Source of the DNA: Blasia pusilla
Lineage: Eukaryota
Assembly: GCA_050084515.1 (NCBI GenBank)
Contig: CM114271.1
Coordinates: 21,142,001-21,206,000, forward strand
Length of the DNA stretch: 64,000 nt
Reading direction: 5' to 3'
Shown: positions 1 to 64,000 of the stretch, piece after piece
Layout: the number at the start of each line of letters is the position of its first letter
Numbering within the stretch: position 1 is the first letter of the stretch
The notes under the pieces: generated by a model
The model's input: the letters and a program-made list of their open reading frames with translations, nothing else
Told to the model about the DNA's origin: nothing
Databases searched by the model: none
Position numbers and translations under genes: made by a program

Positions 1-639
1 GTGGAGTGTTGTCCTTTCAGGATACATACATCCTTGGGTGGAGCGAGTACCACACACTATATCACCCCACATGAGGTTGTGGTGAGGATTGGCTCGGGAC
101 ATCCTACATATGAGTCTGTGGTGTGAGCCAAGGCGATAGTGACCGGTGCAGAGTCCTACGACGTCTTGGTTGGTGGAACAATATTGTACCCGATTGGGTT
201 TTCCTTGGATTACTGGGAGGAGTCAACATCCTACAGACCAGAATGACAGTCGAGTGATCGGCGCCTTAGCTCATTACCCATTCGATTCATCGATGGAATG
301 ATCGAGCAACGGCCAAGAGAGATGGCGACCTTAGCGGCATTTAGCAATGGCCATCACTTGGCCTAGTGATTTCATTGAGGGACATGTCCATGCATAGGAC
401 ACTCCCGTTCGTGAAATTTTTGTGGGGAGGAGTGTCATGGTAGCTGCATCATTCCGTGGAGGAGAGGTGCCGCTTTGGGGCTCGACTGAGGAGCTTCGAC
501 GCTTAGTCGTTAAGCATGTGCAGACTACATGGAGCAAGACGTTTGCACAAGAGCATGATGGGTCAGAGGACCCCGAGGTAGCCAAAAGTGCTACTATGAC
601 CCCTTTGGACACCACTCCAATTATGTGGTGCATCCCAGA

Positions 640-1560
640 GGAGGGTATTCACGTGTTGGATCTCTTTGGAAGGATCAGTTTAGTTGTTGTTTTGCAGGCA
701 ACAGTACCTGTACGTTAAGATTGATGATGTTATGAGGTGCACTTCACGTCACCATATAGCGCAGTTATGCCTCCAATTTCCCGACTTCTTCTTTTTGTCC
801 GCCATGGAGGGGTACCAAAGTTCCCTACTGAGGGACATTTTATTGTTGGGACGCACGACTTGGAGCGGGTAGGGATCATAGACTTGGTCATTGCTGGTTG
901 GCCGTGTGAGGGTCAGTCGAGTGTTGGACAGGGTAGCGGACTCTCCGTCCATGTTATTTTGGGAGATGATGCGGATCTTGCAACACTTATAAGAGCATCG
1001 GTCTTGTTCTCTAGGATGCATTCTACAGAATGTGCCAATTTTGGGCAATTCAAGGTCCCAGGTGGTGACGAGTGCACATTAGGTACGTGCATGGATCAGC
1101 CCGGCACTGTTATTGGATGCGGCGCGTGTAGGTTCACGAGCACATCATCCACGTCTTTCGTGGACCAACTTTATGCCACATGAGGTTTTTTGGAGGGCTT
1201 ATGCGAGAGTGGAGCACCCCTCCCATTTGTTGGTGGATTCTATTCTTGATCCAAGTCGCCGATCATAGGCAGTACGACACGATGATCGACCTCCGTTGAC
1301 TATGGTCAACATGATTGGCATGCCACGAGCAGCTTTTCCCACATTGATGAGTTTTCCCGCTTCCTATGCATTCAAGGAGGTAGGGCCTGGCTTGGTTTGG
1401 GATGACTAGGTACAGCGGTTGGTGGAGCCCAATGCCAATGAGCGAGAGTGAGCGATGGGATTCCTCACACGAGTGATGGCAGTACCGTCACTATAAGAGG
1501 TATCATGACATCATGTCTTGGGTCAGGCGATGGACCTAAAGTGCTTGACATGGATTTTCA
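640..1560 (+). pseudogene. DNMT3-like C5 cytosine DNA methyltransferase domain inside the Gypsy polyprotein (disrupted)
   Basis: Motifs occur in the correct order across frameshifts: I 'IHVLDLFGRIS' (647-679), II 'YLYVKID', III 'LLRDI', IV 'DLVIAGWPCEGQS' (881-919), VI 'WEMMRIL..GCILQNVP' (~960-1037), VIII 'LLDAARVGSRAHHPRLSWTN' (1110-1169), IX 'EPNANERE*AMGF' (1425-1463), X 'LGQAMDL' (1518-1538). Confidence 0.9.
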
Positions 1561-4500
1561 GCTTAGGAGTAGTTGAGCAACGTTGTTTGCGGATGCGACA
1601 GATCACAGTTGTTGCATTGGTGAGCCCCATGCCTACCAAGATGGTTGAGGAAGTGGCTAGGGACGAGACTCGAGGAGATCGACACATCAAGGGTGATCGG
1701 GAGAGACATCCTTGGACTTCTTGGGATGTTTTGCAGGTATGCCACAAGATAATAACCACAGCATCGAGCGTGGTTCCGGGTACTACACGTGGAGATCCAA
1801 GTTTGCAATTGGTTGTAGGGGAGCAATTGAGTCATGTTGTCCGAGATGGGGTTGCACCATAGCAACCACCGACACCCGCGCCGGAGAGTCCTATTCTAGT
1901 AACGATGGAGACTTGGGAGCCAGATATGGGCCCTAAGTTGACAAGAGGAGAGCGGCGCCGGATACACCAGTTTTGTAGGAGTTATTGGAGTTGTTTTGCA
2001 TTTAGCATGCATGATTTGGGTACACTGAAGGTTCCAAGCATACGCATTGAGTTGTCGAGCGACACGCCGATCTTTCGACGACCCTATAGATACAGTGACA
2101 TGGAGAGGGCTTTGATTCATAGTAGGAGCCAAGACTTGGTTGGAGCAGCACTACTGGACATGTTCCATGGAGAGTATGCATCTGCCCCTATCATGCCCGC
2201 CAAGAAGGATGTGTATGGCAACTGGACGGATAGGCGGATGTGTGGAGATTACCGACCTATCAATTGGGAGACAAAGTCTGATAGGTATGCCATGCCCACC
2301 CTTGAGGAGATCTTTGATGCTATTGGGCATGCAACGGTCTTCAATTCCTTAGATCTTTGAGTCGGATACCATCAGCTACCTATCAGATTGGAGAACAGGC
2401 AGAAGACGGCATTTTTGGGCATGGATCCTCACGGGAAGGATTGCTTGTACCAATGGCGGTTCTTACCATTTGGGTTAAGGAACGCCCCCGGTGAGTTTCA
2501 GAGGGTCATGGATAGGATCTTGGCAGGTCGAGATTTTTCTAGGTGTTATATTGATGACATCATAGTCTTTAGCACCACATTTGAAGAGCATAAGTGACAT
2601 CTAGAGGAGGTGTTCCGACGATTGCAATTACATGGACTGAACCTTTATCTATGCAAGTGCAAGTTCTTCTACGACCAGATTGAGTACTTGGGTCATGCGA
2701 TATACCCAGGGGGGCTTGGTGTGCAGCAGACGAAGGTAGAGGCTATTTCACGCATTCCATGCCCAACAGATGTGAGTCAAGTTTGTGCATTCATGGGATT
2801 GGCGAACTTCTATCGACGGTACGTCAAGGGTTTCATTTCAATTGCAAAACTGTTGACCTTGCTAACCAAGGTGGATCAGGATTGGCACTAGGGGGATAAG
2901 CAAGAGAGCATTTTAGCTGCTTAGGGACCGATTGACGTCCACGCCCATATTGAGGAGACCGATCAGGGGGAGTCCTTTCCAGTTGCATACCGATTGGAGC
3001 ATGTTGGGGCTTGGAGACGTACTCACCCAGCATGACGATGAGGGTAAAGAGTTCGTGGTGGCTTACACTAGTCGCTTTAACAACGGTGTAGAGGCGAAGT
3101 ATAGCTCATATGAGGGTGAGTGCTTGGCTGCAGTGTGGGTTGTCATACATTTCAGATGTTATCTATTCGGCAATCCCTTTATCATCATTATTGATCACCA
3201 GCCACTTAAGTGGTTGATGGAGTCCGACAAGCTTACAGGGAAGCTGCAAGGTGAGCTCTTCTGTTGTAGGAGTATGACTTCTAGGTGGTGCATATGCTCA
3301 ACCAAGATGCAGATGGTTTGAGCCGTAATCCATGCCCAAGTTGGCGAGATGCAACTGGAGCTCGTTGGCATGATGAGAGTGATGAGGAGTTGGTGCCATG
3401 ATGGCATGCGTCAGCCTACTTGGGCTTGTTGGCTATGGAGAGCCAGATTGCTGAGACTTCGATGGCAAGGTCTGATGGAGAGTCCTTAGATCCAAAGGCG
3501 GGTGAGGAGACAACATGTGGCCAAGACATTCATGACAATGGAGTGGTCTTGGAGTACCTGCGTATTGGCAGCGTTGCAAGCACAGTGGGTGCTAGAGAGC
3601 AGGATCGGATCCTACAGCGAGCCATACGATTCCGATAGAAGGAGGCACATGTGTTACAAGTTTGGGACGATGGTAGAGTGTGTGTAGTGCCTCATCCTTT
3701 TCATAGAGCACGTTTGGTACGTCATGCCAACGAGGAGTATGGTCATTTTCGAGTGAAGCGGACGTAGAGCTTGCTCCAGATACAGTATAGGTGGCAAGGC
3801 ATGCAGACTAACGTTTAGCAGTTTGTCGCTAGGTGCATGGTTTGTGATCAGGTCCGGGCATCGTTCAATGCTCCGACTCCACAGTTGCATCCACTTTGAT
3901 CATGGATTTAGATTATAGATGGAGTTTGGATTTTGAAGGACCTTTATCTTTGACGGAGCGTCATAGTCATTATGTGTTGGTGATGGTCGAGTACTTCTCG
4001 AAGTGGATAGAGTTGGTTGCATTTCCTGACAAAGCGAGTGAGGGAGTAGCGTATGCTTTCCTAGATAGAGTGTTGAGTCATTACGGCGCACCAGCTGAGG
4101 TGTTGAAAAATGAGGGTACAAAGTTTCACGGGGAGTTTCAAGCCTTGTGTGATCAGGCGTTGATCGATCACCGTACCACTTCGCGAGATCATCCAAAGGC
4201 GGATGGACTAGCAAAGCGGGTTGGGCAGACGGTGAAGAGAGGACTACGCAAGTATGGCTTGCAGAGAGGTCACCTAGGAGATTGGAACCTCCAATTGTCG
4301 TGGTTGGCGATGGGTTACAAATTCCGCAGGAAAGCATCCTTAGCGTCTTTCTCACCGTACCTGCAGCTGTTCGTCAAGATGTTGGTGAGGTGTTGAACCG
4401 TGATGACCGTAATGTATGGATGCGAGCAGGTTCTCAGAGGGCTGAGTTATTTTAGAGAGTGATGCCCATGGCGTTTGAGAACTTGGTGATTGCGCAGCAT

Positions 4501-4784
4501 CGAGGTACGTTGAGGTATGCGACTATTCGGGAAGGTGTTTATCGACCTACTATCCGAAGGTTTCATCATAGAGACTATGTCTACTTGCAGCAGACGCCAC
4601 CCACGACGTTGGATGTGACTCCAAGGCGCACCATCTTGAGAGTGCTTGAGGTTTTGCCATGTGGTGTTCTCTTATTGGAGGCACACAATGCTATGGTGTG
4701 GAAGGATCATTTGCCTAACTATGCGCCATGTCATCTTCCTAACATTGACGATTTTGTTGATCCAAGATCAGCAGTAGTTCCTGC

Positions 4785-4935
4785 ATGCTTGCAATGTATG
4801 TTGTTTGATTGTGCCCGTGGTACAACCATTATGCTAGTCTGTGATGGGTGTTCGAGAGGGTGGCCTATGGCATGTCTGACGCCACCTCTCACCAAGGTTC
4901 CTCAGGGACGATGGATGTGTCCTAGATGTACATAG
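4785..4935 (+). other. PHD finger (C4HC3-like, partly decayed) at the C-terminus of the copy 1 integrase
   Basis: 'CLQCMLFDCARGTTIMLVCDGCSRGWPMACLTPPLTKVPQGRWMCPRC'. The intact pattern is seen in copy 2. Confidence 0.85.
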
Positions 4936-5113
4936 AGTAGGTAGTTCTACATTTTGACTTGTGTCTGTGACATGAATGACAAGAAGGCAACTAACGATGG
5001 GGCCACATTAGCACCCGTCCCTTTTGCTCTCAGCGTTTTAGAGATGTATGTCATGGTAGGTAGGGATGGATGGCTATCTGGATTAGAGGGACCTAACCAC
5101 CAACTACGGGGCG

Positions 5114-5860
5114 ATTGGAGATATTTTGGTACTTCGCGTCTCCTTGTTTGGATGCCTTGAGTTAGCATGGGATTGTGCGCGTTTGTGTGTATATTCATTG
5201 ATAGCGATTTATGTTGTGTAGCGATGTGTAGGCGCACGATAACTTTCATGAATTTTAAGATATATATATTGGCGAGATCTAGTAGAGAGCCTTTGGAGAT
5301 ACTCAAGGACAGTCTCAGGAGGTCGAGGATGACATGTTGAGGCCACGGATAACCTGAGAGAGCACGTTTTCCCTTTGTCTCGGCTCATTTGGAGCCATAT
5401 ACAGAAACTTACTATTTCGGTTAAGTTTCCCTTTGGAGTATAGTTGAATTTCCACTTTGGTAAGTTTCCCTTGACCCGCTACAGCATATCAAGAGCCAAG
5501 GAGATGAGCATAGGTTACCGAGGAGAGAGCTAGGGAGAGGGAAGGGAATATACCTCCAAGAGAGAGAGCTTAAGAGCTCATTCTCTCTTTGTTAAACCTC
5601 TTGGCACGTGGCGGCGGAGCTATGGTCATTCTTGCCTTGTGTGTGTAACCCAAGCCTCTCATTAGGAGAGTCGGTTTGGTTTGACATGAGAGAGTGCACA
5701 CCATGGAGAGATTGGTATGAGACATTGATGTGAGATTGGATAGATTTAACCCCATGCACACGAATCAAACGTTAACGTTACAAAGATGGGATCGTGCGTG
5801 TTTGTGTGTATATTAGTTGACAATGTATGTTGTGTATCGATGTATTTTCATACAAAAACA
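5114..5860 (+). repeat. 3' terminal repeats of copy 1: B1 (~5114-5241), 2-bp spacer, A2 (from 5244), partial B2 (~5786-5860)
   Basis: B1 and B2 both match 8713-8839 ('atgggat.gtgcg.gtttgtgtgt...atgttgtgta.cgatgt'). A2 matches 8195-8700. The junction reads cgcacgata|ac|tttcatg. Confidence 0.8.
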
Positions 5861-5950
5861 TGCATATTGTTAGACAACAAAATTGGAGTAACCATTGCTC
5901 ACAATGCCAACTCCACTCTCCAATCTACATGTCATCATCAAGCCACATCC

Positions 5951-6981
5951 TGTCGCAACCCTCATAACCAAACAACACCAAATAGGCGCCAAGCGAAACA
6001 TCATAACTCAAGGGAACTCACGCTGCGAGGTTTGCACTTTGGAGAGACGTTTGGAAAAGTCTCTTGGAAAAGTCTAAGAGACGAAACGCGGAACAAAGTT
6101 GTGCATTTCATGCGTTAGTGGTCGCGACCAGGAAACCTAGACCCAACGCGAGCCAAGATTTGAGATGAGTTGAGTCTTGGGAGGTTGGTTGCCAAAGAGG
6201 TGAGAACCAATTTGGAACACGACTAGCGTTTGGGAGAATCTGACTATGTTTAGGACCATAACGTTGAGCTCCAAGATGCGTCCGAGGCACGTAAGGGCGC
6301 GTCGGAAATCTGATCTTAAGATGCTTCCGATGCACTAAAGATCTCAGCAAACGCATAAGTACAGGTTGAGATATTAGGGTTTAGGATATTAGAGAGCAAT
6401 CGGGTTGAGGGCCAATTGGAGAGGCCCAAGTGTCTTTCCCTAAATGTAGGGGGCCCCCGGAGATCCCCAGAAGTACTAGTAAGGGAGGAGTCTCTCCGAG
6501 ATGTCTCGGAAAACGAATCCCCACTTTGGGCGCCAAACGGCGTTTCAGAGGCACGGGATGGAACGTGAGTTTGGCGTGGGAACTCGAAACCCAAACCTGA
6601 TCCAAGGGAGTGGACTTTGTACGGCACACTTGGATTCCAACCCGAGATTCACTTCGTGCGAGTCTTGATGAGGAACTCATTGGATGTCCATCGGATAGTT
6701 GGAACCGCTAGGCGCGAAACGCCGTTTCAGGTTCCTGAATCGACCAGAAATTCTGTCCCAAGTCTTTCGAGATTTTCCCGTGTTGTAAACCGCAAAACTA
6801 GGAAGGTTGAGCTTGATGAGAGTCCAAGACGAGAACTCGGAAAGTAATTCCGCTGATTGATCCAAGACCCGACTAACCAAAGTGCGTGTTTGGATGCAGA
6901 TCAGCCTTGAGAGCGTGACCTACTAAATGCACGCTTCCGCAACAAAAAAGATTAACGTTCAAGGAGAGTAGGCGCACGACA
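5951..6981 (+). mobile_element. Solo LTR (~1.0 kb family), 5-bp TSD CATCC
   Basis: Ends TGTCGC...CACGACA with CATCC on both sides. Homologous to 16700-17696 and 38509-39535. Confidence 0.9.
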
Positions 6982-8194
6982 CATCCCCCCTTCACCAGGA
7001 GGGAATTCAAACTCTACAACTCTAGCTCCTATCAAACCCTAGAAGAAAAAGTGCTACCTTGGCTCTACATGAGATGATAAGAAAGATAGTTCTTGAAATC
7101 CATATATCTCCTCACCTCTTATATCCTTGGGAGGAGTTCAAAGAGCTCTCCACACAAATATATCCAAAATTGGTTACCTCCACACATAGATTATCAGATG
7201 ATTGTTGACTTGATTAACATGTCAACTGATCCAAAATAGAAAAGAAAGGGGTTTGGAAAAAATGTTTATCCCAACACATTAGAACTATAACCAATGAACC
7301 TCATCCAATCTCATGGTTTTGCAAAAACTTTAGACTTCAATGCTCTTGGGTACTTGAGCCAATTTCAATCAATTTTTCTATTTTTATGATCCGACAACTT
7401 GTACATAGGTTACCGCCTTACCGGATGACCATTGACTCTATCAACGAGTCATCTTATTGACTAAGAAAAAACTATGAATTTTGTCAAAAATGATATTCCC
7501 GACGCAATAGACTTGTCGCCAACCTCATCCGACATCTCAAGACAAAGTTACACCCAAACAGCCTACTAACCCTCTATGTCATCAATGCGGTAGAACTCTA
7601 CCTGTTTGCTAGCTAAGATCTGGCATACTTAAATAGACCAATAGTGGACAACTCATAGACTTTCCTACTACTCTGTTTCTCTTTTGTCTTTAGTGTTGTT
7701 TAAGTAATTTGCTTCACTTGTTTTCATCAATGAACTGTTGCAATTGCACATGCCTGTTTGAACAATTTTTCCTTGGTTGAATTTTGTGCTTATTATAGTT
7801 GATTGATAGTGTCTCATTGCCCTTTCATGCGATTCTATCACGTAATATTTTGGTTACTTAACTAACTCATTGTGCACTTTCAATGTGCACATTCATCCGT
7901 GTAGAACTGAAAATGTTCATACTCACAATTGCATGTGTTATTTTCTTTTTTAGTTTTCGAGATACACCAAGCACCTTACTTGTGTGATCTCAATCTAGAT
8001 CGTTGTTATTTCAATAAGCTTGTGTTAATGTATACTTGGTGAGCACATGAACCGAGCAAAAGTGGTTAATATCATACATTACCTTTTTCCATTCCTATAA
8101 TGTGTTGTGATCCTCTCTTCTTATCCCTACCATTTTCTGTTAAGTGGATCTCTCCTTGAACTCTGCGCACTTCACTTACTATCATTGTTATGGT

Positions 8195-8839
8195 TGTCAC
8201 GTCTTTTAGAATAGATCGGTGAGATCTAGTAGAGCGCCTTCATGAGTAGTAGAAGACAGGCTCAGTAGGTTAAGGATGACCTGTTGAGGCCCCGGGAAAC
8301 CTGAGTGAGCAGGTTTCCCCTTCGTTTCAGCTCATTTGGAGCCATATTGAGGAACTTATTATTTTAGGTAAGTACCATTTTGAGTATATGATCGACTTTA
8401 TATTTTTGGTAAGTGGCCCTTGGCCTCCTACATCAGATCAAGAGCCAAGGAGGTGACTTGGGAGCATAGGTTACCATGGAGAGAGCTTGGGAGAGGGGAG
8501 GGGTATACCTCAAGGAGAGAGAGCTTGAGAGCTCATTCTCTCTTTGTTGAACCTCTTGGCATGAGGCGGCAGAGTTATGCTCTTGTTTGCCTTGTGTCTG
8601 TAACCAAAGCCTCTCATTAGGAGAATGGGTTTGGTTTGACATTGAGAGAGACATGTGAGAGTGCACACATTTGAGAACTATGGTGTTGTGAGAGAGATTG
8701 GATCTTATTTTATTGGAGATTTTTTGGTACTTCTTGTCTCGTTGTTTGGATGCCATGAGTAAGCATGGGATAGTGCGTGTTTGTGTGTGTGTTCGGTGAC
8801 AACGATGTATGTTGTGTAGCGATGTGTATGCGCACGACA
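8195..8839 (+). mobile_element. Solo A-B terminal repeat of the copy 1 Gypsy family
   Basis: TGTCAC...CACGACA; colinear with 5244-5860; flanks TGGT/TGGC (possible 4-bp TSD, one mismatch). Confidence 0.85.
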
Positions 8840-10392
8840 TGGCTCACGCCAATATGCATTTGCCTATCATCACCCTTATCTATCTCACTATACACAAGAA
8901 ATTCATGATTTATACCAGAGTTTGGTAGGTTAATATGTAAGTAGGTTCACTCACAAAGGTACCTCAATAGACCCCTTATGTAGGCACTTACATTCATGAC
9001 TTGTATATAAAGATCATGGAATGCCCCTGTTGGTAATTCCATGCACTACAATATCCACTCTACATCTTCAAACTCCATCATAAAGTTACATCTTATTTGG
9101 TTATGGTGGGAGGTAAGTCTCTTTGCATGTATATTATTAATGGAGACATTGCCTTGCTTGTTGTTGCTCTATCAAGCATTATGGGTTGTTGTTGTGTATT
9201 ATTGCTACAAAGGCATTGTAAAGATAGCTTGTATCTTCAACATTCTTTGTCTAGTCCACTTCACTTATTTATTCACTCGTGTCTTTGGAGTTGCACTTCA
9301 TCATTGAGATCCTTGCTAGTAGAGGTTGTTGACATCCTTATGCCCTCACCTCGTATAGATGAGGCCATCCCTACTGAACTTGGCTTGATTTGTCTTGCCT
9401 TCACTAACTTTGCTTTACCTCAACTTCCTTTGATTTGACATAGGTACACAAGTAATAACCCCAACCAGGTTTACAAGTTTGCAGTTCAAACGACTCAATG
9501 CCAACCAAGTTGCAAATGGCGTTCTTTATTCATTCCAAGAAAGAGAGGATGGGGAAAAGATATGCAAAAATTCTTTTAATAAATCGGTTTGCTGCCCTTT
9601 GAGAAGCTCATAATCAACTCATCGCTTTCACTACTTTATGGTATCCAACACAACAACTATGTCAAATAGACAAGTTTCCCGCGTTGTATATAAACCTCCA
9701 CTTACATATAGTATTTTTTTAGTTGCCCAGTCCACGAGCTACTAAGAATATTCTTTACAAGGAGGATAGGGGCCACAAACTTCTTTTTAAAAAAATCATA
9801 GTTTACCCCTTATTATTTTAGGAAGAAATTTGTTCTCACTTGTTTTTCCATCCCCATTTCTCAATTAAGAAAAGAAAAACTCTCATTTCAATCCAACTTT
9901 TTTTCAAAATATCGTTTATAAATCCCTCAAAACCAAGCTTGAAAATTGAAAAAAAAAATAGAAATTAACCTCACTTTCATCCTTTTGAAGAACACTTCTT
10001 TTGACACTCTTCTATTATTATATTTTTTCATTTTCCCAAAAAAAATGTAATTTACCTTCCAAAAGAAACTTGAAATTAAAAAACTAAACTAATTTTCCAT
10101 GGTAATTTAAAATATATATTAAATTTTAAAATGGAACAATAAATTCATATGTAAGAGACTAAAAAGCTCATGAAGAGGTAGATAATTTCTCTTAAACCTA
10201 AACATAATCTAAAGATAAAAATATTTATAATTACTTAAATATTTACGGTCCCTGTCACATGTGTCGTCATTTGTTCCTCCACCTAACCTATCCACAAATT
10301 TGATAAATATTTTTTGCCCCTCTCTGAGACTTCATCTAACCTAGCCACATATTTGAAAAGTAATTTTTCCCCCCTACTCTAAGGCTACATTA

Positions 10393-10557
10393 TCTATATT
10401 ATTAAAAGAAGACAGGGTTTGGAGAACCCTCTTCTGGTGTCGACATGAAGGCGTTTTGAAGCCTTCTCGTGTTGACACGTATAAGGGGCTAAGGTACGAT
10501 TGATTATGTGGTAAACGCTCATTTTTTCACCCGCTCAACACGCGGGCAACATACTAA
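10393..10557 (+). mobile_element. Short non-autonomous Helitron-like element
   Basis: A|TCTATATTATTAAAAGAAGACAGGGTTT...cccgctcaacacgcgggcaacataCTAA|T, i.e. 5' TC, subterminal hairpin, CTRR end and A/T target. Related to 16209-16360. Confidence 0.6.
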
Positions 10558-13500
10558 TGATTATTATTGGAAAATGCCTTCTTGATTTGCAAACACCTCT
10601 ACGTTTGACATGTGCTATTTATAAATTATTTAAAATTTTATGATCCTTATTACTTCATTTTTTCTCCACATGACATATCCACATATTTGATAGATAATTT
10701 TTGCCCCTCTCTCTAAGGCTCCATCCAACCCAATCACAAATTTGATAATTAATTTCCCCTTCACTCTAAAGCTACATTAATATTATAATTGGAAAGTGTC
10801 TTGATTTGCAAACATGGTATGCTTGATATGTGACATGGAAAGAAAATCCATTCTAAAACAAAACACGATTGATCTCTGTAATAGACCGACTTCCGTGCAC
10901 TTGATTGAGTGCGTTACGCTTGTCCATGCACTTGACTCCCATTCAATACACTCGTCCAGCCTAGGCTGTGTGGCGACACAGCCTTCAGACGTGCAAATGT
11001 GAGATGCGTCTTTCTCCGCTTGAGCGAGACATCTTTCTATCTCCCATTTTAATATTAGTTGGTGGGGGCCGCGCGTACGCGAGCCCCCTCTGGCACAAAT
11101 TACGACGTGCATTTTCCCCTTGGGGAAATGCTACAGCTCGCCCCACCGTAGTGCAATGGTGAGGCTCGCTCTAGGCTATCGCCCTTTCGGATCAGCGATG
11201 AACCCCGCCCAGGTAAGTATACACGTCTACCGTCGGTGTTTGTGTATATACTCGGTGGTATTACCTGGGACCTTATTTGCTTATGGTTTTATTAGAACGG
11301 CTTCCCAACATCTGATTCTTGTACTTGTGTCGATTTCTCGAGATCTTGTGGAGGTCGTGATTTTGGAAGGGTGTAGGACGGAGGACATATTTACAGTCGG
11401 GAGCTGCTGATCGGAAAAGCATTGCATTGGAAGATTTCGGTGCAAAGTCGCGAACGAGGCTCAGACTTGAAGATTGTTTTCGGGTGGTGTCTAGAATTCT
11501 TTCCTACTCATGTCCTCGTGGATTACAGTGTGTTGGCCGATGCGTTGTGCACCGTAACAGAGTTGAGCGATCCAATTCGGACCGCGTTGCGCCGTCCTCG
11601 CTTTTGATACTTTGGTAAGGTGGCGCATGATCTTTCTTATCCCTGGAAGCAGTGCAATCTGAGCGTTGAGATATGTCGCTCAGAGCGATTGGAAGTCTTG
11701 ATAGTGTTGCAGCCCTCCCATGCGAGGAGAAATTCCCCTCAATTACAGAGCTGGGAGGGCCTACTCTGTCCGATACAAAGACTACTCGATTCTGATCTGT
11801 CAGCTTTCCCTTCGTGCTTGTATGTATCTAGGTCAGACGATTCAATCGGTACCGCGATAGTGTTCGCAGATACTTTATTGTGAGCCTTGACTGAAACTCA
11901 GTCACCGATGGAAAGCTGACGGTTTCTCCTCGTCTTGGCCGCGTCTTCGCAGCCTAAAGGTTTACCTTCACAGTCGTGATGATTCATGAAGGTCAGGAAC
12001 AGAGAATGGAATGCCGAGCTTTCTATGTGCCGACTCTGGTGGCCCGTCGATCGTTCCACGATTTAGTCATGTATAGCCATCCAACAGACATTCAGAGTTT
12101 CGTCTGTAGTCCTAGCCAACAGATTCATGGCTTACAGCGGTTGGCACGGCGTCTTGTCTACAGGACCGTCGCCGCTGGTATGGACAATTCCAAACTAGAT
12201 GGAGAGCTCCAGTTCCATCTTCGGCCCGCTGTAGCGACGCATATTTGACAATCGGTACATTGCTTAAAACGACTCAATTCCTGAAGGAACTCCATAGATT
12301 GTTGGGACAGTCTTCAAAACTAAGTCCTCGGATTCACCACGTTGGACGCTACCGCCTCAAGCGCGGAAACTCTCCTCAGTGATCAGAGTCGGTGTGTGCG
12401 TCATGCGGCGCCAAGCCTTTAGAGAGTCTGTCTTTAGAGGCTCGAAGGGGTCTGTTACGGGGATGAGAAAATTCAATGAAATGTGGTGAGATTGATGGAG
12501 GATGACAAAGAGGATTGAAATGGGGCGACTTCCGAACGGTCGATTACGAGGGAATTGCAATCTGCAATCGCAAAATACCGTAAGCTTCCGTGTCAAGCTC
12601 ATCCGCAAGACCCATGTGCGCTTCCTGCGCCATGGTTGTTAGTGAAGGCTCAGAAACACGTTTCCAAGATGGGCCGCTCATTCCGTAACAAGCCAACGGC
12701 TCCATACAATTCACATATGGCCGAGATATTTTTCGATGCTGGCATTGCTGTAGCAGGCTGACCTCGTGACCTGTTTTGGCTCGGTAAGCTTGCCGAAGGA
12801 CGAAGTTCGGGCTCTGTCTGACACGCCGGGGCCAGGACTTCTGCAAGCGGCGTTGCTGCAAAGGGACCCACTCCTTGATCGTGCCCTCGGAGCCAGCGTA
12901 CTGGCTATCACCGGCCTCCAGGACCCTTCAATCGATGGCACCAGGCAATCAACCATAGTAGTGTGCGGGAGGTGGCGCGTGGACACAGCTGCCTTCGCGT
13001 AGCAGCACAATCATGAACGAGACTAACCTAGCAAAACAGTCAAGGACGTTTCCAGTCGTGCCGAAGAAGATTGTGACCACGTAATCAGCGGGTCTCCTGT
13101 ACTGCTTGTATGCGATCCGGTGTACCATTAACCGATCCGCAAAACAACGATGATCCCGGTGAGCCCGTAAGAGGGAACCGCTTTCCTCGCCCCTCGAAAG
13201 GACCAACATGAGACATCAGGAGTTGGGCACCCGGACTGACCTGACAGACTGAATCGAAATATCTGCTCCCTTGGGCTTACTACCGAGATATAGAGGTTTG
13301 CCAGGTATTCTCGGATCGCTTCATCATTAACTGAAGGATTACTCATGGACAACAAGACCATCTACTGATTCGACCCACAAGCCTAAGACGACCATCTATA
13401 CTCATAGACTTCCATTTCTCCTGTAAATATACCTCTTCCAAGATTTTGAGCGATGAGTGAGCCTACACTTCGCGGAATGCAGTAGATAGGCAGTAGGGAG

Positions 13501-14023
13501 GGTACATTTCAAGAATTCACCTAGTCGCACTGTGTCCACGTCTTCCAAAATCTATTTGTGCTATCATCTAACGATAGGAGATGGGAGAACATTCAATCTA
13601 AAGGTTAGATCTCAGCTAGTTATCTCCGTAGACTCTGGAACACACGGTGCTGCTATCAGCGTGTTGACTAAGATGTCAGATGCATGAGTGCGTATAACAC
13701 TAACGAAAAGCATATGGTGCAGCTAAAATTGCTTCACGAGTTCGGTCCTGCAATGAGGGGAGTGAGCAACCAACGAAGAAGATAGATCAGTGAAAGTGAA
13801 CTCCCATGAATTTTCCCACCAATCAGGCATGGATTCCGCCGCTTTGATAATTAGGTGTCACACTCAAAAGACACAATCGTCTTGTGAATCAAGTTTCGAT
13901 GAACTTGCAGAAAGTGGTCACATTCGATTGCAAATCAGTAATTCTCTACGAGTACTTTTGCCCAAAAATGTAATGCAATGAGGCTGGATGTGCGCAGGTT
14001 AAGTAGGTGCAGCATCAAAAGGA

Positions 14024-14755
14024 TCACCCAACGAGAGCCTTCTCAATTTCTCTGCTGACGGTTTCAGGGGATTTCTCAGCATGAAGATTGGCCACTAGAC
14101 CCTTGCGATCGTAGTAGTTGATAACGGGGGCGGTCTGCTTGTGGAAAGCCTCAAGTCTGCTCTTCAAGACGCTCACCGTGTCGTCCTTTCGCTGGATCAA
14201 CTTCTCGCCTGTAATGTCATCAATCCCGGGCTTTTTGGGAGGGGCGAACTTGGAGTGATACGATCGACCACTGGCAGGATGAATCCACCGACCGGTGATG
14301 CGCTCTTCCAGGATAGAATCTGCAATTTTAAAGTTGAGAACCTTATCCACCTTGACTCCCTTTTCTGCGAGCATTTCATCAAGTTTTTGAGCTTGCACCA
14401 CAGTTCGAGGAAAGCCGTCTAGAATAAAGCCCTTCGCACACGCTGGGCGCTGTAAGGCTTCATCAATGATACCTACCACAAGATCATCAGTCACAAGTTC
14501 TCCCTTGTCCATGGCCTTCTTCGCCATTACTCCCAGGGGAGTTTGGGCAGCCACCGCAGCCCTGAGCATGTCTCCAGTTGCCAGATGACACAAGCAATGT
14601 TGTTCTTTGATCACAGGCGATTGCGTGCCCTTGCCGCAACCAGGTGGTCCGATGAGTATGACACGCTTCTCCGGTTTCGTGGCACATTTCATTCGCCTCA
14701 TCAACTCAGCCATCAACGCGTCGTTGGGAACATCTTCCAAGTTTGGAGACGACAT
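14024..14755 (-). CDS. ADK: Adenylate kinase (plant ADK3/ADK4 type), 243 aa, no intron in the CDS
   Basis: Intact ORF with P-loop '[11 protein letters not shown]', 'HLATGDMLR', '[10 protein letters not shown]', LID '[13 protein letters not shown]' and 'LIQRKDD'; plant-type N-terminus '[11 protein letters not shown]'. Confidence 0.97.
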
Positions 14756-15815
14756 CTCCGGCCGCTCGTGTCACGATGCGACGACGCCTCACCTCTTCGC
14801 AAAGCTTCACTTCAAGAGCTACTCGATGAGTTTCGCAGATGCTCCACTGCAATTCCTCCACCAAGGTGAGTCCCGGCACAATAATGATCCAAGGCTTCTA
14901 CTATTGGCTACCTTCTCTCCATCCCAGTATTTCTCGGTTTCGATCTGACGACTAGCTCTGACCTATCCGAGATCACCACAGGTAGCTGAAGGGTACAAGC
15001 CACATCCTCGTTGCAGAATCCTCCAACGACATAATTCAATACATTAAAGCATAAGCGGCGTTCCAAGCATTTCACCACACTCAGATAAAAGGTGTCTATG
15101 GCATACCAGAGCGCATCGAAAGTGGTAAAGAAGTAGGCGTTGTCGAGCTGGATGATCACGCCGTTCTGCGCAACAGGTCCATCACTCAAACAAGATCAAT
15201 TCGGTGCAAACCTCCAGCCGAGTCAAACCAGCGCCCGCCTCACCGTCGTCCTTTCGATCTTGAGAGTTCCGGCCCTAATGCGTGCACGGAGCGGATTGTT
15301 GCGAAGCTCTGATAGTTCTTCAATTTCCTGCGTCCATGGATCGATTCCACCCTCTTCCGGCCACAAGTCCTCGGTTCTGCAGTAGACGATGTTTGAACCC
15401 GACAGCTTCGACTGAGCCTGTGTTAGGGTTCACTCTCTCATGCCCAGGCAGACAGACGGCAGCCTTCCTCCCGAGGTCAACCAAACACAGTCGATCGATG
15501 CTGCCCTGTGGATGGATGGATGTCCCGGGCAGGCGTTCTTATCGCAACACTCGCGACGAGATCATCAATTTCGCGACCTTCTTGCGAGCGATAGTGACAG
15601 ACTCTCGCTCCCCTTTCCCTCCTCCTCTTCCTCTCTCTGTCTCCTCGTCGCGAGTGCTCTTTTCCTCCCTAATTGTGTCTCCCCTAGTCGGGCCCTTCTC
15701 GTAGCTCTCTATCCACCCCCCTCCTTTGTGTGACCTCCTTTCCATCATGCGTTTTTATTGGAGTTCACCACTCTAAGTAGCTGAAACTAAAACTCTTGTT
15801 TTCCACTTATAACAA

Positions 15816-16360
15816 CTAGGAAGGTGCCCTCGCGATTCACGGGAAATAAAAGATTGTTTAAGTAGTTTTTGTTAGGGAGCATGTGTTTAATGAAGGGAGT
15901 ATGTGAAACAATTTTTTGTTGCCCATAGTATGTGAAACATTTGTACCCATGTGCCACATATTAAATCACAAAGGTGTTTGCAAATCAAGAAGACACTCTC
16001 CCATAATAATTTAAATTACAATTACCAAGTCTCGTGGACAGTATGAAAAGAATCTGAACTTGGATTATTGCGAATTGTTATCATATATGGAAAAGTGATC
16101 ACTTATGGACATTATAAGTCATGGCGGCCATCCAAATATGGAGACTGGAGAAGTTTGATAGTCATGATCTAGGCAGAAAATGTAACATGAATCACATGGC
16201 ATGGCCAATCTATGTAATTAAAAGAGGACGGGGTTTGACATATGTCCTCTAAGGGCTCTTATGGTGTCGACACATGTCACTTTGAGAGAGGGAGTTGAAT
16301 TAAGGAGAGATAATGAAAAAATTAAGTATCACTCGAGCGCATAGCAGAAGCACCGGCTAG
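15816..16360. mobile_element. Two short non-autonomous Helitron-like elements (~15816-16010 minus; 16209-16360 plus)
   Basis: CTAG plus hairpin 'gccctcgcgattcacggg' at 15816. A|TCTATGTAATTAAAAGAGGACGGGGTTT...CTAG|T at 16209-16360. The motif 'ggtgtttgcaaatcaagaag' is shared with 22630-23020 and, reversed, with 10575-10600. Confidence 0.6.
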
Positions 16361-16699
16361 TCCCTTCTAGTAACAAACATGGAGAACTTGAGCAAATGAG
16401 AAAATGATAGGAACTCAATTTTATAATATATGAGTTTTGACAACAAAGTTGCTCACAATTTGAATGTGCACAATAGACCAATCACGTACAATATGATAAC
16501 ATGATAGTATCATGGCTTTTAGACCAAGATGGGCCTCTTTCATGCGTCCTAACTTTAGAAGGGAAATATATGATATGAATATAAGAAGATGAATCCATAG
16601 AAGTACAAAAAGGGCATACTTAGAGCGTCCAAGAAATCTAACACCTCACCTGGCCGAGTAGAACCTCTGCAATCTAACTTCACCAAGGTCTAAAGTGCC

Positions 16700-17696
16700 T
16701 GTCGCGCCCCTACTCTCCTTGAACGTCAATCTTTAGTGTTGCGGAAGCGAGCGTCGTTGATGGGTCATTTAACTCATCGCGATCGCACCCAAACACGCAC
16801 TCGTTAGTCGGGTTTGGCCAACCGGCGTTCAACCCACCGAGTCCTAAACTCGGCGTCTCATCAAGCTCAACCTTCCTTAGTTCCTAGCTCCCAACACATG
16901 GCAAGTCCTTCAAGACTTGGAACAGACTTCTGGTTAGTCCAGGGATCAAACGGCACTTGCACGCCTAGCGATCCCAACTGTTCAACGGTCCTCGTGTGAG
17001 TTCCGAACCGAGACCCAAGTAATTGAGTCGCGGCGTGAAATCCAAGAGGGATGTCTAAAATCGCCTCAATGGACTTGGTGCAGGTTTTCCAACCCAACGC
17101 CCAAACTCGCGTTCCGTTCCATGCTCTTGAGCCGCCCCGCGGCGCCCAAAGTGGGGTTTGGGTTCCAAGCACTCTCGGAGACCTTCCCCCTTACTAGTAC
17201 TTCTGGGGTTCTCCAATAACCCCTCCCCTTTGGGAAAAGAGGTTCGGGCCCTTCATTGTGGCCCTCAACCCGACTCCACTTACATTCGTTTTCGGGTTGT
17301 ATCTCGGCCACTGCTTATGCGTTTGCAACGATCTTTAGTGCGTTTTGACCGGCTCTCCATAAGCTTTCCAACGCACCCTTATTTGCTCCAGACGCATCTC
17401 GGCGCTAAAAGTTATGGCTAGAAATACAGTCAGAAACTCTCAAACGCAAGTGGCGTTCCAAATCCGGATCTTTCCTTTGGCAACCCACTTCCTAGACTCG
17501 ACTTCTTTCAAGTCTCATTCCACGTTTGGTCCAGGTTTCTGAGTTGCGACCATCACATCTGAAACGCGACTTCTCGCTCACGTCTCGTCTCTTGTCTCCT
17601 CTTTGAGACAACTCCAACGCGCAAACCATCTTAGCGTGAGCCCGCTAATGTTCCAATGTTCCGCTTGGCACTTGTTTGGTCATGAGGGTCGCGACT
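16700..17696 (-). mobile_element. Solo LTR (~1.0 kb family), reverse orientation, TSD GTGCC
   Basis: GTGCC|TGTCGCGCCCC...GGGTCGCGACT|GTGCC; close reverse-complement match to 38509-39535. Confidence 0.92.
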
Positions 17697-17701
17697 GTGC
17701 C

Positions 17702-18680
17702 CATCCTAGCGAGTACCTTGAAAGCAGTCAGAATTGTGAGTTAAATTAAGAGAGACCCACCAAAGTTGAAACCTAGATTAGCTAGTCAGGAGACTAGTAT
17801 TGGCAGTAGAGCCAAGCGTGGGACTAGCGCAAGTTGAGATTGGCACGTGCCTTGAGACTGACCTTAGGTGAGAAAGGGCGTAACCACTAAGGGAGAGAAG
17901 GGCTAGAAAAGAAAGATGTAAGATCATTGAGTCAAGATCCATATTAAGAGTGAATAGTAAGGAGCACTAGAGTGGTCAAGAAGTACAAGAACCCATGAGA
18001 CTAGTCACGAAACACGAAGGGCGGCAAGATGACCATGAGATGCCAAACAATAGGAGTGGAGACGGACACTAACCATGAGTCACAAGAGACGCAAGTCCAA
18101 GCTCCAAGTTGTGTTTGGGAAGTTGGGAGTTTCAAAATCTTCAAGAAGACTTCTCCAAGCTATTTCGGGAGGTAACTAATCAAATATGGGCCTATTGGTC
18201 GCGAACCACGTTTGGGTTATGGACCAAAATGAAGTGCTCGGGACGGTTGTTAGGAAAGGTGAGGATCCCTTCGAGAACCTCAAAATCAACTATAGGGGGG
18301 GGGGGAGGGGAGGGGGGGGAGACCCTCTCCATGCCTACCCGCTCAAATCCATGAATGAGGAATTAAGCATGATGCGGGTTTGGCCATATTTCACGTTTGA
18401 GTTAAGGAACCATTTGGAACTCGCCTTGAGGAAATAACCAACTTGCTCGATTTATAGGAGTGACTTGGGAAGATTACTTGAGGCTTGGTGAAGAGGCTTC
18501 CTAGGTAGATGGTATGCACCTAGAGAAACTTGGAACTGATTAGCACTTGGCGGTAACGCAACTGTCTACAAAACGCGCGACCGGTTGAGTGTTTTCAACC
18601 CAAGACTTTTGCTTGCAAAGCTTAAGGTTGGGAGCGCTTTGCAAAGGGGTAGAGAGGAGTAGAGGTTAAACTCTACGACA
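17702..18680 (+). repeat. Older LTR-like repeat; related fragments at ~20400-20960 (-) and ~25140-25810 (-)
   Basis: 'gacccaccaaagttgaaacctaga..agctagtc' at ~17753 is present reversed at ~20835-20870; ends '...ctacgaca'. Boundaries are approximate. Confidence 0.55.
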
Positions 18681-19699
18681 AAGAAAAATTTCCACAATAA
18701 ATTAAAAGCATATATTATTTTTATTCATCCCATAATCTTCATCTATCAAAAGTAATTTTTTTAATATTTTTATTATTACTTGTATTAGGATTAAAACTTG
18801 TAGAATGTTTTCGTAATGTGTCATTTTCAAATGTGAAAACTAAAAAATTATTTATTTGATTTTCAATTAATGAGTTTATGAAGATGTCATTGAGACTTTT
18901 GTAATTAGTCACGTCCAAATTTTTTTAAGATTTTCATCATTTCATCATTTTATCATTACATAATTAATTTATGATAGTTTTTGAAATATTTTTCTAATAT
19001 ACTTCTCCTTTCAATTATAGTAAATTTATTTTTTTTAATTATACCATTGGGAAAAATTGAACTCTTTTTTTGTATGGTACTTATCATTGAAAGTAAAAAA
19101 AAATCCATGAAGACTACATATCCTTTCTTTTGAATGTCAAAATGAATTTAAGTTAAGTTTAGTGCTAAGAATTTCTTACAAAATTTTCCCCTATGTTTTA
19201 AAATATAATTATTCTTCTACATTTCCTCCAAAACAATATTTTGGATGAGAAAAATATGAAATTTTGAAAATGAAATGGGAAGAAGGAAAGAGAATTTTTT
19301 TCAAAAGGACATATAGAGAATTTTGAATGGGGAAAAGGAAGTGAAGAATAAGATAAACTTTTCAAAGGAGCATGCGAGGGTAGGAAGAGAGAAAGGTAAA
19401 AATTTCATAAATTAGGATTTCATAAGGAAAAAATTCTTTAAATATTTAACTTTCAATAAGAGGGAATATTGTGCTTATACATATCTATACATGGACATGT
19501 ATATATATTTAATTTTGATTCACTCCAAAATTCCCCAACTTCTTGTAATCATATTGAACAAATGGTGCTCTCTACAAAGGATGAGGCATCACTTGTACTT
19601 TACCATCCTCCCAAACTAGCAAAACATGTTTCTCCTCCCACTTGAACTAGCTCGCTCTCTATAGGATCTAATCTTACTCTTTGGTATCCACCATGCCCG

Positions 19700-20390
19700 T
19701 TATGATGTCAATGCATAAGTACTTCAAAACTACCGGATCCTTGTGGATATCTCGGTCACCTATCGCCTCTTGACCGTCCTTTTGATGGGGAGACTCTCCA
19801 TCTAACCTAGTCTTCAAAGTTCATGTTGTATAGCTCTTCACGGTCAATAAAGACCAAATAGGAAAATGTGTACCATGCATGCATCATATCCTCATCACTC
19901 TCATAATGTCAATAAGCTCCAATTGCATCTCATTAACTCGTACATAGGCTTCCACTCAAACCATCTATATCTTGATTCAATCTCCTAGGTTGATGTACCA
20001 CTTAGAAATCATACTCCTTCAACAACAAAGCCCATTTGAAAAGTTTCCTTCTAACCTTGTTACATTCCATCAACCATTTTAGTGGTTTGTGATCAATGAT
20101 GAGAATAAAGGGTTATGGAACAAATAACACATGAAATGCGTGACGGCCCATAATGCAGCCAAGCACTCTCCATTGAATGAACTACACTTTGCCTCTCCAA
20201 CATTGTTCAAGATGCTAGTATAAGCCACTATGAATTCCCTACCCTCATTGTCATGATGGATGACAACCGCTCCCAATCCCAACGTGATCAAATTAGTGTG
20301 CAATTGGAAAGGATGCACCCTACGTGGTCTCCTCAACATAGGTACGGATGTCGATGTTGAGCAATTGAAAATGGTCTCTCCTATGTGTTG
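19700..20390 (-). mobile_element. Gypsy RNase H relic of the same lineage as copies 1 and 2
   Basis: ORF 20079-20339 'LRRPRRVHPFQLHTN..TLGLGAV..HDNEGREFIVAY..GECLAALWAVTHF' aligns with 2932-3321. Confidence 0.85.
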
Positions 20391-22629
20391 ATTATTTCCG
20401 CAAAGCTTGTTGCGGATTTTAGCTCAAACCTAAAACATGGCTAAATATGCATCACGATTAATCCCTTGTTGATGGAGTTGAACATGTAGGGAGGGAGAGT
20501 GTTCCCCCCTATAGGTACTTCTAGAGTTCTCCATGGAAACACTACATTCTCCATTTTTTGTCCCAAGCCCTTGATTTTGGCCCCTAACCCAAACGTGGTT
20601 GGTGACCCGCAAACTTGTGTTTGACTAGTTACCCCCCAACTATGAGGCAGAATCTTCTTCTAGATTCTTGCAGATTCCCAAACGCATCTTGGAGCTTGGA
20701 CCCGCATTTTTTTATTTCATGTCGAGGGCTTGTCTTGACTACACCTCTTTCTCGCCTAAAGCTAGTCTCAAGATGCTTGCTTGTTTTGCTTAACTTTAGT
20801 CCCACGACCACTTCCACCTATGTTCCTAATCTTGCGACTAGCTTGTCTAGGTTTCAACTTTGGTGGGTCACACCAAGATCTTTTCTCCTTAGATCAAAAA
20901 TCATGAATTTTTTCTTGAATCCCTACTAGCGTGAGCTCCATAAATTTAACTATTCGCGACACCTTGAGTATATGCTGTGACCTAAAGTGTAACCCAAATA
21001 CACAATCTAGTCATAGAAAAACTTGCAATTGCATGGACGTAACTTTTTCCCACGTAACATCAATCGTTGAAATATCTCTACAAGTTGTTGCTCATGGTAC
21101 TTAACCACGGTACTAAAGACTAGGATGTCATCAATCTAACAATGAGCATAATCCAAGTTTGCCAAGATTCTCTCTACGAACCTTTAAAAATCCTTTGGGG
21201 CAATGATAGAATCTACCTATTCCTCAAGATTAGATGCACAGTATTGATGATGGACCAAGTTGCTCCAATTACAATATTTTATCTTGTCAAACCAAAGCTT
21301 CTCTCATGGAGAGAGGATGGGATTACAGACCAAACAAGGGATATCACAATTTTTTCGCCTCATGCAAAAGAGGTTCAATAAAGAGAGAATGAGCTTCTAA
21401 ACTCTCCCTTTGAAGTATGTCTATCCTCTCTCTCTTCGATGACCCATGCAAGTAACCTCCATGATCCTAAACTTGAAATAGTGAGACGAGTGTCCTTTTT
21501 ATAAATAATAAGGAAAATATCTCGAAATAGAGAACTTGCCTAAAATAGCAAGTTCCTAATTTGTCCCTAGCCTTTCATTGGGAAATGAGATAAGATAATG
21601 AAGGAGGGCACAAGGGAAAAAAAGAAGAAGGTAGAAACACACCCTTTCCATTCATCCACATAATAGAGGTATCCAAAGGATAGAGATTGAAAATAAATTT
21701 CATGAGTAGATTAGAGAGATTGAATGATTTAATATGATATGGAACTGGCATATATGAAATGGGAAAGAATACTAGAGTTTTTCTAGAGGTTCTCTCCTAA
21801 AGGTTTGAGTCTCTCTAAAACAATACATCTCACAACACATGAACACTATAAATATGAAATGGAATCCGAATTTCAATTATATAATTTCTCTTTTAAGTGC
21901 TTCTTTGTTATTATTTAATTTAGAAAACAATCATAATTAAACCCTTTCTAGCAATGATTAGTTAGTGTGTCCATGTTTGCGTACTAAAATGATTTTAAAA
22001 GTAATTTCTAAATATTTTCATTTCAAAATTTAAATATGATGTCCACTTTCTTAAATCTTAAAAGAGTAACAACATTCCAATCTTCTTAATAATTCGATCG
22101 CTTCATAAAAGTTTAAAGCTTACATACTCCTCCCCTTCCACTCCTTCCACGAAAGTAACACCCACTAGCTATTTCATTGGTTAATCTAAATTAATGAAAT
22201 CATTTTCCTCTACCATTCAAATTCATTTCCTAAAATATCAAATGTATATTAAGGGAAAAACTTATAAAATTTTTATTATTTATCTTTTTATGTCATTATT
22301 TTATCTTATTGTGCATATAAGGTAGTCAATAATAATATAATTTTAAAAATAACAATTAATAAAACTAGTAAGGATCCTAAGGGACCATGCCATATACTCT
22401 TTGGGTTTAATAATTCAAGTTTTAATGTCACTCTTCTTACTATTCTCCCTACTAGCGTAAGCGCTTGCAATGCACGTGTTTATATTACCTTCCTTATTTA
22501 ATTCTCAAATGCCATTTCAAATCAATTTTGAATGATTTTAAGAATTCAAAAGGCAAACCATCCCATTAACTAAAAATGTCAAAAGGAGAGGAGTTTGCAA
22601 AATCAAGAGACACTCAATAATAAGAGAAA

Positions 22630-23020
22630 CTAGTGGGCAGCTCGTGCGTGCACGCGAATGAAGGGAAATTTTTTCTTGTTGCCTGTAGAAGGGAAATATT
22701 TTCTTACTACTCAGTTGCCACGTCTCAAGCAAAAAGGTGTTTGCAAATCAAGAAGAAATTGTCCAATAGTAATATAGATAGGTGTGATCTCAAAAATACT
22801 TTTAAAGAATAACTAGTAAGGTGCTCGTGCGATGCATGCGAAATTTAAAAATGTTCGGAGAGCTAGTGTAAAACCCGTGAAAGGAAGAGATTAATGATGT
22901 TGCACACAATTTTTTTTTTTTTTTCTGCCAGTAACATGTGAATCATTTTCTTATTGTCCAATTATTTCTTGTCAAGTATAAAAGTATCTACAAATAAGAA
23001 AAACACTCTCCCATAATAAT
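22630..23020 (-). mobile_element. Tandem short non-autonomous Helitron-like elements (22630-22778; 22813-~23020)
   Basis: On the + strand each starts with aCTAGt plus a hairpin ('gctcgtgcgtgcacgcg', 'gctcgtgcgatgcatgcg') and contains the shared 'caaat(c)aagaa' motif. The first ends 'aatataga', which is 5' TC on the minus strand. Confidence 0.6.
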
Positions 23021-26000
23021 CTGAATACCATGTGTCAAATAATACATCTCCAAATTTATATAATTAAAAAAAGAACCGGATTTGAAAATGACATGTATAT
23101 TTTATGACGTGCTCTCACGAAACACGACAACTGAATTTAAATTAACAAATCCATACATAGAACCCGTGATTTTCATCCGCGTATAGAACGGACATCATAT
23201 ATATAGTTACGGTAAACCATTTCGTTCCACTTACTAACTAGTATAGCGAGGACTCTTGGCGGTAGTTTGAGTAATGAGTTCCGCAACGCGTGCCGGGAAC
23301 ATTCTGCCGTCGTTCGGATCAGATGCGTATCTAACTGCAGCAGTCGGATGACGATCCGACGTATGTAGTGACTATGGTCTGTGAACCAATTCGGTGGAGG
23401 TGCTTTCACCTTCCAGATTCGTCAGATCCGACGCCTAGGAGGTCCTTACTGTGCTTGACACTGACGTAGTTAGTCAGAGCGTGTTAGTCGTAGTTAGCGT
23501 CGTGACTTCAGGACTGACCGACGGGTAATCTCTGTGGGACCCCCCAACTGCATTCAACGGCGTGATGCGGTGGTCGTTGTAATCTTAACGACAATGTACT
23601 TCAATCAGTGCCCATACGTTTCTCCCGCCGTTCTCTCATTCTTCCCGATAGGACCGTCGGCGAGATATACCGCCGTGAGTTCACAGAGGCAACGCTAGGG
23701 TTCGTTGGAAGGCAACTGTTTGTTACAGTGCGGCAGGCGAAACTCAGAAGTTCAGAACGACTTTTCGCCGCATGATCATCACGTATACACGGTTTCGCTA
23801 TTTTGCAATGCCAATATTCGGGTAGTTTCCCCATGGGACCAGCATGTTGCCAGGAATTTTCAGTCGGAAACAGTAATCCCGGTTCTTGAACCAACGTTAT
23901 TCAAAGAAGTTAAACAAATCCGATCGCCGATTATTGTTTTATAAAAATTTATTTATCTATTTATATAATAATCGGCGATTACATATGCATAGTACCAGTA
24001 AAAATAGTAGGGCAATAAGTCAAAATAGGCAACATCATTAAATTTTGTTACTTGAATCGTTAGAAGGATACAAGTAAAATAAAAGAAAAAGATTTGAATG
24101 CTATATATATATATACATATATAAATAATTTAATATTATAATGAGTGATTATAAATCTTAATAAAATATAATTAATATTTAAATAATCAATATTAGAATT
24201 TTTACCTCAATTCATATTTTATGGAAAAAAGAAATAAAACTTTAATGGAGGAATAATTTTGTTTAAATTTTATGGAAAGATAATGGAGGATTGTAATTAT
24301 TAAGAAAAGATGCTTACTCTTCTAAGATTTTAGAAAATTTGAAATAAATAGTATGATCATTTTTTTAAATAATTGTATTAGTTCACATGTGATATTTTGG
24401 GAAAGGAAAATGAATTTGAATGGAAAAGGAAAATGATTTCATTAATTAAAATTAGCTAAGATTTTAGTTAGTGAATGTTATTCTGGTGGCAAGAATGGAA
24501 GGGAAAGAATAATTATTATTCAAACTTTTACGGAGGAGTGAAATTATTTAGGGGAGATGGGTATTATTTAAATATGAAATTTATTATTATTTTAAGATTT
24601 AAAAAATTGGATACTATATTTAAATTTTGATCTAATAATAAATCTAATTTCAAATTTTAACTATAATTAAAAATAATTATTGACACGTGTTTTTTAAGGC
24701 CCTTCTATTGAGGAAACTGTGTTACGTGTGCATCGCACAGCAACATACTCAGATAGATTGCTAGTAAATTGCAGTGCTATCCTCGAAACTATACCTCACA
24801 TTTATTTATTCTTAAAATTTTTTCTTTTCCTCCTTTTCTTTCTTCATCCATCCCTCTTTCTTATTGAATTCCTTTAAATTTAGTCTTTTTTCTTTACTTA
24901 ATTCCTTTTAAAATTCCATTTGTCAATGGTAGAGGAGTTCTCAAGAGATAAGTGTCAAGAGGGGTAGGAGGGATTATGGAAACCAATCCTCTCTTAATAA
25001 TATAAATTAATACTAGTAGGAATGTATGCCATGGATTAGCATTTTGTGACAACTATGAAGTTTTCAATGTCAACTTATCATTTCAAATTTTGATTCAATC
25101 GCCCCTTCTTGTAAATTTGGTGATAGAGCTTTCCCTCCATATTTGTAATCTCCCCCCTTCCCAATATTGTCCACTTGATTGCAAAGTTCTTTCCTCTATT
25201 CTTTTCGCTAAGCTTGCAAATATAATCCACCTTTGGACCTACAAGCAGAAGACGTAGGTTGGATCTCTCAAAGCTAGCTACTCTTGTGTTCCATATGTCG
25301 TATCAGTGAAGAATTTGAGTGGTATTTAGTGCCAAGTCTCTTGAGGTGCGTCAATTCTTCCTAGAAAGGTATGTATTATGATCCTCAACCAATCTCTATT
25401 GGTCACTCATCCAAGATGGAGCCCAAGTATCTACCCTATGCCCTTAGTTTCGGCCCTCAACCCAAATATTGATAGCGTCTTTCAAGCATGCGTTTGGCTA
25501 GTTAACCATCAAGATGACTTGGGGGGAGTATTATCCACCTATCTCCACTTCCCTGAATCCCCCTTGGATCCTTGCCTTGGATCTCTTGTGTCTAATGATT
25601 AAAGTCAATCTTAACTTGGGCTATTTGGCATCTCATAAACGGTCTTGACGCCCTTCGAATTTTGTGACTAGTCACATGATGGCTCTTCCCATCTCAACTA
25701 CTCTTGACTCTCAAGCTATTCGCTCTCAACAAAGAACTCAACTCAAGGCTCTCTTGCTCTTCCTGTCCGATTCCTACCTCCCCATTCCCTTCCCATCTAG
25801 TCAATTGTCACATGCAATAATTCGTCCAAAGTCTAGCCAAGTGAGTTACAAAGTTGAAGGGGGAAAGATTAAAAAATTCAGGGACAATCATGTTGCATAG
25901 TTTGCAACATGATTCAAATTAAGGAACCACTAACTCTATACAAGGTTTGACTCTTTTTTTTTCTACATAATTAAGTTACATTGCTTCTTTCGATTGCGAT

Positions 26001-29000
26001 ATAGGTAAAACTATCAAGTATACCATTCATACATTACCACATGTAATTCAGTAATTTTTATTTCCTTTCCTTAAAAAAATAGGACATTTCCTATTTTTCT
26101 CCTTGAAAAAATACATTTTCTTTTCATTGTGTGAATTATTTCCAACTCATTCATGAAATATAATTCCTCCTCATGCTTCCGTGTATTCTTGTATGTAGCT
26201 ACTTACTTTGAAGCAGCTAATAGGGAATGTTCGTTTGATACATTAGCAAAATGACTATTGATCATTAGTAGTCATTTATTGCAAGATCAACATGAATCTA
26301 AGTAGATTGGTATAGAAAGACTAATCCACCTTTCTAATTCATGCCAAAAATCAAATAAAATTTTGCATGAGATTCTCATATATATATATAGTTGGGTAGG
26401 TCTTTTTCTTAGAAGTAGTCCGTACATACCGTACGGTTGGTACATAAGAGGCCTTTCATACTTGAATATTTTCTAGTCACCCAAGAGTAAGCCAATTGAA
26501 AAATGGATAAAGAAAAATTATAAGTTCATTTCATAAGGACTTTTAAATTTTTTTAAGAGTTTTTTCAAATCTCCCTCCTATGAATTATTTTATTCCATTT
26601 TATTTGAAAATGCAACAAAAAATGAAGAGAAATTTTAACTAGATTTTGAAAATTGATTTAAAAATGATTCAAAAGGATTTTTTTTGAAAATGATGAGAGA
26701 TAATAAATTAATTTTGATTTCAATTTAGACTTTTCATCATCATAAATGTTCATCTTGCTAATAGATCGATAATATAATTGACCTTAAACTCTTTCGTGTG
26801 CCAACTCCAAGATTTCGATATGTTTCCAAAGTTTGAGATGTTGGTTTTCCAAAAATAATTGAAATCAAATTTCAGAATTTTTTTTCAACCACTTAAATTT
26901 CATATCACACTTGGATGGCCGTATATATTTTGTTAAAAATAGCCAAGGGAATGCATCCTATGGGGTTACAAACTAGTCATCAGTATGGTAAAGGTATATT
27001 CAAAAGAATTGTTTCTTTCAAGGAATTTTAGATTTTTTTCTAATTTTAAATACCTGTGTAATTATTATATCAAAACTTTAAGAGTTTTTATGGATACGAC
27101 TTCTTCAATGAAAGGATATCCTTAACCGTGAAAGGATATCTTTAAAGTATAATTTCTCAATTGCAAAAAATAGATAAAATAATAATCTAAAATAATAAAT
27201 TTTGGGTGGAGGAAAAATTAAATTAAAAAATATTATCTTCTAGGAGATATCCTAATAACTACATTTTCAGTAAGTACGCATGTGACTCTAGCTTTGATTG
27301 ACCAGGTCAAATAATCTTTTCATCCGTACAACACGTGTCACTCCATGGAAGGCCTTCGAGAAGCGCCGAAAGTAGGACCTTTCGCAACTTGGGGGTTACT
27401 GAGTTTCAAATGAAAGCGCCATGTGTCACTCGATGACATGCCTATCGACAGCTCCAAAAGTATGAATTTTGCGTTTGGTTTTCTATTGTGTTAAGTAAAA
27501 TACATAATGTTTCCGTCATTTATCAAGTCTTCTCTTCTCTTCACACTCAACTAAAGTTTGCTTCCCCATCCATCAGTTTTTCTCCACCATTTTTAATTAA
27601 TGAATTTATTAATGAAGGTTTGTCGAGGTGAAATGGAATGAACCCAAGCGTTTCTACGATGCTTAAAATACCCATACTGTAAAATGAATTTCTACGATGT
27701 TTAAAATACCCATATTGTATTTATTACTAATATGCTTAAAAACGTATACTCCTTGCCGCTTCACTAATAAGACATTATTTCCAAAAGTTTTTGGAGGGGT
27801 TATTTGCACGCCGGGCGATCGTTGTAGATCTACTATGGCCCTTTCCTTATTTGCATTCACCTTCTTTTAAAAAGATTTTTCTTCCCTTTTTTCAAAGTCT
27901 GTCAGCTTTCTGTCAGGGAACCTTCGTCATGTGGCCATTGTTCCCTTTCTAATTTGAGACCTTTTTTGGATTTTTTTTGATATTTGTGTATATATAATGA
28001 TAAGTGGATGGAGCCAGGAATATCATATGGGTACATCGAGGACGCATAAGTTCCGATAAGGGCAATGGGGATGGAGGAAGACATGCACAATTTCCCCCCA
28101 TAAGGTCATGTCCCTCTCACAATAATGTGTAAGACACTTCGTCCGTTACAAGATATATTCACATGTCCACAAACGCTGTGGGAAATGATATTTCATGTCA
28201 CAAGTTTAGGGTTTAGGGTCAATTTCCAGGTCTAAACCTGACTCCATGGGGTTTGTAAAATACGTTCCCAAGACCAGACCCACCTTGCTACATGCTTGGA
28301 CATGCTCAACACCCACCGCAACGGTATGGAGTGACGAGACTTTCCATATTGCTACACCGATTCACTTTGCAACGATGAAAATCGCTTATAGAAGTGTCCT
28401 TACATTCTACCTTGTTCTCATTAGGGCATGTCAATAAATGTGTTCTTAGAAAAGCATTTGACACCTACTATCAGGAATTCTCACATTCAGCCTTCGTGAC
28501 TGGTTTAGCACATCCACATAACGATAAATCCCTAGAAACGGAGTTCTCCACACGCTCTCCTTAGTGCAAACTTGCAAAGGGTACTTCTTGACCCCAAACT
28601 GCAGGAGAAGGTATTTCGTAGTGACGAGTATAAAGAGAATAACTGACAACTCCTCGCAGTACTTGTCCAGTCAAAGACACTCAGATGGTCGGAATGGTGA
28701 CTGGTAAGGAGGTTGCACAATCATGTACCATTGCGTGTAATCATCGGTAAAAGTTCCTGATCAAGGATAGCAGACTTCCCTCTGCGATGAGGACACAGGT
28801 GATCCAGTGAAAGATGGACTATGACCACAGGATCGCCTCGTCCTGTGTTCCATACGTATTCCACTTTCAAGTCGGATGTTCTGTTTTCGGCAGTGCCTCG
28901 TTTCTCCTAATATGAACTGTCTGCCCATTTCGCTTGTAGCTCTGTTGGTTAGTCAAACATTTCACTTGCAGTGTTACCCGGATTAGCGATAAGAACTTTC

Positions 29001-29810
29001 AGGAGAAAATTGCAAATGTTACTCCGGTGCTACCATTCAAGAGAATTGTTTGAGCACCACAAAATGTGCATGGGACCTGTACTTTATCGATGCCCTGTGA
29101 GTTGTACAGTTGGCTCTAGTCGAGGATCCTTCATCTCCACTGATGCAGACAAGAATCTAATTTGCAAGAGGGGAGAGAATCTCATCGTACAAAAAAGAGT
29201 CTTTGAAAAAAATCGACCACAATTGGCTGAGAGCCCCTAATCTCTAGACGTTCAACCTAAGCATTTCCTGCAGTAAGCCCAACGAGTACATGTACTGCAG
29301 ATCTCAAGAGCTGCCCAGGCCTGGTGCCTGAACATCAGAAGACGACGTTCTCCCATTCAATCACACTAGAAATGGGGGCAATAAACACGAAGATAGGAGG
29401 CTTGTTCGGACAGTGACATATGGGGAGGGTTTAAACTTCTGAACGTTGTGATTTACCAAGGCTGAGGAAGGGAAGAAGGCATGAGTAATCTACATGGGCC
29501 TGCGCTTGATGGTTAATTTGTGTTACGATTTTGGCTGGGGTCATGAAAAGCTTCAAGCTTGTCTGATCTTGGTCCCAAGAGTTATCCGTGTGGTGGAAGC
29601 TCAGTAAGTGTACATGACGACGATGCATTACTTGTTTTAAACTACCTACCTCAAGAATATGTTACAGTCCTCATGATTTCGATGCTAAATCGAAGAGGGT
29701 CAAGACCTGGAACAGATCCGTCCGCAGAATTTACAATCATTTTGGTCGATAGAAGAGGATGTATCAGACAAACCACTCAATGACTTTCCCAAAGTGAAGA
29801 ATTTGCTTCT

Positions 29811-32640
29811 TCATTGAAGAGAATTCAGAAAAAGGATCAGCACAACTGCAACTCCAATAACGACAGGAATGGAGCTCACCAAGTACAGGAAACTATAGCC
29901 CTGCATCAATTGTGAGATCAGCATTAGATATCGGGCAATTGGAGTTTCTCAACGTAAATTTCTCTAACCGTGGCCCCCTCTCACAACAGAGTTGACAGCA
30001 CAGAAAGGCAGCTTGCAATTGAAATGGAAATGAAGGGATACAAAAAAAAGTCTGAGTTGGATGAGAACATACCACAGCGGGTGGTAATATTTCACCCAGT
30101 TCCTTCTTCTCTTCTCCTGGTAGTATATCAGCGGCTGCGTCCCAATCCACCTTGGCTCTTTCAGCAGCAATTCTAGGATCGACTCCTGTGTTTGTCACCT
30201 TCGCGTAAGGCGACGCAACAGGAGGCAAGCGACTGGCAGCAATCTCATCCTGCTCACACCCAGGACAACCAACACGTTCCTCAGAATGGAAACCCAGGGC
30301 ATCAGGCTATGCAGATCAATTTTGTAAGGTTCACAAATGTCATTTCAACCCTGCAGCCCTTTCAAACAACTCTGGAGAGTACTAATGACACAGAGAAAAA
30401 TAATCATTCACCTTCCCACGGTGTACTTAGGCATACCCTAAACCCCTACACCCACGAGTCTCATGGCTACTATATATATCAAACGGTTTCATGAAATTAT
30501 TCGAGTTGCCAGAGAACACAGCTCTTCCATCTTTTGAACAGAAACTGTATGGATTATTGACAGAGTGAGGAGTTTTTCAAGTATAAAACACAGTGAATAA
30601 CCTCAAGATTAGGCCATGCCAGCATCTCCTTGGTGAGCTCCCGCAGGACAATCCGATCTGTTGGGATTCGTCCTTCATAGACCTTCAACAGCACCACACG
30701 CAAGGGCACCCTCATCAGAAAACTCCTCTGGAGTCTCATACAACATCGTTCTCCTGTGACACTGCCAGAGGCTGGGTACAACCACGGAAGAGCATAACTC
30801 ACTTGTCCATATTTTGTATCCAAATTGTTTTTCGACGATCATGGGACACGCATCCTAATGAAACAAAAATGATTTCCATTTGTCCAGCCAGTCATAGCAC
30901 TTGTTGACCCAGATGGCACCGATACTACAGGAGACGTAACAAATTCCATGCGCAGAAAGTGATCAATTTTCATATATTCAATGAATACTTGTGACGAAGT
31001 TGCTAAGACAGGATTGAAAATGAACTCATGCAACCCAATTCCGCTATGATTAATTCCTGATGCACAGTTCAATCGTGCATTTTTCACTTTAAACTGCTGC
31101 GAGAAAGTTTGTATTGTCGTGCAAAGCGCAATAACAGAGTGAGGATTTTTGAAGGTGAGAGATTGGGAAACAATACGACAGCAGGAAGGAGTGTGGGCTA
31201 AAACTGCAACACACTATCATCAAACCTGAAACTGAGGAAAGAAGGGTAGTGACAGGAACGACCGGAAAAAAACGTTCATAATTTCATGAGTGTCCCGAAA
31301 TCAGCTGTGACGAATATGATTTCCACAGGGATGCACACCAAAGCATTACCAAATGAATTGCTGCAGCTGCAGATGAAAGATGTCTGCTTCCAGAAATTAA
31401 ATACGAAGTCTGATGCTGTCGTAACCACTGTAGACTATGCGGCCAGTCAATAGTGATGATCTAGAGAATTAACCCCAAGCATTCAAAACAGCTGCCCACC
31501 TCCATTAGAGCGGCACCCATGTCTTCTCTGGAACAACCTCTGTCGTCCTCAATCCCCAACTGCTTCCGCCGCTCGACATCTCGAGGATCTTCAATCATGA
31601 TTGTCAATCTCACCTGCAGACATAGAAGAGGATGTTAGTGGCTAGAAATTTCGTCGGGGGCCTTTCGACAGAGAAGGTCATCAATGCGGAGACAAATATC
31701 AAAGGGATGATAAAAATGACGGCGCCCTTCCGTTATGTTCTGAATGTGATAGTCATAACACGGCAGAACCGAAAAAATTGACTTGTTTCATTGCAAATGA
31801 TCACTACTGAGGTTGCAATTGAATCATACGTACTTCGTTGAACGTCATATCCCTTTTCGATCGTAGCAGCTCTACAATCTGCAGGTGCATTCTTTATGAG
31901 TAAAATAGCTGTGATGCCAGACGATTACATCACACTTCAGCAATTTGCGAACAGAACTGCTTGACACGTCACATTCAGCTCGTCTTAGAGAACACGGCAT
32001 CCACAGCTTGTACACATCCTGCAACAAAGAGTTTCCCACACGCCTGCAATCTTCGAATTCCACAGCGATAACCTCAATTGCCTGTACCATTCCATGCTTC
32101 ACAAGCCTACAATCTTCGAACAGCTGACAGGAAGGAGGACAACCTTCAGAATCTCCTCAACGTTCGCTCGGTCTTCCTCTTCCTCCGCCGACAGCTGCTC
32201 TTCCACAATCACGCTACTCCCCTCGCCACTACCCTCGAGCGCCCTTCTCGAGAGAGAGCGCACAAACATCTGGAATCCATCGGGAACAACAACAACAACA
32301 ACAAGCCCCTCTCATCACTTAAGAAACAGCTCACAAACAATTCTCAACTTCTCCACCATACACCCAGCCCACAATTCCGGGCACATGTTGAGAGACAGAC
32401 ACGCATGCGCCGGCCACTAACCTTGGTTCCGCGGTGACCGAGGCCGACGCATTGGCACATCCTGACGGGAAGGGACTCTTCGGTGGAACGCTGAATTGAA
32501 AACGGGCGCTTTACAGAGCGACGGAATGCGGAGCTTTGAGGATGCACACCGCTGGAGCTGAAGGATAGTGCGAGGAGGCCGCCATTCCAGCACTGTGCCC
32601 CTCTTGCAGAGAGCATCGCTCCTGCAGATGCCATGGCCAT
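29811..32640 (-). CDS. Y3IP1: Ycf3-interacting protein 1, chloroplastic (photosystem I assembly factor, CEST), 7 exons, ~283 aa
   Basis: Exons 32640-32422, 32269-32144, 31878-31834, 31613-31500, 30682-30602, 30249-30073, 29900-29811; all introns GT-AG and phase 0. Peptides 'IVELLRSKRDMTFNEVRLTIMIEDPRDVERRKQLGIED', 'EGRIPTDR..EMLAWPNLE', 'YAKVTNTGVDP..VDWDAAA' and C-terminal TM 'GYSFLYLVSSIPVVIGVAVVLILFLNSLQ*' resemble Arabidopsis Y3IP1 as I recall it. Transit-peptide-like N-terminus. Confidence 0.93.
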
Positions 32641-35499
32641 CGCTTCAGCAGCTCCGACCTCGAGCCCCGACTCTACTGCTGCGCTCCAAATCGGCCCTCA
32701 AGCACATGGAACAGAGAAATCGCTCCGCCTATCGGCGGAATCTCGCTCGGCCTCATCGCATTTCTCACGGTTCTTCAGCCCATGTTATCTCGTCCAGCTC
32801 GGATCCACGTCAGCAGTGCAACGTGTCCCCGGCCCGACACGTCGTCAGAGTTACCATCCATTCGGCAAGCCACGTCAGCGGAGAGCAAGTTACGCGGCCC
32901 AACAATCGGAGGTGGTAAGCGGAAACGGTGTAGTGAATACGAAAAGGTGGTTTTGGGGTTCTCTTTCGAATGGAAGAAATGATTAGCAATCCTAGATAAT
33001 TAAAAAAAGGATGGGATTAGAATTTATTTTTCTTTTATGACTTTCTTTTTAAGACCTTTTCATTGTTCTTCTATTGTTGATGCATATCTTTTGAATTTAA
33101 TTCAATGAAGAGGAAAAAATAAATTCTATCACCCATTTGAAGGATATTTAAATGAAGAGGAAAAATAGAACTCTGTCACCTGTGCATCGTATGGGCAACA
33201 TACTAGTACTAGTTATTATTGGAGAATGCCTCTTCGGTTTGAGATCATTTCTCTTTTTGACACATGTCCTCTTTAGCCAATAGAAGTGTTCGAATTAAAT
33301 TGTACACTTAGGATGGGTAATTCAAAATTATATATCTGCGAATCGTACAAGCGCCAACTAGTTCTAAAATAGTTGGTAGTTTCTCAGTTTGCAAGATAGA
33401 GTAAGTGATGGGCAAACGTTTGGCCTCAAATGCAACTCCTAGCTTGCGTTTTCTCCCCTCTAATATTGAAAGTAAAAATTTTAAAAATATAATTTTGAGA
33501 CCATCCCTTATTAAAATTGATCACTTTGGGTCTTCCCCTCCCATAGGCTAGCTGCTTGGTATAGGAGAGGCCCTAGAGGAAACAAAAGTGAAGGTAAACA
33601 AGAACAGGTACCACATGTACAACGTATAACTTTAAAGAGGTGTTTCGGCCCTATGAAAATAAGGGCCGAGTGGTGAATGATATGAATGGAATTGTATGTA
33701 AAGGCAATAAAGAAGCTACAAAGCATATCAAGTGAATATTGTAGTTTAGGTTAGGTAGTTTATTTGCCATCAATGCCAATATGACTTTTCCTTGGAATGG
33801 AAGCTCATACTTACCATAGTAGTAGAACTTTCTAAAAGAAAAAAAGGCTAAATAATGGATTTTCCGCAAATCCAACCCAATGGGAAATGTAGTACTAGTA
33901 CATTATAGTAGTGAAGAATCCAAGAATAGTATGGAAGTGATGTTCTTTGGTTGCTTTGTTTGTCATCTCTTTTGGTAAATGGGTATTCCGCCATAGATTC
34001 ATGAAGGTAGGGTCTTGCAAGCACAAGTTTGTGAGAATATTGGAAGGCAGAGTCTTGATATTGACCTCCAAAATTTTAGAATATGAGGCAAGGGGAAAAA
34101 AGCTTTCAAACCCATACCATTTTGGGAAACAACAATAAAAAACGCCTCGCCCGAGAAAATTGGATAGTAAGAAAAAATTATGACGAAGTAAAGACATAAA
34201 TAATAGTGTAATTTGAAAACGGTTTTTAGAACACAAAAAGTGTGCAGGTGAAGATTTGCAACAAATATTTAAGAATTCTCTCAATCCGATCAAGGGGAAA
34301 CGTTGGCAGGTCACCAATAACTTTCAAAATTTTGTCCACCAAGGCCAAAAATTGACAACTTTTGAAACCAAGAAATTGAAATATGAAAAATTTGATAATT
34401 TTCAAGCATAAAAATGATATTTTCAACAAGTGGAAAATGTCGGGATATTCTAGCTTCATATTTTCAACCTATATCAACTCTTTTCTTCAATTGCATCAAA
34501 ATGACATAAAGAGCCCAAGAAGGCATATTGGGAGAATGATGGGACCAATCACTTTACACATAAAATCGTCTGAAAGACCTTCAATCAATGATTTTTAACG
34601 ATGGAACGCATGATTTTTTTGAGATTGGAATCCAACCACTTTTTTACCTCAATTAATAATGAGATCTAGACTGCGTTCAAAATCATTTTTTCAAGTCTTG
34701 AAAATTTGTTGAAAATTTGGAAAATTAGAGATTGAAAAATCTTGACTTAACTTGAGGTTAATCTATGCTTAACTGGATAATTGGTACAAGCATTGATAAT
34801 GCTTTTATAGTTTGATAGAACCTTGGTAAAAAAAAATTCCATTTTGTTGGCATAGTAGAGGAAATGTAGTAAGTTAGCTTATAATTAAGTTTTTAACCCA
34901 AGATCATTTTGTTATTAGGTGGAACCAACCAAAACGTGCCACATCAGCCTTGATAACTTAAAAAGTATAAATACAAGCTCCAACCAAACCATTTTATCGT
35001 TAACCAAACTGATTTCGGGATCTGAGGTTGTGGTGCATCCGAACTTCCATAGCATATATCCTGCAACCATGTCAGGTTGTGATTCCAAAAGTTTTAAAAA
35101 AAAATCTCAAATAATTCTCTTAGTGGTTCTATAATTTTCCCTAAGAAATATTTTAGGCTACAACAGAGAATCATTATCAAGAAAAAAAAATTAAGATGCT
35201 AATTACAACAAAGTATCTAGGGTTGAGTGTGCTTTCCCTTGTTTATTTACACTCAATTAGTCCTTTGTCCATATGCATGCCTTCTACCCTTCCATTAACC
35301 CATTATACATTCCTCTATCAAATAGCAATTTGATGATTCCCATGACTTAGTAAGTACAAGTTTACCCAACATCTAAACTCAGTTATTTGCACACTATATA
35401 ACCTTCCAAGATGCCTATATCTTGCTGAATCTCAAACCATCTACATCTCTTTCTTGTTGCATTGTTTAACCAATCATCACTTGCCCAAATGTAGATGAA

Positions 35500-37500
35500 A
35501 ACCATTGCAATGATCTACTGTTGATGATCTGTCTATCTACCTTTGCATTCATTGTACACTTCTTGGTCAAGGTTTGAATTGAGGTTTCTTATAATTCAAA
35601 GATGACCATTTGAATATTGGAGGTAGATACTCATAGCTTATTCTAGGGGCTTAATAACTATGCCTAGTTTTTGGACTTGTTTATCTATACAATTTCCATT
35701 TTAAGGTCTTCGTACAAGTATTCCTAGGCACGATTCATGCCGAGCATCAAAACCTTTCATTCCCATACAAAATCTCTAAAAGCCTATACCACCTTCATTT
35801 CAAAATCCCATTTATAACTGTTATAGAGAGATAGTCATATGGAATCTCAGGAATTGTTGATCTCTCACAAGTTGATGGGGCATCCCCTTCTACCAACCTC
35901 AAGAGCTTTTGGCCCACTCATGTCACGGATTTGTATCCGAAAGTCACGAAACTCTTCGATGTAGTCCTCCACAATACCTTTCTGCTCTAGTCGCCATAGT
36001 TTCATTATAGTAGTGAAGATTGGATCCACATCTTGAAAATTTTGCAGTAGCCCTTGCTTCATTTCGCTCCATGTGATTTGTTGAGTTGTTTCAATCAAGA
36101 ATCTCTCCCATCTTTGATACAATGTCAATGCTCGATGAGTTAACGAAGATCTTATGAACATCCTTGCAATATGATCATCAATGTTGAAAAAGGATTAATG
36201 GATTTTCATACGAGTGATCCAACCCTTTAATATCCCCATGGCTCGACTTCCTTTGTACGGTTCTACCTTGCATACCTTTGTCATTTTCAATATCAATGAT
36301 GCTTGGGCATTCATCTCCATCACTCTTTGTGCTGCTTAGACCTCCAATGCTCATGCCCTTAAGGTTTCCTCACTCTCCCCAGAAGTCACGACACTCATGG
36401 TTTCCATCTCCATCCCACATATCGGAAAAACTCTCTCTATCTCTACTCTCATATTTCTAACCGAAGCAACTTCTTGGACTTAATTTTGACTTTGATCAAA
36501 TGCAACTCTCAACTCTCTCAATTCACGAATCATATCCCTCAAAGATTCTTCCATGATCACTTCGAATTTCTCTTGATCCTTCACTACCACTATAATATAA
36601 GATCAAGATATACACCTGCCAATTTTGCACAATAGGGCCTAGAAAAGGAAGTGTTGACATAATGACTTCATCATAATACTCTTGGCCAAACTTCCTCACC
36701 ATAAACTCTCTATATGCTGTCTTAGCTTGACAAACCACATGGATTATACATTGAGTGTTAAAATACACTTATGGGGGCCAATTCAGATCCATTCCCCATA
36801 TCTCATCTAAATTAATATATAAATAAAGCAACCCCACACACCATCATATGTAACAATAGGAAGGATCATCGGGAAGCGAGACTCCATCACTTGCGTCATC
36901 AAAACTTCACCAAAGTGATATATGAGATATCTCGTGAACCAGTATCTATCTACATATAAGAGTTTGATGGTGAACGGATTAAGAAACGGAAAATTAGGAG
37001 CCAATCTTGCTCCTCCTTCATCCATTACTTGCAAAACAGCCCTTCCCCCTTACTCTACTTGCAGCTCAATAGCCACTGCCAACCTCTAACAACCTATCTA
37101 ACTCTCGATAGTATATCATTACTTGGTCATCCTTCCAAGAGGGGTAATCCACTCTCGTTGGAAGAGCAACCTTGTACTGATACCATTGTAACTCTCCACC
37201 TCATAGAACCACTCTAGAGTTTCTCAAAAGTAGAATGTCCCTCGAGACCTCTCCTCTTCTTTTATATACCTAGAGATAAGAACAATGAAGATAAATTAGC
37301 TCTACCTATCTTTATGCTACGTGTCCTACTCTCATAGTATGAGAGAATCTCCTTTGGACTCTAATGTCCCAATCTCATCTTCCCCAACCTCATCCTTATC
37401 TTCCTTTTCACCAACCTATGGCCCCACTCCCATCTTTATCTCATGTATCTTGTCTTTTCTCTTTTTGGTTGATTCTTTCCTACTTATGTGCTTCATGTCA
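35500..37500 (-). mobile_element. Truncated conventional Gypsy relic: LTR end, tRNA-iMet PBS and gag
   Basis: Minus strand reads ...GTTACA|A|TGGTATCAG (PBS at 37177-37185). The gag-like ORF 35865-36161 reads 'ITWSEMKQGLLQNF..KLWRLEQKGIVEDYIEEF'. Outer boundaries are approximate. Confidence 0.7.
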
Positions 37501-37633
37501 TATATTCTAACTTAACTATGACCAACAAAGGATGGATACAAGTTGGAGTTGAGGTGTTTGTCTTGAGAAATATCAAGGAGGAGACACTATCATAAAGAGA
37601 TCATGAAGATGAAGTCATGTCCCATGCTTCCAT

Positions 37634-40600
37634 TGTCGTACGAATCCACATCGTCATAAAACATACATCGCTGACATACCATACTCATATACATACATAA
37701 CATAGACGAGAGCATCCACAAACACAAGTGTACCACAACTCGAAATCTGTGAAAGATCTACTGTCATGAAACACGTATAGAATCACATACAATCGAGCCA
37801 AACCCACTCCACCATGGGAGAATCTAGGTCGAAGCTTGCGGGAATCACCATAGCCAAGAGCTCTACTCACTACCAAGGCTAACTCCCAACGCAACAAGCT
37901 CAACTCAAAGAACTAACTATTCTTTGAGTGCACTCCACACTATATCCTCCAACCTAAGAGCAGACCCTACTGGAAAAGTCACCCTCAACTGAATAACCCC
38001 CAACCCTATGTATGAAACCGCACCTCTGCTTGGACACTACGGCCCTACATAAGGTATGGCCTCTACTAGCACACTATATTTTATGACATAATCCGTCATG
38101 ACAACTGTCGTGCGAATCCACATCGTGATACAACATACATCCCTCATATATCATACTCACATACATACATAACATAGACGAGAGCATCCACAAACACAAG
38201 TGTACCACAACTCGTCCCCCAAACTCTCTAACTCCCAAGTAGCCCTAGACATCTACTACATGCTATACACCTTCCTAGGTGTAGGATTCAGAAGGCCGGG
38301 TGCTAGGTTAACCCATCGTTAGTCGCACATGTGTAATCCATATCATGCAAAGATCAAGTCATCTACCTCTCCTAAGTACATCGAGGACAAACCCACCTTC
38401 CAGTAGGAACAACATCCATACGTGGAGTCAAACACATCATGTGCCAACCCCTAGAACACCGATCACACACCAACATAGGGGTTGCGTTACCAGCAGACCC
38501 ACACAACATGTCGCGACCCTCATGACCAAACAAGTGCCAAGAGGAACATCGGAACATTAGCGGGCTCACGCTAAGATGGTTTGCGCGTTGGAGTTGTCTC
38601 AAAGAGGAGACAAGATACGAGACGCGAACGAGGAGTCGCGTTTCAAGTGTTATGGTCGCGACTGAGAAACCAGGACCAAACGCGGAATGAGACTTGAAAG
38701 AAGTCGAGTCTAGGAAGTGGGTTGCCAAAAGGAAGATCCGGATCCGGATTAGGATCCGGATCCGAATTAGGAACGCCACTAGCGTTTGAGAGTTTCCGAC
38801 TGTATTTATGGCCATAACTTTTAACGCTGAGATGCATTTGGAGCAAATAAGGGTGCGTTGGAAAGCTTATGGAGAGCCGGTCCAAGCGCACCAAAAATCG
38901 CTTCAAACGCATAAGCAGCGGCCGAGATACGACCCGAAAACGACTGTAAGTGGAGTCGGGTTGAGGGCCACAATGAAGGGCCCGACCCTCTTTTCCCAAA
39001 GGGGAGGGGTTATTGGAGAACCCCAGAAGTACTAGTAAGGGGGAAGGTCTCCGAGAGTGCTTGGAACCCAAACCCCACTTTGGGCGCCGCGGGGCGGCTC
39101 AAGGGCATGGAACGGAACGCGAGTTTGGTCGTTGGGTTGGAAAACCTGCACCAAGTCCATTGAGGCAATTTTAGACATCCCTCTTGGATTTCACGCCGCG
39201 ACTCAATTACTTGGTTCTCGGTTCGGAACTCACACGAGGACCGTTGAACAGTTGGGATCGCTAGGCGTGCAAGTGCCGTTTCAGATCCCTGGACTAACCA
39301 GGAAGTCTGTTCCAAGTCTTGAAGGACTTGCCATGTTTTGGAAGCTAGGAACTAAGGAAGGTTGAGCTTGATGAGACGCCGAGTCAAGGACTCGGTGGGT
39401 TGGAACGCCGGTTGGCCCAGACCCGACTAACGAGAGTGCGTGTTTGGATGCAGATCGGCGATGAGTTCGTGACCTACTGAACGCACGCTTCCGTAACACT
39501 AAAGATTGACGTTCAACGAGAGTAGGGGCGCGACACAACATGCACCTCAAGCTAGCACGTATCATGGCTAAGCTTGGGTCAACAGTACCATCCACATTTG
39601 GTAGATGACATGGCGCACAATTACGCACATGGTCCCTCCAAATAACTCCATCACGAACCTCTAACATGAGAACTCCATAAGCTAACACCTCGCGCACTCG
39701 TAAAATACTGCGGCTTGCCACCACATCTAACGTTTTCAGTGCAATCTGCTGCAAATAGACATAGTTCCCCACATGGAACCTACAAATCAATGGTCGATAA
39801 CCTCCACCCCGAATGGTTGCATACCGCAACGTATCCCAGTGTTGAGCAATGGCAAGATTCTCAAAGGCTGTTGGCATAATTCTCCGAAAGAGCTCTGCCC
39901 GTTGAGAACACATTCTCATCCACATCTCTGGGTCATCAAGGTTCACCATCTCACTAGACTTCGGACGAATTTCTGGTGGCAAGTCTGGATCTCGGCCGTA
40001 TAACAGAAAATAAGGTGAGAAGGAAGCCAAGGATGCTTGGCGACTGAACCTATACCCCATGGCTAACCATGGCAACCGAATATCCCAGTTTCCAAGATGC
40101 CCCTTCTGTAGGCCATACTTGCGCAATGACCTCTTCACCGTCTGAACCACACGCTCAGCCAAACCATCCGCCTCTAGATGATCTCGAGACGTGGTCCAAT
40201 GATCAATCAATACCTTGTCACACAAGACCTGAAACTCACCCTGAAACTCTGTACCCTGGTCGGCCAGCACTTCAGCTAGTGCACCAAAATGACTAAGCAA
40301 AATGATTTGCCTTGTCAAGTAATGCCAACAACTCAATCCACTTGGAGAAGTGCTCCACCATCACCAACACATATCGATGATGTCGTACACTCAACGGTAA
40401 CGGACCCGCAAAGTTCACACTCCAATGGTAACCCAACCCCATAATAGGCAAAGGGTGTAACTGTGGTGTAGGGGCATTGAATGATGCCCTCACCCGGTCA
40501 CAAACCATACAACGTGAAACCAATTGCTGCACCTGAGTATGCATGCCACGCCACCAATACTGACCAAGGAGTAAGCTATACGTACGCTTTACCCCAAAAT

Positions 40601-43139
40601 GTCTCAACTCCTCATGGGCATGTCGCACAATGCGCTCTCTCTGAGCCAAATGCGGCACCACTCGTACTCTACCATCCTCTCATACACGGAGAATATGTGT
40701 TCTCTCCAATCGATACCTCTTAGCACGTTGAAGAACACGGTCTCGCTCCTTAGCACTCACTATGCCTCGCACCCTACTGGTCCGTAGGAACTCTAACACC
40801 AACGCATCATCATGAATATCATGTTGATCCATACCACCATCTCCAACCTTAGGATCTGAAGGCTAGCCATCTACCCTCTGACTAGAGTAAGATGTCATGT
40901 GGTCCTCCATACTAGAGTCCACCCCTAACCAACATAAAAAGGCAGATGCATGCCAACCTGGCACCATCTCCTCATCAACCTCGCCATGCCATCTAGCCCT
41001 AGTTGCATCCTCTTGGCTAGTATATGGGTTCCTACTCAACCCATCAGCATCAAGGTTGGCAACTCCATGTCTTCCATCAACCACTTGAGCGGCTGGTGAT
41101 CAGTAACAAGGGTAAACTGTGTGCCAAACAAGTAACACCTAAAGTCTACCACAACCCACACTACTGCCAAGCACTCTCCCTCATATGAACTATAGCGCAA
41201 CTCCGCTGCATTATTTGAACAACTTGCATAGGCCACCAAAAACTCCATGTGCTCATCATCATGTTGTGTCAACACCACTCCAAGTCCCAACCTACTCCAA
41301 TCAGTGTGTAACTGAAATGGGCGCCCTCTGATAGGTCTCCTCAAGATAGGCGCCGTCACCAACTGGGCCTTGAGCTCCAAAAAAGCTCTCTCCTGATCAT
41401 CTCCCCAGTGCCACTCCTAATCTGATTTCAGAAATTGGTTCAAAGGCTTTGCCATAACACTAAATCCCTTCACATACCTCCGATAGTAGTTCGCCAATCC
41501 CATGAATGCCCGAACTCTACTCAAATCTACCGGACGAGGAATAAGTGCAATAGCCTCCACCTTTGCTTGTTGAACTCCCAAACCACCTGGATAGATCACA
41601 TGACCCAAGTACTCGACATCCTCATGGAAGAACTTACACTTTCTTGGATGCAAACGTAGACCATGAGCTTTCAACCGCTCAAATACAAACTGAAAATGTA
41701 TCTGATGATCCTCCACCGTGTTACTGAACACCAAGATATCATCAATGTAACACCCAACAAAATCCAACCCTGCTAGGATCCTGTCCATCACTCTATGAAA
41801 CTCGGTAGGTGCATTCTTCAGCCCAAAGGGTAAGAATTTCCACTGGTACAAACAATCCTTGCCATGAGAGTTGACACCCCAAAATATTGTCTTGGCCTTG
41901 TCACTCTCTTGAATTCGCAACTGATGGTATCCTGCTCGAAGATCCAAAGTACTGAAAATCTTTGCCTGTCCCACCACATCAAAGATCTCCTCAGGTGTAA
42001 GCATGGCATACCTATCGGCCTTGGTCTGCTGATTGATAGGACGGTAATCTCCACGTATCCGCCTATCCGTGTAGTTGCCATGCACATCCTTTTTAGCACG
42101 CATGATAGTGGCTGATGCATACTCTTCATGCGAGAACTCCACTAATCCAGCCTCCAAAAGGTCCAACGTCCTACTCTGAATCAGGTCCCTCTCCATATCA
42201 CTATATCGGTAGGGATGACAGAAGATTGGCGAATCAGTAGCCAAATCAATCCGTATACCGGGTCCAACCAAAGCACCCAACTCCTTCATGCTAAAGGCAA
42301 AACAACTCCTATAAGCACGTAGGAATTGTGTCAAGCGTCGTTTCTCACCTCCCCTAAGCTTGGGCCCAAATAACGGCTCCCAAGTCTCCTCCATCGGCAC
42401 ACTAGAGGGAGAGGACGACGCCATTGGCTGCTATGCAACCCCCTCACAAGATGGTACACCCTTAGCTACACCATCATCTGAGCAAATAACTCCTCCAGCA
42501 GCATGAGCAACCAACTCCACATGCCCAGCCATTACGAACCAGAGTCTTCAATCCTTGATAACTTCCAACTCCCTTAACAAAATCCAGCAATCTAAAGCGC
42601 ATTGGAAAGCTCTAAGCAAGGCGCTTCTTTGCTAGCCAACCACACACCAGATTCATACCTCCAACATAGGCCACAAGCTACGAACATCCATGGTTGAGTA
42701 CACAATCAGCCCTAACCAGATCCTAGTGATCCACGATCGAAGCTACCATCGATCTACTCCAGTTCTTTGAGTGAAATCCGTGAAAGACCTACTGTCATAA
42801 AACACGTATAGAATCACATACAATCAAGCCAAACCCACTCCACCATGGGAGAATCCAAGTCGAAGCTTGCGGGAACCACTATAGCCAAGAGCTCTACTCA
42901 CTACCAAGGCTAACTCCCAATGCAACAAGCTCAACTCAAAGAACTAATTGTTCTTTGAGTGCACTCCACATTATATCCTCCAACCTAAGAGCGGGCTCTA
43001 CTGGAAAAGTCACCCTCAACTGAATAATCCCCAACCCTATGTATGAAACCGCATCTCTACCTAGACACTACGGCCCTACATAAGGTATGGCCTCTACTAG
43101 CACACTATACTCTACGACATAATCCGTATGGTCATGACA
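37634..43139 (-). mobile_element. Ty3/Gypsy copy 2 (RT-RNaseH-IN-PHD; gag, PR and DNMT absent) with split direct repeats A1...B1-A2-B2
   Basis: RT ORF 41417-42424 ('YIDDILVFS'), RNase H 41036-41380, integrase HHCC and core 39540-40661, PHD 38372-38508 plus 39536-39550. A1 42773-43139 matches A2 37742-38103; B1 38106-38214 matches B2 37634-37742. Termini TG...CA; flanks CCAT/GCAT. Confidence 0.93.
38509..39535 (+). mobile_element. Solo LTR (~1.0 kb family) inserted in the PHD finger of Gypsy copy 2, TSD CAACA
   Basis: CAACA|TGTCGCG...CGCGACA|CAACA. Removing it restores 'LRCMLCGSAGNATPMLVCDRCSRGWHMMCLTP..GRWVCPRC'. Confidence 0.95.
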
Positions 43140-44164
43140 GCATACTTCCACCAAGAATTGAGGACAAGCCTTCTATACTTAATGAAGTTGAAAATCCATT
43201 GGGGAGCATACTTCTATGTCAGAAAACGGCTAATATTGGGAGGATTGTAAAATTCAACAAGTTCCTCAATCTCGCACGGACTCCAAACTTCCAAGAAAGT
43301 GATGTAAGAAAACTTGGAATGCCATCAATTGTAAGTCAAACAACAGGCCGTCTTGATCTTGGGAAGATTACTAAAATTTGTCCTTCGTGTCATGCTCTCC
43401 ATTGGACATGTGAGAAGATGAAGGCTATAAGATTTTGCAACTCTTCTTTTGGCATGTGTTGTGAACATGGAAAAATACAACTTCCCTTCTTGAAAAAGAA
43501 TCCTCCTTTCTTACAATCATTGATTTCATGTATTGGTGCTAAATGTGCCCACTTTCTTATCTATGGTCAAGCTTATAATTCAGCATTACAATTAGCCTCT
43601 ACCGAAGCTCATGTGACGGACCAAATTGGTGGTATCAGACACTTTAGGGTACAAGGTGGCATCTACGATACTATTGGGAGCACTACATCTAGAGGAAGAT
43701 GATCATCCTAGATTTGCTCAGATCTAGATTCATAATACCAAGAATGAGTTGGAGTATGAAGGAAGAGTTATATCGTATGATCTCCAACTTAACAACTTAC
43801 AAGGGCTACGAGAGATGTTACATGAGCATAATCCCTATGTTAAGGTATTTCATCACATCACAAATGAGGAAAGTAATCGCACTGTGCTCATCATCCTAAA
43901 GGCAAGTAAGTGTGGTCTTGAGGAAAACCTTTACAACTTACCATTGGATTTTGAAATTGCAGCAATTTTGCCAAGTGATGGAAGTGATTGTGTTGATTTA
44001 CAGGCGACAATTACATGAAGGGGGCACAAGACGTATATCAGACCAAAATGAAGCGTATATTCCGCTACACTTTGCTTTGTTATCTGTTTATGGTGAAGCG
44101 GGTTGGCATCCAAGAATACCATTTGGGAGTTTTCCACAGACTACAACAAGTAGCGCTATAAGGG

Positions 44165-44219
<55 letters not shown>

Positions 44220-44737
44220 AGTTGATAGAGATATAGGATATATATATGATGACTCAATGTTGATAGAGATATAGAATGTTCTGATGACTCAATGGAAGAG
44301 GATAGAGTTGATGGTGGAATAAATAAGATGACATTCACGAGGAATCAAAAGAGTATTACAACGTTGCAATTTGCATCTTTTTTACTACAGAAATGACTTG
44401 GATCTGAAGATGATAATCGATTACTTTGATTTGGTCGCCTTACTCAAAAGTACATGGTTGATCTCTATGCTACTGTAGAGATGCAAAGATTATGTTGCGT
44501 TTGATTAAATCAAAAGGAGTTACGGGATGAATTGTATCAAGGTGTAAGAGATGCCTTACATCCACATGATATGGATGGGGCGAGGTTTGGGAGACGCATT
44601 ATTTTGCCTTCTCCTTTTAGTTGGGGGCCACCTCACATGCATCAACTATATCAAGATGCAATGGCCATTGTGAAGCGCTTTGGAAGCCTGATCTGTTCTT
44701 GACCATGATATGCAATCCCAAGTGGGAAGAGATTACA

Positions 44738-45223
44738 TGTGAGAAAATAGAATGTGATAAAATCACTGAAATGTATTACAAATCTTGGAGATAAAAATTG
44801 GCCTAGTCCGTCCGTGCGCTCACAGAAGAGCTTTGATGGAACTTGAAGACATGAACTTGACATACGAGGATGCGCTACCGCTGCGGCTCCCGATTATTTC
44901 ACTACTCATAGACTTTGGTTTTTTACCTATTTTTCTTTGTTTCTATTTACCTTTTTTACATTTTGCCACAGGTTGCGCCTCCTGCGTCGTCTTGGCATAC
45001 CAAGGGTTGTGCCCTTGGATCCTCGAGACGCATCAGGATGCCCCGCACCCTGATGCAATATATGGTTAGATAATCCTAGTAGCGCTACTCCATAAACTTC
45101 CTATGTCATATTACTATGACTCCTTCGACGTCAAAGTCATAACCATTAATCTAGGCTTCTCCTCATATAAGGAGGCCGATCAAATAGATGGTGCTGAGAG
45201 AAGTGGATGATGAGAATCCAACA
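44738..45223. mobile_element. Solo LTR (486 bp) inside the Helitron Rep domain, TSD TTACA
   Basis: TTACA|TGTGAG...TCCAACA|TTACA. Removing it rejoins 'CNPKWEEIT' to 'SALLLGQTTID'. Confidence 0.8.
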
Positions 45224-45699
45224 TTACATCGGCGTTATTACTTGGCCAAACTACTATAGATTGACAGAATTTGGTTGTGCCCATTTTTGAGAAAAAAAAA
45301 AAAAAGAAGTTACTACAACTTACTATGAAGAAGCATATCTTGGGTCGAGTTTTGGGATGTATTCATGTGGTGGAGTTTCAAAAAAAAGGTTTACCAAATA
45401 TCCTTGTCTTGATTGTTCTTGGACATGAGGACAAGCCACATACCACTTCTGATTATGATGATATTACCTTAGCTAAAATTCCTGATCCGGTCACGCAACC
45501 TAAACTCTATTCTACTGTGGCTAATTGTATGGTTCATTGTCCATATGGAGAATCAAATACAAATGCTCCATGTATGGATAGGGGGAAAAATGCTTTTGCG
45601 GCCGTGACTTCAGAGATTGAAGATGGCTACCTATTCTATCAAAGGTACTTAAGCTATTAATTTCTTAATGAAATATTAAGTAGAGCTTCATGTAGTATG

Positions 45700-45839
<140 letters not shown>

Positions 45840-47722
45840 TATTTATTTATTTATTTGTTGTAATCTTTGGGATATCTTGGATCTCTTCTGATATTTTTTC
45901 TCTGTTACATATGCTAGATCGGACGATGGAAAGAAGATAATGAAGCGCGACAAGTGCTTAGAGAATCAATGGGTCATACTTTATAGTCATTTATTATGTA
46001 TCCTCTTTGATTGTCATATGAATTTGGAGATCACAAACAATATTTTTGCGATTTAATACTTATTTAAGTACATAAGTAAGGAATCTTATGCTATATCATT
46101 TCAGGTCTAAAAAGATATGGATACCTCCATGACAATGCAAATTATTGATGAGATAGACTTATATCTCGATGCAAGGTGAGCTTCGATTCACAGAATTAGA
46201 TTTCCTTCTCGATTCTAATTGATTGTTTTTCGAATGATATGACATACATCGAATTCTATAAAGTAAGTTCTCTTGGAATTGTATGTATGTATGTATGTAT
46301 GTCTCTTGTTCAGAGGCATTCTGACGACTTTTCAGTTTAATTTATAAGTGGAACAACCAAGTGTTATGAGATTGGTTGTTCATCTATCAGAGGCACAAAC
46401 TATTTACTTCAATGATCATTATATGCCTAAGGATATTTTACAAAGAAATAGGGAGACCAGCTTAACTCAATGGTTTGTTGCTAATGAACTTGATCAAACG
46501 GCTCGAGAGTATTTATATCTTGACTTTCCTTTATATTATTGCTAGAGTACAAAAAATGGATTCGTACAGTACAAAGAAGAAATGGTTGTGGTCATGCAAT
46601 TGGATGCTTATACCTTACTCATCAAGGTAAACACTTTATGTTATATTATGCTTCTATAGCCATTATTTTTAATTTGGGTTGAGTTTCTTATCTTATTTTT
46701 GAAATAAGATATGCAAGAAAATGAATGATTTTTATTCGATATTAAATGATCTTATCAATTACATATATCTCAACAGGTGATGGACAACGTCACTGGTTGG
46801 GGTTACTTCTTCATCATGTTCGAGATGCGACTTCCTATAAACAATTAAGAATTGTACATGGAGTCATATATCCAACTTTTAATGAAGTTGGTATTCAATT
46901 GGGACTTCTTTAGGATGAAGATGAAGTCTTCTCTTGCTTACAAGAAGCTTCTAAGATTCATACAGGTTCCTCACTTTGCCGATTATTTGCCGTTATTCTA
47001 GCTTATTATACACCTGATAGACCTACAACAGTATGAAGTCAATTTTTGGCTCCATTCATGGAGAGGATATTGTATGAACAACGTGAGGTAAGCAAAAGAA
47101 ATAAAACTTTGCTCATCTTTCTTTTTCTTTTCCTTCTTCCTGTTCATTATCATATCTTTTGATGGTTGGCTATTGGAGGTTGGAGAGGGTTGTGTGCCGT
47201 TACACACTTCTTTGGGAGAAGATTTTTTTCGGCTGCCATCTAACATGGTTGTTCATAGCAAGAATGTAAATGATCTTCTTGGTATTATATATGGGAATGA
47301 TCTTCAAAGGTTTCATGATATCAAATTTTTGAAGATACACCTATTCTCACATCAAGAAATAGAAATGTTGATGACATAAATACGGAAGTCATGTCTCAAT
47401 TTTCTGGGGAGATAATAACTTTTACTCTTAATATTCTTATTCTTAAGGAAAATAACTTCATTTCATTTAATTTTTAAATTTAGATAATTTATGGAAAAAA
47501 AAATTCTAACAAGTCTGTGTCATGTACATGAGCATGTTTATCTTAGTGTTGGTTCACTTCCAAACAAGGGAATGAGTTGTATCTATCCAACATAGTTCTT
47601 AAATACATGTTTATCTTCTGGACTACCTCCGCATCGCTTTAAACATTGGTGCACCAATTATGCTTTTATGGAACATGAATGGGGCCAAAGGACAAGAAAT
47701 CGGTGTATCATGCAACATATTA

Positions 47723-50700
47723 TGTTAGATAAATACATTTTAGATAAAGGTGTTCGACTTAAAATGTGTTAAAGGAACTACCTAAATGCTGCTACTCTTA
47801 GCAATCCGACATCTAACCTAAGACACTTGATCACTTGACTAGAAGGGCCACTTGGTCAGTTGGCTACTTGGCCACTTGACCACTTGGCCACTCAACCATA
47901 GAGTATCTTATCTCTAGCCACTATCCAGATTAGTATATAGTCTGGGGCTTGAATAAACATCATACTTGAAGTTCTCCATAAAGTTTAGATGTAGGTTTAC
48001 CATTGTATCATTACCATTGTGTATACATCTCTCATATATTTCTAACAAGTTATGGGCCTGAATGGGAATCACGATGGTTTCCATGTTGGAATCTTTGATG
48101 GTTCTGACTGGAAAGAGTGGAAGAATCGTGTTCACAATCTTCTTGTTTACAGAGATTTATGGGACGCAGTTGCTAAATGAGTATATAATACATCTGTGCC
48201 AGATGCGTCACCTACCTCTCCTTCTGAAAGTGCAGATAAAGCACCTCAAGTATATGTTCATCAACATATACTTCAAACACGGACTATTCAGCAGAATGAA
48301 AAGTTAGAAAATCAGGCTCGCGCTCTGATTTGTTTACATTTGATATGAGAACCTCTGGCTCTAACAGAACATCTTGATACAACTCAAGAATTATGGGCCT
48401 GCCTATATCGTAATTATGATACGACAGGTTCATTCTCTTTACTACACTTACAAGCGTCCATGTACAAACTCACTGTTGAATCTTGCAGATCACCTCAAGA
48501 TTTTCTGTCACAACTCAAGATTACTGCAAATAATCTTGCATCCGTAGGATCTCCTGTTCCAAACACACATCTATTCACTTTTGCAATTAGCAAACTTCAT
48601 GCTGAATACAAATCTCTCATTCACGTATTGATGTAGAAAGATAAACCTTCTTTTGACGATCTTCAAACTGGAGTATTGTATGATTCTGAACTGGATAACC
48701 TTCCAAATTTGAAAGTATTCTAGTTTCCAATTCTATTCATAATTCTACCAAGAAACGTCTATTTAAGTCTATGTTTACTAAGTATCAAAGAAAAATTCCT
48801 CAGAGGAATGCCAAACAGCCTTATTGTTACATTTGTAACGAGAAAGATCACATCTCAAGCAAATGTCCTAACAGAAAATTTCTCAAGAAATTTTGTGAGT
48901 ATTGCAAAACTCAAACATAAGATATCTCATCTTTGCTAGTCAATACTTCACCTATCACTCAAGCATTAACACGCTCCACATGTGAGGAGCTACAACCACA
49001 TGAACCACTCTATCTGTTCATGATACAAAGATCCTCTACATCTCTTTCCCAGATCTTTCCAAACTTTGGATCCTTGATTCTGGTTCAAATTCCCATGTTT
49101 GTTGTCAAAGAGAATTGTTCTCTAATTTCCTTCCTATTTCTCCAATTCTCATTTCTGGAATAGGCAATGGCAAAATATATGCTACAGCTACTGGGAATGT
49201 TCAATTAAAGCTTTTTGTCAAAGGCTCTTTGGAATTACATACTCTTTCCAATGTTCTGTTCATTCCTACAAGACAACACAATATTGTTTTTGTGAAGAAA
49301 CTTGTTGAAAGTCTATAGATATCCTTTTCTATTCTCACAATATGTCTTTTGAACAAGCAAGGTCATTGTTTAGGTACAGGTTTTGCCAGGCATGGCATGT
49401 ATCTAATTGAATGTCAATCTTGTACTCCATCGATAATTTTGATAGCCAGAAGTTCATCCAATCTCTGGCACAATCATATGGAACCTCTCAACAATCAGCA
49501 TTTATTGCAACTACATCAACAAAAAATGGTTCAAGGTCTAGATCATATCAATGATCTCAATTTCTGTACAAACTGTGTTAAAAGCAAGCTCATCAGGCAA
49601 CATATCACAGGAGATGGACAAGATCTTCTTGTTCAAAAGGCTCTAGATCTGATTCACAATGATCTACCAGGACCAATGAAGACACCCAGTATTAGAAACG
49701 CCTACTATTTCTGTACTTTTCTTGACCAATATACAAAGAAATCCTTTGTCTATATTCTTCACAAGAAGTCAGATGTCTTTTCTACATTCCAGAAGTTCAA
49801 AATCATGGTTGAGAAAGAAACCGGTCTCCAGATTCGTGTTCTCAAAATAGATGGAGGTGGTGAATACATAGACTCTTCTTTCCAAGTCTTTCTTCAGACT
49901 TTTGGTATTCTTCATCAACGCATAGGAAGAGATTCTCCTATGTAGAATGGATCTGCTAAAAGACTCAACCACACACTACAGGAAAAGGCAAGATGTATGC
50001 TCATTCACATGCGCCTTTCTATATCATTTTGGGGAGAAGCAATTGTTACAGCTAACTATCTTCGAAACTTGAGTCCTACTCAAACTCTTTCAACAACACC
50101 TTCTGAAGCTTGGAGTGGTCTCAAACCTACTCTCACATATCTTCGAGTGTTTGGATGTCAATAATTTGCTCTCATTCCAGTTGAGAGAAGAAGAAAGATG
50201 GATTCTACGGGTGAAGAATGTATATTCCTTGGTTATCATATTGGTTCTAGATGTTATAAACTTTTCAATCCCAATACAAAACGTGTTTTTCTTAGCAAAG
50301 ATGTTGTCTTCAATGAAGATACTCCTTTCACCTTCTCTCTTGTTGTTCACTCTACTTATTCTCCATTTTTTTATTCTTTCCCAGTAGAAAACTCTGAACC
50401 GATAACTGTCCCTAAAGCAATTAAAAAAAAAACTACAGTTCAGAAAAATATTTAAATAGTGGGAGATACTTCAAGAAAAATAGGTGTTGTTGCTTTAGAG
50501 AAATCCATGGGACATTTTCCCACGTATTTTCATCCTAGGCGATCATCATGAACATCTGTACCAGTACATATGTATGATACTGCTTGCTCAAACATTCCTC
50601 TCTCTTCTTGTATCCAATCTGATCCACTCACAAGAACAGAAGCCCTCTCTAGATCAGATTCTCATGGTGGCAAACTGCTATGGAAGCTGAAATTTCCTCT

Positions 50701-52660
50701 CTTCATGAAAACAAAACATGGATTCTTGTGACAAATCCTAAAAAGCGCAAGTCATTCACATATACTACCAATATAGTCTCTTGTAAATGGGTTTTTAAGA
50801 TCAAGCGGTCTTCTTCAGGAAGTATTCTCAAGTACAAAGCCAGGCTAGTAGCCAAAGGTTATTCACAGAAAGAAGGAATTGATTACAAAGAAACATTTTC
50901 TCCTGTCATAAATATCACTTCTCTCCGGATGCTGCTTTCCATTGCTGTTGTTCGCAACGCTGAACTACATCAAATGGACGTCAAGATTGCTTTTTCTTCA
51001 TGGTGATCTACAAGAAATTATATATATGCATCAACCTCCCGGTTTTGAGGTAACTGATCAAGGTCCACATGTATGTCTTATGAAGAAAGCTCTTTATGGC
51101 TTGAAGCAATCCTCCCGAGCTTGGTATCAAAAGATGGATAGATATTTGACTTTTGCATGTTTTCTCAGAAGTACTTATGATCCTTGTTTGTATCACAAAC
51201 GATCTTCTACAGATCAATTACTCATAATTTCTATATATGTAAATGATCTTGCTATTATAGCAGATAATCGCATTCAGCTACAACAATTTAAAATTCATGT
51301 TCAGTCCATTTTTAAAATGGTTGACGTGGGAGAGCTTCATCACTTGTTATGACTTCAGGTGGTAAGAGACAGGGCACGTCACAAGATTTCTTTGCATCAA
51401 AAAAGGTATATCTGTGAAAAACTTGTAGAATTCGGTATGAAATATTTTCATACAGTTTCTACCCCTTCTATGTCTGGGACAACATTGTCCAAGCCCACAT
51501 CTGCTCCTACAAGTGATGATCTTGCTCATTTTCAGCAATATCCATATGCTACGATAGTTGGAAGTCTTATGTATGCTTCAACCATGACTCATCTTGACAT
51601 CTCTTTCAGTGTCGGCCAGTTATGTAAATACATGTCCAACTATTCTATTGAGCATTGGCAAGCTGCCAGGCATGTTCTAAGGTATTTGAAGGGAACTTCC
51701 AATATGGGTATCACCTTTGATGGTTCCACCCATGATTTTACTCTTCAGGCCTATGTAGATGCAAGTTTCGCTTCTTCTAAAGATGATAGAAAATATATTT
51801 CAGGATTTGTTCTTATCATGGCACGAGGTGCAGTACATTGGGCCTCAAGGAAGCGGGCACAATTCTTGCAGTCTACTATAGAAATTTGAATATATAGCCC
51901 TTAATGAGGGCATCAAAGAAATACTTTGGATTCGACATTTACTTGCTGAGATTGGTTTTTTACTGCAAACTCCAACAATTCTTTACAAAGACAATCAAGC
52001 TGCAATTCAACTATCAAATAATTTTTGTTCCAATTCCAAAATTGGACATTTGGAACTAAAATACTTCTTCATATCAGAACACATTCAACAAAAAAATATT
52101 CGTCTACAAGAATGCAGATCTTTAGTTCAGGCTGCTGATGTTTTGACTAAAAGTCTATCTAAAGGCCAACAGTATTTTTTACTCCAAATATTAGGATGTA
52201 GGATATGCAACTGAGTGGGAGATACGACACTTTTCGAGTAGACAGCTGCATGTTCTTCCAACTAGATTATCCTAGCTCAGTGGGAGTGTTAGATAAATAC
52301 ATTTTAGATAAAGGTGTTTGACTTAAAATGTGTTAAAGGAACTACCTAAATGCTCCTACTCTTAGCAGTCCGACATCTAACCTAAGACACTTGATCACTT
52401 GACTAAAAGGGCCACTTGGTCAGTTGGCTACTTGGACATTTGGCTACTTGCCCACTTGACCACTTGGCTAAAAGGGCCACTTGGCCACTTGGGTACTTGG
52501 CCACTCAGCCACAGACTATCTTATCTCTAGCCACTATCCAGATTAGTATATAGTCTAGGGCTTGAATAAACATCATACTTGAAGTTCTCCATAAAGTTTA
52601 GACGCAGCTTTACCATTGTATCATTACCATTGTGTATACATCTCTCATATGTTTCTAACA
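47723..52660 (+). mobile_element. Full-length degenerate Ty1/Copia retrotransposon, LTRs 47723-48047 and 52287-52660, TSD TATTA
   Basis: TG...CA LTRs; PBS 'aGTTATGGGCC'; zinc knuckle 'CYICNEKDHISSKC'; protease 'WILDSG'; integrase 'LDLIHNDLPGP', 'DGGGEY'; RT 'KARLVAKG', 'HQMDVK', 'ALYGLKQSSRAW', 'IYVNDL'; RNase H 'AYVDASFA'; PPT 'agtgggag'. Confidence 0.97.
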
Positions 52661-54041
52661 TATTATTGATGTTGAAATTATCACGGGGAGGAATATGAGA
52701 AATCAAATTTTCATTCCATGTATCGCATTGATTGCTTCTGACTTATGGTTACCTTTTGATTTACACAGATTCGAATTCCCTATCTGTCCAACTTTTGCCA
52801 TGACTATTAACAAATCAAACTTTATGAATGGTTGGAATATACTTACCATGCCTGTATTTTCTCATGGTCATTTGTACGTTGCGTTGAGTAGGACAAAGGA
52901 ATTCAATTCATATTCATGATTGGTAGTGATACACATTCCAATGAAGAAGGTGATTACATTAGAACTATTTAATAACATGTACTACTTGTTTCTCCCTTAG
53001 TCTTGTTTTGTAAATGTTTCAGTACATGTGGTGTGGATCATAATAGAGTTTTAGATCTCGATATTTGATGCATTTTTAAGGGAAAACTCATAATAATCAT
53101 CCACCATAACTCCTCTAATTGTCAAAATATCTCGTTCCATACCATGAAAGGGTTGAATATTTAGAGTCCCTCACCTTGTGTGAATCATTCCAACTCTTAC
53201 AATGTACAATGAAGTCATGAAACTCTATTGTATCCGTGGCCCTTACAAAAAGTCGTCCATCTCATACGCTTAAGCACGAAAACTACTCAACTTGTGCGAT
53301 GACTCTTTGCCAAATGCCTCCTCTAAGACCTCTCCTCCATTTGAGGATATATGACACTCAAGAAGGTTGATGTGGCCTCTCACGTGAAGATCCTCAATAA
53401 CCTCGTATCACTCCCTGTAAAACCGAGTGTAAAACCTTTAGTAGTACTCTGCAGTGTACTACCTTGTCTCTCAAGATTTCAAATGAACATCGTGATGACC
53501 CTTGCCCCTCCTCACACGATCACTCTCAAACCCACAATCAGTCAGCCACTTAGAAATAAACTAACCCTGCGACAATCAACCTTCACACTCTCACACTAAG
53601 ACGTGCACAACATAGCAATAAGCGACATAATGCAACAATCCTTTATGCTAATTGATCCTCTCATCAACATTGGGAACTACTAACCTCAAAATCCCACATA
53701 TGTATATGTCTCCTATCTTCATGCATAAGCGATGCTTCCAATATCCCTGGCTACAAACCCAATACTGCAACAAATACCCAACATCTGAACATCCCTCAAA
53801 AGTATAGGGCAAAAGGCTACAATGATTGAGTTGAAATTAATATTAATGTGGCTCCTAAGTAACTACAACTCGATCCCAACTCCGACACAAAATCATACTA
53901 CTCAAATCGTGAGCACATCGTACTCCTCAATCCTCCTTGATGATGCGATACAGAACGATGCAATAAAGGCGACACGATATAACTACAAACAACACAATAT
54001 AACACTCCATGGAAAAATAAGGCAACCAACATCATCCCTTC

Positions 54042-54605
54042 TGCCAAATATTTTAGGATGGATCGATGAGAATCTATAGCACGCGTTCAAGGAGATTAGA
54101 GGATAGTCTCAAGTTGGTTGAGCATGATCTATTGAGGCCTTGGATAACCTGAGAGAGGAGATTTCCCCTTTTTTTGGCTCATTTGGAGCTTATCGAGGAA
54201 CTTACGATTTCAAGTAAGTTCTTATTAGAAGCATATTTGACTTCAGCCTTTGCCCCTACAACAGGAAATAAGCAAAGAAAGGAACGTGTAAGCACAAGAT
54301 ACCGTAGAGAGAGCTTTGGAGTTCATTCGATCATTGTTGAACCTCTTGGCATGAGGCGGCAGAGATATGGTCCTCCTTGCCTTGTAAGTAACCAAAGGCT
54401 CTCATTAGGAGAGTGGGTTTGGTTTGACATGAGATAGAAATGAAGATTATGTGCACCATTGGAGCGATGTTGATTTATTCAAGATATTTTGGTATAGGAT
54501 TTCTTCAGTATTCAGATGTCATGTATGAGTGTGTTATCTTATGTTTATCTGTTTGCAGTCAATGATAAGGATGTATGTTCTGTAGTAATGTGTATGCACG
54601 TGACA
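54042..54605 (+). mobile_element. Diverged solo A-B repeat of the copy 1 Gypsy family
   Basis: Shares 'ggctcatttggagc', 'gaacctcttggcatgaggcggcagag' and 'ctctcattaggaga..gggtttggtttgacat' with 8195-8839; ends CACGTGACA; flanks CTTC/CCTC. Confidence 0.8.
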
Positions 54606-55729
54606 CCTCCTTTATCATCAAAACACTCTACTCCTTACAGTTGGTGGTCCTCTTCAATCAAGATGCTACCCCATGCGGTGGCGCCACGAGCAGAAATTGG
54701 CGACAGATTGCGGCTATGGGCGTCAAAGCACCATACTCGATAAACACATAGTAGCTACATGCCAATACGCCTAGCATAGTAGAGAGAAAAACTTAGATCT
54801 ATCAATCAAAATATCTCTTGACATTGCTCAAAAGCCAATCCACAATGATCGATGACGAGATAGCTACACTAGTCTTAATAATGTTGACGACAAAAATTAT
54901 CAACAACAACCATTATTCAACACTAACACTCCCTCTCAAGATCTACAAGGTTGTAATTGGCATCGAAAAATTATAGGGCCCGTCGGCAAAATGCATGGTA
55001 GTGACAATCCATGATTGGATGGCTACGAGCTGTGGCTAAACAATAGTAGATGATTTTCATATAGGTGACGATGTGTGGATGACCGTAGTAATAGCAAAAA
55101 ATGGACTTAAAAATATGCTAATGCTCAAACGGATTGATGGAAATGGCGACGGCTAAGAAAGGAATGTTGACTGCTAGAGTGACATACACTTGGTTGAGTG
55201 AGATGGACGGGGCTAGCAATTCCAAGATGAATGTAGTTTGGTTATGTTAGCATGTATAGGACAGACATAACGTGGCCAAAAGGTTCCGCGCACTCTGCTA
55301 TCAAAAGTAAAATACAACATGTGACCGACGGACCAAAAGGATAGACACGATGCGGACATGGCAGAAGCACCAAGTCGATCATAACTCCTATTGCGACCAC
55401 ACTACAGGGTTGAGTATATGTTCTAGGTCGGTTGGCAGTGGAAAGTTGGCAACTGACAAGCTAAAACACCCTAGGATGTGAGCCAAAAGCCGATTGCCCC
55501 AAAATATTCGGTTGCATTTCTACGTTAATTTATTTCACTTCAATTTTTCACTTATAAATACAGCAAAACAAAAAACAAAAATATGCTCCCAAGAACCCCA
55601 ACATGGTGGCTCTACTCCCCATAATGAAATTCTATACAAATTTGGGAAAAAAATTTACATGCCTCTCTATCAAACGGAAAATTAACTCACAAAAAACACC
55701 AATCATCAACTCTTACTCTTGTGACCACT

Positions 55730-60730
<5,001 letters not shown>

Positions 60731-62749
60731 ACATAAAAGGTCCCTCTCAATATTGGAACAACTCCTTCCACACCATGAAAGGGTTAAACTACTTCAGGGC
60801 TTCTATTCATTGGAAGTCACAACATGTGTCAAAATCCCGGATGAAATCATCTAACTTAATCACACAACATTATCACTATTTACAACCTTATCACTCTTGT
60901 CATCACTAGACTTACTATCTAATAATGACAATCCAACCGCAGATGGGAGTCATGATGGTTCATAACTTGAAACCCATGTATACCTCATTCCATCCATGTA
61001 ATTCCTCCAATTTTTCTCAAACTACCTCATTCTTCTAAACCATAGAAGAACGTTATCATTACAATTGTGCCTCACACGCTCAAATACTTCGACTTCACTT
61101 GAGTGTAATAAAATTCTCATGAGCTCACCTATGCTAATGTTAATCCCATGACAACAACTCTGCCTCAAACACTTGAGCTCGTCATGAGCCTTCTGTACTA
61201 GATCACCTAAGCTAACAACAATGTCAGATCATACACAAGACCTCAATAGTCACCTGATAGTCAAGGATCATGTTTAATAATACAAATGAGTGTGCTAATG
61301 CCATTGAGAGTAAGACTCAAGCATAAAGACTCCATTCATCTATATTATGATGGGAAACATATTAAACCTTATAACTAAAAAATAATTATCAAATGATATC
61401 ATATATTAAAAAAATCGTCATCGAAGCGTTTTATTAAGTAGATCATTTTGGAATGGATGGAGCATCCATGAAGTGAGAAAGCATATGCATGGTATGACTA
61501 ACTTTGCTCTTATATTGTACTAATAGTATGGTCTATGAATGTCATCCTTTCTACGCCAGATGAAGTTAACTAGATGGAACCGTCCAATACTTTTTGGAGG
61601 CCACTTTTGGATCGAAAGCTTCCTTAACATTGGTGTGGGTCATCCACTTATGTTTATTATACCCCATCTTATTTACCCCCAAAGAAGCGCCACCAATAGA
61701 GTTTCTGTCATGGATCCATTACTCTTTATCGAAACATCATTTTGGTCCTTAGTGTGAAAGAGTAGATTAGATCATTATGGAGTGTCTTCAAGCACCACTT
61801 TTTTAAGGGAATTTTGGGGCGTTACCATTATTATGTTTGTAAATGCAAATATTTTGTGTGATAGAGTGACTATCTTCACCCCATGAAGAGCACCCGAATT
61901 TAGAATTAGAAGGACCACAACTTTAAATGAACTCTTGCGTATCATATATAATAATTTGTGTTTCCTTTAAGTTTAGTTTTTGGTGTGACGTAGTGACTAC
62001 CTTTACCTCATGAAAAGTGTCACAACCTTGAATGAAGTCCCGCGTGTCACCCAACAATATTTGTGTTTCTCTTAAGCTTATCGAGAGTTTGGTATAAGAA
62101 AGTCATTATCTCCATCGCATGAAAAATACATGGTCAACCACTTTGAATGAATCGAATGGTAATATCAATGTCCCTGTCCTTATTTTTGGTGCCGACTTTG
62201 GTAGGGTGGAGTGATTATCTTCACCCCATGAAGAGCACCCGAACTTAGAATAATCCGTTGGTTAATCTTTGGATTTGCTTTGTATTCGCTCAAAAAAGAG
62301 AAAATTGAGAAAATAGTTTTGTGATGGCCTATTATATTCACGTCGAGGAATTTACCAAAACTTTAAATGCACTCTATTGAGTGTTACCAATCAATATTTG
62401 TGGTTCTTAAAGAGTTTAGCTTTTGGTGTAATGGAGCGGAGATTTAGGCTCCAACGTCCAATCAAAATGGACTATCAACTACCACAGCCTCATAAAGACG
62501 CCTTTCGCTAGATAAGAAAGTGTTTACCACTCTCATGCATCCTTTGGGCCCAACAATTGGTCGTCGACAACACCCTTTGTAGTTAGTGATTGGAGGGCTA
62601 GTTTCTCCAACGCCTTACGGCATTGCAAAACCCCATCCGCTTGACGATGAATCTTTTCTCCTATCTAAGTGGTCACCTATGGAGTTTCCTCGTTGCAAGT
62701 CCTTCAATCAACGAGGAGTGAAATCCCATTAGAAGAGCTCCTCACATAA

Positions 62750-63570
62750 CATGGCTCCAAATACTACTCACAAAGAGTGGCTTTAACTCCAGCTCGTCTC
62801 CACCATCACTACTACTACCCAGTCTCTTCAAAACGTTCAATATTTAGTCTTTTAAATTTAGATGAAAATCATCCCACATGGACCACATGGACCCCTAGTC
62901 ACATCCAAAACTTTCATATTTCAAGTCTTGGACTCTCTCTATCTATCTCTCTCTCTAAACTATGGGATGGGAAAACAGCTAAACTCTTGCGCCTTGTGTG
63001 ACGATGGGGATGAAATCTCTGGTCATTACTATGTCTCCTGCACAAAATTCACAACACACAGAGCAAGAGCATATGCTGATATTGCTAAGCTGGTAACACC
63101 AGAATTGTTCAACACATTCAGTAGCCTTGATTCATTGCCCAAAGCTGCTGCACTGGTAAGTAAGGGATCCCCATCAGGTAAAGTAGATGGTGTGGTGAAG
63201 AGTTTCTTGGTTGACACTTGGAAGCTCCGCACAAACACGTTGTTTGGTCAGCACTCACACTGTATGAGAGTGTCTCCCTCCTCTCACATGGTACCTTCTT
63301 CACTTGCTTCTCTCTCTACACCCATCCCAGTCTCAAGCACCGTCCAACCAGGGCACGGGGTCATGGTCGCAAGGCTATGACAGGCACTACTTAATGAGTA
63401 CAGTCTCTCGCTCTCTCTTCAAGCACCGTCCAACCAGAGCCTGGGGTCTATGGTCGCAAGGCTACCACAGGCACTACTTAATGAGTAGAGTCTCTCTCTC
63501 TCTCTCTCGCACGGGATACTGCGACTGGCACTACTTAATGAGTCCAGTCTCACTCGGGATACTGGCATCA
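62750..63570 (+). mobile_element. 5'-truncated LINE 3' end with tandemly repeated tail
   Basis: ORF 62862-63380 has the LINE-like zinc motif 'CALC..DEISGHYYVSC' and 'FLVDTWKLR', followed by repeated 'ggcactacttaatgagt..agtctctc' units. Confidence 0.6.
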
Positions 63571-64000
63571 TAAGTCAGGATATGTGAGTTACATGTATGA
63601 CGAGATTGGCTCCTCATGAAATAGAAAATGCAAAGTTCATGTGGTTATATACATCCAAACCAAATCGGTGAAAGATGTGCGCATCGCAATGGCAATTGAG
63701 TGATGGCAATTACCTCAAAAGAAGGAAATCTCTGCAAGTCACAATATGTAAATGATGCAAATGATATGAGTGGACCTCAAAATAGGTCGTTTTGTGGGTG
63801 CTGGCATATCCCTAAAAAATTGCAACCTTGCCACAACCGCTGTTGGAGAGGCAGATCGACACGACACGAATGAATGGGATACAAGAATTGAATACATCAT
63901 CAGTCGAGATAAGAAACAACACCTTGTTCATGACACAGTCCATGAGACAGTAGCAAAGACTTGTGATCCAATCTTAGAATTGATGAGTGTGCCAAAGTTT

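Follow-up and report, generated by a model that had tools for sequence, protein, structure and literature searches.

A dead Ty3/Gypsy retrotransposon in Blasia pusilla retains a DNMT3-like cytosine methyltransferase relic with intact relatives in other bryophytes

It is puzzling that a transposon should carry an enzyme that hosts use for transposon silencing. Within the plant lineage, the one published example is in a charophyte alga (de Mendoza et al. 2018, Nat Commun 9:1341, PMC5890265), and the elements described below add the bryophytes. This algal element, KnitGypsy-Dnmt3, is reported there only from Klebsormidium nitens; the authors call its capture lineage-specific and group the Klebsormidium Gypsy domains with Dnmt3. 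Two later papers citing the 2018 study speak of "streptophytes" (PMC12344493; preprint 10.64898/2026.05.21.726589). Among retrotransposon-encoded methyltransferases of other origin, the isolated domain of SymbioDIRS-Dnmt3 is described as carrying out de novo CG methylation in yeast (PMC5890265). A host DNMT3 enzyme has been described in moss (Yaari et al. 2019, PMC6453930), and PHD fingers are known in retrotransposons (cited in PMC6673714).

The DNA analyzed here is a 64,000-nucleotide stretch of the Blasia pusilla assembly GCA_050084515.1 (contig CM114271.1, 21,142,001 to 21,206,000), hereafter the window, in whose own coordinates all positions are given. Positions 1 to ~5700 (+) are a Ty3/Gypsy LTR retrotransposon (copy 1) whose 5′ part, with gag and the 5′ LTR, falls beyond the edge of the window. 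Its pol region runs from the edge to ~4935 and preserves the Ty3/Gypsy order of protease (PR), reverse transcriptase (RT), RNase H, and integrase (INT). The C-terminal part of the aspartic protease occupies 1–348 (+; tblastn with P0163 residues 661–779 and P0157 residues 140–192, frame 1) and contains two in-frame stops. The RT, likewise interrupted by stops, spans 1863–2891 (+; Pfam RVT_1, 39.9 bits at 2361–2597 and 17.9 bits at 2598–2891) and is 61.5% identical to P0165 by tblastn; RNase H follows at 2917–3321 (+; RT_RNaseH, 96.9 bits). The integrase catalytic core at 3848–4396 (+) scores 32.3 bits against Pfam rve, for which the cut-off is 32.6 (E 1.3e-07), and is 70.7% identical to P0177 by tblastn. 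A PHD finger (4822–4929, +; PF00628, 29.2 bits, cut-off 24) lies in an ORF at 4456–4935 and forms the C-terminal end of pol. A putative 3′ LTR at 5114–5694 (+), with TG...CA ends near 5116 and 5686, is assigned tentatively, its partner LTR being absent from the window; further copies of this repeat occur at 8211–8837, 54100–54442, and 60259–60623, and DNA reads contain head-to-tail joints at the candidate LTR.

Flanked by the PR and RT of this pol is the relic of a C5 cytosine methyltransferase (347–1655, +), comprising a DNMT3-like domain and its upstream linker, which the family profile and the alignment to P0157 trace along a frame path of 2, 3, 2, 3. A profile of 30 relatives, run against all 64 kb of the window translated in six frames, found matches confined to the relic (699–1655, E 2.5e-93; 347–715, E 4.6e-10; 845–946, E 1.4e-07). 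By tblastn, the intact protein P0157 of Calypogeia fissa is 49% identical to 699–1730 over 348 residues (E 2e-100), with two more collinear pieces besides. These matches go well beyond what chance would give and agree with the initial annotation, which had placed a DNMT3-like methyltransferase between the PR and RT of a Gypsy element. Its location of the domain at 640–1560 also stands, but the homologous stretch is longer: aligned to intact relatives, and including the upstream linker and C-terminal tail, it covers 353–1730.

All of the motif strings quoted in that annotation are present, on the forward strand and in order. Motif I (SAM binding) reads "VLDLFGRIS" (653–679, frame 2; "LDLFGGIS" in intact relatives) and motif II "YLYVKIDD" (705–728, frame 3), followed by motif IV with the catalytic cysteine, "DLVIAGWPCEGQS" (881–919, frame 2; "GWPCQG" in close intact relatives), by "SMLFWEMMRIL" (948–980, frame 3), and by motif VI, "CILQNVPIL" (1017–1043, frame 3), in which the Glu of ENV is replaced by Gln. 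Motif VIII, "LLLDAARVGSRAHHPRLSWTN" (1107–1169, frame 3), is aligned with "DAKEV-SAAHRARYFWGNL" of DNMT3A in the profile–PDB alignment. Motif IX, "EPNANERE*AMGF" (1425–1463, frame 3), contains an in-frame stop, and motif X is "HHVLGQAMDLKCL" (1509–1547, frame 3; including "VLGQAMDLKCL"); the block formed by these two motifs (1425–1547), with its in-frame stops, is aligned with "EMERVFGFP...LLGRSWSV" of DNMT3A. Motifs I, IV (PC), VI, VIII, IX, and X are thus collinear over 653–1547 when aligned to intact relatives.

Neither the single ORFs of the relic nor its three complete frames, with each stop written as X, match the Pfam model PF00145 at E values of up to 10; a phmmer search of the PDB with 933–1568 likewise returns no match at E ≤ 10. 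Because these searches of the relic are negative, its identity rests on its relatives: judged from sequence relationships, it is a C5-methyltransferase member by descent and not through a PF00145 score of its own. The initial annotation had proposed PF00145 as the test of its claim; the unrepaired frames of the relic fail it and the intact relatives pass.

The decay of this copy is extensive. Over 353–1730 there are at least three frameshifts and nine in-frame stops, and over 1–1730, along a frame path of 1, 2, 3, 2, 3, the in-frame stops number 11. The catalytic motifs themselves are damaged (GG to GR, PCQ to PCE, and ENV to QNV). RNA reads filed under the same species match the stretch in scattered patches only, with almost none over 601–1600; 59–81 reads aligned per run of 10–12 million records, and 84–85% of these continue into unlike sequence and therefore derive from related copies. 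No transcription of copy 1 is evident in the aligned RNA reads. The element is old and, as had been annotated, dead, and this copy is now a functionless fossil.

Intact relatives of the relic are numerous. A phmmer search with 933–1568 (X at stops) against 1.84 billion representative sequences returned 699 proteins at E ≤ 1e-3, of which 17 reach E ≤ 1e-30, many of the 699 being Gypsy polyproteins that pass PF00145; bit scores, against a cut-off of 22, include 35.2 for P0157, 34.9 for P0159, 35.6 for P0163, 35.1 for P0165, 46.1 for P0016, and 32.5 for P0180. P0016 is a single ORF of 2188 aa with the layout CCHC-PR-DNMT-RT-RH-INT, and P0180, a single ORF of 2358 aa, has the same layout with a PHD finger added; over its RT–RNase H region, P0180 matches the solved structure of Ty3 Gag-Pol (7q5b; E 3.5e-101). 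In Marchantia, MARPO_0091s0058 encodes PR-DNMT-RT-RH, with Pfam matches to PF00145, RVT, and RNaseH. Among 120 retrieved proteins in which a pol domain flanks the DNMT domain, 56 have the latter adjoining PR or RT, as it does in the window. The family polyprotein is gag-PR-DNMT-RT-RNaseH-INT-PHD.

Liverworts, Sphagnum mosses, and uncultured eukaryotes all have Gypsy polyproteins with homologous, collinear, and intact domains; named hosts are Calypogeia fissa, Marchantia polymorpha, M. paleacea, Riccia sorocarpa, three Sphagnum species, and, with one polyprotein, Klebsormidium. In a domain tree restricted to family members, the window relic falls in a 10-row clade with Calypogeia and Marchantia (SH-aLRT 99). 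The initial annotation regarded such domains as no standard part of land-plant Gypsy elements; this does not hold for bryophytes, in which the family is common and is carried by numerous gene models of Marchantia, Calypogeia, and Sphagnum. A literature search that extended to neither supplements, subscription journals, nor the Marchantia genome paper turned up no study that names Gypsy-DNMT3 elements of liverworts or mosses. A sister form was also observed in uncultured eukaryotes, in which the same domain is relocated to the RNase H–integrase junction.

The methyltransferase in the window might alternatively have been a fragment or pseudogene of a host DNMT3 inserted into a single copy of a family that otherwise lacks it. 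A second copy of the same family in the window, recognized by its LTR pair, nucleotide identity, and PHD finger (37742–43127, −; LTR, RT-RH-INT-PHD, LTR), could be taken that way: it contains no match to the family methyltransferase profile. Its LTRs (37742–38096 and 42773–43127) are 355 nt long and 93.5% identical, it shares ~70% nucleotide identity with copy 1 over RT–INT, its RT is 70–78% identical by tblastn to methyltransferase-carrying Marchantia proteins, and its PHD finger scores 39.7 bits in Pfam. However, because gag and PR are missing together with the methyltransferase, copy 2 reads as an internal deletion derivative. Further, the PR–DNMT–RT junction recurs both in gene models from Marchantia, Calypogeia, and Sphagnum and in full polyproteins of 2188–2358 aa, and the linkers on either side of the domain are conserved as well. 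An isolated insertion is therefore extremely improbable and was rejected on the layout shared by intact relatives; the domain is a family trait, with P0016, P0180, and MARPO_0091s0058 all sharing the arrangement and passing PF00145. Copy 1 thus very probably belongs, as a dead representative from a land plant, to the Gypsy-DNMT3 kind described by de Mendoza et al. (2018).

The resemblance to DNMT3 that had been noted from motif style recurs in profile and fold comparisons. Searched against the PDB, the family profile scores highest with DNMT3A (91 bits, 6e-25), with DNMT3C at 83 and DNMT3B at 80 bits; other classes score lower (tobacco DRM 50 bits, M.HhaI 38, AtDRM2 37, DNMT2 23), and the 57 PDB matches at E ≤ 1 include no chain named as DNMT1 or as a chromomethylase. 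An AlphaFold model of the relative P0158 (pLDDT 79.5, pTM 0.79) was searched with Foldseek, and all matches listed are DNMT3A/B/C (E ~1e-17), with target TM-scores of 0.77–0.84 for catalytic-domain chains. These data support a family most like DNMT3A/B/C, as judged by sequence-profile score ranking and predicted fold rather than by an outgroup tree. Descent from a bacterial, phage, giant-virus, or other eukaryotic class of C5 methyltransferase would accommodate the breadth of PF00145, which spans all classes, given that the DNMT3 case consists of score ranking and fold; phage clusters also appear, as a lead only, among protein-atlas look-alikes of a type-B domain (score 0.79). Such an origin is nonetheless very unlikely: DNMT3A/B/C exceed DRM by 30–40 bits and bacterial enzymes by more than 50 bits, they occupy the Foldseek listing, the blocks of motifs VIII and IX are of DNMT3 style and can be aligned to it residue by residue, and the Klebsormidium Gypsy domains were placed with Dnmt3 by de Mendoza et al. 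(2018; PMC5890265).

We know of no Gypsy-borne DNMT3 for which methyltransferase activity has been shown. Among 100 nonredundant family members, the catalytic cysteine is kept in 99, the Glu of ENV in all 100 and its Asn in 98, and the motif VIII arginines in 97 and 98, respectively; the motif IV proline is replaced by Glu in 33. From this conservation we infer that the domain of intact elements is probably an active SAM-dependent DNA methyltransferase. An intact domain that instead methylates RNA, as in DNMT2, or that serves as a noncatalytic DNA-binding or regulatory module, as in DNMT3L, would fit the Glu found in place of the motif IV proline in a third of members (33/100), as well as the inactivity of the Klebsormidium domain in yeast, where no methylation was seen, a result its authors call inconclusive (PMC5890265). 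We consider this unlikely, however, since Cys, ENV, and the motif VIII Arg are kept in 97–100 of the 100 members despite only ~30% identity, which is unexpected for a pseudo-enzyme, and since the nearest enzymes of known structure act on DNA, with DNMT2 at only 23 bits.

A PHD finger ends the polyproteins of many relatives, after the integrase, and is matched by Pfam in both window copies. Pfam detected neither a PWWP nor an ADD domain in the scanned polyproteins. Among solved structures, the PHD finger of P0180 is best matched by KDM5 PHD1, PHF12, KAT6A, DPF3, CHD4, BAZ2A/B, PHF21A, and AIRE, readers that bind unmethylated or unmodified H3K4 tails. A methyltransferase that comes together with a histone reader of the PHD type is reminiscent of DNMT3, with its ADD and catalytic domains. 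A mechanism can be proposed in which the methyltransferase would be made within Pol and then released or put in place by the element's protease, acting on the element's new cDNA, on the pre-integration complex, or on insertion-site DNA; the C-terminal PHD finger may steer the integrase to chromatin without H3K4 methylation, much as chromodomains do in chromoviruses.

The connection to the algal elements consists of one gene model, KFL_008410050, a candidate KnitGypsy-Dnmt3 copy of PMC5890265, which aligns to the family profile with an hhalign probability of 98.4% over 227 columns at 14% identity. The alignment spans the end of PR, the linker, and DNMT motifs I–II, and includes a family-specific stretch between motifs II and IV ("YP.LLP...LPQDI"), the model ending inside the methyltransferase without an RT; by BLASTP it is collinear with P0180 (E 2e-18). 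The PR–DNMT fusion is probably common to the bryophyte family and the Klebsormidium Gypsy-Dnmt3, which would make it an old streptophyte lineage with no new capture. Independent DNMT3 captures, or horizontal transfer, could instead have produced the bryophyte and Klebsormidium elements, and several observations fit separate origins: the sole link is a truncated gene model of low identity, capture of DNMTs by retrotransposons is recurrent as described in PMC5890265 and preprint 10.64898/2026.05.21.726589, and the domain tree departs from the species tree, placing inside the liverworts sequences that share 77–85% identity with P0158, a metagenome protein whose own identity to a Sphagnum protein is 84%. 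The insertion point, however, is the same, directly after PR, and the PR end, the linker, and the DNMT N-terminus are collinear, including the "YP.LLP...LPQDI" stretch, so that separate origins appear somewhat unlikely. The fuller proposal, that Gypsy-DNMT3 is an old streptophyte lineage persisting in liverworts and Sphagnum and combining a DNMT3-type writer with an H3K4me0-type PHD reader, is tentative, and we give it rather less than an even chance. If it is true, the element would bring its own version of the host de novo methylation module.

Several Marchantia polymorpha gene models retain every methyltransferase motif screened, so that the reason why a transposon carries this enzyme can be put to the test in a land plant that serves as a model and for which methyltransferase mutants, methylome maps, and genetics are available. 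In public records, the transposon-borne domains are labeled as "DNA (cytosine-5-)-methyltransferase" genes. Domains filed in this way can inflate counts of host DNMTs. For the suggestion in the initial annotation that the lineage could be a source of DNMT genes in a land-plant genome, no evidence was found.

Plant DRM enzymes have DNMT3-related catalytic domains and are found in streptophytes, and their motifs are circularly rearranged. Unlike DRM, the family has its motifs in the order I to X, and the DRM scores (50 and 37 bits) compare with 91 bits for DNMT3A. The host enzymes DNMT3A/B/C of mammals give the best profile and fold matches and share the order I–X and the motif VIII and IX blocks; in the family, by contrast, there is no PWWP or ADD, the domain lies inside Pol, the PHD finger is ~1000 residues away, and the spacing between motifs VIII and IX is longer (profile positions 307–393, as against 185–246 in DNMT3A). 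Chromoviruses similarly carry a chromatin reader C-terminal of the integrase, there a chromodomain thought to steer integration, whereas the reader here is a PHD finger paired with a DNA methyltransferase. SymbioDIRS-Dnmt3 and SymbioLINE-Dnmt of Symbiodinium are, like this family, retrotransposon-encoded cytosine methyltransferases, the DIRS one being DNMT3-like; they differ in belonging to DIRS (tyrosine recombinase) and LINE elements of another eukaryotic supergroup, and represent an independent capture (PMC5890265). KFL_008410050 of K. nitens has its domain immediately after PR, as here; its sequence identity to the family is low, and the window copy is dead. KnitGypsy-Dnmt3, like the family described here, is a Gypsy LTR element with an unrearranged DNMT3-type domain in its Pol ORF (PMC5890265). 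A PHD finger goes unmentioned in the main text of that paper (0 occurrences), whereas the bryophyte family ends in one, and the host of KnitGypsy-Dnmt3 is an alga, whereas the element in the window belongs to a land plant and has its relatives in liverworts and Sphagnum.

The window opens on a decayed Ty3/Gypsy pol (copy 1; 1 to ~4935, +) whose 5' part is truncated at the window edge. The C-terminal half of an aspartic protease, recognized by its match to related polyproteins, occupies the first 348 bases (+), followed on the same strand by Pfam matches to RVT_1 (2361-2597, 39.9 bits), RT_RNaseH (2917-3321, 96.9 bits), rve (3848-4396, 32.3 bits), and a PHD finger in the ORF at 4456-4935 (29.2 bits, above the threshold of 24). 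The peptides that the initial annotation quoted as cytosine methyltransferase motifs were all found, collinear, between protease and RT: motif I at 653-679, II at 705-728, IV ('DLVIAGWPCEGQS') at 881-919, VI ('CILQNVPIL') at 1017-1043, VIII at 1107-1169, IX at 1425-1463, and X at 1509-1547 (all +). The same annotation held the copy to be dead, and it is: the aligned frame path runs 1, 2, 3, 2, 3 with 11 in-frame stops over 1-1730, and copy 1 reads LDLFGR for LDLFGG, GWPCEG for GWPCQG, and ILQNV for ILENV of intact relatives. RNA reads carrying the same species label fit patchily, most of them continue into dissimilar sequence, and almost none cover 601-1600. Copy 1 thus contributes nothing; what merits attention is the family, with its PHD finger, second layout, and occurrence in Marchantia, rather than the dead copy.

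On the relic itself, the expected Pfam methyltransferase match failed to appear: neither its ORFs nor its three frames (unrepaired, with X at stops) matched PF00145 at E up to 10, and a phmmer search of PDB sequences returned nothing. The relic fails these standard domain tests because it is too damaged. A single-frame piece (933-1568; 212 residues, six stops written X) retrieved 699 proteins at E ≤ 1e-3, and 17 at E ≤ 1e-30, from 1.84 billion representatives. P0157, an intact protein of Calypogeia fissa, aligns to 699-1730 with 49% identity over 348 residues (E 2e-100), with additional collinear pieces at 353-943 and 133-291; a profile of 30 relatives, run against the six-frame translation of the entire window, matched the single region 347-1655 (+). 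At the sequence level, the homology of the relic to the intact methyltransferase domains of its relatives is beyond doubt.

Related polyproteins show that the methyltransferase domain is part of the element family, as the initial annotation had proposed, and not a one-off insertion. P0016 (2188 aa), a single ORF, runs from zf-CCHC through aspartic protease, PF00145 (46 bits, above the threshold of 22), RVT_1, and RNase H to integrase; P0180 (2358 aa) repeats this layout with a PHD finger at its end, and MARPO_0091s0058 of Marchantia combines PF00145, RVT_1, and RNase H. In a census of 285 proteins with any domain-profile match, a hit-biased set with some near-duplicates, 120 carry the methyltransferase and a flanking pol domain. 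Of these 120, 56 place it next to PR or RT, as in the window (type A), 63 between RNase H and integrase (type B), and one is ambiguous. The type B layout, RT-RNaseH-DNMT-INT-PHD (e.g., P0178, P0034, P0048, P0182), comes in all 63 cases from metagenome or run assemblies. A quick maximum-likelihood domain tree (101 rows) recovers type B as one group (SH-aLRT 87) nested among PR-DNMT-RT forms, with two changes of layout label; the domain therefore seems to have been relocated within pol about once.

A second related element, copy 2 (37742-43127, -), has a pair of 355-nt LTRs (93.5% identical), RT, RNase H, integrase, and PHD, and is without methyltransferase, gag, and PR; only ~230 nt separate its 5' LTR from the start of pre-RT homology. 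That it represents a lineage without the domain appears unlikely, as gag and PR are missing as well, and for that reason copy 2 is probably a non-autonomous internal deletion derivative.

Several other features were observed in the window. Directly after copy 1, a ~580-nt repeat unit (5114-5694) is a candidate 3' LTR, with further copies at 8211-8837, 54100-54442, and 60259-60623 (-). In a DNA run with the same species label, more than 60 reads show head-to-tail joints of this repeat (5687 or 5694 to 5114) and its depth is raised, so it also occurs in tandem somewhere in the genome. A Copia-type element (47723-52666, +) has direct repeat pairs (47723-48053 / 52287-52666, 93-94% identical) and an ORF with gag_pre-integrs and rve (49319-49945). 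An RT/RNase H fragment at 19500-21200 (-), 33-52% identical to the relatives, represents a more remote Gypsy family, and 44 residues at 60732-60863 (-) match the N-terminal end of polyprotein gene models from Marchantia. Among the many transposons sits a complete adenylate kinase (14024-14770, -; uninterrupted 248-codon frame; PF00406, 192.8 bits, lid domain included), which may be either a gene without introns or a retrocopy.

The likeness to DNMT3 claimed from the motifs alone is borne out at family level. Against PDB sequences, the 30-member family profile scores best with DNMT3A (E 6e-25, 91 bits), followed by DNMT3C (83 bits) and DNMT3B (80 bits), with tobacco DRM (50), M.HhaI (38), Arabidopsis DRM2 (37), M.HaeIII (33), and DNMT2 (23 bits) far lower; no chain named DNMT1 or chromomethylase is among the 57 matches at E ≤ 1. 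Motifs I-II, IV-VIII, and IX-X align with DNMT3A in identical order, so the family domain is not rearranged, whereas the motifs of DRM are. An AlphaFold model (pLDDT 79.5, pTM 0.79) of the close relative P0158, a metagenome protein 59% identical to the relic, returned exclusively DNMT3A, 3B, or 3C chains among the listed Foldseek matches (E ~1e-17; target TM-score ~0.8 for catalytic-domain chains). The domain thus appears DNMT3-like by profile ranking and predicted fold.

Among 100 non-redundant family members, some pairs only ~30% identical, the catalytic Cys is conserved in 99. ENV retains its Glu in 100 and its Asn in 98, motif VIII its two arginines in 97 and 98, and motif IX the Glu, Arg, and Glu of its Glu-Arg-Glu in 100, 92, and 99. 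Such conservation of catalytic residues in nearly all of these divergent members argues for selection on catalysis in intact elements. In motif IV, where the Pro preceding the catalytic Cys is near-universal, 33/100 members, from both layouts, have GWECQ instead of GWPCQ.

The PHD finger occurs in both window copies, 41/285 census proteins, and 7/22 long relatives (precomputed Pfam). The best solved matches of the P0180 finger are KDM5 PHD1, PHF12, KAT6A, DPF3, CHD4, BAZ2A/B, PHF21A, and AIRE, which are known as readers of unmodified H3K4. The available text of one study provides a precedent for retrotransposon PHD fingers (PMC6673714).

Within Pol, the family encodes a domain of DNMT3 type whose catalytic set is conserved, and a PHD finger at the end. 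The element's protease may free or position the methyltransferase domain, which would then methylate new cDNA or integration-site DNA, while the PHD finger might steer integrase toward chromatin without H3K4 methylation. For the element, the benefit could be to pass as methylated DNA of the host, to damp its own expression, or something else.

Sources name the family in the liverworts Calypogeia fissa, Marchantia polymorpha (many gene models, e.g., Mp_8g17980, Mp_4g09160, Mp_6g11220, Mp_2g26090, MARPO_0091s0058), M. paleacea, and Riccia sorocarpa, and in Sphagnum fallax, S. troendelagicum, and S. tenellum; the matches listed (22 + 22 long relatives; best 120 of 338) include no named vascular plant. 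By simple patterns, 4/29 named bryophyte proteins have all six motifs, the remainder being fragments or decayed. In the domain tree, the piece from the window groups with the Calypogeia and Marchantia sequences in a 10-row clade (SH-aLRT 99), and its top identity is 62%, to Calypogeia; the host is therefore probably a liverwort. A protein of Sphagnum troendelagicum shares 84% identity with P0158, and metagenome sequences resembling P0158 (77-85% identical) cluster with Marchantia, with Calypogeia outside; the domain tree therefore departs from the moss/liverwort split. The mismatch could reflect ancient sublineages or transfer among bryophytes.

Outside land plants, KFL_008410050 (P0193), a Klebsormidium nitens gene model that may be one of the published KnitGypsy-Dnmt3 copies, gives a family-profile match at E 4.7e-11 and is collinear with P0180 from the protease to the N-terminal part of the methyltransferase (E 2e-18). 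Its hhalign match to the family (98.4% probability) extends from the end of PR across the linker and motifs I-II into the family-specific segment that precedes motif IV, where the gene model ends. These alignments support, short of proof, one PR-DNMT fusion common to the bryophyte elements and KnitGypsy-Dnmt3. The Klebsormidium Gypsy domain produced no methylation in yeast, a result its authors call inconclusive, as human DNMT3B failed too (de Mendoza et al., 2018; PMC5890265). In the available text of that study, Gypsy-Dnmt3 is reported only in K. nitens, with acquisition "in the K. nitens lineage"; two later papers, in their available text, write "streptophytes" citing it (PMC12344493; preprint 10.64898/2026.05.21.726589). 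No paper naming liverwort or moss Gypsy-DNMT3 elements was found in searches of the main texts of open-access papers. As far as these texts go, the Gypsy-Dnmt3 kind of element is already known (PMC5890265), and its membership in land plants is the new part.

Follow-up and report, generated by a model that had tools for sequence, protein, structure and literature searches.

Recoding is the means by which retroelements fix the ratio of structural to enzymatic proteins. Plant Ty3/gypsy elements are usually regarded as carrying a single ORF; in the Ogre Ty3/gypsy elements of legumes, a spliced intron bearing stop codons lies between protease (PR) and reverse transcriptase (RT), and gag-pro is in excess over RT-integrase. 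In the gammaretrovirus MuLV, the stop codon lies between gag and pro-pol, and a pseudoknot some 8 nt further on is needed for its read-through. The passages of PMC5009743 on this retroelement describe how the structural/enzymatic ratio is tuned through the read-through of one in-frame UAG.

The tobamovirus type I stop reads UAG CAA UUA, with the consensus UAG-CAR-YYA. According to the passages of PMC2754532 that treat TMV, the CAR YYA following the UAG is essential for read-through, the level reached in planta with this context is 32%, and the context still allows UAA or UGA to be read. The same passages place a methyltransferase in the short TMV product and the polymerase in its extension. 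KnitGypsy-Dnmt3 of Klebsormidium nitens is a Gypsy-type element whose coding region includes a DNMT3-like methyltransferase (DNMT) and whose repeats are split in a DIRS-like manner; the paper that describes it places the DNMT within the Pol polyprotein ORF (de Mendoza et al. 2018, PMC5890265).

We analyzed a window of 64,000 nt from the liverwort Blasia pusilla (contig CM114271.1, positions 21,142,001 to 21,206,000, forward strand). Its elements resemble KnitGypsy-Dnmt3 in their PR-DNMT-RT-RNase H (RH)-integrase (IN) order and their split direct repeats, and differ from it in that a stop codon parts DNMT from RT. The K. nitens proteins P0025 and P0036 showed 42–44% identity to our RT query; its nearest named relatives were liverwort proteins (71–81%). 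As in Ogre, a stop-bearing interruption lies between protease and RT, but here it is a single codon and no splicing was seen. As in MuLV, a retroelement would tune its structural/enzymatic ratio through one in-frame UAG; unlike in MuLV, the stop follows both protease and methyltransferase and has C as its next base; single-sequence folds downstream gave z-scores anywhere from −0.7 to −4.3, and no conserved structure emerged. The likeness to tobamoviruses is an in-frame UAG, which UAA may replace, followed by CAR and two pyrimidines. As in those viruses, the short product contains a methyltransferase, although of an unrelated kind, and the downstream frame encodes a polymerase; it lacks its own start codon in the related loci L025 and L058, but not in the largest family of relatives or in copy 2 of the window. 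The present host of the signal is a nuclear LTR-type retrotransposon rather than a plus-strand RNA virus, and the sixth base after the stop in the largest family is C or T, not A. We found no account of this stop in the literature searched: the word "readthrough" is absent from the main texts of PMC5890265 and of a 2026 preprint, and full-text searches, among them one on liverwort DNMT-gypsy elements, returned nothing relevant.

Elements and stop codons in the window

Copy 1 lies on the forward strand at the start of the window, which cuts it. A decayed ORF1 remnant (1–1859) with two frame changes reaches from the last part of the protease through a DNMT3-like methyltransferase into a linker. 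In tblastn searches, residues 661–1250 of P0122 matched positions 1–1751 and residues 614–1146 of P0034 matched positions 1–1670, in frames 1, 2, and 3. Pfam searches of the stop-masked frames of copy 1 gave no DNMT at E < 0.01, and the domain was seen only through tblastn with relatives. The in-frame TAG at the ORF1/ORF2 boundary (1860–1862) is followed by CAA CCA (1863–1868), a match to the CAR-YYA consensus taken from the passages on it in PMC2754532. The decayed ORF2 remnant (1869–4929) contains stops and frame changes; Pfam identified RVT_1, RT_RNaseH, Integrase_H2C2, rve, and PHD, and residues 17–1030 of P0008 matched 1905–4929 by tblastn. Self-BLAST and repeat families placed the 3′ split direct repeats at 5114–5843 (B1, 5114–5239; A2, 5264–5694; B2, 5786–5843).

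Copy 2 lies on the reverse strand. Its 5′ terminal repeat A1 (42773–43127; 355 nt) is 94% identical to 37742–38096 and is separated from the TAG by only 339 nt. Between them are a leader (42536–42772) and the final 34 codons of the linker between DNMT and RT (42434–42535), fused directly to each other. Loose ends of family reads marked this junction from both sides: 16 reads of RNA run X20 and 12 of X21 ended at 42534, and 81 reads of X20, 40 of X21, and 36 contigs of X1 ended at 42535. The sense-strand consensus of the loose ends at 42535 encodes a peptide resembling HPWTSWDV of copy 1, and in full-length relatives the leader continues into different sequence. A splice was rejected as the origin of the junction, which has no AG on the acceptor side; its appearance is that of a deletion, with microhomology of 2 nt. 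The in-frame TAG (42431–42433), identified by sequence, frame, and family reads, is followed by CAG CCA (42425–42430), again a CAR-YYA match, and the third codon past the stop is ATG. Pfam, tblastn with P0008, and self-BLAST defined an ORF2 remnant with RT, RNase H, integrase, and PHD finger (38378–42424), which is broken by an unrelated repeat of about 1 kb (38502–39537). The 3′ split direct repeats span 37634–38214 (B1, 38106–38214; A2, 37742–38096; B2, 37634–37742). Copy 3 (19512–21288, reverse strand; Pfam, self-BLAST, and tblastn) is a fragment of RT and RNase H that belongs to the same clade and stops short of the junction. Both junction-bearing copies are dead relics, copy 1 being truncated and rich in stops and copy 2 an internal deletion derivative.

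The Ty3/gypsy order of PR, RT, RNase H, and integrase was found by Pfam in the related locus L025, which also has Gag CCHC knuckles, and RT, RNase H, and integrase were found in copies 1 and 2. Long terminal repeats flank Ty3/gypsy elements; the termini seen here are split direct repeats (A1 ... B1-A2-B2), a DIRS-like arrangement as in KnitGypsy-Dnmt3 (PMC5890265). The best relatives of the DNMT with a solved structure were DNMT3A, 3B, and 3C (E ~1e-7), and the PCQ, ENV, and FxG motifs were invariant in 19 ORF1 proteins.

A preliminary description of this DNA had reported in-frame TAGs in two diverged copies, at equivalent positions between DNMT and RT and in a CAR-YYA context. Both codons were found where reported, copy 1 reading GGG GTT GCA CCA TAG CAA CCA and copy 2 GGG GTT GCA TAG CAG CCA ATG. 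Both are in the RT frame and at homologous positions, one CCA codon being an indel between the copies. The copies are indeed diverged, with a BLASTN likeness of just 66–72% that begins beyond the stop (1907 in copy 1, 42389 in copy 2). The location between DNMT and RT holds for copy 1 but not for copy 2, from which Gag-PR-DNMT has been deleted. The frame is open for 117 codons 5′ of the copy 1 TAG and, on the 3′ side of the respective stops, for 165 codons in copy 1 and 337 in copy 2.

The two stops could have arisen by independent decay in dead copies, for example by C-to-T change at a methylated CAG. Both copies are plainly decayed or rearranged, the genome is CpG-depleted (observed/expected 0.64), and the bare motif TAGCARYYA is no commoner than chance, with three occurrences in the window where shuffled sequence predicts 4.1; the third (55168–55176, reverse strand) is non-coding and outside any coding frame. 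What exceeds chance is the position of the stop and not the bare motif, because stops are sparse in the RT frame of both copies (about 4 per ~380 codons in copy 1 and 1 per ~340 codons in copy 2) and related elements have a stop at the same codon. Coincidence of stops at one codon in the two copies would be expected by chance at roughly the 1% level. With the evidence from relatives given below, which places the stop in intact as well as decayed elements, we find independent decay scarcely credible.

The junction in intact and related elements

The metagenomic locus L025 is wholly intact. Two ORFs in the same frame (976–5085, 1369 aa; 5086–8229, 1047 aa) give 1369 codons of Gag-PR-DNMT, a single TAG CAG TTA, and 1047 codons of RT-RH-IN-PHD. 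Read across the TAG, Pfam returned in order Asp_protease_2 (weak), DNA_methylase (PF00145), RVT_1, RT_RNaseH, Integrase_H2C2, rve, and PHD, and the ORF1 translation contains two CCHC motifs. The possibility that the host of L025 reads TAG as sense was rejected, as there is only one TAG in 2417 codons. The preliminary description had held that a sense codon such as CAG in intact copies would speak for decay; the intact copy has the opposite.

Junctions were collected in several ways. One search paired a DNMT motif with an RT motif in 80 loci and did not require a stop. No pair was found in 47 loci, the motifs were in different frames in 12, and they shared a frame in 21, of which 10 had a junction stop followed by CAR, 7 had stops only elsewhere, and 4 (L042, L043, L051, and L069) had no stop at all (0 stops in 324 codons). 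The proteins P0012, P0018, P0028, and P0061 are likewise fused without a stop; the stop is thus dispensable in the wider group. Another search, anchored on conserved sequence downstream of the junction and also not requiring a stop, yielded 31 junctions of one liverwort-like family after the unrelated L017:11589 and L078:888 were dropped. The junction codon was a stop in 30 of these (7 TAA and 23 TAG) and TAC in one (L022), and CAA came next in 30 of 31. Interchange of TAA and TAG in this family preserves the stop. From a further search, which required a stop, unrelated matches at L044, L049, L050, L053, L066, L070, and L074 were dropped.

In all, an in-frame stop with ORF2 in the same frame was found in copies 1 and 2, L025, L026, L058, and 30 of 31 members of the large family. 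Neither CAG nor CAA occurred at the stop codon among the relatives examined, the TAC of L022 being the sole sense codon. We conclude that the stop is shared across intact and decayed relatives and is not the product of parallel decay.

After the stop, CAR came next in 33 of 34 stop-bearing junction sequences and the following two bases were YY in all 34, while CAR-YYA was complete in five: both window copies, as the preliminary description had it, and L025, L026, and L058. The contexts of the five lineages were CAA CCA in copy 1, CAG CCA in copy 2, CAA CCC or CAA CCT in the large, most numerous family (CAR-YY with a sixth base other than A), CAG TTA in L025 and L026, and CAA TCA in L058. The second residue after the stop thus varies (Pro, Leu, or Ser) while the YY(A) pattern is kept. 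As a control, 35 further in-frame stops within these spans were inspected, and CAR came after none of them. The base immediately after the stop was C in 33 of 34 junctions and T in L033, not the G of a MuLV-like UAG-G. When 15 sequences were folded jointly, the consensus was weak (−5.9 kcal/mol) and no helix had overall support; the TWEP...GPK codons do retain a small hairpin, but it overlaps conserved residues and lacks double changes.

Protein databases give further support. Of 41 matches to the DNMT region, 20 had PF00145 without RT and ended 75–165 residues past DNMT motif X; these 20 predicted Gag-PR-DNMT proteins, from Marchantia, Calypogeia, and metagenomes, end at the homologous spot, and P0124 (Marchantia) and P0131 have the C-terminal VA encoded by copy 2. 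The RT-RH-IN-PHD proteins P0005, P0006, P0007, P0008, and P0011 start 13–70 residues before the TWEP motif, P0005 being a Coleochaete scutata transcript. In a tree of a 240-residue RT window, for which just six loci had an intact window and from which P0155, P0047, and P0044 were left out because the motif was missing, the stop-bearing and ORF2-only rows of the group formed one clade (support 100/99), with the fused forms outside. The TAG of L025, the stops in 30 of 31 family members, the 20 proteins that end there, and the CAR in 33 of 34 junctions together support the reading of this codon as a probable leaky stop.

Transcripts and expression of ORF2

Reads of copy 2's own family (at least 80% likeness) comprised 518 and 397 RNA reads from runs X20 and X21, which were chosen by species label, and 19867 and 453 contig pieces from X1 and X2. 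At 42425–42433, no other letter appeared among the 40 rows listed from the two DNA and two RNA runs, though a minority of the family may have a sense codon there; flanking synonymous variants were listed at 42434 and 42419. This result is a further point against decay. RNA depth over the stop was about 81 in X20 and 49 in X21. The first mate was on the forward strand in almost all cases, so the reads are sense to the element, given the usual stranded library.

These reads bear on a second alternative, that the linker containing the stop is an Ogre-like intron whose removal joins ORF1 to ORF2. The Marchantia gene models P0004, P0034, and P0123 do leap over the linker with predicted introns, and in both window copies a pyrimidine-rich tract and then CTAG occur shortly past the stop. 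Against an intron, no splice joints were reported in X20 or X21 at a depth of 43–95 over the stop region, and there was no cluster of RNA loose ends between 42215 and 42533 among the matches listed. The frame is also open right up to the stop (the 117 codons of copy 1 and all 1369 of L025), and in a comparison of L025 with L058 the 130 codons before the stop had a dN/dS of 0.20. The bridging introns are most simply explained as the detour of a gene predictor avoiding the stop, and are probably artefacts. Sense transcripts contain the stop, no splicing over it was observed, and we regard an intron as very improbable.

A third alternative accepts the conserved ORF boundary but has ORF2 translated separately, from the ATG three codons on, from a non-AUG start, by termination and reinitiation, or from a shorter, pol-only RNA like that of copy 2. 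In copy 2 and in 28 of 29 members of the large family, the third codon past the stop is indeed ATG. In addition, about 14–22 X20 RNA reads seem to span the junction at which the copy 2 leader abuts the last 34 linker codons (depth minus loose ends), which indicates that pol-only RNAs exist. As noted above, however, that junction looks like a deletion and not like a splice. The ATG is missing, moreover, where the element is best preserved: the first in-frame ATG lies 117 codons past the stop in both L025 and L058. In copy 1 the frame lacks an ATG for 15 codons, and in L017 for 34. Codons 1–116 after the stop had a dN/dS of 0.083 at a dS of 1.10 between L025 and L058, which shows purifying selection on a stretch that lacks a start codon. 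Reinitiation past an ORF of about 1370 codons is unexpected in eukaryotic translation, and separate translation leaves the conserved CAR-YY context without a role. We therefore consider separate translation of ORF2 unlikely.

Programmed read-through as the probable explanation

The best explanation, and in our judgment a probable one, is that the TAG is an inherited functional ORF1/ORF2 boundary that is passed by programmed read-through. The element is a retrotransposon of the Ty3/gypsy type with a DNMT3-like methyltransferase and two in-frame ORFs. ORF1 encodes Gag, protease, and methyltransferase; ORF2, which has no start codon of its own in the best-preserved relatives, encodes RT, RNase H, integrase, and the PHD finger. 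Most ribosomes would halt at the UAG, or at the UAA of some relatives. A minority, aided by CAR-YY(A) as at the tobamovirus leaky stop, would decode it with a near-cognate tRNA and continue into ORF2. The outcome would be much Gag-PR-DNMT and little Gag-PR-DNMT-RT-RH-IN-PHD, and the stop would probably set the ratio of the element's proteins. That read-through occurs, how efficient it may be, and which amino acid would be inserted are matters of inference; by the precedent of TMV (PMC2754532), the residue would be expected to be tyrosine.

A broader interpretation, possible but on balance doubtful, sees in the leaky stop a means of dosage control found in methyltransferase-carrying retrotransposons alone. 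It joins three suppositions. Free Gag-PR-DNMT would be the main product, so that the cell, or an active element's own particles, might receive much more de novo methyltransferase than RT. Pol-only deletion derivatives such as copy 2, which keep the stop region, might produce RT-IN starting in a 34-codon leader ORF, either by reading through the stop or by reinitiating at the ATG close by, and borrow Gag-PR-DNMT in trans. The stop might have had a single origin in a streptophyte clade and have been kept from charophyte algae to liverworts.

For genome annotation, the practical consequence is that the bridged Marchantia models are suspect. The signal is a short natural sequence, directly testable in Marchantia. 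A whole methyltransferase-carrying clade retains one in-frame stop, in a leaky context of the plant-virus type, between methyltransferase and RT. If read-through is true, it would show how a transposon doses its own epigenetic enzyme, placing it in the abundant rather than the rare product.

Two stops in the reverse transcriptase frame

Copy 1, on the plus strand, has GCA CCA TAG CAA CCA at the junction (TAG at 1860–1862); the minus-strand copy 2 has GCA TAG CAG CCA there (TAG at 42433–42431). Both stops lie in the reverse transcriptase (RT) frame, which stays open past the stop for 165 codons in copy 1 and for 337 codons in copy 2, and they align if a single-codon indel (CCA) is allowed; the preliminary description of in-frame stops at an equivalent position was thereby confirmed. 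The DNA of the two copies is only 66–72% identical, and BLASTN similarity starts just past the stop. The nine-letter motif, TAG plus CARYYA, occurs three times in the window vs. 4.1 expected, and the third occurrence is in non-coding sequence. The motif alone is unremarkable; its position is what needs explaining.

Pfam domains RVT_1, RT_RNaseH, Integrase_H2C2, rve, and PHD were found 3′ of both stops. In copy 1, tblastn with relatives placed the protease end and a cytosine methyltransferase (DNMT) 5′ of the stop, as a remnant spread over three frames with several stops. The placement of the stop between DNMT and RT therefore held for copy 1 but not for copy 2, from which the DNMT has been deleted. 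Among named proteins, the closest come from the liverworts Marchantia polymorpha (71–81%) and Calypogeia fissa (77%). The methyltransferase of these elements is DNMT3-like as judged by homology: among solved structures, DNMT3A, 3B, and 3C match it best, and its catalytic motifs are invariant across 19 relatives.

In both copies the termini are split direct repeats (A1 ... B1-A2-B2) instead of plain LTRs, with blocks at 37634–38214 and 42773–43127 in copy 2 and at 5114–5843 in copy 1. An extra A-B repeat pair at 8211–8837 has no coding part adjoining it. At 60732–60869 (minus), a short stretch matches the Gag portion at the N terminus of the Marchantia ORF1 (Gag-PR-DNMT) proteins (52–55% over 44–46 residues) and represents one more fragment of such an element. 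An unrelated repeat family of ~1 kb is present at 5944–6983 (+), 38502–39537 (+), and 16700–17695 (−), the last two being 93–96% identical to each other and 68% identical to the first; in copy 2, one member is inserted between the integrase and the PHD finger. Direct repeats at 47723–48053 and 52287–52666, 93–94% identical and ~4.6 kb apart, probably mark the two ends of another LTR element. Base composition of the window is 41.7% G+C, with a CpG ratio of 0.64.

In copy 2, only 339 nt separate the end of the 355-nt terminal repeat from the TAG. Sequences matched to its family depart from the reference at 42535 (81 reads in RNA run X20, 40 in RNA run X21, and 36 contigs in DNA run X1), and their sense-strand continuation encodes a peptide resembling the copy 1 linker, the DNMT–RT stretch holding the stop (HPWTSWDV in copy 1). 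Leader-side reads depart at 42534 (16 in X20 and 12 in X21). Because of these departures into a copy 1-like linker, we conclude that copy 2 is an internal deletion derivative and pol-only (minus, 42434–43127; junction 42535/42536), in which Gag, protease, and methyltransferase have been lost and the leader directly abuts the final 34 codons of the linker. A canonical splice at this junction was ruled out, because it has two bases in common and lacks AG. Since approximately 14–22 X20 RNA reads seem to cross it (depth minus loose ends), and only 8 of the 518 RNA reads matched in X20 are at least 99% alike, other copies with the same deletion may exist and be transcribed.

The junction stop in relatives

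PF00145 occurred without RT in 20 of 41 database matches to the methyltransferase region, ending 75–165 residues past motif X; two such relatives, P0124 (Marchantia) and P0131, terminate in VA, like the frame preceding the copy 2 stop. Proteins with the ORF2 order RT-RH-IN-PHD (P0005, a Coleochaete scutata transcript; P0006; P0007; P0008; P0011) start 13–70 residues ahead of a conserved TWEP motif. Three M. polymorpha gene models (P0004, P0034, and P0123) join methyltransferase to RT by skipping a stop-bearing linker of ~65–100 codons; these skips are probably predicted introns avoiding the stop, not real splicing.

A profile built from 19 ORF1 proteins retrieved 80 metagenome loci, and in these the stretch between DNMT and RT motifs was searched, with a stop not required. 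The motif pair was absent from 47 loci, in different frames in 12, and in the same frame in 21; these last had a junction stop followed by CAR in 10 cases, no stop in 4, and stops only elsewhere in 7. Locus L025 is intact in a single frame (1369 codons, TAG, 1047 codons) and, read through the stop, has the full order Gag-PR-DNMT-RT-RH-IN-PHD. An anchor search on conserved sequence 3′ of the junction gave 31 junctions of one large, liverwort-like family, of which 30 have a stop (23 TAG and 7 TAA) and one has TAC; CAA comes next in 30 of the 31. The lone exception, L022, has its TAC (Tyr) ~48 nt before position 7008 in an otherwise decayed copy. In the TMV context, the leaky UAG is reported to be decoded as tyrosine (PMC2754532).

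Among the matches listed from two DNA and two RNA runs (at least 80% likeness), no alternative letter was found at the copy 2 stop or the following six bases, and synonymous neighbor variants at 42434 and 42419 did appear; a minority variant may exist in this family. All stop-bearing sequences in the tree cluster with this group's ORF2-only proteins in a single clade (support 100/99), with fused forms outside. In a sister group, a single open frame spans DNMT and RT with no stop (L042, L043, L051, and L069; P0012, P0018, P0028, and P0061), which argues for a gain or loss of the stop somewhere within the broader set of DNMT elements. Proteins, relatives' DNA, the window's own family reads, and phylogeny thus agree in favoring design over decay, and the earlier proposal of readthrough gains support from comparison with relatives: across family copies, the stop was kept in 30 of 31 junctions of the large family and in intact L025.

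Access to ORF2

Frameshifting is not needed, because ORF1 and ORF2 share a frame. In L025 and a second locus, L058, the first in-frame ATG is 117 codons past the stop. Codons 1–116 have a dN/dS of 0.083 at dS 1.10 between these loci, which points to translation of the ATG-less stretch. In the largest family ATG is the third codon past the stop in 28 of 29 cases, as it is in copy 2. All stop-bearing junctions except one have C directly 3′ of the stop. The hexamers that follow are CAA CCA, CAG CCA, CAA CCC or CCT, CAG TTA, and CAA TCA; the second residue differs (Pro, Leu, or Ser) and the pyrimidine pattern is constant. The largest family departs from CAR-YYA at the sixth base. Not one of the 35 other stops within these spans has CAR next. 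Folding of the RNA past the stop gave single-sequence z-scores from −0.7 to −4.3 and a weak consensus fold over 15 sequences (−5.9 kcal/mol). Were the stop-bearing linker an intron, ORF2 could be joined by its removal; however, sense-orientation RNA reads continue through the stop, and no joints across it were found in RNA reads at a depth of 43–95. The comparisons support tobamovirus-like readthrough into ORF2, in which ribosomes would pass the stop as at a tobamovirus type I leaky stop.

Comparison with known systems

For the tobamovirus leaky stop, the consensus described as essential is CAR YYA following UAG; the context is reported to yield 32% read-through in planta, to permit lower levels with UAA or UGA, and to lose activity when the C after the stop is changed (PMC2754532). 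KnitGypsy-Dnmt3 of Klebsormidium nitens is a described element of the same kind; its methyltransferase is said to belong to the ORF for the Pol polyprotein, and its repeats have a DIRS-like layout (PMC5890265), like the split direct repeats of both window copies. Neither the text of that paper nor a 2026 preprint in which streptophyte Gypsy-DNMT3 is only named (10.64898/2026.05.21.726589) contains the term "readthrough"; no published description of a stop at the DNMT–RT junction was found in the literature searched. By analogy, the retrotransposon stop would be like the tobamovirus type I stop in mechanism and would share its purpose with the gammaretroviral gag-pol stop (PMC5009743). It differs in that the host is a plant-lineage retrotransposon, in its position after protease and methyltransferase and before RT, and in what the abundant product would contain.

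Follow-up and report, generated by a model that had tools for sequence, protein, structure and literature searches.

A degenerate Ty3/Gypsy retrotransposon of the liverwort Blasia pusilla, E1 (positions 37634-43139, minus strand, of the 64,000-nucleotide stretch analyzed here, hereafter the window), carries split direct repeats in the order A1 ... B1-gt-A2-B2, and this layout is real and no local accident. E1 is dead and has an internal deletion; it is one of the many copies of a family that belongs to a DNMT/PHD-bearing Ty3/Gypsy clade of liverworts, mosses and streptophyte algae. Judging from sequence comparisons, we consider it somewhat probable that the layout arises when the integrase cuts a palindrome in the middle of the cDNA repeat and end-joined, permuted DNA integrates.

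Sequence checks and BLAST placed the repeats, the spacer and a purine tract exactly where a first-pass annotation of the window had put them. A1 (42773-43139; this and all other E1 features are on the minus strand) begins TGTCATG; within it lie a TATAAT box at 42975-42970 and, at 42960-42934, the hairpin ACTCAAAGAAC-aatta-GTTCTTTGAGT. At the 3' end, B1 (38106-38214), which terminates in CGCACGACA, is followed by the two-nucleotide spacer gt (38104-38105), A2 (37742-38103) and B2 (37634-37742), which terminates in CGTACGACA; A2 and B2 directly adjoin each other and have one base, 37742, in common. A1 and A2 share 93.5% identity over 355 nt (BLAST E 1e-155); for B1 and B2 the figure is 92.7% over 109 nt (E 1e-42). 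The termini of the element do meet head to tail between B1 and A2, as had been claimed: the junction reads CGCACGACA-gt-TGTCATG, with ACA-gt-TGT at the joint. The sequence 3' of A1 has no similarity to B (Smith-Waterman scores of 18-19, shuffle mean 18). Flanking the element is a 4-bp target duplication, ATGC on the 5' side (43140-43143) and ATGG on the 3' side (37630-37633), with agreement at three of four bases.

The 5' leader of E1 (42536-42772) ends at a deletion breakpoint, 42535/42536, at which E1 has lost ~4.7 kb (the protease/DNMT region) that relatives retain; in the related loci L004 and L005, ~4.7 kb separates the leader from the pre-pol segment, and in the reads the breakpoint appears as a loose end at 42535 (864 reads, agreement 0.98). 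E1 lacks gag and protease because of this deletion. No gag family was recognized in any copy examined, and protease gave weak matches, under the Pfam cut-off, in L041 and L060. The Ty3/Gypsy pol order of RT, RNase H and integrase, with a Gypsy-type RT, is present in E1 (Pfam): a reverse transcriptase ORF (RVT_1, 41417-42430, E 2.6e-30), an RNase H domain (41036-41416, with a 73-nt deletion relative to the family at 41072/41073) and an integrase (39281-40679) with an H2C2 zinc domain (40293-40679). The integrase core is frameshifted; its tblastn match to clade proteins extends through 39575, and rve is absent from the Pfam matches of the E1 ORFs, which comprise Integrase_H2C2, RVT_1, RNase H and PHD only. 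An unrelated ~1-kb transposon (38501-39532) with a 10-bp target duplication, CATGTTGTGT, interrupts the PHD finger, of which the C-terminal part and stop codon follow at 38372-38509 (Pfam PHD, E 5e-10). This insertion is specific to E1, and the reads contain a joint from 38500 to 39533 (775 reads, 10 nt ambiguous); further copies of the transposon lie in the window at 16700-17695 and 5944-6983. The 4.7-kb deletion that accounts for the absence of gag and protease, the transposon that splits the PHD finger, and a second element at the window start had been overlooked in the first-pass annotation.

That second element, E2 (1-5853, plus strand), belongs to the same clade, is ~70% identical to E1 and is truncated by the window start. 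It comprises a DNMT remnant (1-1556), RT/RNase H (1899-3246), rve (3848-4396) and an intact, uninterrupted PHD finger (4456-4935). The remnant matches Marchantia DNMT-RT proteins by tblastn over 1-1556 (E 1e-43 to 1e-67), and the broken ORFs of E2 gave no DNMT match in Pfam; the rve match (32.3 bits, E 1.3e-07) is slightly under the Pfam cut-off of 32.6. At its 3' end, GGGG precedes B (5114-5241); after the spacer ac, A begins at 5244, and a remnant of B occupies 5786-5853, so that E2 ends B-ac-A-B in the same layout as E1; at its A|B joint ~52 nt of B are missing and ~38 nt of filler are present. A solo A-B unit of the E2 family, TGTCACG...CGCACGACA, lies at 8195-8839 (plus strand) between flanks TGGT and TGGC.

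In raw reads from the same organism, the B-nn-A, A|B and A|leader junctions all occur at family depth, with ~1200-fold coverage over the element interior and ~1000-fold over the leader 3' of A1. The B-nn-A joints number 278 + 90 + 43 + 42 and the A|B joints 110, plus minor variants, and the A1|leader junction is covered by two read contigs that differ from E1 by ~10%. Among 76 related metagenome loci, reduced to distinct loci for all counts, the 3' end is B-A-B in 23 and a single B (A...B) in 16, and all 19 distinct 5' ends (E1 included) consist of A alone, without B. The mirror form, A-B-nn-A...B, was found at none of these 19 5' ends. The integrated element of the clade can thus be written A-PBS-(PR, DNMT, RT, RNase H, IN, PHD)-PPT-B-nn-A-B. 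Terminal branch lengths show the A...B copies to be no older than the B-A-B copies (medians 0.069, n = 15, and 0.071, n = 18; Mann-Whitney p = 0.68), so that either a large share of insertions may be non-functional from the outset or deletion may be rapid. The length of the A|B joint, read by eye, varies in 10 of 19 moss-type copies, compared with 3 of 14 for the adjacent A1|PBS boundary. This excess and the filler in E2 are what imprecise end joining would be expected to leave and are suggestive of it, and slippage in AT-rich sequence could also explain the excess in length.

The B|A junction is itself distinctive. The spacer is GC in 278, AC in 90 and GT in 43 reads of the E1 family, and with the majority spacer the junction forms the palindrome ACAGCTGT. 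It is a purine followed by a pyrimidine in all 25 distinct loci (GC 10, AC 9, AT 4, GT 2) as well as in E1 and E2; the variants can all be read as C-to-T decay products of CAGCTG, and the predicted ancestral junction is ACAGCTGT. Every complete copy has the termini TGTCATG...ACGACA, and among 14 complete elements the 4-bp target duplications match at four of four positions in seven and at three of four in five (12/14 in total); matches of at least three of four were found in 8/9 B-A-B and 4/5 complete A...B copies. Integrase-mediated insertion is supported because 4-bp target duplications fit an integrase. All 18 clade proteins contain RVT_1, RT_RNaseH, Integrase_H2C2 and rve (Pfam), and the alignment shows no variation at D695 and D755 and at least 90% conservation of E790. 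The description of E1 as a Gypsy element with a DDE integrase needs one qualification: this probable assignment rests on the rve domain of E2 and the 18 clade proteins, as the frameshifted core of E1 itself has no rve match.

These data bear on two further readings of the layout. E1 could be an ordinary LTR element with A-B repeats that lost its 5' B, with B1 explained by local duplication, tandem insertion or misassembly; E1 does carry a large internal deletion and other damage. However, the breakpoint at 42535/42536 sits 237 nt inside the leader and not at the A|B boundary, the polypurine tract adjoins B1 and not A2, B is present at 0/19 5' ends, and the same layout recurs in E2, among reads of the family and at 23 distinct loci of other samples; neither two full A-B LTRs nor a B1-A2 pair unique to this locus describes the family. 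This reading is refuted for E1 by the family data, and its probability is virtually nil. Alternatively, the ends could be restored on the internal B1-A2 template in a cycle like that of PAT, Ngaro and DIRS elements, with a tyrosine recombinase acting in trans to insert a circle, since the repeat layout is the one that defines PAT, Ngaro and VIPER (PMC4157794, PMC7192593). An HMM search bore out the earlier impression that no tyrosine recombinase is encoded: Phage_integrase (PF00589) was found neither in the ORFs of E1 and E2, nor in the upstream ORFs of L004, L041 and L060, nor in any of the 18 clade proteins, nor in the domain lists of the 120 protein matches listed. The conserved DDE triad, the TG...CA ends with 4-bp duplications in 12/14 elements, and the RT-RNase H-integrase order and homology of Ty3/Gypsy likewise speak against such a cycle, which is largely refuted by the missing recombinase, the retained triad and the target duplications and strikes us as very improbable.

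The sites at which reverse transcription would be primed lie at the inner edges of A1 and B1. The polypurine tract, gggagttagagagtttggggga (38215-38236), ends GGGGGA one base 5' of B1, and a run of at least five Gs directly 5' of B1 is found in 38 of 41 distinct related loci. Directly 3' of A1 is ACTCAAAGAAC (42762-42772), a putative self-priming primer-binding site complementary to GTTCTTTGAGT within A1 (42934-42944), which starts 32 nt after the first T of TATAAT and which we propose to be the first 11 nt of the transcript. The match in E1 is a 12-nt reverse complement, and none of 200 shuffles was as good. Across the family, the sequence at the A end and the internal A site show exact reverse complementarity of 10-17 nt in 9/19 distinct elements, a length reached by 0-3 of 200 shuffles; the ten elements in which an exact match of at least 10 nt is missing are all decayed copies but nonetheless count against the priming model. 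Compensatory changes distinguish four paired versions of the site: ACTCAAAGAAC / GTTCTTTGAGT in E1 and L004, ATTCGAAGAAC / GTTCTTCGAAT in L008, TAGAAAAACTA / TAGTTTTTCTA in the moss type, and ...AAATTG / CAATTT... in L066. The internal A site lies 30-32 nt past the TATA box in all five elements whose TATA[AT]A box could be scored, and it is from this spacing that the transcript 5' end in A is predicted. In the predicted fold of E1 RNA, nucleotides 1-11 pair with the priming site in both the minimum free energy and centroid structures; the whole-molecule fold energy of the leader is not better than that of shuffles (z = -0.19). Because the polypurine tract adjoins B1 and the complementary priming site adjoins A1, the cDNA repeat should be B-nn-A, in agreement with the first-pass annotation.

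Taken together, these features suggest the following cycle. Transcription would start in A1, ~31 nt past the TATA box, and the 5' 11 nt of the RNA would fold back on the site 3' of A1 to prime the minus strand in a Tf1-like manner. With the plus strand primed by the G-rich polypurine tract 5' of B1, the product would be a linear cDNA with a B-nn-A repeat at each end, in which the integrase ends, TGTCATG... and ...ACGACA, would not be terminal but would form, within each repeat, a head-to-tail palindrome whose ancestral form is ACA-GC-TGT. Since the integrase ends would be internal to the cDNA repeat, the integrating DNA would be a permutation of the cDNA in which the right A-end is joined to the left B-start, most simply by circularization. 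The integrase would then open the junction in the upstream repeat, exposing TG...CA ends, and insertion with a 4-bp target duplication would yield A...B-nn-A-B; A...B without A2-B2 would be a frequent second product or a decay form. The annotation's proposal of a 2-LTR circle cut at a CA-nn-TG site is partly supported as a whole, and its underlying observation is confirmed: the permutation fits, TG...CA ends meet within the repeat, and 4-bp duplications are present, but the covalent circle is something we infer and the mirror form is absent (0/19). A symmetric 2-LTR circle with two identical junctions predicts the mirror form as often as the observed one. Two further observations sit uneasily with this cycle: the 16 distinct A...B loci cannot regenerate their own promoter, and B resembles a terminator, so that transcripts would end prematurely in B1 unless it is bypassed.

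The same permuted order could be produced with no covalent circle by templated extension of the right end, such that an extra B lies 3' of the right repeat of a linear cDNA, either because the transcript reads through A2 into B2 or because the plus strand jumps from the A-end to the left B-start. Internal CA/TG cuts at the left junction and the extension would then give A...B-nn-A-B, cuts at the left and right junctions A...B, and cuts at the right junction and the extension a solo A-B. These are exactly the forms seen (B-A-B in 23 loci, a single B in 16, and the solo unit at 8195-8839), the mirror form is not predicted, A...B copies are no older than B-A-B copies, and B contains UG-rich and AAUAAA-like motifs, as in a poly(A) region. 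The jump, however, is hypothetical, and the integrase would have to trim the ends by more than 100 nt, which no integrase is known to do. Variation in the length of the A|B joint fits extension and circle alike, and on balance we regard extension as rather unlikely. It is also conceivable, though quite improbable, that A...B is the primary product, of a one-repeat circle or a deeply trimmed linear cDNA, and that B-nn-A-B is secondary, for instance through recombination of a circle with a resident A-B. The 16 A...B 3' ends are distinct, four of the five complete ones have three or four of four matching duplication positions, and their apparent age equals that of the B-A-B copies. Yet a transcript of an A...B copy, started in A, lacks the stretch of A that precedes the start site, so that the family would not be sustained; complete B-A-B copies have matching 4-bp duplications of their own (8/9, at least three of four) and so were inserted as one unit; and recombination in B would also yield the mirror form, which is absent.

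The E1 family can be compared with several known systems. The standard plan of two identical bounding LTRs with PBS and PPT at their inner edges does not describe it, as its PBS and PPT abut the A-end and B-start and not the integration termini; it does have the TG...CA termini and short target duplication of Ty3/Gypsy elements. In Tf1 the LTRs are ordinary and their termini are the integrase ends, and a chromodomain stands in place of the PHD finger. Tf1 primes reverse transcription with its first 11 nt (PMC7175516). As in Tf1/sushi elements, 11 nt directly 3' of the U5-equivalent in E1 can pair with the predicted transcript start (its first 11 nt), and the two sites covary. PAT-like, Ngaro and VIPER elements have the same repeat order, with an internal B1-A2 pair 3' of the coding region (PMC4157794, PMC7192593), but they encode a tyrosine recombinase, an ORF absent here, and no DDE integrase, whereas the E1 family has a DDE integrase, TG...CA ends, 4-bp duplications and a Ty3/Gypsy RT. 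The first-pass annotation was right that the layout is typical of PAT and Ngaro, but not that it is foreign to integrase-bearing Gypsy elements: one figure legend already notes DIRS-element repeats with Gypsy domains, the combination found in the E1 family, for KnitGypsy-Dnmt3 (de Mendoza et al. 2018, Nat Commun 9:1341, PMC5890265, Fig. 4c). That element belongs to the same clade, in which relatives have DNMT fused to pol and E2 retains a DNMT remnant, and Klebsormidium nitens proteins are among our matches (42-44% identity). The passages on KnitGypsy-Dnmt3 in that paper do not state the boundaries, the priming sites, the junction sequence, the target duplication or a mechanism (PMC5890265). 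E1 differs in its liverwort origin and in the loss of its DNMT region, and a PHD finger without DNMT is common among relatives (PHD in 14 and DNMT in 2 of the 18 aligned clade proteins; DNMT in 6 among the 120 protein matches listed).

A parallel to the B|A junction is the retroviral 2-LTR circle junction, where the two integrase ends likewise meet head to tail in a palindrome from which integrase can generate integration-competent ends; the foamy virus and HIV-1 enzymes cleave palindromic LTR-LTR junctions (PMC1180852, PMC1905944, PMC4372172). In retroviruses the junction arises only upon ligation of cDNA ends and its role is minor or disputed, whereas in the E1 family every repeat inherits it, together with its 2-nt spacer, and the new joint needed is that of the A-end to the B-start. 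We suggest tentatively, and with some doubt, that the palindrome ACAGCTGT may be inherited mid-repeat throughout the clade, with the integrated copy a circular permutation of the cDNA and an end-joined, circle-like intermediate, opened by integrase, an obligatory stage of the life cycle and no dead end. If true, the clade would offer a natural example of the long-disputed model in which the circle junction serves as the integration substrate, and a second, recombinase-free route to split direct repeats.

The repeats of E1, a decayed Ty3/Gypsy copy on the minus strand (37634..43139), lie where the first-pass annotation had placed them, confirming the layout A1, leader and pol, purine tract, B1, gt, A2, B2. 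A1 (43139-42773) and A2 (38103-37742) share 93.5% identity over 355 nt, B1 (38214-38106) and B2 (37742-37634) share 92.7% over 109 nt, and B2 follows directly 3' of A2, with one base in common. The head-to-tail meeting of element termini at the B1/A2 junction is also borne out (CGCACGACA-gt-TGTCATG, with gt as the spacer), and the purine tract ends in GGGGGA, one base short of B1. A search for a hidden B-like sequence after A1 of E1 gave nothing above shuffled controls. Pfam analysis of E1 identified, in order, RVT_1, RNase H, an integrase zinc domain and a PHD finger, with no match to gag, protease or rve; rve was missed because the integrase core is frameshifted.

Raw reads from the same organism (run X19, about 1/100 of the run) were placed on window positions 37300-43500 at a likeness of at least 85. 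Depth in this sample is ~1200 over the E1 interior, indicating a multicopy family, and ~1000 over the leader after A1; the A1|leader junction is spanned by two contigs ~10% diverged from E1. B-nn-A junctions (nn being the 2-nt spacer) occur in the reads with the spacers GC (278), AC (90), GT (43) and others (42), and A|B junctions occur 110 times plus minor variants. The three junction types in reads exceed what a single locus could give.

The reads also reveal damage specific to E1. A joint from 38500 to 39533 (10 letters ambiguous) is present in 775 reads, indicating that the 1-kb segment splitting the PHD finger is a transposon in its own right, flanked by a 10-bp target duplication; the PHD finger of E2, a second element of the same DNMT/PHD-bearing clade, is uninterrupted, unlike that of E1. 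This non-coding transposon has imperfect terminal inverted repeats and three copies in the window (38501-39532, 16700-17695 and 5944-6983), the other two sharing 91% and 68% identity with the E1 copy; its target duplications are about 10 bp in E1 and 7-9 bp in the E2 region. From each of its ends, about 750 reads continue into diverse flanks, showing that it is abundant. Relative to E1, 243 reads carry 73 additional letters at 41072/41073. At 42535, 864 reads going upstream depart from the reference (agreement 0.98), and the two sides of this breakpoint are ~4.7 kb apart in L004/L005, a related locus caught twice in metagenome contigs; E1 has therefore lost ~4.7 kb, from a point 237 nt into the leader and away from the A|B boundary. 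In relatives, this stretch contains weak aspartic-protease matches (L041, L060) and, in L004, a weak DNA-methylase match, all below Pfam cut-offs. Most family reads also depart from E1 at 40377 and 40628 (1015 and 726 reads; agreement 0.89 and 0.94) and skip 86 nt at 40563-40650, which points to further indels in the E1 integrase region.

The flank upstream of A1 has no homology with the region upstream of RT in E2, indicating that A1 is the true 5' end. A second copy of the E1 flanks (an empty site) was not found within the window. The 3' flank (37300-37633) is repetitive, with a read depth of ~258, and depth is only ~5 in the nearly unique far 5' flank (43303-43500); E1 probably lies at the edge of or within another repeat. 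(AT)n microsatellites are present in the 5' flank at 44168-44217 and about 45700-45870. Elsewhere, a further Gypsy pol has left short pieces at 19581-20342 (minus strand) that are 66-78% identical to E1 RT and RNase H. Small shares of the window stretch are present in air-metagenome runs, and no relative was found in viral contigs.

At the start of the window, on the plus strand, is E2 (1..5853), which is ~70% identical to E1 in pol, with an intact PHD finger and an rve match slightly below the Pfam cut-off. Its 3' part consists of GGGG, B (5114-5241), the spacer ac, A (from 5244) and a B remnant (5786-5853). The decayed remains of a C5 DNA methyltransferase region occupy positions 1-1556 (plus strand), upstream of RT. 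Pfam missed this region on the broken ORFs, and tblastn with clade proteins revealed its homology to the N-terminal portion of the RT-DNMT proteins of Marchantia (E 1e-43 to 1e-67). The E2 family is also represented by a solo A-B unit (8195-8839, plus strand), which is flanked, as read by eye, by TGGT and TGGC, and could have arisen by A1 x A2 recombination or by direct integration of an A-B fragment.

Among the protein matches listed, the nearest belong to Calypogeia (77%) and Marchantia (71-79%), both liverworts, followed by Sphagnum, Klebsormidium, Chara and Closterium. A typical clade protein is ~1040 aa long and contains RT, RNase H, integrase and PHD; 6/120 of the matches listed have, in addition, a C5 DNA methylase domain. 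With an alignment of 18 clade proteins as the query, we obtained 76 loci from metagenome contigs. Six locus pairs are duplicates (99.1-99.9% identity), and counts are given for distinct loci. Self-BLAST had to be run without the low-complexity filter, which masks the TG-rich B of liverwort-type loci; L004 and L030 were regained in this way. The 3' end is B-nn-A-B in 23 distinct loci and a single B followed by unrelated DNA in 16; the others are B-A at a contig end (two), B-A followed by other sequence (one) and a deleted form (one). Loci ending near the pol end, or from families without a match to the A and B probes, were left unscored at the 3' end. At the 5' end, A stands alone in 19/19 distinct elements (18 loci and E1), and neither B after A nor A-B-nn-A was found in any of these 19. 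In L036, from a distant family without probe match, a direct-repeat pair spaced 380 nt apart lies just after pol (14149-14626). The B-A-B layout may thus extend beyond the two families studied.

All complete copies start with TGTCATG or a decayed form of it and end in ...ACGACA or ...ACAACA. When the four bases on either side of 14 complete elements (nine B-A-B and five single-B) were compared, all four matched in seven and three matched in five, including E1 (ATGC / ATGG), while L038 matched at two and L012 at one; by chance, about 5% of elements would be expected to match at three or more. A 10-bp duplication around E1, TGGAAGyATG (9/10, offset 1 nt), was considered and rejected, as these letters are more readily explained by an 8-nt tandem, TGGAAGTA TGGAAGCA, already present in the host sequence around the 4-bp duplication; we prefer the 4-bp reading because it is in line with the 4-bp duplications of the relatives. 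An rve domain is present in 18/18 clade proteins, with D695 and D755 invariant and E790 conserved in at least 90% of the alignment, and a domain search for a tyrosine recombinase, of which the first reading had seen no motif, was negative in all 18. The B-A spacer, where the two termini come together within the repeat, is purine-pyrimidine in 25/25 distinct loci (GC 10, AC 9, AT 4, GT 2) as well as in E1 and E2. The departures from ACAGCTGT, both in the spacer and in the frequent forms GATA and TATCATG, are without exception C-to-T changes, and we read the ancestral junction as a perfect palindrome; that of L004 is CATGACAGCTGTCATG.

The positions of the putative priming sites suggest how the repeats relate to reverse transcription. 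At least five G residues directly precede B1 in 38/41 distinct loci, the exceptions being L038, L040 and the truncated L044. In 9/19 distinct elements, the sequence at the A1 end is matched exactly by a reverse complement of 10-17 nt within A, a length reached by 0-3 of 200 shuffles; the remaining 10/19 are decayed, with 8-9 nt or no match. L008 has a full 11-nt match against its own A2 copy. Five elements combine a TATA[AT]A box that can be scored with a match of 10 nt or longer, and in 5/5 of them the internal partner is found 30-32 nt downstream of the TATA box; in E1 it is 32 nt downstream of TATAAT. The pair exists in four versions related by compensatory changes: ACTCAAAGAAC with GTTCTTTGAGT (E1/L004), ATTCGAAGAAC with GTTCTTCGAAT (L008), TAGAAAAACTA with TAGTTTTTCTA (moss type) and ...AAATTG with CAATTT... 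(L066). When E1 RNA is folded from its predicted start, the MFE and the centroid structure both show nt 1-11 paired with the site; the fold energy of the whole leader is no better than that of shuffles (z = -0.19), and we therefore count only the specific 11-nt pairing as evidence. Tf1 is described as self-priming via the first 11 nt of its own RNA (PMC7175516), the same arrangement as proposed here from a transcript start that is predicted only. We infer that the end of A is the U5|PBS boundary (PBS being the proposed self-priming site directly after A1) and the start of B the PPT|U3 boundary, in which case the reverse-transcribed repeat would be B-nn-A. The G-run and the A1-end match thus fit the B-A cDNA repeat predicted by the first-pass annotation.

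The cDNA would then be [B-nn-A]-PBS-...-PPT-[B-nn-A], and the integrated copy, A-PBS-...-PPT-B-nn-A-B, would correspond to this cDNA after its A-end had been joined to its B-start and the upstream repeat had been opened at its internal junction. Joining of the cDNA ends followed by such opening is, on the sequence patterns, the most likely origin of the integrated form, and reports on foamy virus and HIV-1 provide precedents for the cleavage of palindromic LTR-LTR junctions by integrase (PMC1180852, PMC1905944, PMC4372172). The circle permutation proposed earlier is supported to the extent that the layout can be derived by end joining and opening, but a simple 2-LTR circle would contain two identical junctions, and cutting at the other one would give the mirror form, A-B-nn-A...B, which does not fit its occurrence in 0/19 elements. 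The main rival is a directional process in which, for example, the right cDNA end is extended through B and integrase then cuts at internal sites; this would yield all three forms seen, without the mirror form. The A|B joint varies in length. By eye, 10/19 moss-type copies have a joint that is altered by -3 to +1 nt or carries an insertion, in many cases at A/T microhomology, as compared with 3/14 at the neighboring A1|PBS boundary; liverwort-type B2 copies start with GAG, AG or AA, and the E2 joint lacks ~52 nt of B and contains ~38 nt of filler. These features favor an A|B joint made by end joining, although none is decisive. Separately, the A-ends of the moss-type copies L020 (12548-12568), L024 and L037 show an AATTC AATTC duplication or a 20-nt A-end-like insertion at the A|B joint.

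The single-B form could result from deletion between B1 and B2, from a one-repeat circle or from cuts at both junctions. Terminal branch lengths in a pol tree, compared for loci other than L044 and those of the liverwort type, do not differ between B-A-B (median 0.071, n=18) and single-B copies (0.069, n=15; p = 0.68), and such lengths therefore do not discriminate between deletion and direct integration.

The literature describes split direct repeats for the PAT-like, Ngaro and VIPER tyrosine-recombinase elements (PMC4157794, PMC7192593). The first-pass annotation had considered the layout untypical of integrase-bearing Gypsy elements, a view that does not hold, as a sentence in a figure legend already attributes such a layout, together with Gypsy domains, to KnitGypsy-Dnmt3 of Klebsormidium nitens (PMC5890265). 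This element belongs to the E1 clade: K. nitens proteins are among the matches listed, and E2 has a DNMT remnant. The kind of element is thus already on record, and the earlier interpretation is partly supported. In a limited literature search, the name KnitGypsy was not found outside that paper, and no publication identifiable by title or abstract start gave a mechanism for split direct repeats in Gypsy elements, which, given the limits of the search, is weak evidence of absence in print. As far as we found, the positions of the priming sites, the palindrome at the junction, the 4-bp target duplications, the A...B form without repeats and the absence of the mirror form are unpublished, and together they open the mechanism to testing.

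Such elements will be mis-annotated by LTR finders built around a pair of identical terminal repeats, and the A...B form lacks terminal repeats altogether. Split direct repeats, hitherto treated as a hallmark of tyrosine-recombinase retroelements, are the norm here in a Gypsy clade of liverwort-, moss- and alga-derived sequences with a conserved DDE integrase, where they are accompanied by clear priming sites, a palindrome at the internal junction and target duplications, and the repeat layout is therefore uncoupled from the recombinase. The clade offers a natural system for asking whether integrase uses an internal LTR-LTR-type junction in vivo, a question made testable by the presence of relatives in the tractable model Marchantia polymorpha.
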